Assembly (NCBI GenBank): GCA_963716725.1
Contig: CAVQUB010000010.1
Location: 1-64,000 of the forward strand
From: an uncultured delta proteobacterium
GTDB lineage: Bacteria; Myxococcota_A; Polyangia; Polyangiales; Polyangiaceae
Reading direction: 5' to 3'
DNA: 64,000 bases
In this document: piece by piece, positions 1 through 64,000 of the stretch
Position numbering within the stretch: the first letter of the stretch is position 1
How the letters are laid out: every line of letters begins with the position of its first letter
Notes under the pieces: model-generated
The model's input: only the letters and a program-made list of their open reading frames with translations
What the model was told of the DNA's origin: nothing
Databases searched by the model: none
Made by a program: the position numbers and the translations under genes

Positions 1-29
1 CCACGCATTGCTACAGCCCGCCGACGCTC

Positions 30-647
30 GTGATGCGGCCCTCCGAGCGCCCCCAGCTCCCGGCGGATCCCACGAACCTGATGACGGCCTACGCGCCGCC
101 CAGCGAAGATCTGCTGGAGCTCGCTCGCTACGAGTCGCCCGATTCTGGATTGGAGTCGCGGCGCGCCCGCTCGGCTACGATGCCCCTGGCGGCCATGGAA
201 GGCGCGGCCCCTGAGTGGATGCGGGCGGCGAAGGCCATGGCCAACGCGTTCGAAGCCTGCATCGAACGGGGTGAAGCCGATGCCTTCGAACGCGCGGCCA
301 TCGAGCGCGCTTGGTACGCCTACACCATGGGTGGGGTGTCGCCCCGGCAGGTGATGCGCGTGGTGCGATTGGTGGGACACGCACAGTCCGCGCTGGCCCG
401 CACGCCCCCCGAGCGTCTGAGGCAAGCCGTCGAAGACTGTTCAGTGCTGATCTACAATGGGCTGCCGTCCATCGTACGTTCGACGGTCCCCTTCGACCGC
501 GTTCGCCGCGTGGTCCACTCGTTGGGCGAGCAGCCGAACGCGTGGGTGGGGATCGTGGAAGGCAGCGTCGAGTTGCTCGGGTGGAAGGACGCTGCGCAGG
601 CGCACGCCGCGTCGATCCTGCGCTCGATCATCGACCAAGAGATGTGA
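30..647 (+). CDS. Hypothetical all-helical protein (205 aa)
   Basis: ORF with high-GC codon bias; no recognised motif; start uncertain. Confidence 0.6.
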   Translation: MMRPSERPQLPADPTNLMTAYAPPSEDLLELARYESPDSGLESRRARSATMPLAAMEGAAPEWMRAAKAMANAFEACIERGEADAFERAAIERAWYAYTMGGVSPRQVMRVVRLVGHAQSALARTPPERLRQAVEDCSVLIYNGLPSIVRSTVPFDRVRRVVHSLGEQPNAWVGIVEGSVELLGWKDAAQAHAASILRSIIDQEM

Positions 648-788
648 GGGCGTCGGCGCCATCGGCCTCCACCCGACGCTCGAGCCAACCCGCATCGCCC
701 GGAATATCCGGCGACAAATCCGCGTTTCGTGCCGGGAGTGCGGCCCGGGTGTAGACTCGTTCGTCGCCGCATCGAGGGAGGCCGCAGA

Positions 789-2285
789 GTGTTCGAGCCC
801 GGCACCATCATCGATAAGAAGTACAAAATCGTCCGACCGATCGGCGTTGGTGGCATGGGCGAGGTCTACGAGGGGGAGAACCTCCGGATCAGCCGCCGGG
901 TCGCGATCAAGGTCCTGCACGCCAGTGCCGCCCAGAACAAAGACGCGGTGGCGCGCTTCGAGCGCGAGGCGCAGGCGGCGGGGCGCATCGGCAGCGATCA
1001 CATCTTGGAGATCCTGGACCTCGGGACGCTCGAGAGCGGCGAGCATTTCATCGTCATGGAGTACCTGGATGGCGAGACCCTCGGCGCCCGCATCAGCCGC
1101 GTCGGCCGTCTGACCCCCGAGCAGATCTACCCACTCCTGCGCCAGTCGTTGGTCGGCCTCGGTGCAGCCCACGGCGCCGGGATCATTCACCGCGATCTGA
1201 AGCCCGACAACCTGTTCATTTTGCGCGAGAAGGCTGGCACACAGGACTTCGTCAAGATCATCGACTTCGGGATCTCCAAGTTTCACTCGCTCGGCGGCGA
1301 CATGAGCATGACGCGTACCGGCTCGGTGATGGGAACGCCCTACTACATGTCGCCGGAGCAGGCGCGCGGCAGCCGCGACATCGACGTGCGCAGCGACGTC
1401 TACGCCATGGGCGTGATCATGTACGAGGCGCTCTCGGGCGCGAAGCCGTTCACGGCGGAGACCTTCAACGAGCTGCTGTTCAAGATCGTGCTGTCGACGC
1501 CGCCTCCGCTGAGCGAAATCGTGGGCCCCATCGACCACGCCTTCGAGACCATCGTCTACAAGGCGATGGCGCGCGACGTCGAGCATCGCTTCGTGAACGC
1601 AGAGGCCTTGATCCAAGCGCTAGACGGCTGGGTTCAGGGGGGCAAGCCGGTGACGGTCCCCCCGGCCATCGGCCACGGGATGCCGCCGGAGGTCGAGATC
1701 CCGCGGGCGGCTCCACTTCCGGCCGCCGGGGTGCCCGCCATGCCACCAGCGGCCACCACGCAAGGTGCGGTCTGGTCCAGCAGCAGCGACGATTTCTCGC
1801 CGCCCATGCGCTCGAGCAAGGCTCCACTCGTCGTCGCGTTCGGCATGGTGGGAGTGGTGCTCCTCGGTGGCGGAGCCTTCGCGGCGTACAAACTCTCGCC
1901 CCGCGAGAGCGCGGCGGCTGACCCCAGCGCCTCTTCGGCAGCGGAGCTCGCGTCTGCCGCAGTCGACCCCAGCGCAATCGCGGAGTCCGAGGTTCCGGCT
2001 CCTTCGGCGGAGCCCGCCGAGTCTGCAGCGCCCGAAGCCGCCGAGCCCGCGCCGTCAGCAGAGCAGCCCAGCGCTGAAGCCCCGGAAGCGAGCAAGCCCG
2101 TCGCGAGCAAGCCCGTCGCGAGCAAGCCCGTCGCGAGCAAGCCCGTCGCGAGCAAGCCCGTCGCGAGCAAGCCCGTCGCGAGCAAGCCCGTCACGCCGCC
2201 GCCGGTGGAGAAGCCCACCACCACCAAACCGGTCGTCAAACCGACGACCAAGCCAAAGCCCGGCAACGAAGATTTTGGTTACTGA
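789..2285 (+). CDS. Membrane-anchored eukaryotic-like Ser/Thr protein kinase
   Basis: GVGGMGEV, VAIK, HRDLKPDN, DFG and GTPYYMSPE motifs; TM segment (LVVAFGMVGVVLLGGGAFAAY); Pro/Ala-rich tail; GTG start at 789 after GAGGGAG. Confidence 0.95.
   Translation: MFEPGTIIDKKYKIVRPIGVGGMGEVYEGENLRISRRVAIKVLHASAAQNKDAVARFEREAQAAGRIGSDHILEILDLGTLESGEHFIVMEYLDGETLGARISRVGRLTPEQIYPLLRQSLVGLGAAHGAGIIHRDLKPDNLFILREKAGTQDFVKIIDFGISKFHSLGGDMSMTRTGSVMGTPYYMSPEQARGSRDIDVRSDVYAMGVIMYEALSGAKPFTAETFNELLFKIVLSTPPPLSEIVGPIDHAFETIVYKAMARDVEHRFVNAEALIQALDGWVQGGKPVTVPPAIGHGMPPEVEIPRAAPLPAAGVPAMPPAATTQGAVWSSSSDDFSPPMRSSKAPLVVAFGMVGVVLLGGGAFAAYKLSPRESAAADPSASSAAELASAAVDPSAIAESEVPAPSAEPAESAAPEAAEPAPSAEQPSAEAPEASKPVASKPVASKPVASKPVASKPVASKPVASKPVTPPPVEKPTTTKPVVKPTTKPKPGNEDFGY
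2088..2192 (+). repeat. 7 x 15-bp perfect tandem repeat (GCGAGCAAGCCCGTC) encoding (ASKPV)7 in the kinase tail
   Basis: Counted directly in the sequence. Confidence 0.97.
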
Positions 2286-2389
2286 AGGCGAGGCGCCGGC
2301 GCAACTCGTGGTGCCCGACGAAAGCGTCGCCCAGCGTCCCGGTCTGGCCCAATCGCGGGACGCTGGCGTTCGGGAGGACTGCCGCGGCA

Positions 2390-2667
2390 CCGATGGCCAC
2401 CAGCGCAGTTGGCCAGAATCCACTCTCGGCCAGCCCCAGTGCGAGAACGTTCATGCGGTTGGGCATTCTTTCGAATTCGTCAAAGGAACACCAACGCCGC
2501 TGCGCCGAGTGCAATCCCGAACAAGCCCTCGACAAGCAGTTGCCCCCTGGAGGACTCGGCCATCGTCCTCGCCCCGAAGAGGAGATGGCGCAATCTGAAA
2601 GCCGGTACGTTTCCGGGCGGCCTACGCCACGCCTCGAGAAGCAAGTAGCGTCCGCCCGTGATGCAGC
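2390..2667. repeat. 278-bp dispersed direct repeat, copy 1 (copy 2 at 10715-10992)
   Basis: Colinear, highly similar by eye; e.g. GCGCCGAGTGCAATCCCGAACAAGCCCTCGACAAGCAGTTGCCC is in both. Confidence 0.92.
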
Positions 2668-2694
2668 TTGCACCCCAGCTACGGCGCTGAACAT
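2480..2694 (-). pseudogene. Degenerate paralog of the 71-aa putative Rhs immunity gene at 10805-11020
   Basis: Reads CITGGRYLLLEAWRRPP...LLVEGLFGIALGAAALVFL*, but the ATG at 2694 is out of frame; abuts the IS end at 2697. Confidence 0.7.
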
Positions 2695-2696
2695 TC

Positions 2697-4148
2697 TGTA
2701 GCCGTCACGATGCAATTGCACACCGCGAAAACCTTCGCTTTTTTCCGACTCTCCGCGCGCCGATACTGACGCGCCCGTGCATGCTCTGCTGACGACATGA
2801 GCACTCGCTCCCGCCGCACGTACGACCACCGCATCAAGCAGCAGATCGCCGAGACCGGGGATCCGGGGCTGTTTCCGGAGTTCGAGATCCCGCGCTCGAC
2901 AGTTCGGAGCTGGATCCGGCGAGGCATGGGGAGCGTCGTCTGTCTGGAGCCGAACCTTGGCGCGGAGGGCGAGCTTCGCGCTCGTGTCGTCGTGCTCGAG
3001 CGGCGGACCGCGGTGCTCATCACAGTTGTTCGACTGCTTCTGGCATTGCTACGCACTTCTGGATTCAAGCTCGAAACCTGCCGCGTGCCGGATGCGGCCG
3101 GCAAGCGACTCTTGCTCGATGCGATCGAGCGCGCACGAAAGGTCATGGCCTTATCCGCGGCGCTCCGAGTGCTCCGCCTCTCCCGAGCGCGCTATCACGT
3201 CTGGTTTCGAGCCGAAAAAGCATGCGATCTCGACGACCGCCCAAGCTGTCCGCGCACTGTGCCGCAGCGACTGACCCAGCCGGAGGTCGAGGCAATCGGC
3301 AGCCTGGTTCAGTCCAAGGAACATCGCCACATGTCCATCCGAGCGCTTGCCTTGCACGCCCAGCGCGTCGGTGAAGTCCTCGCTCACCCGGCAAGCTGGG
3401 GCAAGCTCATCCGACGCTACGGCTGGCGGCGGCCGAGACTCCGTCTCTACCCACCGAAACCCAAGGTCGGCGTGCGCGCGCTCGCGCCGAACGCCGCGTG
3501 GCACGTGGATGTCACGATCATCAAGCTGCTCGATGGAACGAAAGCGCACTTGCACGCGGTCATCGACAACTTCTCTCGGAGAATCCTCGCCTGGACGATC
3601 GCCGACCGACTCGATCCCATGAACACCCGCGACGTGCTTGTGAGGGCGGCGAGCAACCTGGAGGGGCCGATGACAGCAGAGGTCTACATGGACTCCGGCG
3701 TCGAGAACCTCAACGCCAGCGTGGACCCGCTCTTCAGTGAAGGTGTCCTTCGCCGCGTCATCGCGCAGATCGACGTGAGCTTCTCGAACTCGATGATCGA
3801 ATCGTGGTGGCGCTCCCTCAAAAATCAGTGGCTGTTCCTGCACCAACTCGACAGCATCGCGACCGTCAAGAGGCTCGTGGAGTTCTACGTGATCGAGCAC
3901 AACGAGCGGATGCCCCACAGTGCGTTCGACGGGCAGACCCCGGACGAGATGTACCTCGGGCGCGGGGCTCGAGTGCCTGACGAGCTCGCTGCTCGGCGGC
4001 AAGAGGCGCGCAAGCGGCGGCTGGAGCACAATCGTCAACAAGCGTGCGACCGGTGCTCCCGTCAACACGAGGAGGACGTCGCCGCATGAAGCGTACGCTG
4101 CTTTCGCGCGGGAATTCTGGCGAGCGCAGTTGCACAGCGTCAGCTCCA
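2697..4148 (+). mobile_element. IS481/IS3-like insertion sequence
   Basis: TG...CA ends with imperfect IRs (TGTAGCCGTCACGATGCAATTGC vs revcomp TGGAGCTGACGCTGTGCAACTGC) around an rve transposase; no clear TSD. Confidence 0.75.
2797..4089 (+). CDS. DDE (rve integrase-core) transposase
   Basis: WHVDVT, AVIDNFSRRILAW, YMDSGVEN, IESWWRSLK, HNERMPHSAFDGQTPDE. Confidence 0.93.
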   Translation: MSTRSRRTYDHRIKQQIAETGDPGLFPEFEIPRSTVRSWIRRGMGSVVCLEPNLGAEGELRARVVVLERRTAVLITVVRLLLALLRTSGFKLETCRVPDAAGKRLLLDAIERARKVMALSAALRVLRLSRARYHVWFRAEKACDLDDRPSCPRTVPQRLTQPEVEAIGSLVQSKEHRHMSIRALALHAQRVGEVLAHPASWGKLIRRYGWRRPRLRLYPPKPKVGVRALAPNAAWHVDVTIIKLLDGTKAHLHAVIDNFSRRILAWTIADRLDPMNTRDVLVRAASNLEGPMTAEVYMDSGVENLNASVDPLFSEGVLRRVIAQIDVSFSNSMIESWWRSLKNQWLFLHQLDSIATVKRLVEFYVIEHNERMPHSAFDGQTPDEMYLGRGARVPDELAARRQEARKRRLEHNRQQACDRCSRQHEEDVAA

Positions 4149-4257
4149 GAAGGTTCGGCGCCGCAGCTGCGGTACGGCGCCCCCTTCGCCGTACGCCTCA
4201 TCGGCGGCCGCTCGATTCCGCAGGCTTGTCCTTGGGGATCTCCTCGGGACAGCGACA

Positions 4258-5451
4258 TCACGGCCCGTTGGCAGGAAGGGTCCGTGCCAAGCGAACACCA
4301 ATTGCAGGGCTTCCCAGTCCTGGGGACGCCGCGTTCGGCCGCGCAGCCGAAAGTGTTGCCGGCCACATGTTGAAGAATCCGCCGCGCCCCATGAACTCGA
4401 TTCCTGGGCTCGACAGGATATTCTCGAACGCGAAGGTGCCGTACCAATCGACGTAGGGGCCATCCCCGTACCCGTGAACGCCATTTGTGGTGACCCATTC
4501 CCCGGCGTTGCCGATCACGTCGTGCAGGCCCCAGGCGTTCGGCAGCTTCAGCCCGACCGGATGCGTTGTCGTCCCTGCGTTGGCGCAGTACCACGCGATG
4601 GGCGATAGGATCGGGTCGTCGAAGCATGTGAACGTCGGAGCGTGCTCGACGATCTCGCCGGTGTACACGGAGGTCTTGGTGCCTGCCCGCGCGGCGTATT
4701 CCCACTCCGCGCTCGTCGGGAGCCGATAGCCCTGGCAGTCATACAGGGAGGCGCCAACCACGCTCGCGACATCGCAGACCATGCCCTTGCCGAGCTCTCC
4801 GGAGCATTTGTCCAACATATAGCAAGGGGCGAGGCTCTTCTTGGTCGAGAGTAGGTTCGCGAAGGCGAGCGCCTCCATCCAGGTGATGTTTCCGAGCGGG
4901 CACCCGGGACCGATGCAATCCCCGGTGCCGTTCTGCATCAGGCCACTCGGGTTGGGCAGCCCCTCGCTGGTCCACTCGGCCTGAGTCAGCTCGTACTTCT
5001 GGATCTCGAACCGGTGGGTCAACGTCACCTGCACGGGGTCGGTCGACCACTTGGCTCGGCCCCACTCGCACCAGGGAGCTCCCATGATGAAACAACCCGG
5101 CTCGATGGCACACCAGCCCTTGTCGCAAGACGGCTTCGCGGCAGGCTGCTCACATGGCGGAGCGTAGTGGTTGGGAAGGTACGGGTCGCGGTAGCAGGCA
5201 TCCGGCGAAGCGTCTGCCGCGAGTCCGTCGTGGGCATCGTCCCCCGCTGCGTCGGAAATCAGGCCCCCATCGCCTGCGTCAGGTGCCGCCCCGCCCGCGC
5301 CTGCATGCCCTTCCGTGGCCGCACCTCGCTTTGCGCAAGCGCCGGCCGCCGCGAGGAGCACGCAGGCCACGACCGCGCCAAGGCGCGGCGCGTGAATGGC
5401 AGGAGTACGATGGGATGGGACTGGCGCCCGCATCCTAGTGGTCCACCCCAT
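4258..5451 (-). CDS. FGE-sulfatase (SUMF1-like) domain lipoprotein
   Basis: FIMGAP, YELTQAEW, YRLPTSAEWEYAARAG, PNAWGLHDVIGNAGEW, GVRLART; lipobox-like LAAAGAC; true start may be later. Confidence 0.9.
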   Translation of the reverse strand: MGWTTRMRAPVPSHRTPAIHAPRLGAVVACVLLAAAGACAKRGAATEGHAGAGGAAPDAGDGGLISDAAGDDAHDGLAADASPDACYRDPYLPNHYAPPCEQPAAKPSCDKGWCAIEPGCFIMGAPWCEWGRAKWSTDPVQVTLTHRFEIQKYELTQAEWTSEGLPNPSGLMQNGTGDCIGPGCPLGNITWMEALAFANLLSTKKSLAPCYMLDKCSGELGKGMVCDVASVVGASLYDCQGYRLPTSAEWEYAARAGTKTSVYTGEIVEHAPTFTCFDDPILSPIAWYCANAGTTTHPVGLKLPNAWGLHDVIGNAGEWVTTNGVHGYGDGPYVDWYGTFAFENILSSPGIEFMGRGGFFNMWPATLSAARPNAASPGLGSPAIGVRLARTLPANGP

Positions 5452-7390
5452 AGCTCATGCCTGTGTCGCGGAAGCGGACATACCGCGGATTGGCCGCACC
5501 GTAGTGCGTCTGCGCGGCCAACCGCAGGGTTTCCCACTGGACGTTCTGTCCGCCGCAGTTGATGGACGGATTCCCCGTGCACGCCCGCTTGTAGATATCG
5601 AAAAGCTGCGGAAGATCCGTGGGATTGCTCTGATTATGGGAGCTGATGTTGTACTCGAAGGTGAGCCAGTCGAACTCCGTTCCACGCGCTGACGCCAGGC
5701 AGTGTGTTTCCATCCAGTGCACCATGGCGAAAGCGTTGCGACCCACGGGCGGGTACAAGAATGCACCTGGCCAGAACTCGAACGGCTTGTAGTAGACAAA
5801 CGTCCCATTCGCCTCGAAGGGCGAGTTGAACACGCGCGACGCAAAAGCATGCGCAAAGCCCTCCATTTGCGCGCCGCCAGACCATTCGCGCGATTGAAGG
5901 CAGTGGACCGTGTTGCCCCATTGAGTCGAGTAGTTGCACTTACACAACGGCTCGGATGCAATGTCGTTGTAGTCGTACGAGAAGAAGCCCATCCCGCGGT
6001 GTTGGACCATGTGACCGGTCTCATGCGCGATGACGAACTTCCAGTGCGCGTCGCTGTACCCACCAACCACACTTGTGCCGAGGTGGACGAGTTGGAGATT
6101 AGGATCGTAACAAGAGTCGGTCGGGGGATCCAACGGCGGGCCGCAGCCTTCGTTGGCGTGTACGGTGTAGGTGCCGCTGATCAGGCCGAGGCCGCCGCCA
6201 CCAAAAAAGGCGGTGAGGAAGTGCCAGGCAACCTCGCGGCCGGCCACCGCCGCCGCTTGGATCACATCGTTGTTGAAGGTCGGATGGACGGTGACCGTCG
6301 ATGATCCGCTGCCGCTCGAAGTGAAGTCAGCCCATACCTGGTACTCGTATGGCACGCCGCCGGACATGTAGTAGTTGTTGAACGTGACCCCCCAGAGCCC
6401 AGTGTATGCGGTGCGCTGCTGCAAGCGAAACGTTCCCGCCGGAAGCGTCACGGGCGTCGTACAGCCGTTGACGTCCAGCTGTCCTTGCCAATACACCGCG
6501 TTACCGGGAACCGAGAGCACATAAGCGTAGGCAAGGCTGGCAGGAACGTCGGTCCATGCGCTCGTGGTGAAAGCGTCCTCCCCATAACCCGCATCGATAT
6601 ACTGCACGCGCCAGGTCGAACACACCGTCACCGAGGCTGACAGCGGCGAAACTGGCGGCTGGCCGGCTCCGTTTGTAAACGTGTCCGCCGGCGTACCGTC
6701 GGGGTTCGCGGCAACCGCCCGCACACCGGTCAAGCCGCGTTTGTACCCGAGCTTGGCGTCAGGCCCCGGGAGGTCTTGCCACTGTTGATTCGTGTCGAGG
6801 ACGCGGCCCTGGACATCCATCGTGTCTGTGACGAGCGTTCCGCCGTCAGGAAGGAACGCCACATCGTCGACGTGGTGTAGGAGGACCGTCTCGTAGCCCT
6901 TTTCGAAGCGGTAGTACAGCGGCTGCGTTCCGGTTCGCATCACGAAACCGTCGGGCCGGACGAGCTCAGCTTGCAGCACGACGAACGAGGTGGCGATCTC
7001 GCTCTGCAACGGGATTGCCTCGGGTGCGAACGAGACTTCCGCGCCACCGCCGCCCGCCACCGAAAACTTGCCAAGGTCTCGCTCTACTAGCTGACCGTCG
7101 AGGCCCGATGCGATCAGCGACACTCGCCCCTCCTTGGCTTCGCCTGAGGGGCTCGTGATGGTGGCGGTGAGCGCCGCCGACGCGGGAACAGCCAAGCCGA
7201 AAGGCACACCTTTCCAGGCCACGATGATCTCGGGAGCTGTCGCGTGATCCGGATCGACTGCTTTTGATGGGAGCGGTTGAGTCGCGACGCCTACTTCCCC
7301 GACGTCGGATGTCCCCTGTTCACAAGACGTCCCGAAAATGGTCGACGGCGCCACGACCAGCACGGTGCAGAAGCGGGGGATGCTCTTCAC
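5435..7390 (-). CDS. Secreted/lipoprotein putative zinc metallopeptidase
   Basis: VIAHETGH (HExxH) plus downstream EGFAH; signal-like N-terminus ending IFGTSC; GTG at 7390 chosen over the ORF-finder start at 7675. Confidence 0.7.
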   Translation of the reverse strand: MKSIPRFCTVLVVAPSTIFGTSCEQGTSDVGEVGVATQPLPSKAVDPDHATAPEIIVAWKGVPFGLAVPASAALTATITSPSGEAKEGRVSLIASGLDGQLVERDLGKFSVAGGGGAEVSFAPEAIPLQSEIATSFVVLQAELVRPDGFVMRTGTQPLYYRFEKGYETVLLHHVDDVAFLPDGGTLVTDTMDVQGRVLDTNQQWQDLPGPDAKLGYKRGLTGVRAVAANPDGTPADTFTNGAGQPPVSPLSASVTVCSTWRVQYIDAGYGEDAFTTSAWTDVPASLAYAYVLSVPGNAVYWQGQLDVNGCTTPVTLPAGTFRLQQRTAYTGLWGVTFNNYYMSGGVPYEYQVWADFTSSGSGSSTVTVHPTFNNDVIQAAAVAGREVAWHFLTAFFGGGGLGLISGTYTVHANEGCGPPLDPPTDSCYDPNLQLVHLGTSVVGGYSDAHWKFVIAHETGHMVQHRGMGFFSYDYNDIASEPLCKCNYSTQWGNTVHCLQSREWSGGAQMEGFAHAFASRVFNSPFEANGTFVYYKPFEFWPGAFLYPPVGRNAFAMVHWMETHCLASARGTEFDWLTFEYNISSHNQSNPTDLPQLFDIYKRACTGNPSINCGGQNVQWETLRLAAQTHYGAANPRYVRFRDTGMSYGVDH

Positions 7391-7730
7391 GGCTACCTGC
7401 CTTTGCGCGAAGCAAATCTGCCCCGCAAGAACATGGTCGATCTCGAGGACCCGCAGGTCAAGCAGCCCTGCCCCGGGCTGAGATTCGGAGTACGTCTTGC
7501 CGAGCGCGAACGCGGCGAGCGGCGAGTGCGCAGCGGGTGAGGCGCCTCCGATCCGTGCAGCAGAGGCTGGCGCGTGCCGGGAGCGCGCCCCATCCGGCTC
7601 GGCGCCGGGCTCCGGCGCGCGAATCCCCCCCCGGATGGTCGTAGGTGGAAATGGGCCTCGCTCCGGGCAGCTCAAGGGTTTCTCGTGCGCGTGGGCTGAT
7701 TGCCGCTGGGGGCAGGACGGAAGGTTGTCG

Positions 7731-8444
7731 CTACGAGCCGGGGTCGGGCAGCTCGACCCCGTAACGACGCAGCACAGTCAGCGCGCTCTCACCTTGCACG
7801 GCGTGCTCGCGGACAGTGACGCCGACGAGCAGGGTGAACTCCCAGCTGCGGAAGATGCCGAAGTGCTCGCCGATGAAGACGACGAGCTTGTCGCGGTTGA
7901 ACATCTCCAGCTTGCGACGATAGCGCGCGATGCCGGTGTCTTGTCCGCGCCGCTCGGCCTCGTCGGCCTGGGCCTTGTGCAGCCGGAAGGCGGCGACCAA
8001 CGCCATGCAGAAGAAGACGAAGTAGGCATGGACGCGCAGGCCTGCCTCGCTGCGCTTGGGGTGGTGCTCGAGGAACCAGTGCTCCTTGGCCTCGCGGTTG
8101 CACGAGTTCTCGATCAGACTGCGGTCGTCGTACTTGTCGAAAGCCACGAACGGGTCGTCGGCCGGGTCGGTGGTCAGCAGCACCACCTCCTTCTCGGAGT
8201 CCTTGGCGGCACCATCCCATCGCAGCACCACCGTGGCGCGCAGCAGCTTCGGCTGGAAGCTCTTGGAGTTGGCCTTCGAGCTCTCGCTGCCCTGCTCGTT
8301 CCACCAGTCGCAAGGCAGATCGCGGATCCCCACGACGGTGGTGGTCAGCGTCTCGCTGGTCGCGTTCTTGCCTGAGCCTCGCGTCACCGTCTGGTGGCGC
8401 TCCTGGTAGACGCACCCGTCGAGCGTGCGCGTGGGAAACTCCAT
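7731..8444 (-). pseudogene. C-terminal fragment of an IS4-superfamily DDE transposase
   Basis: VVLLTT...YDDRSLIENSCNREAKE (YREK-like); N-terminal part missing. Confidence 0.75.
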
Positions 8445-8608
8445 CTGCCAAAACCCACCGAGGCTCAGGGGACGCGCGTGTCGGTTGGAGGTCGAGAGGC
8501 AGGCCTGGGCGGCTGGCTGAGCACTGATTGCCGCTGCGGACCGTCACTGCGAGGCAGAAGGCGCCACCGAGCATGGAGCACCGCCTTGGCGAGTCCCGCG
8601 ACGAAGCC

Positions 8609-8822
8609 TCACCCTTCCCCGAACCCCAACCTCAACTGCTCGGGCACGCGGAGGCTCGCGTGCTGAGGCGGCGGCGCTCGAGCCCCGAGACCGTCCCTCT
8701 TCAGGGACTTCCCAGGGTCGTGCTCGGAGAGCAAGCGCGTGATGGCGGCCCGGGTCGTTGCGACCTCGGCCCAGCGCATCGTCCCCGAGCACCGGGGACA
8801 ATTTTCGAGGTCCGCCCCGAAC
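8609..8822 (-). pseudogene. Probable C-terminal remnant of an IS91-family (HUH) transposase
   Basis: VFGADLENCPRCSGTMRWAEVAT...GLGARAPP...QLRLGF resembles recalled IS91-family C-termini; cut off by the IS4 element. Confidence 0.55.
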
Positions 8823-10345
8823 ACGACCCTGGGAAGTCCCACCCCTTCGGCTCATGATTGATCGGATCCCATCTGGGACCGGGCAGCTCGGAAGCCGATC
8901 TCGTAGTCGAGGAGCTTCTGGTAGCCCCGTCCTAACGTTTGCCACCCGGGTGCGCCGTTGTTCTTCAGATGCCCGCCGAGTCGCGCGACAGCGAATAGCG
9001 CTTGCTCAATGGTCTGCGGGACGGCCGGGAGGCGGAGCTTGAACTTTATGAGGAGCAACTGGGGCTCACTCAGGATCGTTGTTGCCGGTTGCTCGGGTGC
9101 GACGCGGGCTAACGAGCGCATGAGCAACAGGCGCCAGGCGATGGGCAGGAACACGGCGAGCGCGTTGCTCAGTGCCTGATACGACTCGAGCTGTCGTTTC
9201 TCGAGAGAACACCCTTGCTTGAGTGCCTTGAAGAACTCTTCGATCACCCACCGACTGCGGTAACAGTCCACGACGGTCGCGAGTTCGGCGACGGTGTCAA
9301 TGGGTTCGGTAGTGAGCAGCACCCACTCGACCGACGGCTCGCCTTCTGGTGGTTGGAGTTCCCAGACTCGAACCACGTTGAGTTCGATGCTGCGCGTCTC
9401 ATGTCGAGTGTTGCGGGGGCGCAGCACAGTCAAACGTTTGCCTGCCACGGCGACCTCCGCGCTCCGGGCGTTGCGAGACGGGTGCTCTTTTGCAGCATGC
9501 GCGCGACTGCTCGGTTTCCTCGATGACACCGAGATCGTGCGAAAAAACTGCGGTTCGAGCGTTGAGATTGCACTGCGCAAGCAGATGCCTATTTCCTCAG
9601 TTACTCGGTCGTGAGCCGAACGGATGACGTAGCGCGCACCGAGTTCCTGCGCCTTCGCCAGGACCTCGAAAATGTCCGCTTCGCGGTCCATCACGTGAAT
9701 GAGCGCGCTGCCGGGGCAGCGTGCATGGACGGCCTCGAGCATGGCCGGCCAGCGCAGTGATTCGCGCTCGGGGTCTCTCCGACTGACAGACCGGCGGCGC
9801 CCGCGTCCACCCTTGTGTACGAGGCGGACGTGTCGCTGTAGACCCAGAACTCCGAGTGGCACTCGCTCCTCGCCGGGAAGCACGGCCAGCGCCACGTGTG
9901 CGAGAAACCCCTGGCTGCCGCCGGACGTGACGCCCAACCCAGCTCGCCGACTGGCGCCGCCGAGCGATACTTCGGTCGTATCGTGCGCGACGATACACAG
10001 GCCAGCGGAACTCACACGCTCCACCGTCGCCGACAGGTGCGGGTCAAGGATCTGCTCCGCGTCGAACTGCTCGTTGCGCAGGAATCGGTAGACTCCCTCA
10101 AGCTCGGACGGAGTGTCGACAGCCTGCGGAAACCCAACACCGGGCGCCGCCATCAGTTTCTCAGCGAGCCAACCGAGCCTGTCACTGCGCCGCTTATCGC
10201 CGAGCTGAGAGCCCTCGAACTCGTCCGAAATCGACCGCCCTAACCATTCTGTTGCCGGCATTTCTCCCGTAGATCACACGCGCCGTCCGCTCGCAATGAG
10301 ATGTGTTTGATCATGAGCCGAAGGGGTGGGACTTCCCAGGGTCGT
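8823..10345 (-). mobile_element. IS4-family (IS50/Tn5-like) element bounded by a perfect 36-bp inverted repeat
   Basis: 8823-8858 ACGACCCTGGGAAGTCCCACCCCTTCGGCTCATGAT is the exact reverse complement of 10310-10345; the true IS ends may be internal (CTCATGAT at 8851 / ATCATGAG ending 10317). Confidence 0.85.
8852..10261 (-). CDS. IS4-family transposase
   Basis: LGDKRR..RL N-domain, AHDTTE, VMDREADI, YRSRWVIEEFFKALKQG, ARLGGH..GAPGWQTLGRG. Confidence 0.95.
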   Translation of the reverse strand: MPATEWLGRSISDEFEGSQLGDKRRSDRLGWLAEKLMAAPGVGFPQAVDTPSELEGVYRFLRNEQFDAEQILDPHLSATVERVSSAGLCIVAHDTTEVSLGGASRRAGLGVTSGGSQGFLAHVALAVLPGEERVPLGVLGLQRHVRLVHKGGRGRRRSVSRRDPERESLRWPAMLEAVHARCPGSALIHVMDREADIFEVLAKAQELGARYVIRSAHDRVTEEIGICLRSAISTLEPQFFRTISVSSRKPSSRAHAAKEHPSRNARSAEVAVAGKRLTVLRPRNTRHETRSIELNVVRVWELQPPEGEPSVEWVLLTTEPIDTVAELATVVDCYRSRWVIEEFFKALKQGCSLEKRQLESYQALSNALAVFLPIAWRLLLMRSLARVAPEQPATTILSEPQLLLIKFKLRLPAVPQTIEQALFAVARLGGHLKNNGAPGWQTLGRGYQKLLDYEIGFRAARSQMGSDQS

Positions 10346-10592
10346 CGACCAAAAGCTCCTCGCGTGATCGGAACGCATCGACCGCCAGGCCGATCAGCAC
10401 TGGCCTGGGTCGCGCCGCTTCCCGCGCGACCGCGCGACCTCGGGCGAGCAGCCCGGCCACGGCGCCGCGGATCCGTTCGATGAGCAGCGTGACCACGCTC
10501 GAGTTGTCGGTCACGCCCACGACATCTTCAAGTCTTGTTCTCGGCCGCTTTCGGCGCGATCATGTCGCGGATGTGCGAAGTAGCCACCACAA

Positions 10593-10676
10593 GTGGGGCC
10601 ACTTGCCGATGGCATGGCCGGTTCTGTTCCCGAATGGTGCGATTCGGAAGTTCTTGCCCAAGGTGATCTCGCGACC
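10593..10676 (-). pseudogene. Possible relic of a polymorphic toxin C-terminal domain
   Basis: GREITLGKNFRIAPFGNRTGHAIGKWPH resembles an Rhs-CT motif recalled as RIAPFGNRTGH..G..PHYHRR; breaks off after PH. Confidence 0.45.
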
Positions 10677-10714
10677 GAGCAAACCTGCCGTTCCAATTCC
10701 AGCGGTAGGCGGCT

Positions 10715-10992
10715 CCGATGGCCACAGGCGCAATTGGCCAGAATCCACTCTTGGCCAGCCCAAGTGCGAGAAGGTTCATGCGGTTGGGCGTTTCTTCGAA
10801 CTGGTCAAAGGAACACCAACGCCGCCGCGCCGAGTGCAATCCCGAACAAGCCCTCGACAAGCAGTTGCCCTCTGGAGGAATCGGCCATCGTCCTCGCCCC
10901 GAAGAACAGATGGCGCAACCTGAAGGTGGGTCCGCTCCCGGGCGGCCTCCGCCACGCCTCGAGAAGCAGGTAGCATCCGCCCGTGATGCAGC
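10715..10992. repeat. 278-bp dispersed direct repeat, copy 2
   Basis: Matches 2390-2667. Confidence 0.92.
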
Positions 10993-11020
10993 CCACACCC
11001 ACGACAAGCTTGAGAATCAT
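10805..11020 (-). CDS. Small 2-TM protein (71 aa), putative immunity protein for the orphan Rhs-CT
   Basis: MILKLVVGVGCITGGCYLLLEAW...LFGIALGAAALVFL; starts 4 bp after the Rhs-CT stop. Confidence 0.7.
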   Translation of the reverse strand: MILKLVVGVGCITGGCYLLLEAWRRPPGSGPTFRLRHLFFGARTMADSSRGQLLVEGLFGIALGAAALVFL

Positions 11021-11024
11021 GCTG

Positions 11025-11738
11025 CTAGTCGCTCCCCCGGGTGACGCCCGCTGTTCCGACCGCGTTGCCAACGATTCCGCCAAGTGCTCCGTAGCTCTTG
11101 AACCCGGGAACGGCTCCTCGCGACACGTAGGTCCCGGGGAGACTTCCGCCAACTGCCGGATTGACCGTGATGACATTGGAGCCGATCTTCGCCGCAACTC
11201 CGGCGCCGAAGCCGGCACCCGCGCCGAGCAGTGTCGCGCGCCCCACTTGGCCGAAGTCGATGCAACTGCTTCCGAGCACCTGCCCAAACAAGTCGTTCGC
11301 ACCTGCCGCCGCGCCGCCCACCACGGCACCGCCGGTCAGACTGGTCGGCAACGTCGCGATCGCACCAGTGCCAGCTCCGAACGCGATGGCCATGCCAAAC
11401 TCAGCACCGGACATTTGGCCCGATTCATGCGAGTTCCAGTTCGAAAAGGCAGCCGCCGCGCCACCGATTACCGCCCCGCCGGCCTGGAGAACCCACAACC
11501 CCGTCGGATCGAGCCAGTTGACCGGGTCGCCGAGTGAATAAGCGTACAGGTTCAACCCACCCGTGAACAACACCGGATCCTTCGTCGTCCACCGCCCGAT
11601 CTCCGGGTCGTACTCCCGGGCACCGAAGTGAACGAGCTTGGTATCGGCGTCGTACAACCCGCCCGCAAACCCCAACGGTTGAAATCCCGGTGCAGTGTCG
11701 CCGGTGACCACTCCCCACGCATCCAGGCCTGCCCCCAT
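11025..11738 (-). CDS. Orphan Rhs core-end plus Gly-rich hydrophobic C-terminal toxin module
   Basis: [31 protein letters not shown]...[10 protein letters not shown], near-identical to the core end of the main Rhs gene, then a different CT. Confidence 0.85.
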
Positions 11739-12140
11739 CCGCGCGTCCTCGGCCGCTGCGCGGCCTGCGGGCGCTCGACTTCCCCCAAAGCCGTGCTCGC
11801 AGGCAGCGCGGCGAGGTGTGCTCTGAACCGCGCTGCCCGACGCTGCGCGCCGCCTGCTGCGCGCGGCAGGGGGAAGTGCGCGCCTCGCGTCCGGGGACGT
11901 CTTGCCAAGACCGGCGAGGTCTTCGCGCGCGGAGAGGTTGTGCTCCACCGGAGACGTCCCGGCAGCAGGACCGAGCTCAGCCCCGGCCGCGCACGAGCCG
12001 CGCCACGCGCACGGTGAGGAGAGTCGTGGCTGGTGAAGCGGTGGCGCGCGGGCTCGGCGAAGCGCGCGGCTCGCGCGTGTCACGGCTCCTGCGCAGTGAT
12101 GGGTCAGAGCCCGGCCCCGCTGCCGGGACAGGAGGTCCTC

Positions 12141-12498
12141 GTGAATCCCATCCGTCGCCAGGTCGTTCTCGAAGCTCGGGCTCACGCCATGCGTGGCGCG
12201 CCGACGCGCAGCGAGGAGGCGCTCTGGCGCCTGCTCTCGGCGGGCAAGCTCGGCGTGCTCGGCCCGCAGGCAGGTGGTGCTCGGCGGCTTCATCGCCGAC
12301 TTCGCGGTGCCCGCAGCGCGGCTCGTCATCGAAGTGGACGGTCCGTGTCACGCGCGGCAGCGCGCGCGCGATGCGCGCAAGGACCGCCGGCTCGCGCGGC
12401 TCGGCTGGCGGGTGCTCAGGCTCGACGCGGAACTCGTGCTGGGCGCGCCGGAGGAAGCGCTCGCGCGCGTGCGGCAGGCGCTGGCGCTGGCGCCGTGA
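12141..12498 (+). pseudogene. DUF559 / Vsr-like endonuclease, frameshifted near 12260-12270
   Basis: GGAGG + [16 protein letters not shown] in one frame, [31 protein letters not shown] in another. Confidence 0.8.
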
Positions 12499-12903
12499 GC
12501 GCGACAGGACCACGACCAGCTTGCTCCGCCGCGGCCCGCGCCACCACGCCGGGCGCCAGACGTCGTGCGGCCACCACTGCTCGCTCGCGTTGACGCTTCC
12601 AGATCGTGGTTGGCCGCTCGCGCGGCTCGGGATCCGGCGCGCGCGCTGCGCGTGCCCGCCGTCGTGCTCCGCCGCGCCGCGTGTGCTCCGTCGAACGCGA
12701 GGCTCATCGCGCGTCGAGGAGGCGAAGGCGTGCCGTGCGTCGAACATGCTGGTGGGCCGTGCAGTGATTGTCGCCGAGATCGTGCGCTGGGTGATGCGAA
12801 AAACGACTGCTTTCGGCCGGGGAATGGCGCTGGACCCACACACGGTGCCCCAGCGTTGCTCTGCTCGAATTTGTTCCTGGGTGAGAAACGGCAACCGCGC
12901 CCG

Positions 12904-13572
12904 TCAGCCAATCGCTTCACCGCCGGGGCGTGCAGGGCGCCGGACATCGGGGTAGTGAGTTGCAACGAGTTCGGCCACGTACTCGATGCCCTCCACCAAC
13001 GTCGGGGCGCGGATCGCCAGCGGCAACCTGGCGCCTTGGTGTTGCCCGACGTGGTGCCAGCGGAGCTGCGTCGAAAGCTTGTGTTCGACCGCTTCGAGCA
13101 GGAACTCACGTTCAAAACTGTCCCACCGCTTCCATGTGCGCTCATCGAGGATGTGGCCCGGCGGCACCTTGACAATGCAGATGACGACTTCGTTCTTGAA
13201 GCTGCACAGCAGCTCAACCATCCCCCGGGCCGTGGGTACCACGAAGCGCAGCGCGCTGGGTGCAAACGGCACGACGATTCGCTCGAAATGCGTCCACCCC
13301 ATCTTCGCAATTACCAGCGGAGTCAGTGAATTCGCATTTCGGCGCCAGCGACCCACGCGCACGAGGCCCATGAGTTCGAGTCCCGCGGTCAGTCCACCAA
13401 CCAGGAACATGATGCCTATTGCTTGCGGCAGCACCGAGAGCGCGGCGTCGCGGCGCACCAGCCAAAGCACAAGGGGCATGGACTGCCACGCGAAGAAGCT
13501 TGCCGCAGCGCGGAGCACTACCCGCCTCGGAGTCGGCACTGCGACAGTTACCACTGTGGGAAAGTCGGTCAA
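12904..13572 (-). CDS. Membrane protein (~222 aa), putative cognate immunity protein of the main Rhs toxin
   Basis: TTG start overlaps the Rhs TGA (TTGA, 13569-13572); two N-terminal hydrophobic segments. Confidence 0.65.
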   Translation of the reverse strand: MTDFPTVVTVAVPTPRRVVLRAAASFFAWQSMPLVLWLVRRDAALSVLPQAIGIMFLVGGLTAGLELMGLVRVGRWRRNANSLTPLVIAKMGWTHFERIVVPFAPSALRFVVPTARGMVELLCSFKNEVVICIVKVPPGHILDERTWKRWDSFEREFLLEAVEHKLSTQLRWHHVGQHQGARLPLAIRAPTLVEGIEYVAELVATHYPDVRRPARPGGEAIG

Positions 13573-16500
13573 TTCGGACCCGGGTAGGGACTGCTGTTCG
13601 ACTCGGGATCCGGCAACGATGCCGTCAGTGCGCCAAGGAAGTTCGCGCCTAGCACGCCGGCTGAGAATCCGAGGGTTGGCCGGAATGCGTCGGGGAATGC
13701 CATGGGCGAGAGGTTTGGAATGAAGCCACCAGTTACGTTGCGCCCCTGGACGGCTGGCCCTCCGATCAGCCCACCCAGCGCCCCATACACTGCCGCGACT
13801 GCCGCGCCGTCTGCGGACCACGCACATGTTGGAGTTGTAGCGAGATAGGTCGCGACGTTGGCCGCCGCACCTATGCCAGCGGCAGCCCCACGCGACCCTG
13901 GCACGAGCGCGCCTTGAGCAAAGCCTATCCCGCCCGCCATGGCGGCGTTGGACCAGCTGACTGGCCTCCCGGCGATCTTCTGGCCCAGCGCATTCGCCGC
14001 AAAGGCCGCCGTCCCACTGACGGTCCCCGAAATGAGAGCGACTGCCAGCAGCGGAGTCCGACCGTCAGGGTCCACCAAATCGATTGGATCATTGTTCGCG
14101 TAGGCGTACAGATTCACGCCGCCGTGGAAGAGGGACGGATCCTTCGTCACCCACCGTCCGATCTCCGGGTCGTACTCCCGCGCGCCGAAGTGAACGAGCT
14201 TGGTATCCGCGTCGTACAACCCGCCCGCGAAGCCCAACGGCTGAAATCCCGGTGCCGTGTTGCCAGTGACCACTCCCCACGCGTCGTAGTCCAGGCGCTG
14301 CGCGATCGCCCCAGTCGAAGCGTTCACGACGAGGCGCACGCTGCCCAGTTGGTCCGTCAAGAGCCGATAGACGACCCCACCCTTGATCATCACGTCGGGC
14401 GAGTGTCGCCGCGCGGCGTACACGAACTGCTGAACGACCGCGCCGCTCGCGTCGAGCACCGCCACGAGACGATCTTCCTCCGCGTACAAGAACCGCTGCT
14501 CGACACCGCTTTTCGTGCGCGACACGCGCCGCCCGAAGCCGTCGAGCGTGTACGTCACGCTCGACCCGTCCGGGAGCGTCGCGTTCAGCAGGTTTCCTGC
14601 CGCGTCGTAGGCGTATTTCGTGGTTTGCGCGCCGTCGACGCGGGCCGTGCGCCGACCCGCCGCGTCGTGCTGGTACGTCACGCCCTTGAAGTTCGTGATC
14701 CGATCTTGCACGTCGTACCCGGCCACCGTCGAGCTGTCGACCGTGGTCCGATTGCCGCGCGCATCGTAGCCGTAGCTGTGGCCGTCAGCGCCTATCAGGC
14801 GGCCGTCGGCGTCGTAGGAGTACGTCACGCTCGACTGCGGGTTCGCTCCGACTTTGTCCGCGCGCGTCGAGGTGCGACCGACGGCGTCGAACGTGAGGTC
14901 GAGTGTGTAAAGGTTGCTTCCGGCGTAACCGGTCGCGAGCGTGGTCAGATCTCCATAGGTGGGGTCGTATGTCACCTTGGTCGTGAGTGAGCCGAGGGAG
15001 ATCGACTCGAGGCGACCGCTCTGCGAGCTTCGGTTCGAGAGATCCAGATCGAAGGACGGCGAAGCCGCGCTCGCGTGCGTGATCAGCGAGTCGTCGTCGA
15101 ATTGGTAGGCCACGGCCGAGCCGCCGGTCGGCGACTCCGAGCTGATGCGTAGATAGTCATCGTAGGTCCAGGCGACGTCCTTCTGGGCGCCGCTCGTCCA
15201 GGCCGTGCTCACCCGGTCGATGAGCTTGCCCCATGCGCCGTAGCCAAAGCTGGTAGCGACTCCGGAGTTGGTGGTGATCGACGCCGGGCGGGCGAGGGAG
15301 TCGTAGCTGAGAATCGTGGTGGCCGAAGGCCCCTTGAAGGTGAGCGAGTGCAGCGTGCCTCCGGCAGCTCCCGGAGGGTTGTAGCTGGCCGCTACCGACG
15401 CGCCGTTCGGCCAGGCGATGGCGGTCGGACGATGGTCCGTGTCGTGGCTGTACGTCGTGAGGTCGAGGGGAACGCCAGCCACGTTCGGTGGGTCGTAGCT
15501 GTGGAGTGCGCCGAACCACTCTGGCGCGAGCGCGTGTGCGGGTCCGCCAGCGCCCTGGGGTCGAAGCTCCGTGAGGTTGAAGCTCGGATCCCACGAGAAG
15601 CCCGTGTCGGTGCCCGCGGTCTTGCGCTGCTTCAACAGCCCGTCGAGATCCCACGTGAAGCTCGTGACGAGGTCGGTCTCTGCACCGAAGGCTCCAGCGG
15701 CGATGCTCTTCAATTGGTTCGTCTTCGCGTCCCAGTCGAGGCGCAGGCTTCGGTTCGCTTGCTTGATGCGCGTGATGCGGCCAGGACCCTTCGAGCCAGA
15801 GTCGTACTCGATCTCGATCGCGGCGACCTCTGGCGAGGGAGAGTCGGGGGCCACCTTCGCTGCGCGACCTGAAGCGTCGAGCGTGACCGCGACCTTCCGC
15901 TGCTCTGGTGTCATCCAGCGCACGACGTTGGGGCTCGCCGCGCGGTCGATGGTCTGCTCATACGCGAGCCCGGAGTCGGCCGCGTCTTTCTTGATCCGAA
16001 CGGTTTCCGTCAGCTTGCCGAAGGCCTGCGCGTCCGAGAGATCCGTCGCGGTGCGCTCGCTTCGCACGACCAACACCTTGCCACCCAGATCCAGGATCTG
16101 CTCGAAGGTGGCGGACGCCATGCCGAAGCGTGGATCGGTGATGGGCTTCGACGTCAGCACGGCGCCGTCGGCGAGCGTGACCGTTCGCTCGCCGCCGACT
16201 CCGAGCTTGGCCGTGACGCTGGTGCCATCCGCATACGCAATGGCGCGCTGGGTACTTTCGTCCAGGAGTCGCTGGTTCGAGTAGCTCGTGACCAGCCCCT
16301 GTGCCGTCTGAACCGCGACCGAGGCGCCGGTGCCTTGGGCGGCTCGCGTCAGCTTTCGGAAGGGTGCTCCGGACTGCGTCTTCTCGTCGCGGTCCGCCGT
16401 GAGTCGGCCAGCTGCGTCGAAAGCGAAACTGTGGTGGTGCACGTCCTGATCGAAGCTCACGAGCAGCCCGTTGCCGCTCGGATCGGACCCGAGCTTCCAC

Positions 16501-18779
16501 TTGGAACCGTTGCCGAGCGTCGTGACTTCGCTCAGCCAGGCCTGCGGATCGCGGCCCAGGCTCACCCCTTGCCCAGCGGCCCCGCGGATCCCGAGAGGCA
16601 CGCCCTCGGCGTCGCGGTCGATCGTCGTGACGAATCCCACGGCGTCGCTCGCGGCCCCGAGCTCCGCGATGCCGGTGAGCAGCTTCGCGCCGGCGTAGTC
16701 CGAGTACTCGAACCTCAGGCGGATCTGTCCACTCCAAGCGTCGAGCGTCTTTTCGTGACGGCCCACCTCGTTGAAGACGTACAGCTCGCTCCCATCCGCT
16801 GATGGCACCGCGTAACCGCCAAGCCCAACAGCGGGCAGGGGGGACGCGATCTTCCGAACCGTATCGCAGCCGCCGGTGTCCGACACGTACAGCGCGCGGT
16901 CCGAGCCGATCACGATGCCGTCCGGGCTCAGGAACCTGGCGTCTCGCGCCGGGCCGCCGTCGCCGGAGCACTGAGCGCCGCCGGCGCCGGCCACCGTCAC
17001 GACCATGCCTTCGTGAGTGATCTTGCGGATCCGCCGGGTGATCTCCTCGGCGAAATACAGCGCACCATCCGGCGCGACGGCGAGGCCTCGGGGCTGACCG
17101 AGCTCGGCGGCGGTCGCGGGGATGCCGTCGCTCGTGCCGTCGCTCCCACCTCCCGCCACCAGATGGATGCGACCACTTGGATCGACGCGGCGGATGCGAC
17201 TCGTCTGATTGTCCGCCACGAACAGGTTGCCGCTCGCATCGAGCGCGAGCCCCACGGGATAGGTGAGCTGCGCTTGCGTGGCGAAGCCGCCGTCGCCGCC
17301 CGTCCCGGGCGCGCCCTTCGCGTTGATGGTGGTGGTGACGGTCCCGTCCGTCGCGAGCCGTCGCACCTTGTTGTTTCCCGTGTCAGCGATGAAGACCGCA
17401 CCGTCCAGCCCAACGGCGAGGCCAAGCGGACTGCTCAAGGCGACGCCCGCACCCGGGCCATCCGGCCCGTCGCCGACCTTGCCCGTTCCCACCACCGCGA
17501 CCGGCGACTTGCCGGGCGCGACGCGGAGGATCCGATGCGCTCCCGTCTCCGCGATGTAGAGCGAGCCGTCTGGTGCAAACGCGATCGCCGAGGGCGCCAG
17601 CAGATCCTGGACAACGCTCGTCTTCTTGCCACCAACGATCTTCACGATCTCGCCCCCCGGGTTGGTCCCGGGCACGGTGAGGTTGTGGGAGCTCGCGACG
17701 TGAAGCGTTCCATCCGGCGCGAACGCCAGGCCCCGGGGCACGCTCAACGAGTCGGCGACTTGCGCGATCCCTTGCGGCAGGGACGCGGAGCGTAGCTCAC
17801 CACCGAAGCCGAGATAGAGGGTCTGCGACGCCGGCGCGTAGAAGTGGTGGACGCTCAGCGTCCACCCTCCGAAGCCAAGGTTCTTCGCGTTGATGGCTCC
17901 CAGAGTGCTCCGGAACACGTTCCACAGCGTGATCTCCTGGCGAGTGACGTTGGCGGTGTAGCTCGCGGCACTCGAGGGCAGGCCAAACTGGGCGGTGGGC
18001 CCATACTGACCCGCGTACACGAGCCCCACCGGAATCAAGACGCGCGCGCTCCGCGAACCGGAGGAGTCCGTTTCCTCGAGGCCCGCCACGACCGTCCAGG
18101 TCGCGGCCCCGGGCGTGATCGACGTCTCGGAGTCGAGGCGAACGAGCTCGACTGGATCCAACTTCACGTACTGGCCCGCCACGGGATCGACCACGCGCTC
18201 GGCGCTCAGAAATCCAGCCTTCTCGAAGCGCAGGCGCACGGGGACCCCGGCATTCACCGCTATGAAAAAGCGACCCGTTGGTGTCACCGATGCATCGGGG
18301 CTGCCCCACTCCGTTTCGACTTGGCCGAGGCTCGGATCGCTGACGACCTTGACCGTCGCACCGGGGAGGCCGCTGAGCTTCGCGGCCTTTCCGGTTGGGC
18401 CGTTGACCGTCCCAGCGATCACGCTCCCGCGCACCGCGTCGAGCTTCGAGCTCACGCTGGTTCCGGTCGCATCTGCCTGGAGCGATGGCTGCCCCGTCGT
18501 GAGAAAGCTCACCTGCCGACCGAGCGGCGCAGGATCGGGCGGCAAGCTGCCCGCGCAGCTGGTGTAATTGGGGTAGAAGCAGTCGCACTCACCCGAGGCG
18601 CTCTGCGCGCACTGAAAGCATGCGGGATTCGACGGGTGGGCGCTGCATGCCGGGGGCTTCTTCTTCGTCGCGCCGCTTTCGTCGTCGCACGAGCAACCAG
18701 AGAGACTCGCCGCGATGGTGGCTACCGCGATCAGCAGCGCGTGACGAATCGCGCTTCCTGCCCTCTCCGTCCTCCCCAT
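13569..18779 (-). CDS. Teneurin-like NHL + YD/Rhs-repeat polymorphic toxin lipoprotein (1736 aa)
   Basis: Lipobox SLSGC; GGWTLSVHHFY..LYLGFG; multiple NHL repeats (P.GLA...DG.LY.AD); YD repeats; Rhs core ending DPIDLVDPDG; Gly/Ala-rich hydrophobic CT. Confidence 0.9.
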   Translation of the reverse strand: MGRTERAGSAIRHALLIAVATIAASLSGCSCDDESGATKKKPPACSAHPSNPACFQCAQSASGECDCFYPNYTSCAGSLPPDPAPLGRQVSFLTTGQPSLQADATGTSVSSKLDAVRGSVIAGTVNGPTGKAAKLSGLPGATVKVVSDPSLGQVETEWGSPDASVTPTGRFFIAVNAGVPVRLRFEKAGFLSAERVVDPVAGQYVKLDPVELVRLDSETSITPGAATWTVVAGLEETDSSGSRSARVLIPVGLVYAGQYGPTAQFGLPSSAASYTANVTRQEITLWNVFRSTLGAINAKNLGFGGWTLSVHHFYAPASQTLYLGFGGELRSASLPQGIAQVADSLSVPRGLAFAPDGTLHVASSHNLTVPGTNPGGEIVKIVGGKKTSVVQDLLAPSAIAFAPDGSLYIAETGAHRILRVAPGKSPVAVVGTGKVGDGPDGPGAGVALSSPLGLAVGLDGAVFIADTGNNKVRRLATDGTVTTTINAKGAPGTGGDGGFATQAQLTYPVGLALDASGNLFVADNQTSRIRRVDPSGRIHLVAGGGSDGTSDGIPATAAELGQPRGLAVAPDGALYFAEEITRRIRKITHEGMVVTVAGAGGAQCSGDGGPARDARFLSPDGIVIGSDRALYVSDTGGCDTVRKIASPLPAVGLGGYAVPSADGSELYVFNEVGRHEKTLDAWSGQIRLRFEYSDYAGAKLLTGIAELGAASDAVGFVTTIDRDAEGVPLGIRGAAGQGVSLGRDPQAWLSEVTTLGNGSKWKLGSDPSGNGLLVSFDQDVHHHSFAFDAAGRLTADRDEKTQSGAPFRKLTRAAQGTGASVAVQTAQGLVTSYSNQRLLDESTQRAIAYADGTSVTAKLGVGGERTVTLADGAVLTSKPITDPRFGMASATFEQILDLGGKVLVVRSERTATDLSDAQAFGKLTETVRIKKDAADSGLAYEQTIDRAASPNVVRWMTPEQRKVAVTLDASGRAAKVAPDSPSPEVAAIEIEYDSGSKGPGRITRIKQANRSLRLDWDAKTNQLKSIAAGAFGAETDLVTSFTWDLDGLLKQRKTAGTDTGFSWDPSFNLTELRPQGAGGPAHALAPEWFGALHSYDPPNVAGVPLDLTTYSHDTDHRPTAIAWPNGASVAASYNPPGAAGGTLHSLTFKGPSATTILSYDSLARPASITTNSGVATSFGYGAWGKLIDRVSTAWTSGAQKDVAWTYDDYLRISSESPTGGSAVAYQFDDDSLITHASAASPSFDLDLSNRSSQSGRLESISLGSLTTKVTYDPTYGDLTTLATGYAGSNLYTLDLTFDAVGRTSTRADKVGANPQSSVTYSYDADGRLIGADGHSYGYDARGNRTTVDSSTVAGYDVQDRITNFKGVTYQHDAAGRRTARVDGAQTTKYAYDAAGNLLNATLPDGSSVTYTLDGFGRRVSRTKSGVEQRFLYAEEDRLVAVLDASGAVVQQFVYAARRHSPDVMIKGGVVYRLLTDQLGSVRLVVNASTGAIAQRLDYDAWGVVTGNTAPGFQPLGFAGGLYDADTKLVHFGAREYDPEIGRWVTKDPSLFHGGVNLYAYANNDPIDLVDPDGRTPLLAVALISGTVSGTAAFAANALGQKIAGRPVSWSNAAMAGGIGFAQGALVPGSRGAAAGIGAAANVATYLATTPTCAWSADGAAVAAVYGALGGLIGGPAVQGRNVTGGFIPNLSPMAFPDAFRPTLGFSAGVLGANFLGALTASLPDPESNSSPYPGPN

Positions 18780-18838
18780 CGTTCGGCCGGAGCCACTCTA
18801 CGCCAAACGAACGCGAAGTTCGTACACACGTCGTAGGT

Positions 18839-18885
18839 TGGCGCGCCCGAGAGGATTCGAACCTCTGACCTACGGCTCCGGAGGC
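18839..18885 (-). other. 3' half of tRNA-Arg(CCG): probable att junction of an integrated island
   Basis: Revcomp GCCTCCGGAGCCGTAGGTCAGAGGTTCGAATCCTCTCGGGCGCGCCA gives anticodon loop, T-arm and CCA; no D-arm or 5' acceptor strand upstream. Confidence 0.88.
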
Positions 18886-19041
18886 TACCGGAGCCCATTA
18901 TCAACCAGTCACAGCGGTTCGCAAAGCGACGGAATCGTTCGAGTCGCGCAGGGCCTTCGCGTCCAGCCATCCCAGCCGTTCGCACCAAGTAGCTCACCGT
19001 TTGCTGCACCGGTGCTGCAAGGTCGCCCGGCGCTGAGCGCG

Positions 19042-19221
19042 GTGCCGGTGCCGGAACAGCGGCTGCTCACGGTGCGGGAGGTGGCGGCCCGGCTCGTGGT
19101 GAGCACCGCCACCATCTACGCCCTCTGCCAGGCGGGCAAGCTCGAGCACGTTCGGGTCGCCAACGCGATCCGCGTGGCTCCCCGGGCTCTCAGCGACTTC
19201 ATCGCGAGGAGGGTTCGGTGA
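19042..19221 (+). CDS. Excisionase-like HTH protein (HTH_17/Xis)
   Basis: LLTVREVAARLVVSTATIYALCQAGKLEHVRV..AIRV; lies next to the att site; start uncertain. Confidence 0.85.
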   Translation: MPVPEQRLLTVREVAARLVVSTATIYALCQAGKLEHVRVANAIRVAPRALSDFIARRVR

Positions 19222-19254
19222 TGCACCGACCAACCCGGCGAGGATCCTGCGCGC

Positions 19255-19379
19255 TTTGGTGCGGGACAGGTGCGGTCGCGGTGCGGGTTTGGTGCACCGG
19301 TTGGTGCCCACCTCGGTGCACCGAACCGCCAACCAACACGCCACCAACTCAGCACCACCGACATCACCAAACCCGCACC
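19255..19379. repeat. GGTGC-rich segment with a perfect 15-bp inverted repeat (19280-19294 / 19365-19379)
   Basis: GGTGCGGGTTTGGTG ... CACCAAACCCGCACC plus many GGTGC/GCACC units. Confidence 0.8.
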
Positions 19380-19408
19380 ACGTCCGGTCGCAGAAAGGGC
19401 ATGACGTC

Positions 19409-19828
19409 ATGAAGCCAGAGACGATTCGCAAGATCCTGAGCGCGCTCCTGTCTTTCCAGGAGCCGTGCACCAGCGAGCAGCTGGCGCTCAAGGTGTACGG
19501 CGACTCCAAGGCGTGGGGTCGATCCCGGAAGATCGTGGCCTCGGCTGCCGGCGTCGCCGGGCGCCTGCGCGCGAGGGCTCTCGTCGGGCGGATCGGCGGT
19601 CGCTGGTACGTCACCGAGTCCGGCAGGGCCTACCTGGTTCAGGCACAGGTTCCGAGGGCTCCCCTGGTGGTCCAGCGCGCTGACCCGATCGGGGCCGCAC
19701 CGCGCCCCACGCCGGGGTGGTTGCGCTGGCCGGCGGCGCCGGGCGGCCTCCTCTGGTTCGACGGCGCCAGCTGGTGGTGGCCGGACGGCCGGGGGCGGTG
19801 GTGGCCATGGGTCTCGCAGGCGCGGTGA
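19409..19828 (+). CDS. Small winged-HTH-like protein with a Trp-rich C-terminus
   Basis: CTSEQLALKVYG...RLRARALV...WYVTESGRAYL pattern; AGAAAGGG upstream. Confidence 0.6.
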   Translation: MKPETIRKILSALLSFQEPCTSEQLALKVYGDSKAWGRSRKIVASAAGVAGRLRARALVGRIGGRWYVTESGRAYLVQAQVPRAPLVVQRADPIGAAPRPTPGWLRWPAAPGGLLWFDGASWWWPDGRGRWWPWVSQAR

Positions 19829-19873
19829 AGCCTGCGCTCGAAACAGACGTGGGGGGATCAAGGAGAAGAGAAA

Positions 19874-20152
19874 ATGAAGCAGTTGGAAGTGTTCGTGGAC
19901 GAGTCTCTCAGTGTGTTCGGTGGGCCGGGCAGCAGGGTGTTCTGGGCAGCCGCGGAGGAGGAAGAGCAAGAAGCAGAGAGCGAAGACGATGAGGACGAAG
20001 ACCTCGACGAAGACGTCGACGGCGAGGACCTCGACGACGAGGACGACGAGGACGACGAGGACGACGAGGACGACGAGGACGACGAGGACGACGACGACGA
20101 CGAGGACGACGATGAGGACGACGACGACGACGACGACGACGACGAGGAATGA
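19874..20152 (+). CDS. Hyper-acidic small protein (92 aa) with a ~65-residue D/E tail
   Basis: AGGAG RBS; tail encoded by GAC/GAG triplet repeats including (GACGACGAG)n. Confidence 0.65.
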   Translation: MKQLEVFVDESLSVFGGPGSRVFWAAAEEEEQEAESEDDEDEDLDEDVDGEDLDDEDDEDDEDDEDDEDDEDDDDDEDDDEDDDDDDDDDEE

Positions 20153-20216
20153 AGCAGTGGTGCAGGGACTCCTGGCGTGACGGTGGCAGACTGGGCCGTC
20201 ACGTCAGGGCCGGCGC

Positions 20217-20687
20217 TCAACTCCGCCGCTTGTGGCTGCGCTCTCCGGCCTTCGGGCTCACTCGGCGCGGCCGGGTGAGCTTGGTTCCGCGCTCGTAGAG
20301 AATGGTGATCGAACCGTCGAGTTCGAGTCGAGCGATGAGGGGGGCATCCCGGACGCGAAGCACCCTTCGGATCACCGGCAGAGCCTCTACGATGCGGGTC
20401 GCGTGCTCGGGGCCGGTGGCCTCGCCGAGCATGAAGACAGCCGTTCCCGCGCTCAAGAGGGCGGCAAGCTCGTTCGGTGCGCGGGAAAGACGTCGGTCCT
20501 TCGAGAAGCAGACCCAGCCCTTGGCTCCTGCTTCCGGCAGCCAGTCCGAGTCCTGGGTTCCCTGGGGCAGCATCTCAACCCGTTCAGGACGCTCGATGGC
20601 AGTTCGGAGCGCATCCGGGACGACGTGGCGGCCGAGACACTCGTCCACGAAGAAGACGAACGGTTCATGCAGCCTGCGGCGCGGCAC
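20217..20687 (-). CDS. PIN-like (VapC45-type) toxin
   Basis: FFVDECLGR...DSDWL..AG.KGWVCFSKDRRL...NEL; overlaps the DUF433 gene. Confidence 0.85.
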   Translation of the reverse strand: MPRRRLHEPFVFFVDECLGRHVVPDALRTAIERPERVEMLPQGTQDSDWLPEAGAKGWVCFSKDRRLSRAPNELAALLSAGTAVFMLGEATGPEHATRIVEALPVIRRVLRVRDAPLIARLELDGSITILYERGTKLTRPRRVSPKAGERSHKRRS

Positions 20688-21369
20688 GCAGCGCTTCCTC
20701 GATCATTTCGCCGCGAACGTCGTAGTCGGCTGCCAGTTGTTCGATGGACTCGCCCGCTTCGAATCGGTTGTGGATGTCCACGACCGGAACCGACGTGCCG
20801 GATAGAATTGGCCGTCCGAAGGCCCGTCGGGGATCGAGGACGACGTGCTTCGGGGCGTCCTCCCGCTTGAACAACGGAAACAAGCGAACCGCGCGGCCAG
20901 CACGGTCATATTCGACACGCTCGAGCGACGCATCCAGGACAGCGCGCATGCCGAGTTGGCCTTCGCGGCTGACGTTGATCAGGTGCCCGACGCGCTCAAC
21001 GAACAAATTCACTCCGTCGGTCTTGAAGCGCTCACCCGCGAGCGGATGCGGCACCTCCAGTTTGTCGCGAAGGTAACGGACCGCGTCGCGAATGACCGCG
21101 AGCTTCAGAGAATACCGGCGGCGCATGGCGGCGAGCACGTGCGCCTCGACCACGTTGGTGAAGGTCAAGAATCCGCCGGGGCTCTTCGGGATCTGGATGA
21201 TGGCATGCGACCGGCTGACTCCGGCGCGAGTCGGGAAGGTTCGCCCATGGGTCCACGACCGCAACGTGGACGGGGGCAAGCCGACCAAGCGCGAGGCTTC
21301 GCCAAGGGTGTAAGCGGGTACGTCCTCGGGACGCATTCCACCGTAGATGTCGACTCGACTCCGGGTCAC
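20665..21369 (-). CDS. HTH + DUF433 antitoxin (VapB45-type)
   Basis: PAYTLGEASRLVGLPPSTLRSW; DPRRAFGRPIL.GT.VPV..I...FEAGESIEQLAADY. Confidence 0.88.
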   Translation of the reverse strand: MTRSRVDIYGGMRPEDVPAYTLGEASRLVGLPPSTLRSWTHGRTFPTRAGVSRSHAIIQIPKSPGGFLTFTNVVEAHVLAAMRRRYSLKLAVIRDAVRYLRDKLEVPHPLAGERFKTDGVNLFVERVGHLINVSREGQLGMRAVLDASLERVEYDRAGRAVRLFPLFKREDAPKHVVLDPRRAFGRPILSGTSVPVVDIHNRFEAGESIEQLAADYDVRGEMIEEALRAAPQAA

Positions 21370-21465
21370 CGGGAAAGCATGGATCGCCCGGAGTGTCCGC
21401 GTCCAGCACCCCCGTGCCATCTGGCCGCTTCGTCCGCGATCCGGGCAGTGGCCGCGCTCGTCGCG

Positions 21466-22806
21466 TCACCTCCCGGGCTTCGGGGGGAAGAACAGCTCGA
21501 GCGCGTCCTGAATCGCCAGCTCCGCGTCGTCGAGGCCCCGGTTGCGCTTCAGCGCCTGGCGAACCTTTCGAGAGCGTGCCGCCAGAGCGGGCCGATCTTT
21601 CAGCTTGCCCAAAGCGCGAGCCCACGACCCATCTCCCTTCGGTGACAGGCGCTCGAGGCCGTCCAGCGCACGCGCTCGTATGGCGTCCGGTTCAGTCGTG
21701 TCGAGTGCCACAGCGAGCAGCCCCTCCGCCAACACCTCACGTTGAAGGTCGAACGCACGGTCCTCTACGTGATCCGGACCTGTCACGGGCTCGTGGTGCA
21801 GAAGGTCGCACCAGGTTTTTGCTGGCCACTCCCCCCGCTGCAGCAACGCTCGAGTCAATGGCAAGAGCACCCCGGGACGGTCCTTGCGACCCCAGCCGCG
21901 GCCGCGGAAGAGCCCTCCCTGGAGGATCCAATCGCCGGTCACTGGGCGCAGCACCGACGCGAGATCCGGGGCCGCTCTCACGGCATCCGCGAGCCCCGCC
22001 ACACCACGCGACCGGGTACCTGGGCGATGACAGAGCAATGCCGCGGCGGAGGCCGCGAATGGTCCTTGGAGAGCCAGCTCCAGCGCCTCGACGATGAACG
22101 GGGACACGCTGCGGTCGCTGCCAAACCAGCGGTGGAGCTGCCGGACGAGCTCGGGTTCTTGGAAGAACGCCATCAAGGGGATTGCCTCTATGACCTCCGC
22201 GTCGCGAGGATCGGGGGGACAACCGGCGATCGCGCGCTCGACGACGACGGAGAAGTGAGCGTAGCCGCTCGTCATCGGATCGCGCGGATGCTGCCCGCAT
22301 CCGAAACACGGCCCATCCGGTGGGGCGTAGCTCAGTGGCCCGAGCAGTCGGAACGCGAGATCCGGGTAGTCGGCGAGATGACACGCGACGTGCCAGACGT
22401 CGTGAGTCCCAGCCTGCTGCCTCCACCGATCGAAGGCCATCGGCCAATCGCCTTGGCATGAACGCTGCGGCCAGAGCCCGAGGACGACCTCCAACAGCGT
22501 CGCGTCGTAGCGCGTTGCTTCGCGTCCGAGGCCGCGGGCCCAGAATTTGGATTCCGCGCGGTCCGTCCAGGCGCTCAGCGGTTCGTAGCCCGCGGTCGCC
22601 AAGCGCAGAAGCTCGTGAGCGGATGCTCGCGCTCGCTCGCTTGGGTGGTCGCCCAGCGATGGCCAGGGTGTGACAGAGCCAAAGTGCTCACACCACGCCA
22701 GCGCGGCGGCTTGCTTCTCGCCTGCGCCGCGGAAGCGACGACACAGCTCCTCGGCGGCGGGGGCGGCCGACTCGTGGCACGCCAGGACGTTTTCAACCGT
22801 TTTCAT
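21466..22806 (-). CDS. Hypothetical helical protein (446 aa) translationally coupled to viperin
   Basis: ATGA overlap with the viperin stop at 22803-22806; no recognised domain. Confidence 0.75.
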   Translation of the reverse strand: MKTVENVLACHESAAPAAEELCRRFRGAGEKQAAALAWCEHFGSVTPWPSLGDHPSERARASAHELLRLATAGYEPLSAWTDRAESKFWARGLGREATRYDATLLEVVLGLWPQRSCQGDWPMAFDRWRQQAGTHDVWHVACHLADYPDLAFRLLGPLSYAPPDGPCFGCGQHPRDPMTSGYAHFSVVVERAIAGCPPDPRDAEVIEAIPLMAFFQEPELVRQLHRWFGSDRSVSPFIVEALELALQGPFAASAAALLCHRPGTRSRGVAGLADAVRAAPDLASVLRPVTGDWILQGGLFRGRGWGRKDRPGVLLPLTRALLQRGEWPAKTWCDLLHHEPVTGPDHVEDRAFDLQREVLAEGLLAVALDTTEPDAIRARALDGLERLSPKGDGSWARALGKLKDRPALAARSRKVRQALKRNRGLDDAELAIQDALELFFPPKPGR

Positions 22807-23666
22807 CGGGACCCTCGCGCGAGCTGGTTCGCGTGTACGTCGACGGCGCCGCCGCGCTGCAAGAATGCTTCTCGATTGTAGCCGCCGACTTGTTCGAGCG
22901 CCGCTTCCAGCCCCACGCGGAGGACGGGCTCGCTGACTCGATACTCGTGACGCGACTGCTGGAAGAGGCGCCCAATTGGGTCCACCATCACGTAGGTCTC
23001 ACCGATGACCGCCGCAGTTTCGGGGGCCACCCAAATCCCCAGGTCTGCCAGGCTCGCGCGTCGCGCGACGAACTCGCGAAAAGCCTGTCCAGATACACTG
23101 AGTTCCCGGGCGTCGCCGTCGTTCTCGCCGACAACAGTGCTGAACTGAAGCGGTTTCCACTTGAAAGGGCGCAGCTCGGAGAGCAGTTCGTTCAAGTCCT
23201 CCGTGGGGTTGAGCGCGGTCACGACGGTGTTGATCTTCAGCCGCACGCCGAACTCGTGGGCCAGCGCCGCCCCAGCGCGAACGGATGCGACGTGACTGCC
23301 GACGCGCCGGCGCGACTGGCGGCCGAGGCGCACGAGGACCGAGTCGTCGCGCGAGTCGAGCGTGACCCCGACGAGGTCAAGTAGCGAGATCATCTCGGCG
23401 TTCAAACGAGTCCCGTTGGAGATGATGGAGGTCTGCAGGCCAACGCTGCGCGCGTGGCGAAGCATTCCCGTGAGCTCGGGATGTAGCGTGGGCTCACCTC
23501 CCGAGAAATTGACGCGGCGCACCCCGGCGACGTTGATGAGATCCAGGAGTGCCTGCCAGTCCGCCAACGGGAGGCTCCCAGTCGTCGCTTGGAACGTTGC
23601 GTAACAGTATCTGCAAGCGACGTTGCAGCGTGGCCAGACATGCAGGTTGATGGTTTCGATGGACAT
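22803..23666 (-). CDS. Prokaryotic viperin (antiviral radical SAM enzyme, pVip)
   Basis: INLHVWPRCNVACRYC (CxxxCxxC), NFSGGEP, SIISNG, KINTVV, WKPLQF..V.GEND, YVMVDP.GR, FLQRGG. Confidence 0.9.
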   Translation of the reverse strand: MSIETINLHVWPRCNVACRYCYATFQATTGSLPLADWQALLDLINVAGVRRVNFSGGEPTLHPELTGMLRHARSVGLQTSIISNGTRLNAEMISLLDLVGVTLDSRDDSVLVRLGRQSRRRVGSHVASVRAGAALAHEFGVRLKINTVVTALNPTEDLNELLSELRPFKWKPLQFSTVVGENDGDARELSVSGQAFREFVARRASLADLGIWVAPETAAVIGETYVMVDPIGRLFQQSRHEYRVSEPVLRVGLEAALEQVGGYNREAFLQRGGAVDVHANQLARGSR

Positions 23667-24124
23667 GGACTCGGCTCCGCGGGGCCCCAGGAGGCCGAGA
23701 GCGCGGGCACGCCTGACGCGGTGGATCCGTCGATGCCGCCGTGAGCCCCAAAGCTGCGGCGACGACCGGTCGGTTTACCGGCGTTTCAGGCTGGAATCAC
23801 CCAACCGCGCTATCGCTCGCCTCTTCGGTGACCAGAGTCGCCGCAGGGAACCCCGAGGGGCGCATCCCATTGGAACGAGTGGTTCGAGGATGACACTCTG
23901 ATGGTGGCTGTCAAGGGCGTGAGCGCGGTTGTGCCTGACTGGGCCCAAGTTGGCGACATCGGCCCGGGCGCTACCCGCGCGCCAGCACGAGCTCGCGCAG
24001 CTGGATCAGCACCGGCTCCACTCTCGTAGCCCTCCGGGCCGCGCATCGGGGCCCATGAGCGCGACGGCAGTGATCTCGTCGCCGAAGTCCGGCTCCTTGA
24101 AGCAGGCCTCGTGGCAGGGTCAGT

Positions 24125-25492
24125 TCAGATTACAAATATTTTTTCTTCATTCTTGTACGCGGTGATATCTCCATCGGCGCTGACCTTAACGGCGAGGCCG
24201 ACGCGCGATGCGGCCAGCGCCGCCTTCGTTCGGGCTCCCTCCGAATCGCGCGTCTTGGGTTGACGCTTGGGCTCCAGCACGGCGCCGTAGGCGAGGATGC
24301 GCCCTGTAGCGTCAAGTACGACTGCGCCGTCGATGCCTGCAAGATCAGCTACGACTGCCCTTGGCAGTGAGTAGACGTTGCTAGACTGAACGCAGTCATC
24401 GAGGGCGCGATGAATCTGGCTTCGGTTGGTGTCACTGATACGGTCAGACTTCCGCACGATCTCACCGAGGCACTTGGCACTGCGCAGAATCACAAAGAGA
24501 GCACCAGTCCTTCGGAATGAGACGTCGATCGCCGCGCGGTAGACCGCGTTCGTCACCCTTCCGATCGTCTTGACCGGAACTCGCTTCGTCCTCGCCAGCG
24601 CCTTCAGCACCTCCACCAGGTGGTGGTGATTCCACAGTCGCCACTGACCAAAGCGGCACGAAAAACGCAAGGTTCCCTCATCGATGACGAGCATGTCACC
24701 CTGCCTCGTGAGGGCTAGCCCCAGCGCTCCGCGCGCGATGGTCTCGTGTGCCATGGGTTCGAGCCAGCCAGGGAACCAGTGTCGGCCTCGAACCTGGTCT
24801 TGAGTCAGCGCCACGAGCCCCTTCAGCGCGCCGGATGATTCAAGGAGATAGGCTGTGGCCACGCCGTCGCTCAGCGCCTTGTATCGTTTGGCCGTTCGCG
24901 ATTCAAAGTACTCACCGGGGAACTTGGCGTGCCCCTCTCCGCTGGGGCTGCCGCGCAGCAGCAGGCACCCAAAGGTGAGGGGCTTGTTTTCGTACGTCTC
25001 CGCGGACAACTGTCGAAGTGTCCGGAAGAGTCCTCGGAGGTCAACGCTTCCGGCGAGGCTCCTTTGGAGGTAGTCGGCCACAACGCTTTCGTCGAACAGG
25101 TCCATGATGGCTTCAAGCGCTCGAGACCCGGAACGATCAAACGTCACAGTTTCGCTCGCGAGCCGAGCAATGAGGTCGCAAAGCTCCTTCTCGCGCACGT
25201 CGAGCGTCTTGTCGTGCGAGCCGGAGTGGTGCTTTCCAGTCAGTCTTGAGACGACACCGGAAAAACTCTTCCCGTCGGCGCGGGTTCCGAGTGCAATGAC
25301 CACGCGGACCTCCCGCCTGGTGTTTGATGTGAATGTGGCTCTCGCGGCTTTCCAATCGTCCTCGCGCCACCCGTCGACTGCCACGTGCGGCAGCAGCCGT
25401 TCTACACTTCCGACTGCGCGCTCGAGAAACCGCACACCGTCGGGACCTAGCCGTTCACGAACCCGGCTGTTCTTGCGCAGTAGTTCCGTCAT
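24125..25492 (-). CDS. DisA_N / diadenylate-cyclase (DAC) domain protein with an N-terminal sensor-like region
   Basis: GALFVI...LAGIDGAVVL...AYGAVL...GARTKAA...KVSADGDI; DGA intact, RHR position reads RTK. Confidence 0.8.
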   Translation of the reverse strand: MTELLRKNSRVRERLGPDGVRFLERAVGSVERLLPHVAVDGWREDDWKAARATFTSNTRREVRVVIALGTRADGKSFSGVVSRLTGKHHSGSHDKTLDVREKELCDLIARLASETVTFDRSGSRALEAIMDLFDESVVADYLQRSLAGSVDLRGLFRTLRQLSAETYENKPLTFGCLLLRGSPSGEGHAKFPGEYFESRTAKRYKALSDGVATAYLLESSGALKGLVALTQDQVRGRHWFPGWLEPMAHETIARGALGLALTRQGDMLVIDEGTLRFSCRFGQWRLWNHHHLVEVLKALARTKRVPVKTIGRVTNAVYRAAIDVSFRRTGALFVILRSAKCLGEIVRKSDRISDTNRSQIHRALDDCVQSSNVYSLPRAVVADLAGIDGAVVLDATGRILAYGAVLEPKRQPKTRDSEGARTKAALAASRVGLAVKVSADGDITAYKNEEKIFVI

Positions 25493-25759
25493 CCACCCGT
25501 CCTCCGGCGTGCGCGTTCTGAAGCAGAGAAGTACACCGAGCGGCGCGGGCGCGTCGCGCGGCGGGGCCCAAGCGAATGGCCTCTAGGTTCGTGTGATCAG
25601 CCGGCCGCTGCAACCAAGATTCCGGGATTCCTCTTTCAAGACGCAGATTGGCTTTGAGGGCAACGACAGGCGTTGTCGCTGGCGCTTGGCAACTTGCTCG
25701 ATCCATCTTCGCCCCGGGCCCGAGCCAGGTACACTGCGCGCCGCCGCGTGGTCGCGGAA

Positions 25760-28700
25760 ATGGAAGGGGTGTTTCGCTCCGTGTTCTCGCCTGTTCCCAC
25801 ACCCGGTCAGCTCGTCACCGTTCGCAACCGTCGCTTCGTCGTCATCGGCGTCGAGGCCAGCACGTCTCAGCTCGATCTGTATGCCGAGCTCGCCGTGCAA
25901 AGCGCGCAGCACCTTGTTTCGCTCCAGTCCGTCGAGGACGACGGCGCGGGCGAGGAGCTCGACGTCATCTGGGAGATCGAGCCGGGGACCCAGGTGTACG
26001 AAACGGCGACGTTGCCGGATCCGACGCAGGGTTTCGACGAGCCGGCGCGGCTCGAGGCGTTCCTGGATGCGGTCCGTTGGGGCGCGGTGGCTTCGGCCGA
26101 CGTGCAGCACCTGAGCGCGCCGTTTCGGAGCGGCATCAAGCTCGAGGACTACCAGCTCGACCCCGTTGTGCGCGCGCTCAGCATGCCGCGTGTGAACCTG
26201 CTCATCGCCGACGACGTCGGGCTTGGCAAGACCATCGAGGCGGGGCTCGTCGCCCAGGAACTGCTGCTGCGCCATCGAGCGCGAACCGTGCTCGTGGTTT
26301 GCCCGGCTGGTCTGCAGATCCAGTGGCGCGACCAGATGCGGGAAAAGTTTGGGTTGGAGTTCCGCATCGTCGACAGCGAGCTGATGAAGGAGCTGCGCCG
26401 GCGGCGCGGACTGCACGTGAACCCGTGGACCCACTTCCCGCGGCTGATCACCTCCATGGACTTCATCAAACGGGATCGGCCGCTTCGGCTGATGCGCGAA
26501 GCTCTGCCCGCAGAGGGCATGCCAGCGTTTCCCCGAAGTTTCGACCTCTTAATCGTGGACGAGGCGCACAACGTCGCGCCGGCCGGGCGCGGGAACATCG
26601 CGCTCGACACGCAGCGCACCCAGGCCATTCGCACCGTGGCCAAGCACTTCGAGCACAAGCTGTTCCTCACCGCGACGCCGCACAACGGCTACACCGAGAG
26701 CTTTTCGGCACTGCTCGAGTTGCTCGACGATCAGCGCTTTATCCGCACGGTGCCTCCGGACGAAGCGCAGAAGGCGGCGGTGATGGTGCGCCGGCTCAAG
26801 AAAGAGCTTCCCCCCGACGACCTCGGCCGCCCGCGCTTTCCGAGGCGCTCGCTCGAGGCGCTGGAGGTGGCGTACACCGACGAAGAGAAGCGCATGCACC
26901 ACGTGCTCCAGCGCTACGCTGCAGCGCGACTCGAAGGCGCCGACAGCGGCATCGAGTCGCTGGCCACCGAGTTCGTGGTGAAGCTGCTCAAGAAGCGGCT
27001 GTTCTCGTCGCCGGAAGCGTTCCGCCTGACACTCGAGAAGCATGCGAAGTCGATCCAGGAGGCGCGGTCCCCGACGCGCCGTACGGCTCCGAAGTCCACC
27101 GGCATCCTCCGCAGGGAGATCGAAGCTGCCGAGGAAGAGAACGCTGACGACGGCGCCTACGAGGAGCGCGCCGGCGAGGTGGTTGCGGAGACCACCGCGG
27201 TCTTTCGCGAGCTCTCGGCGAACGAAAAGCAGCTGCTCTCGGAATTGCAGACGTGGGCCGCCCAGGCGGCGGGACGCCCGGACAGCAAGGCCAAGGCGCT
27301 GGTCGCTTGGCTCGAGAAAACGCTGCGGCCCGGCGGCAAGTGGAACGACACGCGCGTCATCGTATTTACGGAGTACCGAGCCACCCAGAACTGGTTGCAG
27401 GAAATTCTCGCGGCGGAGGGGCTCACCAAGGGCGAGCGATTGCTGACCTTGTTTGGAGGCATGCCCACCGAAGACCGAGAGCGCGTGAAGGCCGCGTTCC
27501 AGGCAAGCCCGGACGATTCGAGTGTTCGCATCCTGCTCGCCACCGATGCGGCGAGCGAGGGCATCGACCTTCAGAATCACTGCAATCGTCTCATCCACTA
27601 CGAGATCCCGTGGAACCCCAACCGGCTCGAGCAGCGCAACGGCCGCGTCGATCGCCACGGTCAGAGGCACGACGTGCTGGTGTTCCACTTCGTCGGCCAG
27701 AACTTCGAAGCCAGCGCGGATCCGAAGAAGCACCCCGGGGAGCTCGCAGGCGATCTGGAGTTCCTGATGCGCGCCGCACAAAAGGTGGAGCAAATCCGCG
27801 ATGACCTTGGCAGCGCTGGCGACGTTATCGCGTTGCAGGTCGAAGAAGCCATGCTCGGCAAGCGACAGCGCCTCGACGCCGAGAGCGCGACGGAGCGGGC
27901 TGAGAAGGTGCGCGCAGCACTTCGCACGCCCCTGGAGATCCGCGAGCGAATCATGCGGTTGCTGGAGAAGCTGCGCGAGAGCAAGGCGGAGTTGCGCGTG
28001 TCCGCCGAGCACCTCAAGGCCGTGGTCGATGTCGGACTCGACCTCGCCGGACATTCCCCGTTGCGTCCGGTCGCAATTCCAGCGAGGGGAGAGCGGCCCT
28101 CGCTCACGGCGTACGAGTTGCCTGCACTGGGCGGCACCTGGGCGTCCTGCGCCGAGGGAATTGCGCACCCGTACACCAACGAGATCCGCCCGATCGTCTT
28201 TGATCATGACCTCGCGGCTGACCGCGACGACGTGGTGCTCGCCCACATGGGGCATCGGCTAGTGCAGATGTGCGTGCGCTTGCTTCGGGCCGAGGTTTGG
28301 GCACCGGAAGGCTCGCGCAAGTTGCACCGAGTCTCGGCCACGGTCGTCTCCGACGACCTCCTCGAGCACCCGGCCGTCGTCGTGCACGCGCGGTTGGTGG
28401 TGCTCGGCAGAGACGGCGCGCGCCTGCACGAAGAGATCTTGACGGCTGGCGGTGAGATCAAGGCGGGGCGTTTCGGGCGCCTGAACGTGGGCCAAACCAG
28501 GCAAGTGCTCGACTCCATCGAGCAGAGCCAGCGCCCCGCTCCGCTCGGTGTGCGGCAGCAGTTCGCCAAGCTCTGGGACGAACACTCGAAATCCCTGCTG
28601 GCGGCCATCGAAGCGCGGGAAAAGCAGCGCTCCGACGGACTCGCGAAGCTCCTCGCGGAGCGTGCCGAACGCGAGATCCGGGACCTCACGCACGTCCTGA

Positions 28701-28957
28701 CCGAGCTCCGGAAGACGATTCTCACGAAGCTCGACGAAGCGGAGCCACGCCAGCTCGATCTCTTCAGCAACGCCGAACGCGAACAGGTGCAGCGCAACTC
28801 CGATGCGCTGCGAGCGCGGGCCGATGCGGTGCCCGCCGAGATTGAACGAGAGTCGAAAGCGGTCCGGGACCGCTACTCCGAACCCCAGGCTCGCCTCTTC
28901 CCAGTTGCCGTCACGTACGCCGTTCCGGCGCACCTGGCCCGGGGGAGCGCGTCGTGA
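25760..28957 (+). CDS. drmD: DISARM SNF2-like helicase DrmD
   Basis: PGQLVTVRNR, LIADDVGLGKT, DEAH, LTATPHNG, TDAASEGIDLQ, WNPNRLEQRNGRVDR; operon context. Confidence 0.93.
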   Translation: MEGVFRSVFSPVPTPGQLVTVRNRRFVVIGVEASTSQLDLYAELAVQSAQHLVSLQSVEDDGAGEELDVIWEIEPGTQVYETATLPDPTQGFDEPARLEAFLDAVRWGAVASADVQHLSAPFRSGIKLEDYQLDPVVRALSMPRVNLLIADDVGLGKTIEAGLVAQELLLRHRARTVLVVCPAGLQIQWRDQMREKFGLEFRIVDSELMKELRRRRGLHVNPWTHFPRLITSMDFIKRDRPLRLMREALPAEGMPAFPRSFDLLIVDEAHNVAPAGRGNIALDTQRTQAIRTVAKHFEHKLFLTATPHNGYTESFSALLELLDDQRFIRTVPPDEAQKAAVMVRRLKKELPPDDLGRPRFPRRSLEALEVAYTDEEKRMHHVLQRYAAARLEGADSGIESLATEFVVKLLKKRLFSSPEAFRLTLEKHAKSIQEARSPTRRTAPKSTGILRREIEAAEEENADDGAYEERAGEVVAETTAVFRELSANEKQLLSELQTWAAQAAGRPDSKAKALVAWLEKTLRPGGKWNDTRVIVFTEYRATQNWLQEILAAEGLTKGERLLTLFGGMPTEDRERVKAAFQASPDDSSVRILLATDAASEGIDLQNHCNRLIHYEIPWNPNRLEQRNGRVDRHGQRHDVLVFHFVGQNFEASADPKKHPGELAGDLEFLMRAAQKVEQIRDDLGSAGDVIALQVEEAMLGKRQRLDAESATERAEKVRAALRTPLEIRERIMRLLEKLRESKAELRVSAEHLKAVVDVGLDLAGHSPLRPVAIPARGERPSLTAYELPALGGTWASCAEGIAHPYTNEIRPIVFDHDLAADRDDVVLAHMGHRLVQMCVRLLRAEVWAPEGSRKLHRVSATVVSDDLLEHPAVVVHARLVVLGRDGARLHEEILTAGGEIKAGRFGRLNVGQTRQVLDSIEQSQRPAPLGVRQQFAKLWDEHSKSLLAAIEAREKQRSDGLAKLLAERAEREIRDLTHVLTELRKTILTKLDEAEPRQLDLFSNAEREQVQRNSDALRARADAVPAEIERESKAVRDRYSEPQARLFPVAVTYAVPAHLARGSAS

Positions 28958-31900
28958 GCGTCACGCGTCACCATGCCGAGTGGATGAGCCTGATCGAAGT
29001 GAGCGGCCCGTTTCTCTCGATGCCGGTGCTGCTCGACGTCTTCCCCGACGGGCTCGACCAGCGTGAGGACGCGAGCGAACGTCGGGAAGGCCTTCACGCG
29101 GCTCACGAGGAGTGGCTGGACGACCAGGGAGGCGTGCGCCCCAATCCCGCCATTCACCAGGCTTGGGTGAAGTACGTGCTGCGGGAGGTGTTGGACCTCG
29201 ACGAAGCGTTGCTCGTCGGTGGGCAGGCGCTGCCACCGAGCGTCGCGGTGCCGATGCCGGAACAGGGCGAGGTCTTGCGGCCAACCCTCGCCGTGATGGA
29301 GCCCGACGGGCGCCCCAACGCGGGCAAGCCGCGGTTGCTGATTGAGCTGCTGCCTCGGGAACAAGGTCTCGAGAGAGCGCTCGAAGGCAAATCCTGGAAG
29401 GCGTCACCAGCGGCGCGGATGATGACGCTGCTGCACGGGTCGGGCGCGCGCCTCGGGCTCGTCACCAACGGCGATCTGTGGATGCTCGTCCACGCGAAGG
29501 CCGGCGACACGACCAGCTACGTCACCTTCCACTCGAACCTGCTCTTCGATGAGCCGCTCACCCTGCGCGCGATGGAGAGCTTGGTCGGTGTGCGGCGTCT
29601 GTTCAACGTCCCGGACGCCGAGACCCTCGAAGCTCTCTTCGACCGCTCCAGCGAGGCCCAGCAGGAGCTGACCGATCAGCTCGGATACCAGGTGCGCCGC
29701 GCCGTCGAAGTGCTGGTGCAGAGCATCGACCGCGTGGACCGAGACCGCCAGCGCGCGCTTCTGCGTCAGGTGGATGAAAAGCAGCTGTACGAAGCCGCGT
29801 GCACGGTGATGATGCGACTGGTGTTCCTGCTGGCGGCGGAGGAGCGGCGGCTGCTGCTGCTCGGCGATCCGATGTACGACGGGAACTACGCGATCTCGAC
29901 GCTTCGGGAGCTGCTCCAAGAAACGGCGGACAAGCACGGGAAAGAGGTGCTGCGGCATCGCTATGACGCGTTTGCGCGACTGCTCTCGACCTTCCGCGCC
30001 GTACACGCCGGGGTGCGCCACGATCGGATGCGGCTTCCGGCGTACGGAGGCTCGCTCTTCGATCCCGACCGTTACCCGTTCTTGGAGGGGCGTGCGCCCG
30101 GCACCGGTTGGAAGTCCGCCGTGGCGAGCCCGCTGCCCATCGACAACCTGACCGTGCTCGACTTGCTGACGGCAATCCAGGTGCTCGAGGTGCGGATCGG
30201 TGGCCGTCCGGTGGAAGCGCGGCGGCTCTCGTTCCGTGCGCTCGACGTCGAGCAGATCGGCCACGTGTACGAGGGACTGCTCGACCACACCGCCAGGCGG
30301 GCGCACTCGCCGGTCGTGAGCTTGAGTGGCACGAAGAACGTCGAGCCCGAGGTGTCGTTGGACGAGCTCGAAGCCGCTCGCACGAAGGGCCGGGTTCCGC
30401 TGGTCGAGTACCTAAAAGGCGTTACGCGCAAGACCCCGGCGGCGATTGAGCGCGCGCTGGACTACGATGTCCCCGACGACGAAGCGAGGCGCTTGCTCCT
30501 GGCTTGTGACAACGCGCGGCCGCTCTACGAGCGCGTGAAGCCGTGGGCCGGCCTCGTGAGGAAGGACGCGCATGAGCTCCCGGTCGTGTATTCGCAGGGC
30601 GCCGTCTACGTCACCGAGGGGCTTGAACGCCGCGCGACGGGCACGCACTACACGCCACCGAGCCTGACGGAACCCATCGTGCGCTACGCGCTCGAGCCAC
30701 TGGTCTACGAGGGGCCCGCGCAGGGCTGGGACCGGGAGAAGTGGAAGCTGCGTTCCCCGCGAGAGCTCTTGTCGCTGCGCATCTGCGACCCGGCGATGGG
30801 CTCGGGGGCGTTTCTGGTCCAAGCCTGTCGCTACCTGGCCACTCGCCTGGTCGAGGCATGGGAGCAGGCTGAGCGCGAGGCCGGCGGCCGACTCGTGATC
30901 ACGCCGGACGGCGACTTGTCGCAAGGGCGTGCCAGCGAACGACCGCTGCCGCGTGACGCCGAAGAGCGCTTGGCGATCGCGCGGCGTACGGTCGCGGATC
31001 GCTGCCTCTTCGGTGTGGACAAGAACCCGATGGCGACGGAGATGGGCAAGCTCTCCCTCTGGCTCGTCACCCTGCAGAAAGACCGCCCTTTTACCTTTGT
31101 GGATCACGCGCTCCGAAGCGGCGACTCGTTGCTCGGCCTGACCCGGCTCGAGCAGATTGAGGCGTTTCACATCGACCCGGCTCGCGCCGTGCGCCGGGAC
31201 GTGCCGCTGTTCGATCCCGGGCGCGTGGCGCGGAAGGCGGTCGAGCGGGCGATGCTCCTGCGCCAGAAGCTGGAGAGCTTCTCGGTCGAGTCCCTGCGCG
31301 ACGCGGAGGAGAAGAGCCGCCTGTTGGCCGAGGCAACCGCGGCGCTCGACGACGCGCGGCTGATTGCGGATGTGGTCATCAGCGCGGCGCTGGCGTCGGC
31401 CTCGCGGGGTGATCGCGCGCTCGACACGCTGCTCGAAGACTTGGTGCCGACGGTCATGCGGGCCTACGGCGACGGCAGCAAGGAAGACCAGCAACGGGAC
31501 GCGAAGGAGCAGCTCCGCGCGCGCGCTCGAGAGCTTCTCGACGAGGGGCGCGGCGTGGAGCATCCCGAGCGAACGCCGTTTCATTGGGTGCTGGAGTTTC
31601 CGGAGGTACTGGGGAAGGCTGGAGGAGGGTTCGATGCGTTCGTGGGGAATCCACCGTTCCAGGGCGGGCAGCGCATCACGGGTGCGCTCGGCACGGACTA
31701 TCGTGACTACCTGGTGGCTCACACCGCGGCGGGCGCGCGCGGCAGCGCGGACCTTTGTGCGTACTTCTTCCTGCGCGCCGGGCGCCTGACACGTGACAAC
31801 GGCAGCGTCGGCATGCTTGCCACGAACACGATTGCGCAAGGAGACACTCGAGAGGTCGGCCTGGATCAGCTCGTTGCCAGCGGCTTCTCGATTCCAAGAG

Positions 31901-33408
31901 CAGTGCCCAGCAGGAAGTGGCCGGGAACTGCGAATCTCGAGGTGGCGCACGTCTGGCTGCGCAAGGGGCCGTGGGCCGGCGCGCACGTGCTGGATGAACA
32001 ATCTGCGATCGGGATCTCGAGTCAGCTCGCGTTGCCTGGCAGGGTTCAGGGCAAGCCGCACCGCTTGGTCGCGAACGCAGGCAAGTCGTTCCAAGGGTCC
32101 ATCGTTCTCGGGATGGGGTTCGTGTTGGCTCCGGAGGAGGCGCAAGCGCTGATCCAGAAGGACCAACGGAACAAGGAGGTGCTGTTTCCGTATTTGAATG
32201 GGCAGGATCTGAACTCGAGCCCCGACCAGAGCCCGAGCCGGTGGGTCATCAACTTCCGCGACTGGCCGCTGGATCGGGAGAGCGCGCCTGAGGGATACCG
32301 CGGGCCGGTGGCTGCGGATTTTCCGGATTGCTTGCGGATCGTCGAGGAAAAGGTGAAGCCGGAGCGGGTGACGAATCCGCGCAAGGTACGGCGCGAACGC
32401 TGGTGGCAGTTCGCAGAGCGCGCGCCCGCGCTGTACAAGGCCATCGAGGGGATGGAGCGGGTGCTGGTGCTGTCACTGGTGAACAATCACCTGGCCTTCG
32501 GCTGGGTTCCCTCGGGATGGGTGTTCGCGCACAAGCTTGCGGTGTTTGCGGCGAAAGACGCGGCATTGTTCGCCGTGTTGCAGTCCCATGTGAACTACCA
32601 TTGGGCCTGGGCGCAATGCTCGACGATGAGACGGGACATCAACTACTCGCCGAGCGACGCGTTCGATACGCTTCCCTTCCCGCGGAGAGTCGAAGGTCTC
32701 GCGGACGCTGGCGCGGAATACGAGGCCGCGCGTGGTGCAGCGATGCGTGCGCTTGGGTCGGGTCTGACGTCGACCTACAATAGTCTGCACTCGCCCGATG
32801 TCACTTCTCGCGAAGTTCAAACACTGCGGGACGCCCAGGTTGCCCTGGACGAGCGAATGGCGGTTGCATACGACTGGGCGGACCTGAAGCTCGAACACGG
32901 ATTCCACAGCACGCAGCAGGGCGTGCGGTTCACGATAGCTGACGGGCCACGCCACGAGTTGCTCGATCGCCTGCTCGCCTTGAACCATGAGCGCTACGAA
33001 GAGGAAGGTCGGCAAGGGCTCCATGGCGACGGCACGCCGAAGCCGCGCGGCTCAAGTCCAAAGAGCAAACGCGCCACCCCGAAGCCGAAGCAGCCGGCGC
33101 CTGCCCGCGTTCATCAGATGGGCTTTGGCTTTGGCGACGCGCCGCTTGAGCGCGCCGCGCCGGATGAAGCTGGGGAGTCTTCTACCACCGAAGACGGGCG
33201 GTCCGGCCTCTCGCGCCCGGCCCGCTTGCTGTTGAACGCGTGCGAGAAGGCGGACGCACCTCTAGGGAAGACCTCCCTCCTCGAAACAGCAAAGCTGGAC
33301 GAGAGGGATTGGATCGCTGCGATCCGCGAGCTGCTCGATGCGAAGCTTGTGCGCCAAGAGGGTGGGGGACGGGGGACGAGGTACCTGGTGAAAGGTGACC
33401 GCCGATGA
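28954..33408 (+). CDS. drmMI: DISARM class I adenine methyltransferase (Eco57I/type IIG-like)
   Basis: HHAEWMSLIEVSGPFL, EQIGHVYEGLL, TGTHYTP, DPAMGSGAF, GNPPF; GTGA overlap with drmD. Confidence 0.92.
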   Translation: MSVTRHHAEWMSLIEVSGPFLSMPVLLDVFPDGLDQREDASERREGLHAAHEEWLDDQGGVRPNPAIHQAWVKYVLREVLDLDEALLVGGQALPPSVAVPMPEQGEVLRPTLAVMEPDGRPNAGKPRLLIELLPREQGLERALEGKSWKASPAARMMTLLHGSGARLGLVTNGDLWMLVHAKAGDTTSYVTFHSNLLFDEPLTLRAMESLVGVRRLFNVPDAETLEALFDRSSEAQQELTDQLGYQVRRAVEVLVQSIDRVDRDRQRALLRQVDEKQLYEAACTVMMRLVFLLAAEERRLLLLGDPMYDGNYAISTLRELLQETADKHGKEVLRHRYDAFARLLSTFRAVHAGVRHDRMRLPAYGGSLFDPDRYPFLEGRAPGTGWKSAVASPLPIDNLTVLDLLTAIQVLEVRIGGRPVEARRLSFRALDVEQIGHVYEGLLDHTARRAHSPVVSLSGTKNVEPEVSLDELEAARTKGRVPLVEYLKGVTRKTPAAIERALDYDVPDDEARRLLLACDNARPLYERVKPWAGLVRKDAHELPVVYSQGAVYVTEGLERRATGTHYTPPSLTEPIVRYALEPLVYEGPAQGWDREKWKLRSPRELLSLRICDPAMGSGAFLVQACRYLATRLVEAWEQAEREAGGRLVITPDGDLSQGRASERPLPRDAEERLAIARRTVADRCLFGVDKNPMATEMGKLSLWLVTLQKDRPFTFVDHALRSGDSLLGLTRLEQIEAFHIDPARAVRRDVPLFDPGRVARKAVERAMLLRQKLESFSVESLRDAEEKSRLLAEATAALDDARLIADVVISAALASASRGDRALDTLLEDLVPTVMRAYGDGSKEDQQRDAKEQLRARARELLDEGRGVEHPERTPFHWVLEFPEVLGKAGGGFDAFVGNPPFQGGQRITGALGTDYRDYLVAHTAAGARGSADLCAYFFLRAGRLTRDNGSVGMLATNTIAQGDTREVGLDQLVASGFSIPRAVPSRKWPGTANLEVAHVWLRKGPWAGAHVLDEQSAIGISSQLALPGRVQGKPHRLVANAGKSFQGSIVLGMGFVLAPEEAQALIQKDQRNKEVLFPYLNGQDLNSSPDQSPSRWVINFRDWPLDRESAPEGYRGPVAADFPDCLRIVEEKVKPERVTNPRKVRRERWWQFAERAPALYKAIEGMERVLVLSLVNNHLAFGWVPSGWVFAHKLAVFAAKDAALFAVLQSHVNYHWAWAQCSTMRRDINYSPSDAFDTLPFPRRVEGLADAGAEYEAARGAAMRALGSGLTSTYNSLHSPDVTSREVQTLRDAQVALDERMAVAYDWADLKLEHGFHSTQQGVRFTIADGPRHELLDRLLALNHERYEEEGRQGLHGDGTPKPRGSSPKSKRATPKPKQPAPARVHQMGFGFGDAPLERAAPDEAGESSTTEDGRSGLSRPARLLLNACEKADAPLGKTSLLETAKLDERDWIAAIRELLDAKLVRQEGGGRGTRYLVKGDRR

Positions 33409-34379
33409 GCGTGTGCGTGATCTGCAATCAGATCGAGCCGATGGGTGGCCGCGGAACTCCGAAAGTTCAGGGAATCCCAGGCCGGGACGCCCACACGATC
33501 GAGTGCATTCGATGTGGCAAGTACGACGCCGAGCACAAGCTGCGCCTCGTGTTCCCGCACGGGCTTCCGGCGGATACGGGCCTGGTGCTTTCGTCCCTCG
33601 CGCGAGAAAGAACGACTGCGGGAGAACGTCTCTCATTGACCGTCGCGAACCACAAGGAGTTGGCCAGCACTGCACCGCCGCCGCTCGGGTACTCCGAGAC
33701 CATCGACCGCGTGCTGCTCGCCTTCGCCGATGCCTGCCGCTATCCCGGTTCGTTCACTGGTGCCATGGAAATCGAGCCACTTGCGGCCCGCTTTTGCTTG
33801 CCCTCCACTGCGTTCGCGGACCTGGTTCAATTGCTCAGCACGGACGGCTTGTTGAACGTCGCGAGCCGGGACGCGCTGAGTGTGGGCGTGGGGCTCACGC
33901 CAAAGGGTTGGGAGCGCGTCGATCGCTTGCAATCGGTCGGACCGCGATCCCGGCATGCGTTCGTCGCGATGTGGTTCGATGAACAGGTAAAGGCTGCGTT
34001 TGACGATGGTATTCGGCCTGCGCTGGTGGAGTGTGGCTTCGAATCGCCGTTCCGCGTCGACGAGCTCGAACCCTCGCGTCCCGCGCTGCATGAGCCACGA
34101 ATAGATGATCGGATCATCGCTCGGATTCGGCGTGCACGCATCGTCATCGCGGACGTGACCGGCGCTCGTCCCGCCGTGTACTACGAGGCTGGGTTCGCGG
34201 CGGCGCTCGGGATCCCGGTCATCTGGTGCTGCCGGCGCGATAAGGAAATGACCGACATGTGCTTCGACACGCGGCAATTTGAGCACATTCTGTGGGACTC
34301 GCCGGACCAGCTGAAGGACAGCCTCGTGCAGAAGATCCGAGCCCACGCGTGGGCCGTCCCGGGCGGGGGCAGCGGATGA
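33405..34379 (+). CDS. Zn-ribbon + wHTH + nucleoside 2-deoxyribosyltransferase/TIR-like effector
   Basis: CVIC...CIRC; LTPKGWE; AFVAMWF...IADVTGARPAVYYEAGFA.ALGIPVI...FDTRQ. Confidence 0.8.
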   Translation: MSVCVICNQIEPMGGRGTPKVQGIPGRDAHTIECIRCGKYDAEHKLRLVFPHGLPADTGLVLSSLARERTTAGERLSLTVANHKELASTAPPPLGYSETIDRVLLAFADACRYPGSFTGAMEIEPLAARFCLPSTAFADLVQLLSTDGLLNVASRDALSVGVGLTPKGWERVDRLQSVGPRSRHAFVAMWFDEQVKAAFDDGIRPALVECGFESPFRVDELEPSRPALHEPRIDDRIIARIRRARIVIADVTGARPAVYYEAGFAAALGIPVIWCCRRDKEMTDMCFDTRQFEHILWDSPDQLKDSLVQKIRAHAWAVPGGGSG

Positions 34380-36865
34380 GAGCGGACGCAAACAAAATCG
34401 CTCTTCGCGCCATCCGCTCGGTTCTCGGCGCCGCGCACCCACTCGAGGTCGACATCGGCGGCAGCCGGGTGTCGTGCTCGGTGGCATCCGGGGCGGCACC
34501 GGGCTGGCCCGCGAAGGCGAGCGGAGTGCAGCCCGACGCAGACGGACCTTGGCCGGTTTCCATCGAGGTCCAGTGTAAGTGGACCGGCGGTGCGTGCACG
34601 CTCGTCCTTTCCTGCGAGCCATCGGATCAGCCGCTCTACTCGGGCCAAGTCGCTCTCGTGGCGCGTGTCGGTCCCCAACAGCTCGTCTACTGCAACGTGG
34701 CGAACGACATTTCGGAAGCGGCCGACGGGACCGTGCTTGCCGTTGATGCCTCGGTGTCGAGCAGCAAGCGCACCGACACTGAGCCAATCCGCGCTCTCTT
34801 GAACGCGAGCCTCAAGACGCTCGTGCAGGGCTCTGGCCTACCGATGCTGTCGGATAGCCGAGTCGAGGCGTTCAAGGTTGAAGTTCCCTCGGGCAGCGTG
34901 ACTCCAAGCCCGGAGCAAGCGCTTCGTCGAATCGTCCATCTCGCGCTACTCAAGCTGGACTACTTCGCTCGAGACAGTGCGGCGGGGCGGGGCAAACCAC
35001 TCGTGGACATCGCCGGAGTGCTGTTGGACGCTGGAATTCCCATCTCCAAGGAATCGCTGCTCGAAGAAACACGGGAGGAGGGCCTGCCAGAGCGGAACTA
35101 CTGGGCCGGCGGCTTCCTCTGGGGCACGGGCTCGATGCTGAAGCCGTTCATCGACCAGCGCTTCTGGCAAGTCGGCTGGCCGCGCGGCGCAAAGGACGCC
35201 GCCGCTCGTCAAACCTGGGAGCGCTTCGATCGGATCAAGGTCGGCGACTGGCTGGCGGTCAAAGGCTACGGGGGAACCCACGATCTGGTGATCCATTTCG
35301 TCGGAGAGGTGAAGACCATCGACCGCGACACCGGTCGCGTCGAGTTGGCGCCTGTCCAGGTGCCGCTCTACAAAGACAAGGCGCCGCGCGGCGCGGGTGG
35401 AGGCAACTGGTTCGACACCCTCGTTCCCGTAACGCGGCCCGATGTGATCGAGCTCATCTTCGGCCAGAAGATGGAGGAGCCGGAGAAAGCAGCTCCGATC
35501 GATCTGCCCGTGAACTTGATCTTGTACGGGCCGCCCGGGACGGGGAAGACCTATCGGCTCAGGCAAGAGCTGATGCCGAAGTTCACCCGCCAGATCGGGG
35601 CGGCGCGGTCGACACCCGCCGCGCCGGGATCCGTCGCGGATCTGACGTGGTTCGAGGTCGTCACCATCGCGTTGCACCAGCTCGGTGGCTCGGGCAAGGC
35701 CCAAGCAATTTACCAGCACCCATTGGTCAAGGCCAAGCACGCGGCGCAGGCGGTCCCCACCTTGGCGCGACAGATTGTCTGGGGCTGCCTCCAGTCACAC
35801 ACGGTCGAGTCGAGCAAGACCGTGAACTACAAGAACCGCGTGGGCGACCTGATCTTCGACAAGCGCGAGGACAGCAGCTGGCACTTCGCGGTCGAGCTGC
35901 CTGAGCACCTCGCCGAACTCGTCCGCGAGTTCACGCAAGCGGCCCCCACGGGTGGTCGCATCGAGGACCACGTGTTCGTGACCTTTCACCAGTCGTACTC
36001 GTACGAGGACTTTCTCGAGGGGATCCGCCCGAATCTTGCCGAGGGCGAGCTGGACGGCAGGCTCACCTACGTGCTCGAGCACGGCGTCTTCAAACGCGCC
36101 GTGATCGAGGCGATCCGCCTGACTGGATTCGATGGAACGCTGGACGAGTTTTGCCGACTCCCGGCCGCAGAGCGTAGCAAGCGTCTGGATGGGGCCCCGC
36201 GGTACGCCGTGTTCATCGACGAGATCAACCGCGGCAATGTCGCTCGGGTGTTCGGTGAGCTGATCACGCTGCTCGAGGCGGACAAGCGTTTGGGTGAGGA
36301 GAACGAGCTCATCGTAAAGTTGCCGTATTCACGCACGCTCTTCGGCGTGCCGTCGAACCTCCACGTCATCGGCACCATGAACACCGCGGACCGCAGCGTG
36401 GAGGCGCTCGACACCGCGCTTCGCCGGCGCTTCGCCTTCGAAGAGCTGCCACCAAGGCCGGAGCTTCTGGACTTCATCATCGAGGGGCAGATCGAGCCCA
36501 AGGAAATGCTGCGCGTCATGAATCGGCGCCTGGAGAAGCTGTACGACCGAGACCACGCGATCGGTCACGCCTTCTTTCTGCCGCTCGCCAGCGACCCCAC
36601 CTTAGAAGCCTTGAAGCGTGTGTTCGACCGCCAGGTGCTGCCGCTCTTGCAGGAGTACTTCTTCGGTGACTGGGGCAAAATCGGTCTCGTGCTCGGCGCC
36701 GATTTCGTGAGGCGGCGCGAGGCCGGAATTGCGCGCCTGGCGGAGTTCGCTCACGACGACCGCGAAGCGCTGGAGGAGCGCGTCACCTACGAGCTCACGC
36801 CGGTGAAGGATCTCACCAGTTTGTCGTTCCGGCGGATCTACGAGCATGTCACGGAAGACGCTTAG
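34376..36865 (+). CDS. mcrB: McrB-family AAA+ GTPase (type IV restriction)
   Basis: GPPGTGKT, VTFHQSYSYEDF, DEINRGN, MNTADRS, LRRRF; ATGA overlap with the upstream gene. Confidence 0.93.
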   Translation: MRADANKIALRAIRSVLGAAHPLEVDIGGSRVSCSVASGAAPGWPAKASGVQPDADGPWPVSIEVQCKWTGGACTLVLSCEPSDQPLYSGQVALVARVGPQQLVYCNVANDISEAADGTVLAVDASVSSSKRTDTEPIRALLNASLKTLVQGSGLPMLSDSRVEAFKVEVPSGSVTPSPEQALRRIVHLALLKLDYFARDSAAGRGKPLVDIAGVLLDAGIPISKESLLEETREEGLPERNYWAGGFLWGTGSMLKPFIDQRFWQVGWPRGAKDAAARQTWERFDRIKVGDWLAVKGYGGTHDLVIHFVGEVKTIDRDTGRVELAPVQVPLYKDKAPRGAGGGNWFDTLVPVTRPDVIELIFGQKMEEPEKAAPIDLPVNLILYGPPGTGKTYRLRQELMPKFTRQIGAARSTPAAPGSVADLTWFEVVTIALHQLGGSGKAQAIYQHPLVKAKHAAQAVPTLARQIVWGCLQSHTVESSKTVNYKNRVGDLIFDKREDSSWHFAVELPEHLAELVREFTQAAPTGGRIEDHVFVTFHQSYSYEDFLEGIRPNLAEGELDGRLTYVLEHGVFKRAVIEAIRLTGFDGTLDEFCRLPAAERSKRLDGAPRYAVFIDEINRGNVARVFGELITLLEADKRLGEENELIVKLPYSRTLFGVPSNLHVIGTMNTADRSVEALDTALRRRFAFEELPPRPELLDFIIEGQIEPKEMLRVMNRRLEKLYDRDHAIGHAFFLPLASDPTLEALKRVFDRQVLPLLQEYFFGDWGKIGLVLGADFVRRREAGIARLAEFAHDDREALEERVTYELTPVKDLTSLSFRRIYEHVTEDA

Positions 36866-38138
36866 AGCCTTCGAGCACCAAACGGTCCGCGTCGGCGAGT
36901 CTTTGCCGCGAGCGGAGGGGGGTAGTCTAGAGCTCAGCCAGCGACAGCTCGATGCCCTCGCGCGCTTCAACGACGCCCACGCCGGCAAGTACTTCCGAGT
37001 GGGGTACCGGAAGCTCACGTTTCGGCACTTCGTCGGCTTCCTCCAGGTGGGCGACCTGGGCATCGAGGTGCTCCCGAAGGCCGATCGGATGGCCGCAAAT
37101 AGCGACGAGGCGTTGCGCTGGCGAGGCGCGCTGCTCGAAATGCTCCGCGTGGCGACCGGGCTCCGCTTGCACAGCCCGACTGACTCACTCCAAACGCTCG
37201 GGCGGTCGAGACTGCTCGATCTGGTGGCGCTTCGCTTCGTGGAAGAGCTCGAGCGTCTGCTCCACGACGGCTTGGCCAAGGGCTACCGCGCCGAGGAGGC
37301 GAACGGTCCCCGGTTCAAGGGGCGGCTCCTGGTCGCCGAGAACCTCCGCGAAAACCTGGTTCGCGCGGACCGCTTCTACGTCCGTTTTACGACCTACGAC
37401 CAGGACATCCCGCCCAACCGTGTCCTCGGGACCGCGCTCGATGTGCTCGACGAGCTGCCGTTGGGCTCGTCGCTCAGCGGTCGCGTGACGCGCGCGCGCG
37501 GCATCTTCCCCGCTCTGTCTGCGTTGCGGGTCACGCCGGGATTGTTCGACCGGCTGGCGTCGACCCGTTCGACGGCGCGCTATCGCGATGCGCTGCTGTT
37601 CGCTCGCATGATCCTCGAGCAGCAGGTCCCTGAGCTTCGCGCCGGGGCCGTTCCCGTGTTCGCATTGCTGTTCGACATGAACAGCCTTTGGGAACGCTAC
37701 ATCGCCGTGCTCTTCCGTCGGGCTTGCCCGCCCGGGTTCGAGGTCAGCACCCAGGAGGCACGGCGGTTCTGGAAGCGCAGCGAGTCGCCCGCCAAGACCG
37801 TGCGGCCCGATCTGGTTGTTCGTCGCGTGGGCGATGCGGATGCGCTCCTCATCGCAGACACGAAGTGGAAGGTTCTCGACGATCCGACACCGGGCGACGC
37901 CGACCTCCAGCAGATGTTCGTGTACAACGAGCTCTTCGGCGCCCCCCGCGCGCTGCTTCTCTATCCGCGGATCGGGATCGGAAGCGGCGAAGCCGCCGGT
38001 CGCTTCGTGGCGCGGGACCACGGCTGCGATGTCGTCGAACTCGGGCTTTTCGGCGTGAAGGGGATCGCGACCTCGAAAGTGGTCGCGGAGATCCGCGCCT
38101 TGTTGGAGCGGCACGCTGCGGCGGGCGCGGCGGCGTGA
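36846..38138 (+). CDS. mcrC: McrC-family PD-(D/E)xK nuclease
   Basis: IEVLPK, LFDMNSLWERY, RPDL, IADTKWK, DLQQMFVY, LLYP. Confidence 0.92.
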   Translation: MSRKTLRAFEHQTVRVGESLPRAEGGSLELSQRQLDALARFNDAHAGKYFRVGYRKLTFRHFVGFLQVGDLGIEVLPKADRMAANSDEALRWRGALLEMLRVATGLRLHSPTDSLQTLGRSRLLDLVALRFVEELERLLHDGLAKGYRAEEANGPRFKGRLLVAENLRENLVRADRFYVRFTTYDQDIPPNRVLGTALDVLDELPLGSSLSGRVTRARGIFPALSALRVTPGLFDRLASTRSTARYRDALLFARMILEQQVPELRAGAVPVFALLFDMNSLWERYIAVLFRRACPPGFEVSTQEARRFWKRSESPAKTVRPDLVVRRVGDADALLIADTKWKVLDDPTPGDADLQQMFVYNELFGAPRALLLYPRIGIGSGEAAGRFVARDHGCDVVELGLFGVKGIATSKVVAEIRALLERHAAAGAAA

Positions 38139-38358
38139 GACCGCACGACGACAGCTCGACTGCGTCTACGCGTCCCGAGGGCTGGCTCCCGGGATCACGG
38201 CGGTCGCCGAACCGGCCAGAAGAGTGGGGTCCAGCGACCGCTGCCCGATCTCGATCGAGCTGCACTGGCCGGCGCGGCAGCGTGGTAGCCTGCCGTTGCT
38301 CATGCCGGGGATACGAGCGATGCTTCACACTAGAGAGTCCACCGAGGTCGGTTCGAGG

Positions 38359-38976
38359 ATGCAGAGCAGCGCTGTGGCCCAAGCGTCGGACGTGTACTTC
38401 TCGGCGGACGTCGAGACGGACGGACCGATCCCCGGCCCCTTCTCGATGCTTTCGTTCGCATTGGTCTTGGCAGGGACTTTCGACGGCCGGGCGTTCTCTC
38501 GCGCGACGCAAGCCGCGCACTTCTACAAAGAATTGAAGCCGATCAGCGATGAGTTCGAGGAGGAAGCGCTCGCGGTGAATCGGCTCGACCGCAACCGCCT
38601 GATCGTGCAGGGCGCGTCGCCGGCCGAGGCGATGTCCGAGGCCGCTCGCTGGGTCCGGCAGGTCGCGGGCAACGGCACACCTGTACTAGTGGCGTATCCG
38701 CTCGCGTTCGATTGGACGTGGCTCTACTGGTACTTCGTCCGATTCTCGGAATCGGGGTCACCGTTCAATCATTCGCGCTGCTACGACCTGAAGACGGCGT
38801 TCGCTGTCAAAGGGGGTCGCCTGGTGTCTCGGGCAGGGCGTGACGAGCTGCCAGAAGAGCTGCGGTCTTCGGTCGCGCATACGCACCACGCCCTAGAGGA
38901 TGCGCAAGAACAGGCCGATATCTTCGCGAAGATCTTCGAGTGGGGCGGGGATGAACACAGACGAGTTTCTGGCTGA
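38359..38976 (+). CDS. DEDDh 3'-5' exonuclease (DnaQ-like)
   Basis: ExoI SADVETDGP, ExoII AFDW, ExoIII HHALEDA. Confidence 0.88.
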   Translation: MQSSAVAQASDVYFSADVETDGPIPGPFSMLSFALVLAGTFDGRAFSRATQAAHFYKELKPISDEFEEEALAVNRLDRNRLIVQGASPAEAMSEAARWVRQVAGNGTPVLVAYPLAFDWTWLYWYFVRFSESGSPFNHSRCYDLKTAFAVKGGRLVSRAGRDELPEELRSSVAHTHHALEDAQEQADIFAKIFEWGGDEHRRVSG

Positions 38977-40006
38977 ACGGCGCAAGAAATCCGACGAACG
39001 GCTGGCGAAGTTTCGAGCCGTTTTGCGCAGCGAAATTCCTCCCAAAGAACGGAAGGAAGTCCTCGGGGATCACACCTGCATCTACGCGGTCGGCTCCGGA
39101 GGCCGGGGCGAGCTTTCCAAGCGGAGCGACCTCGACGTCTTTCTGGTCACGACCGGGGAGGTGAAGCGCATCAACGAAGTGCGCTTGCAAACGGCCATGC
39201 TGCGGGCCATGCGCAAGGTGAAGTTCCCTGACCCGTCGAACGACGCCAGCTTCGTGAGATTGCACGCGGCGCAAACGCTGATCGAACGCCTCGGCGAGCC
39301 TGCGGACGACGCCGAAAATACCTTCACCGTTCGGATGTTGTTGCTCCTCGAGAGCAAAGCGGTCGCGGGCAATGAAGTGCACTCGGCCCTGCTCGACCGC
39401 GCGCTGGAAGCTTATTGGAAGAACGCAGAGGGTCACGAGACCGACTATCTGCCCATCATTCTTCTGAATGACATCATCCGTTATTGGCGGATCTTGCTGT
39501 TGAACTACGAATCGAAGACGGCGAGCAAGGAGCGGGAGTTGGCGCGGGACTCCGCGTCGTCGAAGCGGATCCCGCAGGCTCGCCTTCAGGCCGACCGCTG
39601 GTTGCGGAGCTACAAGCTCCGGTTCAGTCGATGCCTCATGTGCTATTCGAGCGTGTGCTACCTGCTCGCATGCGCCCACCGGAGCAGCGCCCGCACCGGC
39701 ACCGCTTGTGTGACAATGGCTGATGTCCGCAGAATGGTGCGGCTCGTCCCCCTCGAACGCCTCGCTCAAGCGTTGAGGTGGACACGCGGCATTGACGGTA
39801 CGGGCGAAATCGGAGCCCGCCTTCGGACGTTGTACGCGCGATTCCTCAAAACGGGGGAGCGAGAGAAGGAGGCGCTGCTCGAGGCGTTTGCCCCGCCCAA
39901 GAAGGGCGAACACATGCGTGCGGCGGAGGAATTTGGTCAACAGATGTACGAGCTTGTCGAGTTGATCGGTCAGGGCAACCCGCTCCACCGCTACGTCGTG
40001 GTCTAG
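38951..40006 (+). CDS. Pol-beta superfamily nucleotidyltransferase, HalB-like candidate
   Basis: GSGGRGE....SDLD signature; RMLLLLES, LNDIIRYWR, KLRFSR; ends HRYVVV*; overlaps the exonuclease gene by 26 bp. Confidence 0.85.
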   Translation: MNTDEFLAERRKKSDERLAKFRAVLRSEIPPKERKEVLGDHTCIYAVGSGGRGELSKRSDLDVFLVTTGEVKRINEVRLQTAMLRAMRKVKFPDPSNDASFVRLHAAQTLIERLGEPADDAENTFTVRMLLLLESKAVAGNEVHSALLDRALEAYWKNAEGHETDYLPIILLNDIIRYWRILLLNYESKTASKERELARDSASSKRIPQARLQADRWLRSYKLRFSRCLMCYSSVCYLLACAHRSSARTGTACVTMADVRRMVRLVPLERLAQALRWTRGIDGTGEIGARLRTLYARFLKTGEREKEALLEAFAPPKKGEHMRAAEEFGQQMYELVELIGQGNPLHRYVVV

Positions 40007-40015
40007 GACGCGCCG

Positions 40016-42112
40016 ATGGCCGACGGCTGGCTTCTCACCATCAAACCGAGCTTTCTGCACGAGCTCGTGGCGCTCCCGGCGAAGGAGGGGGCGCAGGTTC
40101 AGAAGAAGCTCGAGCTGCTCACTGCGGATCCGCGTCCCGACGCGAAGGTCAAAAAGCAGCTGAAGCACATGGACGGGCGCCTCCATCGGATCCGCTCCGG
40201 TGACTACCGGATTCTCTACACCTTCGATGACCGCTATGTCAGCGTGCTCGCGCTGCGCAAACGTGATGAGCAGACCTACGCGGCGACACCCGAGGCAGAG
40301 TCTCTCGGTGCGGGCGATGTCTCCGGGATACACGACTCGCCGGCAGCGGCGGCGAACGTCGACGCTTGGCTCGAAGCCAATCCGCATCCAAAGCCGAAGG
40401 CACTGCCTCGACTCATCACCGGCGAGCTGCTCGAAGCGCTTCGTGTCCCCGCCGAGCATCACGCGCGCTTGCTGGCGATCCGCACCGAGGACGAGCTTCT
40501 CGACTGCGCCGAAGTCCCGGAGAAAATCCTAGAAAGGGTGCTCGACGGCGTGGTCGACCGGCCGCTCGATGACGTGGCGCGCCAGCCCGACCTCGTCATC
40601 GAGAGCACCGACGACTTGCTTCGCTACCGGCAGGGCGAGCTAATTGGTTTCTTGCTGCGCCTGAACCCCGAGCAAGAAAAGTTCGTCACGTGGTCGATTA
40701 GCGCGCGTGGCCCGACATTGTTGAAGGGCGGGCCTGGGACCGGTAAGAGCACGGTCGCATTGCACCGCGTGCGCGTCGTGCTGGATGCCCTGCGCGAGAC
40801 CGGCGTGGAGCAGCCGAGGATTCTGTTCACGACCTACACCAACGCCTTGGTGCGCTACTCGGAGCAGTTGCTTCGCTCGCTTTTGGGCGAAGATGTTGCG
40901 TGCGTCGAGGTCCGGACGGCCGACAGTGTCGCCATCGGCATCGCGCGGCGTGCAGGGGAAGAGCCACATTTGCTCGATGGCGGCGACCTTCGCAGCCTCG
41001 CGGAGCGCGCGCTGCGCGAGGTCAAGTTCGAAGGCAATGCCCTGGCTCAGAGGGCTCAGCGCGCGACGCTCGATCGCCTCGGCGTCGACTACGTTCTGGA
41101 AGAGATGCTCGACCTGATTGATGGTCGGGGCCTGCGCTCACTGGACGAGTACCTCGCCGCGCCACGCCCGGGCCGCGAGATGCCGCTCAATCGTACTCAG
41201 CGCGAGGCGGTTTGGCGCACGCATGCCAAGCTGCACGAGCTCATCGATGCGTCCCGCCGGACCACTTGGGCGGACGTGCGCTTGGCGGCGCTCAGCGCGC
41301 TGACCGACGGCCGGGTCAACGACCCATACGACGCAGTGCTGGTCGACGAGGCGCAGGATCTCTCCCCGTCCGCACTCGAAATCCTGGTGCGCTCGTGCCG
41401 CGAGCCGAATCGGCTGTTCCTCACCGCTGACGCGAATCAGTCCATCTATGGGGCGGGCTTTCGCTGGTCGGACGTGCACGAGTGGCTGAAGTTCCAAGGC
41501 CGCACCGGCGTGCTTCGGGCGAACCATCGGAGCACGCGCGAGATTGGTGAGGCTGCGGAATCCTTCCTGGCCGCCGGCGCGCTCGACGCGGAGCGGCAGG
41601 AGCCGGCGTACGTTCACTCGGGCCCTTTGCCGGCGGTCCGGGCGGTGGCGAGTGCCTACGACGAGGTCCAGCTCGTCGCGCGGTTTTTCCGCGGCGCGGT
41701 GCGAGACTTGCGCCTCGGGCTGTCGGCCTGCGCTGTCCTCTGCCCGACGAATACTGCCGCGCAGCGCGTGGCGGCCGAGCTAAATGGTCTCGGCATCGCG
41801 GCCCGCTTCATGTCGGCGAAAGAACTGGACGTTGGTGCTGCCGAGGTGAAGACGCTCACCTTGAAGTCCGCCAAAGGCCTCGAGTTCCCGGTCGTCGCGC
41901 TGGCCGGGTTTCTCGATGCGCCGTTTCCGCTCGTGCCTAAAGGCGCGACGGATGAGGCGCGCAAGGAAGTGGAAGAGCGCGAACGGCGGACGCTCTACGT
42001 TGCCATGAGCCGAGCGATGCGCGCGCTCTTGGTCGTCGAGCCCGACGAGCAGAGGTGCGGCCTGCTCGCGGGCTTTGACTCGAACCGATGGAATTTGGGA
42101 GTGGCTTCATGA
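40016..42112 (+). CDS. RelE/ParE-like domain fused to a UvrD-type SF1 helicase
   Basis: N-terminal KQLK...LHRIRSGDYRILY; GGPGTGKS, LVDEAQD, DANQSIY, NHRS, KSAKGLEF, LYVAMSRA. Confidence 0.88.
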   Translation: MADGWLLTIKPSFLHELVALPAKEGAQVQKKLELLTADPRPDAKVKKQLKHMDGRLHRIRSGDYRILYTFDDRYVSVLALRKRDEQTYAATPEAESLGAGDVSGIHDSPAAAANVDAWLEANPHPKPKALPRLITGELLEALRVPAEHHARLLAIRTEDELLDCAEVPEKILERVLDGVVDRPLDDVARQPDLVIESTDDLLRYRQGELIGFLLRLNPEQEKFVTWSISARGPTLLKGGPGTGKSTVALHRVRVVLDALRETGVEQPRILFTTYTNALVRYSEQLLRSLLGEDVACVEVRTADSVAIGIARRAGEEPHLLDGGDLRSLAERALREVKFEGNALAQRAQRATLDRLGVDYVLEEMLDLIDGRGLRSLDEYLAAPRPGREMPLNRTQREAVWRTHAKLHELIDASRRTTWADVRLAALSALTDGRVNDPYDAVLVDEAQDLSPSALEILVRSCREPNRLFLTADANQSIYGAGFRWSDVHEWLKFQGRTGVLRANHRSTREIGEAAESFLAAGALDAERQEPAYVHSGPLPAVRAVASAYDEVQLVARFFRGAVRDLRLGLSACAVLCPTNTAAQRVAAELNGLGIAARFMSAKELDVGAAEVKTLTLKSAKGLEFPVVALAGFLDAPFPLVPKGATDEARKEVEERERRTLYVAMSRAMRALLVVEPDEQRCGLLAGFDSNRWNLGVAS

Positions 42113-45100
42113 GTGAGAGTCCTGAGCGTATCGTCCTGTCGGGCGAGCTGACTGACGTAGGCTACGCCGAGCAGCTATCGGCGAGACTTCGTGCCGGCGC
42201 GTGCGAACTCGATTGGAGCGCAGTTACGCGGGTGACCGATCAGTTCGCGGATGCGCTCGTCACAGGACTCCGTGTCGACGACGTAGCGGACTCCATCGGC
42301 ACGAGCACGATGCGCGATGACCTTTCCGAGGTTCTGGGCGCCGCGTTCGAGCGAGCGCCTCACAGCCGAAGCCCCGGTGCCAGGGCTCGAACGAAGACGG
42401 CCAAGGACGATTCGGTTGCCGTCTGGTCCGCGCCGGCAGAAGCGGAGCCGCCTCCGAGCAGATCGCCGTCGTCTCCGGCTTCACGCCGGTCGCCGCGCCG
42501 CGCGCCGGTCCTCGTCACCGACGTTCCGTCTCCGGAAAAGTTGCGTGCGATGCTCGAGGAGCGTGTCGTCGCCGATCTCATGGGTCCAGCGGGTGGCCCA
42601 GACGAGGAGATCGTCGAGGGCAGCGTTCGCGACCGCTACTTGGTGGGCATGCTGGCGCCGCGGCGGGTGCGCATTGAACCGGAAGAAGTCGACGGCGTGG
42701 AAGCGGAGGAAGGCGCCGGGACCGACGACGGCGCCGGAGACTCGGGCACGATTTCTACGCCGACGATGTTTCCTTCGGCGGTTGGCTTGAGCTTCGTTGT
42801 TGGTGCCGACGCGCCCCCGCTGAAGGTCACGGCGCGTTGGGGTCGTTACCAGCGCCTTCCGAGTGAATCCGTGACCACCGAAACGGGAAAACCGCGACTC
42901 GTGTGGAAGCGCAACTCGATCGCAGCGGAGGTCGTCATTGAGGGCCTTCGCGAGGGCGCGTTGGGGCCGTTCCGAGTTGGCGGCGATCCCGACGACGTCG
43001 AAGCGCCAGCGCAGGTGCGAGGCATTGTCCGGCGGATCGGCGACGGGTTCGTCATCAGTCTCTTCCTGGTGAACAACCAGGACGAGCCCGAGGAGCGTCG
43101 CGACGCAGCATGGCTGTTTCAGCCGGAACTCAGCGTGGCCGCAATGGACGGGAGTGCGGTCTTTCTGTCACGGGCATTGGGCCAGTCCCCATCCACTGAG
43201 CTGGAGCCGCTCGCGGAGGACCGGCCGCTGGCGATGCTCTATCGCGATCGGCGTGAGCTCGCCGTCGGTCATGGCGCTGGCGTTCACGTCGACGCGGATC
43301 CGGCCGACCCACGCCGCGGTGTTCGCGTGGCGACCCGCGTGGTGCCCGCATCCGACGTGCTCCAACAGACGCCGCCGACCGTCGCAGAGGAGCCGCTCCT
43401 GGCCCAGATCGCGCACGACATGAAGGTGCTCGCGGACGCTACGCCTGCGGAGTTGATCGAACGGTTGCGAGAACTGCCGGATGCTTACGCGGCTTGGATT
43501 GCGGAGCAGCGCAAGCGCATCGGCGACCAGGCCTCGCGCTTGGAGGGGTTTGAAGGCGAGGCCAACGCGGCCCTCGATCAATGTGAGGCGACGCTGCTGC
43601 GGATGAGAGAAGGGCTCCACACGCTCGAGAACGATTCAAGAGCCAACGAGGCGTTCCGCTTCGCGAATCGGACGATGTGGCTTCAGCGCGTCCATACCGT
43701 GCTGGCTGAAGAGCGACGCCGAGGCAAGGACACGAAGCTCGTGGACGTCGACGTCCCCGAGAACCGTACCTGGCGTACCTTTCAGCTCGCGTTCATCCTC
43801 GTGAGCCTCGCGAGCGTAACGCGCCTCGATCACCCCGATCGCAATCACGCCACCGACGCCATCGCGGATCTGCTGTGGTTCCCCACCGGTGGCGGAAAGA
43901 CGGAGGCGTACCTCGGCCTGGCCGCGTACACGCTCGGGCTCCGGCGCCTTCAAGGCACCATCGAGGGAAGGTCGAGCGAGCACGGTGTGGCGGTCCTCAT
44001 GCGCTACACGCTGCGACTGCTGACCCTGCAGCAGTTCCAACGTGCCGCCGCGCTCATCTGCGCCTGCGAGTTACTCCGCTCGGAAGCCGAGCAGAGCGGT
44101 AACCCGATTTGGGGGCGCGAGCCGTTTCGAATCGGCCTTTGGGTCGGCGCGCGCAGCACACCCAACAAGACCGAGCACGCCGCCGAGGTGCTCAAACGCA
44201 CCCGCGATATTGGCTTCCGCCAAGGCAGCCGTGTGGGCGGCATGGGATCGCCCGTGCAGCTCAAGTCCTGCCCCTGGTGCGGGTCGGTGATCGAGCCTGG
44301 GCGCCACATGCGGGTCGAGTCCTTCGCCAGCGGCGCCGGGCGCACACTCATCTATTGCGGTGATCGGCTCGGAACGTGTCCCTTCTCACAGCGTCAGGCG
44401 CCCACCGAGGGACTGCCCGTGTTGGTCGTGGACGAAGAGATTTATCGTCGGCTTCCGTCGCTTCTCATTGCGACCGTAGACAAGTTCGCGCAGATGCCAT
44501 GGAACGGCGCGGTTCAGATGCTCTTCGGCCGCGTTCAGAGCCATTGCGACCGGCACGGGTTTGCGGCGCCCGAGTTGCGCGACACCGATCACAAGCGGCG
44601 TGGCGCCTTTCCCGCGACCAAGCTTCGCGATCACGATCCAGTCCGCCCGCCGGATTTGATCATTCAAGACGAGCTGCACCTAATCAGCGGGCCGCTCGGC
44701 ACGCTCACCGGACTGTACGAGGCCGCAGTGGACGCGCTGTGCGCCTGGACGGTGAATGGGCAAGTGGTGCGACCCAAAGTGATCGCTTCGACGGCGACGA
44801 TCCGGCGCGCGCGTCAGCAGATCCACGCCCTGTTTTTGCGCAAGGTCGAGGTCTTTCCACCACAGGGCCTCGACGCAGGAGACAACTTCTTCGCGCGACA
44901 GCGCCCGATCACGGAGCTAGCCGGGCGCCGCTACATCGGCATCTGCGCGCCGGGACGAAGGCTGAAGGCCGTCATCATGCGCGTCTACGTTGCATTATTG
45001 GCGGCGGCCGAGAGCCTCTACCAAACGTATGGCAAGCACGCTGATCCGTGGATGACCCTGGTGGGCTACTTCAGCTCGCTACGCGAGCTCGCCGGCACGC

Positions 45101-45990
45101 GGCGCCTCGTCGACGATGACATCTCGAACCGCGTGAAGAAGATGGATCGGCGCGGCCTCGCCAGCCGATACCTTTGGAGCCCGGAAGAGCTCACGTCGCG
45201 GCTCGACTCGACACAAATCCCCGAGCTGCTCGATCGCCTGGAAATCCCCTTCGATCCTGCCGAAGAAGACGACCGCAGTCGGCGCCGCCCGATCGACGTC
45301 CTATTGGCGACCAACATGGTTTCGGTCGGCGTCGACGTGCAGCGGCTCGGGTTGATGGTCGTGTCGGCCAGCCCAAGAACACCGCCGAGTACATCCAGGC
45401 CACGAGCCGCGTCGGCCGAGCGGCACCGGGCCTCGTCTGCACGATCTTCAACTGGGCACGGCCGCGCGACCTCTCGCACTACGAGACTTTCGAGCACTAC
45501 CACGAGACCTTCTACAACCAAGTCGAAGCGCTGATCGGTCACCCCGTTCGCCGCGCGCGCGCTCGACCGCGGTCTGAGCGCCGTGCTGGTATCACTCCTC
45601 CGCCTCACGCACGATCGACTCAATCCCAATGAGGCCGCCGCGCGCCTGACTCGTGACGACTCGCTCGTGAATGCCGCGCTCGACGCCATCGTGGCCCGTG
45701 CCGCGCGGGTAGAAAACAGCCAGGAGGTCGGCGAAGCGGTGCGTCGGTTGCTCGAGCGGCGTCTGGATGAATGGCTGGCCGATGCCGAGCCCAGGCCCGG
45801 CGGCGCCACCTTGTCGTACAAGGCGAAGCGCGACGGGACGTCTCGCCCCTTGCTCAAGCGCTCGGGTGCGGGGCCATGGGAGACGTTTACTTGCTTGAGC
45901 TCCTTGCGGGACGTCGAGCCCAGCGTCGACCTCGTTTTGACCGAGGGTAACCTGGACGACGACACGCGGCCGTTCACGAGGAAGTCGTAA
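42109..45990 (+). CDS. drmA: DISARM helicase DrmA (two compensating frameshifts near 45365 and 45533)
   Basis: RDRYLVGML, LLWFPTGGGKTEAY, IQDELHLISGPLG, ATNMVSVGVDV; QPKNTAEYIQATSRVGR lies in a shifted frame; frame is regained at SVTPF...LRDVE. Confidence 0.88.
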
Positions 45991-47837
45991 TGACGAAGGC
46001 GCGCCTCGGCGAGCTTCGCCCGAGTCAGCTGCTCTACACCTACGGTGTCGGCGCAGTGGTGGACTTGCCGCACCTGTCCGTCATGGTGATGGGCATCGAG
46101 GATTGGGACGTGAACTACACGCGGCCGATCAACGAAGCGCGGCTGCTCGACCAAGTGCAACGGCGGCTCGGTCGTCAGGTCTCGAGCCTCCGGACGCCGC
46201 CGATGCGCGACGACGAGTCGGAAGGGTTCTTTGTGGCCCAGGACGACCACAACGCGGTCGGTGTTCCGGTAGCGTCCTTCCCGCGCTGGCTGCGTTGCCC
46301 AGCCTGTGAACTGCTCGCGCCCATCGGGTCCGGGCTCTTCCGCTTGCGCACTGTTCCTGCTCGGCCGGACCTCGCCAAGTACGTGCATAGCGGTTGCAAC
46401 CGTCGCCGCGAGCCAGCGGTTCTTCCGTCGCGCTTTCTGCTGGCGTGTGAGTCAGGGCATCTCGACGATTTTCCGTGGCATTGGTTCGTACACAGGGGCA
46501 AACCGTCCGACTGTCGCGGTCATCTCGAGTTGCGCGAGCTCGGCGTCTCGGGCGAAGCCGCCGACGTCGAGGTGCGGTGCCGCAACTGCGACGCCACCCG
46601 TCGCATGGTTGACGCCTTCGGGCGCGAAGGCCTCGCCAACCTCCCTGCCTGTCGTGGCCGCCGCCCACAGCTTCGCGACTTCGAGGACGAGCCGTGCGCG
46701 GCAGACCCCCGTACGATCTTGCTCGGCGCCTCGAACAGTTGGTTTCCAGTCACTCTCTCGACCCTGTTCGTCCCGTCTGCCGCGAAGGATGAACTCGGCG
46801 CGCTACTCCAAGAACACGCGACGCGGTTTGCGGGCATCGAAGACGTGGGCACCGTTCGCTATCTCCGGATGCAGGGGCTGATCGGTGCTTTCGCGAAGTA
46901 CACGGACGATCAGATTTGGGCAGGCCTGAATGCGCAGAAGGCCGCGGGCGAGGACGCCTCTGAGCAGGAAGACCTGAAGGAGCCCGAGTGGCGCGTGCTT
47001 TCGCGTCCTGATCCAGAGCTCAACGGCGCGGACTTTCAGCTCAGCGTGGTTCCGGTTCCTCGCAGCTACGCGCACTTCATCGAGAGCGTCGTCCTGGCCG
47101 AGCGCCTCAGGGCGGTTACTGCGCTGATCGGCTTCACGCGCATCGCATCCCCTCGAGACTTCGAGGAAGATGACGAGAGTCGCGGGAGCGTGGTCGCCAA
47201 GCTCGCGCGCGGCGAACCGCAGTTCGTCCCTGCGTCGGAAGTCCGCGGCGAAGGGGTCTTCATCCGCTTCCGCGAAGAGCAGATCGCCGGTTGGGTCGCT
47301 TCCCAGGCAGCCTGGGAAGACCGCTTCCGCGACGCTCATTTCGCCTGGCGGCGCCGTCGTTACATCGATCCGCCAGACGGTGGATTCCCTGGCATCCGGT
47401 TCATCCTGCTTCACTCGTTCGCCCACGCCTTGATGCGCGAGCTCGTGCTCGAGTGCGGCTACGGCGCGGCTAGCGTGCGTGAGCGAATCTACGCGCGCGA
47501 ACCCGAGGGCGACAAGCCGGCTATGGCCGGCGTCCTCATCTACACCGCCGCCCCGGACGCGGAGGGCACGCTGGGCGGCCTGGTCCGATTGGGCACGCCG
47601 GATGAGCTGGAGCGTCACATTCGACGAGCGCTTGAAGCGATGGCGCTCTGCTCTTCGGACCCGCTCTGCGCGGACCACGCCCCCGACGCGGACGGCGCGA
47701 CGCTCCACGGCGCGTCCTGTCACGCCTGTCTGTTCGCGCCGGAGACCTCATGCGAACGCGGCAACAAGTACCTGGACCGCACGACGTTGGTCGCCACCGT
47801 CTGCTCCGGCGAGCACGCATTCTTCTCGGGAAAATGA
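45990..47837 (+). CDS. drmB: DISARM DUF1998 protein DrmB
   Basis: LRPSQLLYTYGVGA, CESGHLDDFPW, LLHSFAHALM, CSSDPLC, CHACLFAPETSCE. Confidence 0.95.
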   Translation: MTKARLGELRPSQLLYTYGVGAVVDLPHLSVMVMGIEDWDVNYTRPINEARLLDQVQRRLGRQVSSLRTPPMRDDESEGFFVAQDDHNAVGVPVASFPRWLRCPACELLAPIGSGLFRLRTVPARPDLAKYVHSGCNRRREPAVLPSRFLLACESGHLDDFPWHWFVHRGKPSDCRGHLELRELGVSGEAADVEVRCRNCDATRRMVDAFGREGLANLPACRGRRPQLRDFEDEPCAADPRTILLGASNSWFPVTLSTLFVPSAAKDELGALLQEHATRFAGIEDVGTVRYLRMQGLIGAFAKYTDDQIWAGLNAQKAAGEDASEQEDLKEPEWRVLSRPDPELNGADFQLSVVPVPRSYAHFIESVVLAERLRAVTALIGFTRIASPRDFEEDDESRGSVVAKLARGEPQFVPASEVRGEGVFIRFREEQIAGWVASQAAWEDRFRDAHFAWRRRRYIDPPDGGFPGIRFILLHSFAHALMRELVLECGYGAASVRERIYAREPEGDKPAMAGVLIYTAAPDAEGTLGGLVRLGTPDELERHIRRALEAMALCSSDPLCADHAPDADGATLHGASCHACLFAPETSCERGNKYLDRTTLVATVCSGEHAFFSGK

Positions 47838-47838
47838 C

Positions 47839-48636
47839 GTGGACGCTCTGCTCGACGCCATTGTGAAGCTCGCTCGGGACCTGCCAAGCGAGACGGTGGA
47901 GGCGTTGGCGGTGGCGGTGTCGCGCGCCCTGGACTCAGCGCAAGCGGGCCGCCTGGCAAGCGCGGTGGTCACGGCGCCGGCGGCTCAGGAGCGCGTGCGA
48001 CGACTGCTCGCACTATGGCTCCCGGGGGTCTCCGGTGCTTCGGTCGCCCTGGCGCTTCGAAGCGCGACCCGAATGGACAGCCACCACCGTGCGCGCCACC
48101 ACGTCGAGCTCGTGTGGACTGGACCGGTTCCTCCGGGCACGAGCTTCCGCCGCTCCGACCAGGTCCTGCTCGAGATGGTCCGCGAGGCGCGGCAACGGAT
48201 CACGATCGTGAGCTTCGCGACCTATCGAGTCCCGACGGTCCACGTCGAGTTGCTCGCGGCGGCGAAGCGCGGTGTCGACGTCTTATTCATCGTCGAGTCT
48301 GGGCGGGAGAGTGATGGGCGCGTGAACATCGACCCCCTGCACGCGCTCGGTCCCGATCTCGGCCCGGCGTCGCGGGTCTACGTCTGGCCGAGGGAGAAGC
48401 GCCCCACGGACGAAAACGGGAACTTCGGCCTACTTCACGCGAAGTGCGCGATCGCCGATGGAAAGCGACTCTTGGTCTCGAGCGCGAATTTCACGGCGGC
48501 GGCGTTGGAGAAGAACATGGAGCTGGGGGTGCTGATCGAGGGCGGGGATGTTCCGGGCGCGGTGGAGGGGCACTGGGAGGGGCTGGCGCGGGATGGGGCA
48601 CTGCGGCTGCTAGAGGGCGGGGTTCGTCATGGATGA
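47839..48636 (+). CDS. drmC: DISARM phospholipase D-like protein DrmC
   Basis: ELVWTGP, LHAKCAIAD (HxK), SSANFT, NMELG; GTG start just after the drmB stop. Confidence 0.92.
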   Translation: MDALLDAIVKLARDLPSETVEALAVAVSRALDSAQAGRLASAVVTAPAAQERVRRLLALWLPGVSGASVALALRSATRMDSHHRARHHVELVWTGPVPPGTSFRRSDQVLLEMVREARQRITIVSFATYRVPTVHVELLAAAKRGVDVLFIVESGRESDGRVNIDPLHALGPDLGPASRVYVWPREKRPTDENGNFGLLHAKCAIADGKRLLVSSANFTAAALEKNMELGVLIEGGDVPGAVEGHWEGLARDGALRLLEGGVRHG

Positions 48637-50377
48637 CGAACCGGTCGAGGAACTGGCCGCGGCGTATCGGCTCGAAGTGGGGCGCGTGCGCCAGGTTCGC
48701 GAGCAGACGCTGATTGAGGCGCTCGGCGAAATCGCGGCACTTCGCACCGGGCACCAGCTTGCCGTTCGACCGTTGGCGAAGCGGGTCCTGGAGGCAGTTG
48801 TGGCCCACACCGAGGAGGCTGTGGACACGCTGATCGACGCACACTTCCGCGCCGGCGAGCGTGACGCCGGACTGATAGGGGAGAGGATCCAAAAGGAGTT
48901 TCTGAATGCCGCGTTGGGGTCTCCGCCGGCGCACGCCCTGTTCAGCGCGCGAGGTGTACAAGGCGCGCCAGTGGCCGGTCTCGCGGACCAACACGCCTCG
49001 GCCTGTCAGTCGCAACTGGGCAGAATTTCGCGCGCAGTGCGCGACCGCGCGCTTGTTCGACGATCGCTCGCGGGGCCGCGCCCATCGAACGTGAAATTGC
49101 CGCCGGGCTGGCCGACCAAGTATGAGTTTCTCGAGCCGTTGGGTGTTGGCGGATTCGCGCGGGTCTTCTCCGCGCGGGACCCCGAGGGAAACTACGTGGC
49201 AATCAAGCTGCCCGACCCCGATGATGGCGCCAGGAGGCGAGGGTTGCGTGAGATCGACGCGCTCAAGGAGCTGGCGAACCCAAACATTATCAGGCTGATC
49301 GACCACGCGGACGACGGAACCTGGTTCGCGATGCCGCGGGCTGAAGCCAAACTGGATGTCGTCGCAGATCTTGCGCGGATCGACGGCTCGAAGCTCGCGG
49401 AAATTGTTCAGGCAATTGCGGACGCCCTGCACCACGCGCACATCGAGGGCTTTCTGCACCGCGACTTGTCCCCATCGAACGTCTTGCGAGTGGACGACCG
49501 TTGGGTTGTCGCTGACTGGGGGTTGGCCAAGCTCCCGCCGGAATTCAGTCACTCGGCGATGACAAAGAGCGGCTTGGGCACGGCGCCTTGGGCTTCGCCA
49601 GAGGTGCTTTCGAGTCCGAACACGGCTGATCAACGGTCCGACCTCTTTAGCCTGGGCCGCATCGTCGGCTGGCTAGTCGCGGGTCAAACCCCGGAAGTGA
49701 ACAGGCCGACTGTCATGTTGCCAACAAGTCCTTGGTACGAGTTTGTTCGCACCGCGACGCAGTTCAGCCCAGGAGATCGGCCGGCGAGCATCGTCGAGCT
49801 GATGAACCTGGTCCCTCGAGGGGTCGAGTCCGTCGCTGCACGGCCAATCGCCATCACCGAGTTCTCGCAACTCTTGTGGACGATTCACATGTCGGAAGGC
49901 AACCCGACTTCACTTATCGTCGCTTACGCGGGCCACGGCTCGGAGATCGAACGGTTAGCGCTGGCTTCTCCGATCCCTGAAGTCGAGAGGCTGGCGATGA
50001 GCGTCACCCTTGGGCGCGCTGCGGACCAGATCGCCGAGCACGTCGTGGCGCGCATGCCGATGCTTGCGGTCGCGGCGGGCGGAGGACGCGCTTTGGTGCC
50101 CGCCAAAGTCGTCGAGCATGCAACCCGGGTCCTGATTTTCAGCGACAGCGGGCGCGCTGCCGAAACCTCGTCGATTCGGTGGACTCGTGAGGAGCACTAC
50201 CCCGGTGGGGGATATCAGGCCCCAACTGGGGAGATCCCGATGTCCGAGTTCGTCCCTGAGCTGATGGAGTGCGTCCGCGTCCTTGACGCTGAAGCTGCGT
50301 CGCTCGCGACGCAGGCCATCAAGGACGCCCGCGAGCGGAATTGGTCGGTGCACGAAAAGGCAAGCGATCGCGACTGA
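48629..50377 (+). CDS. Cytoplasmic Ser/Thr kinase with N- and C-terminal extensions, overlapping drmC
   Basis: GVGGFARV, VAIK, HRDLSPSNVL, DWG, GTAPWASPE, SDLFSLG. Confidence 0.88.
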   Translation: MDDEPVEELAAAYRLEVGRVRQVREQTLIEALGEIAALRTGHQLAVRPLAKRVLEAVVAHTEEAVDTLIDAHFRAGERDAGLIGERIQKEFLNAALGSPPAHALFSARGVQGAPVAGLADQHASACQSQLGRISRAVRDRALVRRSLAGPRPSNVKLPPGWPTKYEFLEPLGVGGFARVFSARDPEGNYVAIKLPDPDDGARRRGLREIDALKELANPNIIRLIDHADDGTWFAMPRAEAKLDVVADLARIDGSKLAEIVQAIADALHHAHIEGFLHRDLSPSNVLRVDDRWVVADWGLAKLPPEFSHSAMTKSGLGTAPWASPEVLSSPNTADQRSDLFSLGRIVGWLVAGQTPEVNRPTVMLPTSPWYEFVRTATQFSPGDRPASIVELMNLVPRGVESVAARPIAITEFSQLLWTIHMSEGNPTSLIVAYAGHGSEIERLALASPIPEVERLAMSVTLGRAADQIAEHVVARMPMLAVAAGGGRALVPAKVVEHATRVLIFSDSGRAAETSSIRWTREEHYPGGGYQAPTGEIPMSEFVPELMECVRVLDAEAASLATQAIKDARERNWSVHEKASDRD

Positions 50378-50403
50378 TCGTTTAGAAGGGGCCGCAGCCG
50401 GTT

Positions 50404-52242
50404 CTATTTGTCAGGCGCAGCGAGACTGGCAATAGCCTTCTCGACGCGGTCCTGCCTGCCACGGTCACGGTCGAGGGTGAGATACGCGGAGGCGTCAACC
50501 CCAACGCTGGATGCGGCCTCGACGGCGCGCGTTGGCGGGCAACCGTTCTCGATCAGAGCGAGTACGGCTCCCGTCAAACAATCTGCCTCGCCAACCAGAT
50601 ACCCGAGCGTGCGGGCGGGCTCGCCGGCGATGTCTAATTCCCCCGCGGCCAAGTGCGCCATTCCGTACGACACTTCAGAAAACGGCTCCGAGCTGGTACG
50701 CGCAAACCATGCGCTGAGAGCCATCTCCATCGCGGCCGACCAAAGTGTGCTCGCGACGTTCGAGGGCTCCTTCTCACGAGAGCCTACGAACCCCACCCGG
50801 ATCAGAAAGCGGGATGTCGCCCACGAATCTTTGGCGTACCGATTCTCCTGACGTTGCAGACGCTGGGGCGCGAGGGCCTGCCAGGTCGTCTCGAACATCG
50901 TCAGCGGCTGATCGCACGCGCGGAGCGCAATCGCGGCGAGAGCTACGGTCCAGTCGATGAGCGGGGAGTAGCGATCGGCAATGCCGACGTCTCGTGCAAC
51001 CAACAACTCCACGAGCCAGGTCCAGCCCGACCGCTGAGCTTCGAGCGAGCCCTCGTCGTCGCGCTCGAACGCCGCGCCCGCGCCTGCCGATGCCAGCAGC
51101 CAGAGTCCCCACGCGCTCCGATTCGGATGAGAGTGTGCTCGCTGTCTTGCGATCGCCAGAAGTGCGGGAGCGTTCCCCGCGCTGTTGGCGTAGGAAAGTC
51201 CCATCGCGTATTGAAGTTCTTGACGCAATTTGCCTTGCGCTGATTCTGGGGCGCTTGCTTGGGCCCGATCCATATGCAGAGCGCCCAGTTCGGCGAGCAA
51301 CTCTCGCCCGTCGGGCCGTGAGCTGATGGCCGCCGCCAGTTCCTCCCGTGCTGAATCGACTTGACGGATTGCCTCGTCAATGCCGCTGGTGCCCTCTGCC
51401 CACCGAACCCGATGGATTATGTGGTTTTCGATCAGACCATACGCTCGACGTTCCAGGATGAAGATCAGCGCAGCCGTCGTGCGCGCACCAAGTTTGTCGA
51501 ATGCCAGTGGAGCGCCGCGGATCCAATTGAGAACCACAGCGGGCGAACGCTCGACGTGTGCGTCCCACAGCAAGGACTCCATCAGCGCTGCGATCGGGAG
51601 CCGGTCCAAGAACTCGAGCCACCTGTGCTCGTCCAGCACTCTCAGCAATCCGGACACGAGTCGCTCCACCGATCTTTCCATCCGCGGAAAGTCGCCTTCG
51701 TGCCACGACGGGACGGGTTGCGACAGTTCCTTGCGCCAGCGTTCCAACTCGTCCGACGCCTGGTATTCGTCGTCGTTGATCGAGCTGAGCGTGAATTCCA
51801 GCTTGCGAAGTACAGTAAGCCACTCATTCGCCGAGTTGCCCGCCGCGACTTGCTCGGCGACGAGAGGGATATCCAAGAAGAATTCGATTTTAGAGACGGC
51901 TGCGAGGCGTTCGATGCTCGGGTCCGCCGCCGTGACGAACAGCGCGAGGGCGCGGCTGACTATCTCGGTCGTTTCTTCACGGTGACCTTGCAAAGCGGCG
52001 TCATCCTCAGCGATGCCGACACTTGCCAGCAGCTCGAGGACGAGCTCCTGGAGCGAGTCGTACCCAGGTAGCTCCCCATCTGCTTGGTATCCCGACTCCA
52101 GCCTCCGCGCCAACGATTCGATGACGGTCGCGTCCCCCAATGCATCTACGTACCGCTTGGCCTTCGCCCTGCGGTCGAGCCACTGCTCGATCTGTTCACT
52201 CGACTCTGCCAACTCGTCGAATGCAGGGTGCTCACCACGCAC
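50404..52242 (-). CDS. Hypothetical helical protein (612 aa), third gene of the PLD-like operon
   Basis: Long ORF overlapping the upstream gene by 11 bp; no recognised motif. Confidence 0.75.
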   Translation of the reverse strand: MRGEHPAFDELAESSEQIEQWLDRRAKAKRYVDALGDATVIESLARRLESGYQADGELPGYDSLQELVLELLASVGIAEDDAALQGHREETTEIVSRALALFVTAADPSIERLAAVSKIEFFLDIPLVAEQVAAGNSANEWLTVLRKLEFTLSSINDDEYQASDELERWRKELSQPVPSWHEGDFPRMERSVERLVSGLLRVLDEHRWLEFLDRLPIAALMESLLWDAHVERSPAVVLNWIRGAPLAFDKLGARTTAALIFILERRAYGLIENHIIHRVRWAEGTSGIDEAIRQVDSAREELAAAISSRPDGRELLAELGALHMDRAQASAPESAQGKLRQELQYAMGLSYANSAGNAPALLAIARQRAHSHPNRSAWGLWLLASAGAGAAFERDDEGSLEAQRSGWTWLVELLVARDVGIADRYSPLIDWTVALAAIALRACDQPLTMFETTWQALAPQRLQRQENRYAKDSWATSRFLIRVGFVGSREKEPSNVASTLWSAAMEMALSAWFARTSSEPFSEVSYGMAHLAAGELDIAGEPARTLGYLVGEADCLTGAVLALIENGCPPTRAVEAASSVGVDASAYLTLDRDRGRQDRVEKAIASLAAPDK

Positions 52243-52792
52243 GGTTCAGTCCTTCGCAGAGTTCTTCGAAGAACGCGATCGCATCTGTGTCGTCAGCTGG
52301 CCATGGCCCCGAGGCTGCCGATAGACAATTGGCGCTGCCAAACGCGGAAAAGCCGAAGTGCCAAAGCGAGTCATCCAGAACGACGAAGCGATCATGTGGA
52401 TACGGATAGGTTGGCGGCTTTCGAGTGAGGCGATCAAGCCACTGGACCCGGGTCGGCGCTGGGCGCACTTGGGTCTTTGGCCGCCCCTGGTTCCAAGCGG
52501 AGTCGAGGGCGGCCCGGATTGCCGCGAGACGTGCGGTCTTGTCATCGACTCGTGCGCTGACAATCCGCACGTCGCGTACCATGGCGCCGGCAAGTGCCAG
52601 CAGGAGCCCCTGGTACCCGTACTCCAAGAAATGGAGATCGAGCACCCAGACGCGGTTTGTTGCCTGCCATGCTTCCGCGATGAACGCGTCCAGATGGCAA
52701 GGATCGGAGTTAGAGCCGACACGGCGAAGCTCGGCGGGACCTGGAAATCGCGAGAGCGGACCGTCAGGGCCAACGAAGTGAAGCTCCGTCAT
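52232..52792 (-). CDS. Small PLD-fold-like protein (186 aa)
   Basis: RVWVLDLHF...VRIVS...PHDRFVVLDDSLWHFGFS; ATGA overlap with the upstream gene. Confidence 0.75.
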   Translation of the reverse strand: MTELHFVGPDGPLSRFPGPAELRRVGSNSDPCHLDAFIAEAWQATNRVWVLDLHFLEYGYQGLLLALAGAMVRDVRIVSARVDDKTARLAAIRAALDSAWNQGRPKTQVRPAPTRVQWLDRLTRKPPTYPYPHDRFVVLDDSLWHFGFSAFGSANCLSAASGPWPADDTDAIAFFEELCEGLNRAW

Positions 52793-53609
52793 GCGCCCAT
52801 ATCCTCGGCCGACGCCTCCAGAGCGCTGAGCCTCTCTGCGATGGGGACAGATTCCTCCCAGACGCGGCTCAGCTCCGGCAAGACCTCGGCGGGCAGTGGC
52901 AGCGCAACCAGCATCGTGCCGCGGGTGCCAAACTCATTCAAAGACGCACCGAGCAGCCATACGCGGTCGTCGGCGACGACGAATCGGTCATGGATTGGCG
53001 CGTGCGCTCCAGGCATTACTCGAACCGTTGTCGGGTTGAGAAGTTGATCGCGCTCGGCGGAGTCGATTTCCGAGCTCAGCCGCCGCAATTGCTCCCTTTC
53101 CAGGTCGCGACCCTTCAGCGCAGTGCCGATGAGCGACTGCTGCTGCAGGCCGAAACTTGACGTGAGAATCCTCACTTCGGCGCCGCGGTTGGCGATTGCT
53201 GGCAACCACACCTTCACGTCCCGCGCCGCGAAGTAAGTGTCCACGACAAGGGCTGTGCGCCGGGCGGTTGACAGGATCTTCTTGATTGCGGCTTCGGCGC
53301 CCGCCACGTCTCCGCGAAACCACCGTTGGTGCTCTCGCACCCCACTGCCAGCCTTGAGGCGATGCTTCAAGCTCGACAAGACCCGGGCCGCCGAGTTGAC
53401 CGCTTCATTGCCGGCGACAACACGCCGATCTTGCTCGGCGACAGCGATTCTCTGCGTCGTTGCTGCCCTGCCCTTGCGCGCCGGGAGAGCAACGCGGCGT
53501 TCCCGTCCGATCAGGCTCATCTGCATGTTGATTCCGCGAACAAAGGCGTATGGGCCTTGCTCGAGCAGCAGCCCCAAATCGTCATGAGTCACGCGCAGCG
53601 ATACTTGCT
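52789..53609 (-). pseudogene. 3' half of a transposon-disrupted ~545-aa gene with a C-terminal PLD-like domain (VPA1262-like)
   Basis: LVVDTYF...VRILTS...IHDRFVVADDRVWLLGASLNEFG; joins in frame with 56874-57690 once the element and one TSD copy are removed. Confidence 0.82.
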
Positions 53610-53811
53610 CCACGTGTAGGCCGTCACCCTCCGTCGTGATCCCCCGCGGTCGTGGTGTCGGTCTGGGCGCTCGTTGTTTCGGGTGAGCCGGGTTCGGACT
53701 CCGGAGAGCTTCGCCGTTCTTTTTTCCTGAGAGGCTGATCCGCGGAAAGCTGATCGCCGGAGAAGGTTGGTCCGTCGCGGTAGCACCCGCACGGACCCGG
53801 CCAGCGAAGGA

Positions 53812-54444
53812 TTGGTTGTCCGTTACGAGACGACCCTCACCAGCGAGCGGTACGTTACCGAGCAGGCGTGGCGGGCCGCAAGTTTGGAGCGGTGCCCGCT
53901 GCACCCGGAGGGCGGCTGCGGTCTCGCGGGGCACGGGAGCTACGGTCGGGTCCGCCCCGTCGGCGTCCGCGTCGCCCGGTTCTGGTGCCCGCGGGCTCGG
54001 GTGACTATCAGCCTTTTGCCTGATTTTCTGGCTTCCCGACTGTCGGGCACGCTCGAGGAGGTCGAGCGGGCCGTCGAGGTGGCCGAGGGCGCCAAGAGTC
54101 TGGAGGCGGTCGCCGAGAAGGTGCGCCCCGCGATCGCAGCGGACGCGGTGACGCTTCCAAGCGCGCTGCGGTGGCTCCGGCGGCGGCGTGTTGCTGTCCA
54201 CGCGGCGCTCGTGGCGGCAGTGACGCTGGTGCCGGCGCTCACGGGCTGCCCGGCGACGCTTGGCGCGGTGCGGCAACGACTCGGGGTGTCGGATGCGCTC
54301 GTGGCGCTGCGGTCGGCCGCGGCCATTCACCTGGCCGCCATGCCAGCGCCGGTCGGACTGCGGGCGCGAGGGCGAGCGCGGCAAGCATCGCGAGAGCCGA
54401 CCCCACACGAAACGGGGCCGGACCCTCCTCGGCGGGACCGATAG
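53812..54444 (+). CDS. Transposon accessory protein with a putative Zn-binding motif
   Basis: CPLH...C...HGSYGR...RFWCP...TISLLPDFL; first gene of the element; start uncertain. Confidence 0.7.
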   Translation: MVVRYETTLTSERYVTEQAWRAASLERCPLHPEGGCGLAGHGSYGRVRPVGVRVARFWCPRARVTISLLPDFLASRLSGTLEEVERAVEVAEGAKSLEAVAEKVRPAIAADAVTLPSALRWLRRRRVAVHAALVAAVTLVPALTGCPATLGAVRQRLGVSDALVALRSAAAIHLAAMPAPVGLRARGRARQASREPTPHETGPDPPRRDR

Positions 54445-54495
54445 CGGGTTGGTGTGCCCGGGACGGACCCGGGCCGACACCGAAAGAGAACTCCG

Positions 54496-55900
54496 ATGAG
54501 GACACCGACCCCCGAAAACGAACGCACGCTCGCTGACGCCGAGCGCAGAAAGCAGATCGCGCTGTTCCGTTATGGCGTGATCGCAGATCTGCTCCACCTC
54601 GAGCGCGGTGCGCGCGGCATGTACGCGAAGCTGCGCGAGAAGGCGGAGAAGGACTGGGAGATCCCCGGAACGCTCCGGCGGAAGGTCCAGGCCGAAACGA
54701 TCCGCGGATGGCTTGCGGACTACCGACGCGGCGGCTTCGACGCCCTTGTCCCGAAGATCCGACGGGACGAGGGCTCGGCTCGCGCCATTCCCCGGGAGAT
54801 CGCGGATCTGCTCTGCGAGACGAAAGAGCAGCACGCGGACTTCAGCGTCGGACTCGTCATCGCGCACGTGACGCGCTTCGCGAAGATCCCGGAGGGGGTC
54901 ACGCTTGCGCCATCGACGGTGCACCGGATCTCTGTCTCGGGCCGGACTCATGCAGAAGAAGCAGGGCGAGCCGACGGCGAAGGACCGCCGACGCTTCGCC
55001 TTCGAGAAGGCGGGCGAACTGTGGATGAGCGACGTGATGCACGGCCCCGCCGTCGCCGTGTCCGGGCGGCAGCGGAAGACGTACCTGCTCGCCGTCATCG
55101 ACGACGCGACACGGATGGTGCCGTATGCGGCCTTCGCGCTCAGCGAGAACGCCGCGACCCTTCTCAGCGTGCTCGAGCAAGGGATCTGCCGCCGCGGGAT
55201 CCCCAAGCGGCTTTACGTCGACAACGGTGCCGCCTTCAAAGCACAGCACCTGGCGCTCGTGTGCGCGAAGCTCGGCATCACCTTGATCCACGCGCGTCCC
55301 TACACGCCCCAGGGAAAAGGAAAGATGGAGCGGTGGTTTCGGACCGTGCGTCTTCAGCTCCTGCCGACGCTCCAGCCCGAGGACAGGCGGAGTCTCGAAG
55401 CACTCAACCGCCGTCTCTGGGCGTGGGTCGAGGGTGAGTATCATCGGAGTCCCCACCGCGGACTCGACGGTGAGACGCCCGCGGATCGCTGGGCGATGCG
55501 CTCAGACGAGGTGCGCCAGTCGTCGAGCGACCTCGCCGATCTGTTTCTCTTCGAGCAGAAGCGCCGTGTGCAGGCCGACCGCACCGTGTCGCTCGACAGC
55601 GTGGCCTACGAAGTGGACGCGATGCTCGTCGGCGAGACCGTCGTCCTTCGCTTCGATCCGGCGCGTCCGCGAGAGACACGTGCCGTCCAGGTCTGGCATC
55701 GCGGAAAGCAGATCCAGATCGCTCGCCGTGTCGACGTCTACGCCAACTGTTTCGTCCGACGCGATCACACGACGAAGGCCCTGCATCCATCTCAGCCCGT
55801 GGACGAGCCGCCCCCCGGCATGCGCTTGAGCGACTTCGACTTCGATGTCGGGGACAACCAGCAGGGCGGCGCTGGCGACGACGAGGGGGACCTCCTCTGA
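54496..55900 (+). CDS. DDE transposase with a Mu-like C-terminus (frameshift near 54928)
   Basis: ALFRYGVI..STVHR | LSRAGL..LWMSDVMHGP, IDDATR, LYVDNG, GKGKMERWFRT, RRVQADRTVSL. Confidence 0.88.
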
Positions 55901-56697
55901 TGTACCGCAAGCACTTCGGCCTCACCCGCCACCCCTTCGCCAAAAACATCGAGCCCGACGAGCTCTTCGCCTCCGGTGCGCTCCGAGAACTCGACGCCCG
56001 GCTCGCCCATCTCCTCGACTTGCGCGGCATCGGTGTGGTCACCGGTGAGAGCGGCAGCGGCAAGACCACCGCGTGTCGGAAGATCGTCGCCGGTCTCCAC
56101 ACGGGTCTGCACCGCGTCCTCTACGTGTCGCTCACCACCGGCAACGTGATGGATCTCTACAAGACCATCGCCTGGGAGATCGGCCTACCCACCGAGCGCA
56201 ACCGCGCCGCACTGTTCCGGCAGATCCGGACCGAGGTGACGCGGCTCTGCAGCGAGGCCCGGCAGAAACCGATCCTGATCGTGGACGAAGCTCATCACCT
56301 CAGGAGCGACGTGCTCGAGGACCTGCGCCTGCTCACCAACTACGCGATGGACTCCGACAACCGCCTCTGCCTGGTCCTCGTCGGACACCCGGAACTGCGC
56401 CGCCGCCTCGGCATGGCGGTGCACGAGGCGCTCTCGCAGCGCGTCGTCGTGCGCGCTCACGTCCCGGGTCTTGCCCGTGACGAGCTCGGCCCGTACCTCA
56501 CGCACCTGCTCCGACTCGCCGGAACCGAGCTCGAACTCTTCGAGCCCGCAACCCAGGAGGCGATCTTCCAGGCGTCGAACGGCCTGCCCCGGAAGGTGAA
56601 CCTGCTCGCTCACCACGCGCTCATGGCCGCCGCGCTCACCAAGAGCAGGACCGTCACGACCGAGCACATCCAGTCCGCCATGGCCGAAGTCACCTGA
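55900..56697 (+). CDS. ExeA/TnsC-like AAA ATPase
   Basis: MYRKHFGLTRHPF, GESGSGKT, IVDEAH, LVGHPEL, GLPRKVN. Confidence 0.92.
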   Translation: MYRKHFGLTRHPFAKNIEPDELFASGALRELDARLAHLLDLRGIGVVTGESGSGKTTACRKIVAGLHTGLHRVLYVSLTTGNVMDLYKTIAWEIGLPTERNRAALFRQIRTEVTRLCSEARQKPILIVDEAHHLRSDVLEDLRLLTNYAMDSDNRLCLVLVGHPELRRRLGMAVHEALSQRVVVRAHVPGLARDELGPYLTHLLRLAGTELELFEPATQEAIFQASNGLPRKVNLLAHHALMAAALTKSRTVTTEHIQSAMAEVT

Positions 56698-56873
56698 GCC
56701 CAGCGCCCGGCGACGGTCCACAAGGCCCGGCGGAGATCCACGTCTCCGTCGGGCCGCTCCCTTTCTGCCACCACCTCGCCACGCCCACTCGACCACCGCA
56801 CTCCGGGAAACCACCCCGAGGGCATCACGAAAATGCCCGGGATTCGGGCGGGGGAAGAGCGTGGGAAACTACA

Positions 56874-57690
56874 CCACGTCCTCAGCCAGCGCCAGTCGGT
56901 AGAACGGAACTTCCGGTCGCATTCGGCAGAGGAGTCGGACGCCCGTGGGCCGATGCTCCAAGACCTCGAGCGTGAGCTTCTGAAGGGCCATTCCCTTGCG
57001 TGGAACAATGTCCAGCGCCACCGCCTTGTCCGGTCCGTCGTCCGCACGCTCGAGACGGCTGGAGACGTGGCGCAGAATCGGTACTGGCTGAAAGAAGTGA
57101 GAGGACTGGACCAACTCGGGAATGGCGTCCACGTCGATGTCGAACTGCTGCTCCAGGGAATCGCTCAGCTTCCGCAACTCCGATTCACTCAGCAGATCCG
57201 GTATCAGGGGGTGCGCAACCAGGAGATGGTGCGCCCGCGACTCGGCTTCCCCCCGCGACGCACTGGGAACTCCGCGGGACTCTCGCTGCATCACCAGCGA
57301 AGGCCACCGTGGCTCATCGAGGCAGTCTGAGACAGCGACGGGGTTCGTCAACGCTGACTCGCGCCACGGAGGTGCCCATTGTCCGCCGAAGACCATCGAC
57401 TCGTACCAATTTCCGGCCGAGGACGAGGGTACCTCCCAGCTCTCGAAGTATACTCGCCACTTGCTGTCTCCGCCCAGTCGCTGATCGCCATCGTCTCCCG
57501 CGTCTACGCGAGGCACTTCGTCGGGGACGAGGTCCACTCGCGAGAATGCGTGGTGGGACTCCTTGGTGTCCCGATTGTAGATCCACGCAACACGAACGAT
57601 TGCGCGTGAGCATCCGACGAGAGTGAGCACGTTGTTGAAGGTCGGCGCGTCCTTTCGGAGGTCAGCGGGGTGAGTAAGCGCGTCGGCCAT
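56874..57690 (-). pseudogene. 5' half of the disrupted VPA1262-like gene
   Basis: ORF from ATG 57690 runs into the TSD; the rejoined junction reads LAEDV-E-QVSLRV. Confidence 0.82.
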
Positions 57691-58354
57691 TACTCGTCCA
57701 TGGGCGCGGCGCTGCTCGCGCCCGCGCGGGGTGATGCGGCGAGAGGCGAGCCGGTCGTGCTGTCAGACCGTACAGGCCAGCCATCGAGTTCGGATGCGGT
57801 TTGCTTCGAGCACGCGCGCCGCGAGCAGGAAGCGAGCGCGAAGGGTGTCGACCTGGCCGTTCTCTCGGCATGCCGCGTGGAGTTCTGCGCGTTCGGGCCC
57901 TGGAGCGGACACCTTTGGGTCAGTTTCTGAATGCCCAACAGGTCAGACGCACGACCCAGGTGCAGCCGACGTGCCCTGGGCAGCAGGGCGAGGATGGCCT
58001 TGTTGTGCGGCGCGGAGAGGCGGTGAGTGGAGCAGACCATCCCGGGAGAGATGGTACCTCGCTGATGGTCGCACGCCACTCAGTTTGAGGCGAGGCAGTT
58101 GCGTGAGGTCTTCTGGTTATTCCATTGGGGCGGACGCCGCGGAAGTCGCCCGGACAGTGCGCCTTCCTCGCCTCTGTCGAGAGCCGAGTGTTGACCGGCT
58201 TCCGCCAGGCGACCCGCGTGGATGGCCGGATTGATCCCCGATCGGCATGCCACGACTCCCGCGCCCCAAGCCCCCGACGTTGCGCCCGGGTCGTTCTTCA
58301 AGCACGTCGAGCCCGCCTGGCACTGCCCGACCCCGTTGCACACGCGGTACGTGT

Positions 58355-58582
58355 GTGGGTGTTGACGTCGTATTCATCGTGGAGTTGAGGCTGGAGAGCG
58401 ATGGGCGAGTGAACATCGACCCGCTGGAAGCTATCGGTTCCGAACTGGGTGTGAAGTTCCCCCGTTTCCGTACGAAACCGGGGGAGGATCAGTGCGGCGT
58501 CGCGGCTGCGTCTGGTCGGAGGAAAAGCGCCTCGGCGACGAGAACGGGAACTTCGGCCTACTTCACGCGAAGTGCTCCATCT
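58355..58582 (+). pseudogene. Degenerate internal fragment of a second drmC
   Basis: GVDVVFIVE...ESDGRVNIDPL and DENGNFGLLHAKC match drmC at ~48270-48450; AACGGGAACTTCGGCCTACTTCACGCGAAGTGC is identical. Confidence 0.88.
58452..58491. mobile_element. 40-bp IS3-like remnant (two abutting IRs) with a 3-bp TSD
   Basis: TGAAGTTCCCCCGTTTC-CGTAC-GAAACCGGGGGAGGATCA flanked by GTG on both sides; absent from the intact drmC. Confidence 0.7.
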
Positions 58583-58983
58583 CACTCCCCTTCGAACCTC
58601 AGCTTCAGCACTGCGGCCGGATACTCCTCGCTCGGGAGCGTGTAGCGGAGCCCTCGTTCGAAGAGCTTCTCGCCGGCGATCAAACTGACTCGATTCTGGA
58701 CCACATTCACGTTCAAGGTCTTGCTCACCACCAAGCGGATGTCGAGCCCCCGATCTTGCAGATCTTCGGTGGTGACCTCGAGGCCCCGATCCTCGGTGAA
58801 GACCAGCCTGCCTTCGCTGCGAAAGCCGCGGGATGCACAGACCCACTCTCCACCCTTCGCCACGCAAAGTCCTGGGTGAGCGCCGCTGACGGTCGTGGTG
58901 TGCAACACCCACGGTTGCACGGTCCACCGAGCTCCGGGCTTCAGCCTGCAGTGAGCTGTCCCGTCTGGCTCAGCCCTACACAC
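58582..58983 (-). CDS. Probable frameshifted extracellular C-terminus of the adjacent kinase
   Basis: A 1-nt shift near 59013 gives CSVV-TDCDRAGTVCRAEPDGTAHC, continuous with this ORF. Confidence 0.5.
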   Translation of the reverse strand: MCRAEPDGTAHCRLKPGARWTVQPWVLHTTTVSGAHPGLCVAKGGEWVCASRGFRSEGRLVFTEDRGLEVTTEDLQDRGLDIRLVVSKTLNVNVVQNRVSLIAGEKLFERGLRYTLPSEEYPAAVLKLRFEGE

Positions 58984-60265
58984 CGTGCCAGCCCGATCGC
59001 AGTCCGTACACGACGGAGCAGGCGCTGCCCCTGGGACTCGCGCCGTCGTGGCTGCGGGGGGCCGAAGGCGCTGGAGATCGTGCGCTTGGCTCGACGCCCT
59101 TCGGCGCAGCGGCCCCCGGCTCCGCGTCGGATCCCCCTCGATTGGCGAGCACGATGACGGTCACTAGGCCGACCCCGGCCACCACCAACGCGACGAGCAC
59201 GCCAACCGCCGCAATGGGCAATGACGCGCCTCGAGGAGCGCTGCTCACGGCTCCAAACGCGCTGCCGCCACCCGCGGCACCGGGAGCGAGCCCCGGAGTT
59301 TCGGGGGATTCCATCGTGGGCAGCGCGAATCGCGTGGCGTCCCGCTCACTCGCGCGCGGGTCGCTCTGGGTGCTCGGAGAATCGGACGGCCGCCAGAACG
59401 GCGCCAGGTCAGCGGCGAGAGCGCTGGCGTCCGGGTACCGCGCCCCGGGCTGCAACGCGGTCGCGCGTGCCACAATGGCTGACACTTCAGGCGGCAGCGA
59501 CGGCACCACGGTGGCCAAGGCGGGGATGTCGCCCCGCAACGCGGACTGCAGGAGATCCACCAACGCTGGATTCGAACCGTGAGGTCGAAGGGGATGATGA
59601 CCCGCCAAGGCTTCGTACAGACAGATCCCGAGCGAGTACACGTCCGACGCAGGGGTCGGAGGCATTCCTCGAAGCAGCTCAGGTGCAACGTAGGCGGGGC
59701 TTCCTGGCGTCGTGCCAACCGCAGTAATCCCCTTGGTCAGCGCAGCCGACGTCACCTTGGCGATCCCAAAGTCCAACACCTTGACCGTGCCCGAATCACA
59801 AACAAACAGATTCGCGGGTTTCAAATCGCGGTGAACGATCCCGCGCGCGTGGGCGGCTGCCACGCCGCAGGCTGCGAGCGCAACGACTTGAACGGCTCCG
59901 TGAAGAGAAATTCGTGAGCCGCGCGAGCGATGCTCGCCAAGCAAGTCGCTAAGCGACTTGCCCTCGAGCAACTCGAGCTCCATCACGAGGAGCTGCCCCT
60001 CGAGGCGCACGCCATAGAATCGCACGATGTTCGGGTGGTGAAGTCCTTCGTGGACGGCCGCCTCCTGCATCAGTCTGGCTGCCAGATCCGTGTGTTCGAA
60101 CACATCCGGGTGCACCACCTTCAACGCGCGTTCGATCTGTGGCTGCACCACGTTCTGGGCGCGGAAAATGACCGCGCTGCTGCCCCGACCGATGACCTCG
60201 GTCAGCCGATAGCCGCCGAGGTCGCGACCAACGAGCGCCTCGAGCTCTGTGGTGGATTGCTCCAT
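58976..60265 (-). CDS. Membrane-anchored Ser/Thr protein kinase
   Basis: GRGSSAVI, ALK, HRDLKPAN, DFG, GSPAYVAPE, SDVYSLG; TM segment IAAVGVLVALVVAGVGLVTVIVLA. Confidence 0.92.
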   Translation of the reverse strand: MEQSTTELEALVGRDLGGYRLTEVIGRGSSAVIFRAQNVVQPQIERALKVVHPDVFEHTDLAARLMQEAAVHEGLHHPNIVRFYGVRLEGQLLVMELELLEGKSLSDLLGEHRSRGSRISLHGAVQVVALAACGVAAAHARGIVHRDLKPANLFVCDSGTVKVLDFGIAKVTSAALTKGITAVGTTPGSPAYVAPELLRGMPPTPASDVYSLGICLYEALAGHHPLRPHGSNPALVDLLQSALRGDIPALATVVPSLPPEVSAIVARATALQPGARYPDASALAADLAPFWRPSDSPSTQSDPRASERDATRFALPTMESPETPGLAPGAAGGGSAFGAVSSAPRGASLPIAAVGVLVALVVAGVGLVTVIVLANRGGSDAEPGAAAPKGVEPSARSPAPSAPRSHDGASPRGSACSVVYGLRSGWHGV

Positions 60266-60312
60266 CCCGCCGTGCAGAATATCCTACGCCGTGGGCGAGC
60301 ACGACAACTGAC

Positions 60313-61701
60313 ATGGACTCGAAGCTGCAAGCGAGCCTCGATGCCGTACGGCAAGCGGGGGCACGTGCGGGAACAGCCGCGAAAACGGGAAGCGAACCCT
60401 CGCGCGCGCTGAAGACCGTGCTCGATTTCCCATTTCGAATCGATCTGGGCGACGAGACCCGCGCGCGTGTCGGAGCGCTGTTCGAGTCCGTCAAGGCCAC
60501 GCCGGCAGAAGGGGATTGGCCGTCGCTCTACCGAGAAGCTCTGGCGGTCTGCCAGCTGGCAGCCGGCGAGATCGACGCGCGAGCCGGTCGGCTTCAGAGG
60601 GACTCGATCACCATCGCGGAGGAGTCCGAACGGGCAAACCGCACTGCTGGCAGCGGGCACAGTCGAACGGAGGAGGCACGCCGCGACGCTCATCGGGCAG
60701 CGCAGCGCGTGGCCAAGGATTGGACCGAGCGGACGCGCCGGCAGCTCGAACACGTCAACTACGAGTGCGTGTCCACCGCCACGACGACGCTCGAGCGCGA
60801 GGGGGTGCAGATGCATCCACCGCCGGGGCTCCTCCCCCCGGCCACCGAACAGAGCCTAACGCTGAGCGCGCGCCCGGACTGGTGGCACCGCTACGCGAGC
60901 TACGTACAACAGTCCTGCGATCGCTGGACGCAGGTCACGAGTCACGGGCTCGAGAGCGGGCTTCGCGAGGCGTTGAGCGCGTCCATGCAGGCGTCTGGAG
61001 CCGGCGTGCCGCTGTCGGAACCTGGGTCTGCGCGGGCGGCGCCGGACACGGACATGCTGCTGGGCGGGAGACCACCCCCGCAGCAGGTGGTGGAAGTTCC
61101 TGGGCTGCTCGCGACGGCATTCCTGCGAGTGCGGTCCGTCGGGTTCACGGTGATGGGTATTCTGACGCTCGCAGGCGTGTTCGGGCTGGGCGCCGGCAAG
61201 GCGCGCTCCCCCCCTCCGGCGCCGGCCGCGGTCGAGCCACCTGGGGTGGCTAAGAGCGAGAACCCTCCCCTTGACCCCGAGACTCTAAAAGTGGCGTTGG
61301 TTGTCGCCGGGTTGTTCTTGCTTTGCATCGGCATCTACCAGGCCATCGCGACGCAGCGCAAAGAACGAGACAAGGGCGTCGCGGCGCAGCGCCAAGCGCT
61401 GGATGCGTACATCCGCGCTGAAGTGCAACGCATGCTGGAGCGACACCGGGGCAAACTCGAGCGCTTCGTGCAGGCACGGATCGAAGACTGGGAGGCTGCG
61501 ATCGACGCGCACCACGCCGCGCACGTGCTCCCTCGGCTCGAACGGGATTCGGCGGAGCACGTCGAGAGCCTTCGCGAACTCAAGCTGCGGGCAACCGCCG
61601 TGAACGATGAGTTGTCCAAAGCACGGAGCCAACGAGCCACACTGCAGAGCGCCTGGGTCGAGCTCCAATCCCAGGCTCGGGATCTGGGGGTCGGTCAGTG
61701 A
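60313..61701 (+). CDS. 2-TM coiled-coil hypothetical protein (462 aa)
   Basis: Two hydrophobic segments flanked by helical/coiled-coil regions; divergent from the kinase across a 47-bp gap. Confidence 0.75.
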   Translation: MDSKLQASLDAVRQAGARAGTAAKTGSEPSRALKTVLDFPFRIDLGDETRARVGALFESVKATPAEGDWPSLYREALAVCQLAAGEIDARAGRLQRDSITIAEESERANRTAGSGHSRTEEARRDAHRAAQRVAKDWTERTRRQLEHVNYECVSTATTTLEREGVQMHPPPGLLPPATEQSLTLSARPDWWHRYASYVQQSCDRWTQVTSHGLESGLREALSASMQASGAGVPLSEPGSARAAPDTDMLLGGRPPPQQVVEVPGLLATAFLRVRSVGFTVMGILTLAGVFGLGAGKARSPPPAPAAVEPPGVAKSENPPLDPETLKVALVVAGLFLLCIGIYQAIATQRKERDKGVAAQRQALDAYIRAEVQRMLERHRGKLERFVQARIEDWEAAIDAHHAAHVLPRLERDSAEHVESLRELKLRATAVNDELSKARSQRATLQSAWVELQSQARDLGVGQ

Positions 61702-62555
61702 CCGCCGAACAGCTCGTCGAGCTCGTCCAGCAAATCGATAACGGTCTGCGCGCCGACGTTGATCAGGCTGACACCATCCAGGAGCAACGTCTTGGCTTCG
61801 CCTGCTGCTTGCAGCGCCTCCGATACGGTGGTGACGGCGGCGATCAAACGCCCGGCGGTGCCTCCTACGTCGGTCCCCAGCCCCTGCAGCTCGTTGCGCG
61901 AGCGCGACTCCGCTAGGTCAAGCACCCGTTGAGCGTCTACGTCCAAGCGTTGACGATTACGCTCCAGCGTTGAACAGACATTCCCGGCGGTGATGGCGGC
62001 CGACTCCGCGAACGAGACGGCGCACGACCGGGTGGGAGTGACGCAGTCGTCCGTCAGCACGGCCAGGGTGTTGGAGGTTTGCTCGACGACGCGATTCCGC
62101 GTGCCAGCGAGCTGCTGGCTGGCATCCCCGCCCAGCTGCTCACCGGGTTGCTCGAGCGCGCCGCCTGTCGCGGAGACGGCCAGCGCGCGATCGGTCAAGA
62201 GTGCGACGGCCTCCGACGCCGTGGTCATCGCGGCTTCCAGGGTGCTGCGAGCACTTTCCGCCGCGAGCTGGAGCGCATCGATTTCGGCGCGCACCAGTTC
62301 GAGGCCGTGCCCCGGCTCGCCTGCCACTTCCGCCAACTCCGGGCGGAAGCCGCGCAGTTCGGCCAGGACGGTGCCCCCGACGCCAGCCATTGCCTCGGAC
62401 GCCCGGTCCCATTCGCTGGCGAGCGAGGTCAATTCCTCCAGAACACTCGCGAGCGCCGCCTCGTCCAGCGGCACGAGCTGATGCTCGAGCTCGGCAGCGG
62501 CGGACTCGAATGCCTCGAGAGCGCTTTGCAGCTCCACACTTTGGGTCTCAGTCAT
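61695..62555 (-). CDS. Acidic helical-bundle hypothetical protein (286 aa)
   Basis: Ala/Glu/Leu-rich heptad-like sequence; overlaps the upstream gene. Confidence 0.75.
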   Translation of the reverse strand: MTETQSVELQSALEAFESAAAELEHQLVPLDEAALASVLEELTSLASEWDRASEAMAGVGGTVLAELRGFRPELAEVAGEPGHGLELVRAEIDALQLAAESARSTLEAAMTTASEAVALLTDRALAVSATGGALEQPGEQLGGDASQQLAGTRNRVVEQTSNTLAVLTDDCVTPTRSCAVSFAESAAITAGNVCSTLERNRQRLDVDAQRVLDLAESRSRNELQGLGTDVGGTAGRLIAAVTTVSEALQAAGEAKTLLLDGVSLINVGAQTVIDLLDELDELFGGH

Positions 62556-63465
62556 CCCCGCCCCCGCGCTCTTTCTCTTCCTCCTCGCGTCTCAGTCGTT
62601 CATCCTCGGCTATGATGTCCGGGGCCTTCGCGGAGACCGATGTGAACAGCCTCGACAGCCGCTCGAAGAGGCTGCTCGACTCTCCGGTCTGCCTGCCGAC
62701 TTCTCGCCCACCGTCTCTCAGAGCGTTGCCGGCATCGCCGAGCGCCGCGACCAGTTCGTCGACGGCTTGCGCTATCCGAACCTGCACTTCCGATTGGATC
62801 GCACTGCGTGACGCGGCAATCAGACCCGACGTCCGTGACCGGACTGTGCCGAGCAACAAACTACCGATGAACGAACCGAACTCGGTCCCCTGTGCTTCGC
62901 AGGTGTCCGCCGCTTCGGACAGGGCAGATTGAATGTTGGAAATCGCGTCCCCCGCGGCTTCAACGACGGTTTGTTCAGCATCTGACGCGCTCTGGCTCGA
63001 CTCGCCGACGCTCCCCACCAGCTCGTCTCCAGCAGCTACGAGATCACCCAGGCCGGCGTCGAGGTTGCTGCTTGCGGACTGCGCGACGTCGTGTGCGTCC
63101 GCGGCGCTCGAGCGCGCCTGCTCCAGCTTCGTCCGCAGATCGACGAGCGACTGAGTCGTAAGGTGCACGAGCTCGCTCACGCCGGCATCAATCGCTCGTT
63201 CGGAATCGGAATTCAGTCCGGATCCCATGCTGTCCTGTTCGGGCAGCCGCATTGCCGTCACGGAGTGAAACTCCGACACCATCTCACTGTGGAGGCCCCG
63301 CAGCACAGCCGACGCTGCTCCCTCTGCTGCGGCGAGCGCCGGAGGCAGGTCCCGCAGTCGCAAACGCGCCTCCTCGTGTGCCACTGACCAAGCCGACGCT
63401 TTCTGTAGCAATTCGTTTGCGCGCTCGCCAGCGGCGAGCAACCGGACGAGGGCCTCGTCGGTCAC
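62548..63465 (-). CDS. Acidic helical-bundle hypothetical protein (305 aa)
   Basis: Ala/Ser/Glu-rich; GTGA overlap with the upstream gene. Confidence 0.75.
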   Translation of the reverse strand: MTDEALVRLLAAGERANELLQKASAWSVAHEEARLRLRDLPPALAAAEGAASAVLRGLHSEMVSEFHSVTAMRLPEQDSMGSGLNSDSERAIDAGVSELVHLTTQSLVDLRTKLEQARSSAADAHDVAQSASSNLDAGLGDLVAAGDELVGSVGESSQSASDAEQTVVEAAGDAISNIQSALSEAADTCEAQGTEFGSFIGSLLLGTVRSRTSGLIAASRSAIQSEVQVRIAQAVDELVAALGDAGNALRDGGREVGRQTGESSSLFERLSRLFTSVSAKAPDIIAEDERLRREEEEKERGGGDD

Positions 63466-64000
63466 AATCCAAACACCCCTTTCAGTGCGTTGATTGCTTT
63501 GGCCGCGTGCTTGGCAGCGACGAGGGCGGGGAGTGCCGGTCCCAGCGCAGCCGTGATCTGCGAGCCCACAGTCGTCGTGAGCGCCGCTTCAGCAACGTCT
63601 TGTGCGAGCGCCTGCACGCCGTTGGACACCGCTCGCAAAGCGCCTTCCTTGATGCGGCCGACCAAGGTGTCGCGGATCTCGGTGGCAACCGATGACAGCG
63701 CCGAGTTCCATGTGTGGTCGAGGTCTGTGCCGAGTCCCATCGCTTCGCCCACGAACCCATCGACCTCCGAATCGATCGCGGCTCCCAGTCCGTCCATCGC
63801 GCCGTCGAGGGAGCTCGTCAGCGCTTCGCTGACGGTATTTGTGCTCTGGGCTAGCGACGCTTCCGTCGCTGCCTCGTGTTCCTCCGATACGGCGTCACCG
63901 AACTCATCGAGCGCGGAGCTGACCGACGATTGTTGGCGCAGAATCGCCGCCGCACAGCGTTGTCCGTCCTCCGTGAGCGCAGCGAGCGCCTCCGCGAGCG
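63462..64000 (-). CDS. Helical hypothetical protein, 5' end outside the window
   Basis: Frame is open from the window edge through MDGLGAAID... to GVFGL*; amphipathic/hydrophobic C-terminus. Confidence 0.7.
   Translation of the reverse strand, partial: LAEALAALTEDGQRCAAAILRQQSSVSSALDEFGDAVSEEHEAATEASLAQSTNTVSEALTSSLDGAMDGLGAAIDSEVDGFVGEAMGLGTDLDHTWNSALSSVATEIRDTLVGRIKEGALRAVSNGVQALAQDVAEAALTTTVGSQITAALGPALPALVAAKHAAKAINALKGVFGL

Follow-up and report, generated by a model that had tools for sequence, protein, structure and literature searches.

The locus examined here lies in a stretch of 64,000 nucleotides from an uncultured delta proteobacterium (hereafter, the window) and carries three tightly linked genes between mcrC and drmA, encoding a DEDDh exonuclease (Exo), a Pol-beta-superfamily nucleotidyltransferase (NTase), and a fusion of a RelE-like domain with a UvrD helicase (RelE-UvrD), which raises the question of whether the three proteins act as one defence circuit. 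The original prediction was that they may do so, as eraser, writer, and reader of an oligonucleotide signal. Overall, this interpretation is partly supported: Exo and the NTase hold up as a genuine conserved functional pair, with writer and eraser as the best reading of their predicted roles, whereas RelE-UvrD is not borne out as the third member.

Gene Organization of the Locus

The three open reading frames (ORFs) are genuine genes, not products of chance, and lie at the positions originally predicted (Table 1). Homologues number 378 for the NTase at E ≤ 1e-3 and 1661 for the helicase; GC3 of the genes is 0.77–0.80, and the GC content of the window is 0.66. The mcrC gene stops at 38138, and the gap predicted behind it was confirmed. 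The exonuclease and NTase ORFs share 26 nt, RelE-UvrD begins 9 bp after the NTase gene, and its end overlaps the start of drmA (42088) by 25 nt, in agreement with the coupling that had been proposed. The operon order is SNF2 helicase (in the DrmD position), DrmMI, a TIR-like gene, McrB, McrC, Exo, NTase, RelE-UvrD, DrmA, DrmB, and DrmC; the Exo-NTase pair is a passenger cassette in a class 1 DISARM operon with McrBC. A sigma-70 consensus scan of positions 33000–46500 returned 0 promoter-like sites, and the 11 terminator-like sites in the same interval are no excess over shuffled sequences (8.5 ± 3.3). As predicted, no membrane effector was seen beside the NTase: a crude Kyte-Doolittle test found TM-like segments in 0 of the 13 proteins encoded from 25673 to 50377, the top 19-residue mean among them being 1.55.

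Table 1. Features of the locus and their positions in the window.
Feature	Positions	Strand	Remark
mcrC-exonuclease intergenic gap, 220 bp	38139..38358	+	Possible internal promoter region for the pair
Cap18-family DEDDh exonuclease/phosphodiesterase, 205 aa	38359..38976	+	ATG start 38359; proposed eraser
Pol-beta-superfamily NTase, 351 aa, helical C-terminal domain	38951..40006	+	GlnE/DrrA/ANT-like fold (predicted); proposed writer
RelE/ParE-like + UvrD (GajB-like) helicase, 698 aa	40016..42112	+	Predicted ArmD-like accessory of a DISARM-type operon, outside the pair

Family and Structure of the Exonuclease

By sequence and predicted structure, the exonuclease is a member of the CBASS Cap18 family. 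It matches the PADLOC CBASS model PDLC00753 ("Effector, Exonuclease") over its full length (E 2.3e-35), and a PDB sequence search returns 7t2s, the entry named "E. coli upec-117 Cap18 3'-5' exonuclease", at E 6.4e-20 compared with 2e-4 for RNase T. The AF2 model (pLDDT 92.2) likewise has 7t2s as its top Foldseek match (E 8.2e-16, TM 0.78/0.90) and RNase T as the second relative (TM 0.67), and in Pfam the protein lies at the cut-off of the Rv2179c-like 3'-5' exoribonuclease model. The DEDDh residues expected from the original assignment (D17, E19, D118, H176, and D181) are present, and an alignment of 30 homologues shows no variation at these positions or in the GP (P23) and SPF (F136) motifs; the DEDDh residues and the GP and PF motifs are common to Cap18/Exo proteins of the same family (7t2s and the S. 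marcescens and V. cholerae Exo).

In a 2026 preprint, three CBASS Exo/Cap18 homologues are described as 2'-5'-selective phosphodiesterases that degrade pppA[2'-5']pG and 2'-5' oligo-A, and S. marcescens Exo, the sole enzyme assayed on longer substrates, had undetectable activity on ordinary DNA/RNA (bioRxiv 10.1101/2025.03.04.641389). In the motif that precedes the second catalytic Asp, by-eye mapping aligns a Pro of the window exonuclease with an Asn of 7t2s, and this Pro, which falls at the ribose-contacting N97 of the preprint in the same mapping, is invariant in the exonuclease clade; the window exonuclease and CBASS Exo may therefore differ in substrate. The operon logic is alike, with a small hydrolase gene beside a Pol-beta-superfamily NTase gene, but the partner in the window is a predicted GlnE/DrrA-fold enzyme rather than a CD-NTase, none of the PADLOC "Cyclase" models matching it, and the adjacent genes include neither a CBASS effector nor a Cap2/HORMA-type regulator.

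Fold and Conservation of the Nucleotidyltransferase

The NTase matches marginally in Pfam (NTP_transf_2, E 3.9e-4; DUF294, E 9.4e-4), weakly to the GlnD N-terminus and to nothing else in NCBIfam, and in the protein atlas to SidM_N/DUF294 and class I adenylate cyclase clusters at scores of 0.82–0.83, where a score below 0.9 is no more than a lead. Its AF2 model (pLDDT 93.4) best matches adenylyltransferases of the GlnE/DrrA/ANT type at the fold level: the top Foldseek matches are DrrA (6yx5_B, E 6.8e-4, TM 0.42), ANT(3'')(9), and GlnE (1v4a and 3k7d). The assignment is loose because the TM scores are low (about 0.3–0.43 for GlnE, GlnD, DrrA (SidM), and ANT, at 11–12% sequence identity); the NTase core and a helical domain are common to these closest structural matches, whereas the regulatory and substrate-binding domains of GlnE/GlnD are all missing. 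G48, S49, R52, E54, S59, D60, D62, D119, and D120, as well as E134, N173, D174, R177, Y178, W179, K222, and R227, are each conserved in 119–120 of 120 homologues, and counterparts of the family-specific invariants DD119-120, LLLES, ND..RYWR, K222, and R227 are not established in GlnE/GlnD/DrrA/ANT. DrrA, GlnE, and ANT transfer nucleotides to hydroxyls on proteins or small molecules, and none of them synthesizes oligonucleotides, which counts against the writer role proposed below.

The original prediction had read the active-site motif (G48-S49...R52-x-E54...S59-D60-x-D62) and the HRYVVV ending correctly, and, by eye, had taken the enzyme for a HalB-like NTase with a C-terminal Tyr, the residue that primes HalB synthesis. 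At the fold level, it is with the GlnD/GlnE types that the NTase groups. HalB likeness was rejected: HalB stands at Foldseek rank 33 (E 0.048, TM 0.19/0.28), behind DrrA, GlnE, and ANT, and the NTase family profile meets it in a 27-residue GS...DxD motif alone, a generic Pol-beta match with E about 1. Of 120 homologues, 70 have Y as the fourth residue from the C-terminus, 27 have H, 10 have W, 7 have F, and the remaining 6 have another residue or a gap, which argues against Tyr priming as a family feature. Hailong (HalA ion channel and HalB NTase) resembles the locus in placing a Pol-beta-superfamily NTase within a defence island and in the idea of a constitutive nucleotide product turned over by an exonuclease, although HalB chains in the PDB have 218–237 residues, compared with 351 and an extra helical domain here, and a HalA-like membrane protein is missing at the window locus. 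The signal-degrading exonuclease of Hailong is phage-encoded, according to a review (PMC13434031).

Pairing of the Nucleotidyltransferase with Phosphodiesterases

Of 80 NTase loci surveyed, 43 have the exonuclease directly beside the NTase (tblastn with the window exonuclease as query), 35 of them co-directional with Exo upstream and 8 divergent. A second partner, a 2H phosphoesterase, was located with an HMM immediately downstream of the NTase in 27 of the 80; the H and the T of its two HxT motifs are each found in 90% or more of 17 sequences, and Pfam 2_5_RNA_ligase2 exceeds its cut-off in one of four 2H partners and is sub-threshold in the other three. Further neighbour families recurring in more than two of the 80 loci were not found, nor was a dedicated sensor or effector conserved beside the pair. 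Partner type tracks the NTase tree (FastTree): the labels need 8 changes in total compared with 32 in shuffles, the 25 2H-linked rows need one change, and the 41 Exo-linked rows form two clades. Two fusions were also found. One (P0355) is a natural Exo-NTase fusion, the Exo part of which is 56% identical to the window exonuclease; it is a single sequence, two records being identical over 548 aa, and may have originated from an assembly frameshift. The other (P0356) is a TIR-NTase fusion (Pfam TIR_2, E 7.2e-21). Neither partner is present in 10 of the 80 loci, two of which (L011 and L029) end at a contig edge. The partnerless loci include the nearest relatives of the window in the NTase tree (L001–L003), and the invariant catalytic residues are kept in P0009 (L001) and P0019 (L003), both in alignment A1, which indicates that an eraser is not indispensable. 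A description of the Exo-NTase pairing was not found in the literature searched.

Independence of RelE-UvrD

Residues 16–90 of RelE-UvrD match Pfam ParE_toxin (E 8.6e-5) and Gp49 (E 4.6e-4), the protein also matches UvrD-helicase (E 2.7e-21) and UvrD_C (E 1.2e-18), and the fusion anticipated by the original prediction is thereby corroborated; the PADLOC GajB and NERD+UvrD models match as well. It belongs to a large, conserved family: among the 1661 matches, the members listed are 50–64% identical, with source names spanning Chloroflexia, cyanobacteria, and myxobacteria. Near the NTase, the fusion occurs in 0 of 80 loci; in two of them, the helicase core alone is weakly matched. Its plasmid relatives (33–35% identity) lie in one DrmD-like/DrmMI-like/DruE-like (DISARM/Druantia-like) operon and in a BREX operon, between brxC and pglX, and no NTase or exonuclease of the pair was found in these operons. 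Furthermore, ArmD of ARMADA type II, as described in a preprint (bioRxiv 10.1101/2025.09.15.676423), has the same architecture, a RelE-like N-terminal domain and a GajB-like UvrD helicase, and its operon also encodes an SNF2-type helicase, a PglX/DrmMI-like methyltransferase, and a YprA-family helicase. By contrast, the YprA-family helicase of the window is of the split DISARM form (DrmA, DrmB, and PLD DrmC), and RelE-UvrD precedes rather than follows it. RelE-UvrD is a predicted ArmD-like accessory of DISARM/ARMADA-type machinery, independent of the pair, and its proposed role as the reader or effector of the pair, along with the expectation that it would accompany the pair elsewhere, was rejected on the grounds of the survey and these operons.

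Defence Context and Distribution

The NTase is sporadic, at 411 loci among 185,579 species genomes, and the defence context of the pair is modest. Of 110 candidate neighbours (200 aa or longer and no more than 3.5 kb away), the scan covered 95 from 39 loci, omitting 15 small ones, and PADLOC matches at E ≤ 1e-10 were obtained for 11 proteins in 10 of them. Specific defence neighbours occur in six: DpdJ-like (L002), PglX (L037), PrimPol/type IV-like (L048), type I REase (L054), MTase (L069), and CBASS cyclase with TGT (L070). The matches are non-specific in L017, L028, and L057 (Ser/Thr kinases) and L014 (RtcR-like activator), and are missing in 29 of the 39. LmuB is adjacent at L016, the 2H partner forms one protein with an N6-MTase or type IIG enzyme at L040, L051, L055, and L071, and a long ORF at L072 matches 2H.

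Proposed Mechanism and Alternatives

We favor, at somewhat less than an even chance, a writer/eraser pair with a phosphodiester-linked product, carried as a passenger in the DISARM operon, RelE-UvrD being no member of the pair. The two genes would form a self-contained module. From NTPs, its NTase would synthesize a nucleotide product joined by phosphodiester linkage, for which a short 2'-5'-linked oligonucleotide and a 2'-linked nucleotide adduct are the likeliest forms; the 2'-5' linkage is probable, judging from the partner families alone. The Cap18-family phosphodiesterase would hydrolyse this product and hold its level under a threshold, as Cap18/Exo reportedly does for CD-NTases in CBASS, and the 2H phosphoesterase would be the eraser in other lineages. 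As its output, the pair may act through an effector gene at another location, nucleotidylate a target, or use up NTPs in a cycle of synthesis and breakdown; the threshold logic, the target of the product, and a role in phage defence are what we infer for the pair.

It is conceivable, though unlikely, that the pair is a type IV-like toxin-antitoxin system, in which a toxic NTase nucleotidylates an RNA/tRNA 3' end (as MenT/AbiEii) or a protein hydroxyl (as DrrA/GlnE), the Exo or 2H antitoxin removes the adduct, and infection by a phage shifts the balance. Two small overlapping genes, the hydroxyl AMPylators DrrA, GlnE, and ANT as nearest folds, the natural Exo-NTase fusion, and the exchange of phosphodiesterases of unrelated families, which is expected if the task is to undo a phosphodiester adduct, agree with such a system. 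However, a toxin made constitutively would not be expected to persist by itself, and eight loci not cut at a contig end have a partnerless NTase, with catalytic residues kept in L001 and L003; DUF1814/AbiEii and MenT were unmatched in Pfam, PADLOC, and Foldseek; and the three CBASS Exo relatives favored 2'-5' dinucleotides, the one assayed on longer substrates having undetectable activity on DNA/RNA.

Housekeeping or stress-related RNA 3'-end tailing-trimming or repair, in which the NTase would extend RNA 3' ends and the RNase T-like exonuclease, or a 2H enzyme resembling the deadenylase USB1 or working as a cyclic phosphodiesterase, would trim or heal them, with an incidental defence-island position, is quite improbable. 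The kinship with RNase T, the Rv2179c-like match, and the 29 of 39 loci without a PADLOC match would suit it, and both DEDD and 2H enzymes are described as trimming non-templated RNA tails (PMC10493513), but Cap18 is much closer than RNase T (TM 0.90 vs. 0.67, and likewise in E), the spread is sporadic, the DISARM embedding, the 2H-restriction-type methyltransferase fusions, and the TIR-NTase fusion argue otherwise, and RNA ligase, kinase, or RtcB-type repair genes do not recur among the neighbours.

Finally, a Hailong-like circuit, in which a HalB-like NTase makes Tyr-primed oligo-dA, the exonuclease trims it, and an ssDNA-binding UvrD gates the RelE toxin, is hardly credible: the close linkage of the three genes, the lack of a TM effector nearby, Tyr as the commonest residue at its position, and the existence of NTase-based inhibitory-signal systems (Hailong and Clover) speak for it, but it is already contradicted on three specific points, namely the HalB likeness, the Tyr, which H, W, F, or another residue replaces in 50 of 120, and RelE-UvrD, with its absence from the NTase loci, its relatives in operons without the pair, and its ArmD architecture.

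Relation to PDC-M70

PDC-M70 (PDC-M70A and PDC-M70B), for which no paper containing the name was found, is already listed by PADLOC as a candidate system and, as in the window, comprises two genes, for an NTase and a small enzyme. PDC-M70A is a distant relative of the window NTase, which scores 103 bits (E 4.2e-30) compared with 487–495 bits for true members, plasmid members being 24–29% identical (tblastn). The partner is different: PDC-M70B is about 240 aa, whereas the DEDDh enzyme of the window matches no PDC-M70B model, and an AP_endonuc_2 TIM barrel was detected in one of two PDC-M70B copies tested, at 31.2 bits against the Pfam cut-off of 31.1.

A conserved nuclease-nucleotidyltransferase pair with exchangeable partners

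Relatives of the Pol-beta nucleotidyltransferase (NTase) were collected by a pattern scan in which each species was represented by one genome (411 loci among 185,579 species), and the best 80 of the 411 loci, referred to as L001-L080, were fetched, with open reading frames (ORFs) assigned by a home-made longest-ORF heuristic. A homologue of the window exonuclease directly adjoins the NTase in 43 of these best 80 loci, upstream on the same strand in 35 and divergently in eight, all of the latter in records titled Solirubrobacterales/-aceae, Thermoleophilaceae or Patulibacter. In 27 of the 80, the NTase is immediately followed by a protein of ~200 residues with two HxT motifs, i.e., a 2H phosphoesterase, and neither partner is present in 10, two of which end at a contig edge. 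No other neighbour family was seen in more than two of the 80 loci, and no third gene is repeated. The original prediction proposed a circuit of three genes in which a RelE-UvrD fusion reads the signal of the NTase. The conserved exonuclease-NTase pair is upheld by this survey, whereas the three-gene circuit is not, as the fusion occurs in none of the 80 loci, in two of which just the helicase core is weakly matched.

The partner type tracks the phylogeny of the NTase. In a FastTree phylogeny of 78 NTases, from which L029, L031, L046, L054 and L075 (short matches) and L080 (internal stop) were left out, the 2H-linked sequences require a single change and the exonuclease-linked sequences form two clades. 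Partnerless NTases, including those of L001-L003, the nearest relatives of the window NTase, nest among the exonuclease-linked sequences. In L001 and L003, the gene that follows the orphan NTase was considered as a fourth type of eraser and rejected; its product looks Cys-rich and probably secreted, with no match to an enzyme. A HAD hydrolase upstream of the NTase in L005 and L006 was likewise rejected as a partner class, the two NTases being identical and thus a single observation.

An exhaustive profile search, in which the family clustered at 50% identity comprises 418 clusters at E ≤ 1e-30, 1477 at E ≤ 1e-10 and 2138 at E ≤ 1e-3, returned three longer forms of the NTase. The metagenomic protein P0355 carries an N-terminal Cap18-like exonuclease whose sequence is 56% identical to that of the window, and this fusion is one sequence present in two records (P0355/P0373, 548/689 aa); the third form, P0356 (494 aa, a single metagenomic sequence), carries an N-terminal TIR domain (TIR_2, E 7.2e-21). 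The 2H phosphoesterase is fused to an N6-adenine methyltransferase/type IIG protein in four loci (L040:958-3102, L051:8894-11161, L055:8889-11120 and L071:8982-12731), and at L072:8948-11263 an ORF of comparable length also matches 2H. These methyltransferase fusions link the NTase module to methylation-based defence. A profile of the 2H partner retrieved nothing significant from the PDB, the best match being the LigT-like PH0099 (E 0.55).

Gene array in the window

In the window, which has a G+C content of 0.66, the pair is embedded in one long co-directional gene array on the + strand (25673-50377), and the closest homologues with a source name are from Polyangiaceae. The closest relatives, which are metagenomic, are P0002 for the NTase (79% identity) and P0122 and P0123 for the helicase (84-85%). 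The components of class 1 DISARM, i.e., DrmD, DrmMI, DrmA, DrmB and DrmC, are all matched in this array, the DrmD position by Pfam only. The spacings originally read from the sequence are exact, comprising the gap behind mcrC, a 26-nt overlap of exonuclease and NTase, a 9-bp gap before the RelE-UvrD gene and a 25-nt overlap of the latter with drmA. The reported absence of a membrane effector also holds, as none of the 13 array proteins has a transmembrane-like segment in a crude Kyte-Doolittle scan (KD19 mean ≤ 1.55). Scanning 33000-46500 for promoters and terminators gave nothing exceeding shuffled controls.

Genes of the co-directional array in the window and the matches that identify them
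Feature	Position	Strand	Support or remark
SNF2 helicase in DrmD position	25673-28957	+	Pfam only
DrmMI	28954-33408	+	PADLOC, 1796 bits
324-aa protein, TIR / nucleoside 2-deoxyribosyltransferase-like C-terminus	33405-34379	+	
McrB	34292-36865	+	
McrC	36846-38138	+	
Intergenic gap, 220 bp	38139-38358		
DEDDh exonuclease	38359-38976	+	
Pol-beta NTase	38951-40006	+	
RelE/ParE-UvrD fusion	40016-42112	+	
DrmA	42088-45534	+	PADLOC, E 1.2e-263
DrmB (DUF1998/MZB)	45990-47837	+	PADLOC, E 1.8e-78
DrmC (PLD)	ORF 47479-48636	+	PADLOC, E 7e-68; match from residue ~122
Ser/Thr kinase	48629-50377	+	Overlaps drmC end; PADLOC mad6 and PD-T4-6 kinase models, E 3.9e-34

Several genes of the array call for comment. 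The drmA gene carries two compensating frameshifts: PADLOC DrmA alignments end at residue 1098, helicase motif VI (GQPKNTAEYIQATSRVGR) lies in another frame from ~45365, and the original frame is resumed after ~45535. The disruption lies within 45340-45600, also involves the ORF at 45583-45990, and represents either an assembly error or a disabled DISARM helicase. The true start of drmC is probably near 47840, because the match begins well inside the ORF. The link of the terminal Ser/Thr kinase to defence is uncertain because myxobacteria encode many kinases. The 324-aa TIR-like protein, encoded before mcrB with a 4-nt overlap with drmMI, is matched at its C-terminus by Nuc_deoxyrib_tr of Pfam (E 8.7e-7) and by the CBASS 'Effector TIR' model of PADLOC (E 1.4e-12). 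The mcrBC genes lie between its gene and the pair, and none of the 80 NTase loci has a counterpart of it; its presence here is of note given the TIR-NTase fusion found elsewhere. The window also illustrates that unrelated defence cassettes (the TIR-like gene, McrBC and the exonuclease-NTase pair) can be nested in one DISARM operon.

The RelE-UvrD fusion as a probable component of the DISARM array

Residues 16-90 of the RelE-UvrD protein match ParE_toxin (E 8.6e-5, just above the Pfam cut-off) and Gp49 (E 4.6e-4), and the remaining matches are to UvrD-helicase and UvrD_C in Pfam and, at E values as low as 9.6e-23, to the PADLOC GajB models. Its family, of ~700 residues, is large and well conserved, with 1661 matches; among the matches listed, identities are 50-64% and source names span Chloroflexia, cyanobacteria and myxobacteria, and many homologues are named 'SF1 helicase / RelE' in one public source. 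Plasmid-borne relatives with 33-35% identity occur in other defence operons that contain neither exonuclease nor NTase. On a Pseudanabaena plasmid, the relative is flanked on one side by a DrmMI-like methylase and on the other by a DruE-like helicase of the YprA family (4-bp overlap), with a DrmD-like helicase upstream, and on a Deinococcus plasmid it lies in a BREX system between brxC and pglX.

The fusion of a RelE-like domain with a UvrD helicase resembling GajB is described as ArmD of ARMADA type II in a 2025 preprint, which also states that DISARM-like cassettes often accompany McrBC (10.1101/2025.09.15.676423). By its domain matches, the RelE-UvrD fusion has this ArmD architecture. The other kinds of gene attributed there to ARMADA type II, i.e., a SNF2-type helicase, a PglX-like methyltransferase and a YprA-family helicase, are all present in the array, whereas the window has a split DrmA/DrmB helicase and a PLD-type DrmC, and its gene order is unlike the strict ARMADA order as described in the same source. 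The simplest reading, from domain content and neighbours, is that the DISARM array includes RelE-UvrD as an ArmD-like accessory; reading it as the sensor of an NTase signal would be a tempting mis-annotation of a DISARM/ARMADA-type component.

The exonuclease is a Cap18-family enzyme

The exonuclease aligns along its whole length with the PADLOC CBASS model PDLC00753 'Effector, Exonuclease' (E 2.3e-35). Its first PDB match by sequence is 7t2s (E 6.4e-20; RNase T 2e-4), titled 'E. coli upec-117 Cap18 3'-5' exonuclease', and its predicted structure (pLDDT 92.2) also superposes best on 7t2s (E 8.2e-16, TM 0.78/0.90; RNase T TM 0.67). The enzyme is therefore of the Cap18 family, Cap18, rather than RNase T, Orn or DnaQ, ranking first both by sequence and by structure. 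The DEDDh residues D17, E19, D118, H176 and D181 are unchanged in 30 of 30 exonuclease relatives from the NTase loci.

The substrate preference of the CBASS enzymes has been reported in a 2026 preprint, according to which Exo/Cap18 of three species favours 2'-5' over 3'-5' phosphodiester bonds, destroys the cGAS-like linear intermediate pppA[2'-5']pG, degrades 2'-5' oligo-A and sets the activation threshold by its activity (10.1101/2025.03.04.641389). In the same study, longer substrates were given to one enzyme, the Serratia marcescens Exo, and no cleavage of ordinary DNA or RNA was detected. When the residues of VcExo were mapped by eye through the 7t2s alignment, the Pro and Phe corresponding to P15 and F120 were invariant in the window exonuclease family, and the position of Asn N97 was Pro in the window exonuclease.

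The NTase family and its fold

The NTase matches NTP_transf_2 and DUF294 in Pfam, both close to the cut-offs, and the GlnD N-terminus in NCBIfam weakly; its PADLOC matches are limited to PDC-M70A and PDC-S09. An AlphaFold2 model built from 30 homologues is confident (pLDDT 93.4, pTM 0.92), and its top Foldseek match in the PDB is the Legionella AMPylase DrrA (E 6.8e-4, TM 0.42), with ANT(3'')(9), both GlnE adenylyltransferase domains, AadA and kanamycin nucleotidyltransferase among the further top matches. The resemblance to the Hailong NTase HalB, originally proposed by eye, is not borne out: HalB chain 9dbj_A ranks 33rd (E 0.048, TM 0.19/0.28), 9dbi_A follows at E 0.16, and the family profile aligns with PDB HalB at E 0.94-0.98 over positions 44-70 only, i.e., the generic GS...DxD motif. 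The C-terminal Tyr on which the same proposal drew, as a candidate for the residue that primes oligo-dA synthesis in Hailong, is Tyr in 70 of 120 homologues, His in 27, Trp in 10, Phe in seven and another residue or a gap in six, and the motif around it, L-[FY]-R-x-[MLV]-V-V, seems to be structural.

Other identities for the NTase fared no better. No PADLOC 'Cyclase' model of the CD-NTases matched at E ≤ 0.01, and neither cGAS nor DncV chains appear among PDB fold matches 1-50. The RNA-repair NTase RlaP was rejected because the protein has no Pfam match to PF10127, and Clover CloB because its partner is an HD dNTPase, which is absent here. A tblastn search of phage records gave no match to the NTase, and a search of predicted viral structures with its model gave nothing at E ≤ 0.001; therefore, there is no sign that the NTase is a phage counter-defence gene.

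Proposed mechanism and an alternative

The NTase partners alternate between two unrelated hydrolase families, the Cap18-type DEDDh exonucleases and the 2H phosphoesterases, both of which cleave unusual phosphodiester bonds at the 2'/3' positions of ribose. Among the members of the 2H superfamily are 2'-5' phosphodiesterases, cyclic phosphodiesterases and USB1, which trims 3' ends. Because both partners act on such bonds, we infer that the NTase is a writer and its partner an eraser: the NTase would write a phosphodiester-linked nucleotide product, most likely 2'-5'-linked, which the Cap18-type or 2H partner would erase, and the eraser may impose a threshold, as reported for Cap18 in CBASS. The logic of writer and eraser is known from CBASS, and by analogy it would here be joined to a different, uncharacterised writer.

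Nucleotidylation of a target by the NTase, in the manner of a toxin-antitoxin system, is a serious alternative, because the nearest folds are those of enzymes that AMPylate hydroxyls. The orphan NTases, however, are contrary to a constitutively toxic enzyme, and two of them retain the invariant catalytic residues in alignment A1 of the NTase homologues.

The writer-eraser reading can be extended to a proposal that we regard as improbable. Beside the CD-NTases, bacteria would have a second lineage of enzymes that synthesise 2'-5' oligonucleotides or dinucleotides, the GlnE/DrrA-fold NTases, each with a 2'-5' eraser of its own (Cap18-like or 2H). Writer and eraser would form a portable immune module, controlled by a threshold and able to join defence systems based on methylation (DISARM here, BREX in L037 and the type IIG fusions). 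The module would act through an effector whose gene lies elsewhere or by depleting NTPs in a cycle of synthesis and breakdown.

If the writer-eraser reading itself is right, the recently reported 2'-5'-specific eraser Cap18 would reach beyond CBASS to serve an unrelated, uncharacterised NTase family spanning Myxococcota, Acidobacteriota, Actinomycetota, Bacteroidota and Proteobacteria; roughly 400-2000 protein clusters would gain a biochemical hypothesis, a 2'-5'-linked product, and more enzymes would be counted as writers of nucleotide immune signals.

Relation to known systems

The pair is neither a Hailong subtype nor a three-gene circuit. In Hailong, as described in a review (PMC13434031), the NTase acts with HalA, an adjacent transmembrane effector, which has no counterpart in the window array and no equivalent as a repeated third gene in the 80 loci. 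With CBASS, the pair shares the Cap18-type accessory exonuclease, whereas the CD-NTase is not matched in it, and no repeated third gene beside the pair in the 80 loci corresponds to the signal-activated effector.

PDC-M70 is a PADLOC candidate system of the NTase PDC-M70A and a second protein, PDC-M70B. The window NTase scores 103 bits against PDC-M70A and 14 other family members score 70-115, as against 487-495 for members on rhizobial plasmids; by these scores, the window NTase appears to be a distant relative of PDC-M70A and not a clear member. The rhizobial plasmids (L082:5049-6736 and L083:5034-6739) encode a true PDC-M70A NTase with a PDC-M70B protein of ~240 residues, and an AP_endonuc_2 TIM barrel reaches the Pfam cut-off in one of the two PDC-M70B copies tested. 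PDC-M70B matches neither the window exonuclease nor the 16 2H partners tested. No paper containing 'PDC-M70' was found, nor any literature on the present family of NTases or on the pairs that it forms with Cap18-like or 2H proteins, although subscription papers may bear on the question. An E. coli plasmid of 4.5 kb (L081:711-1706) encodes an intermediate relative of the NTase (182 bits against PDC-M70A) with no annotated partner.

Defence role and genomic neighbourhood

A role of the pair in defence is plausible from its genomic associations. The pair sits within DISARM/McrBC in the window, LmuB lies adjacent in L016, methyltransferase and TIR fusions occur, the 411 loci are spread sporadically among the species scanned, and the PADLOC curators list a distant NTase relative as a candidate (PDC-M70). 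Caution comes from a PADLOC scan of neighbouring genes, covering 95 of 110 candidates in 39 loci (15 small proteins were dropped for size): 10 of the 39 loci gave matches at E ≤ 1e-10, only six of which are specific defence genes, and the other 29 gave nothing. In a Solirubrobacterales MAG (L070), a TGT and a CBASS-like cyclase (E 6.6e-99 for PADLOC Cyclase) are encoded at 11400-13369 on the - strand, ~2.4 kb downstream of an exonuclease-NTase pair, such that a Cap18-like gene lies near two different NTases.

Other genes flank the array in the window. Two transposases (rve integrase; DDE_Tnp_1), an RHS/teneurin YD-shell protein of 1736 aa and a second YD-shell fragment are encoded at 2797-4089, 8852-10261 and 11025-18779, consistent with a mobile region rich in conflict systems. 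A run of - strand genes just before the SNF2 helicase (20665-25492) may be another conflict or signalling system; its products are a protein of 455 aa whose DAC domain is a diadenylate cyclase of DisA type (E 5.6e-9), a radical SAM protein, a DUF433/HTH protein and a protein of 446 aa without Pfam match. Beyond the kinase, the - strand holds three co-directional ORFs of 612, 175 and 805 aa (50404-55206) whose GC3 is high and for which Pfam gives nothing at E ≤ 1e-4. After these, the + strand encodes an AAA_22 ATPase (55900-56697), and the group could be another uncharacterised system.
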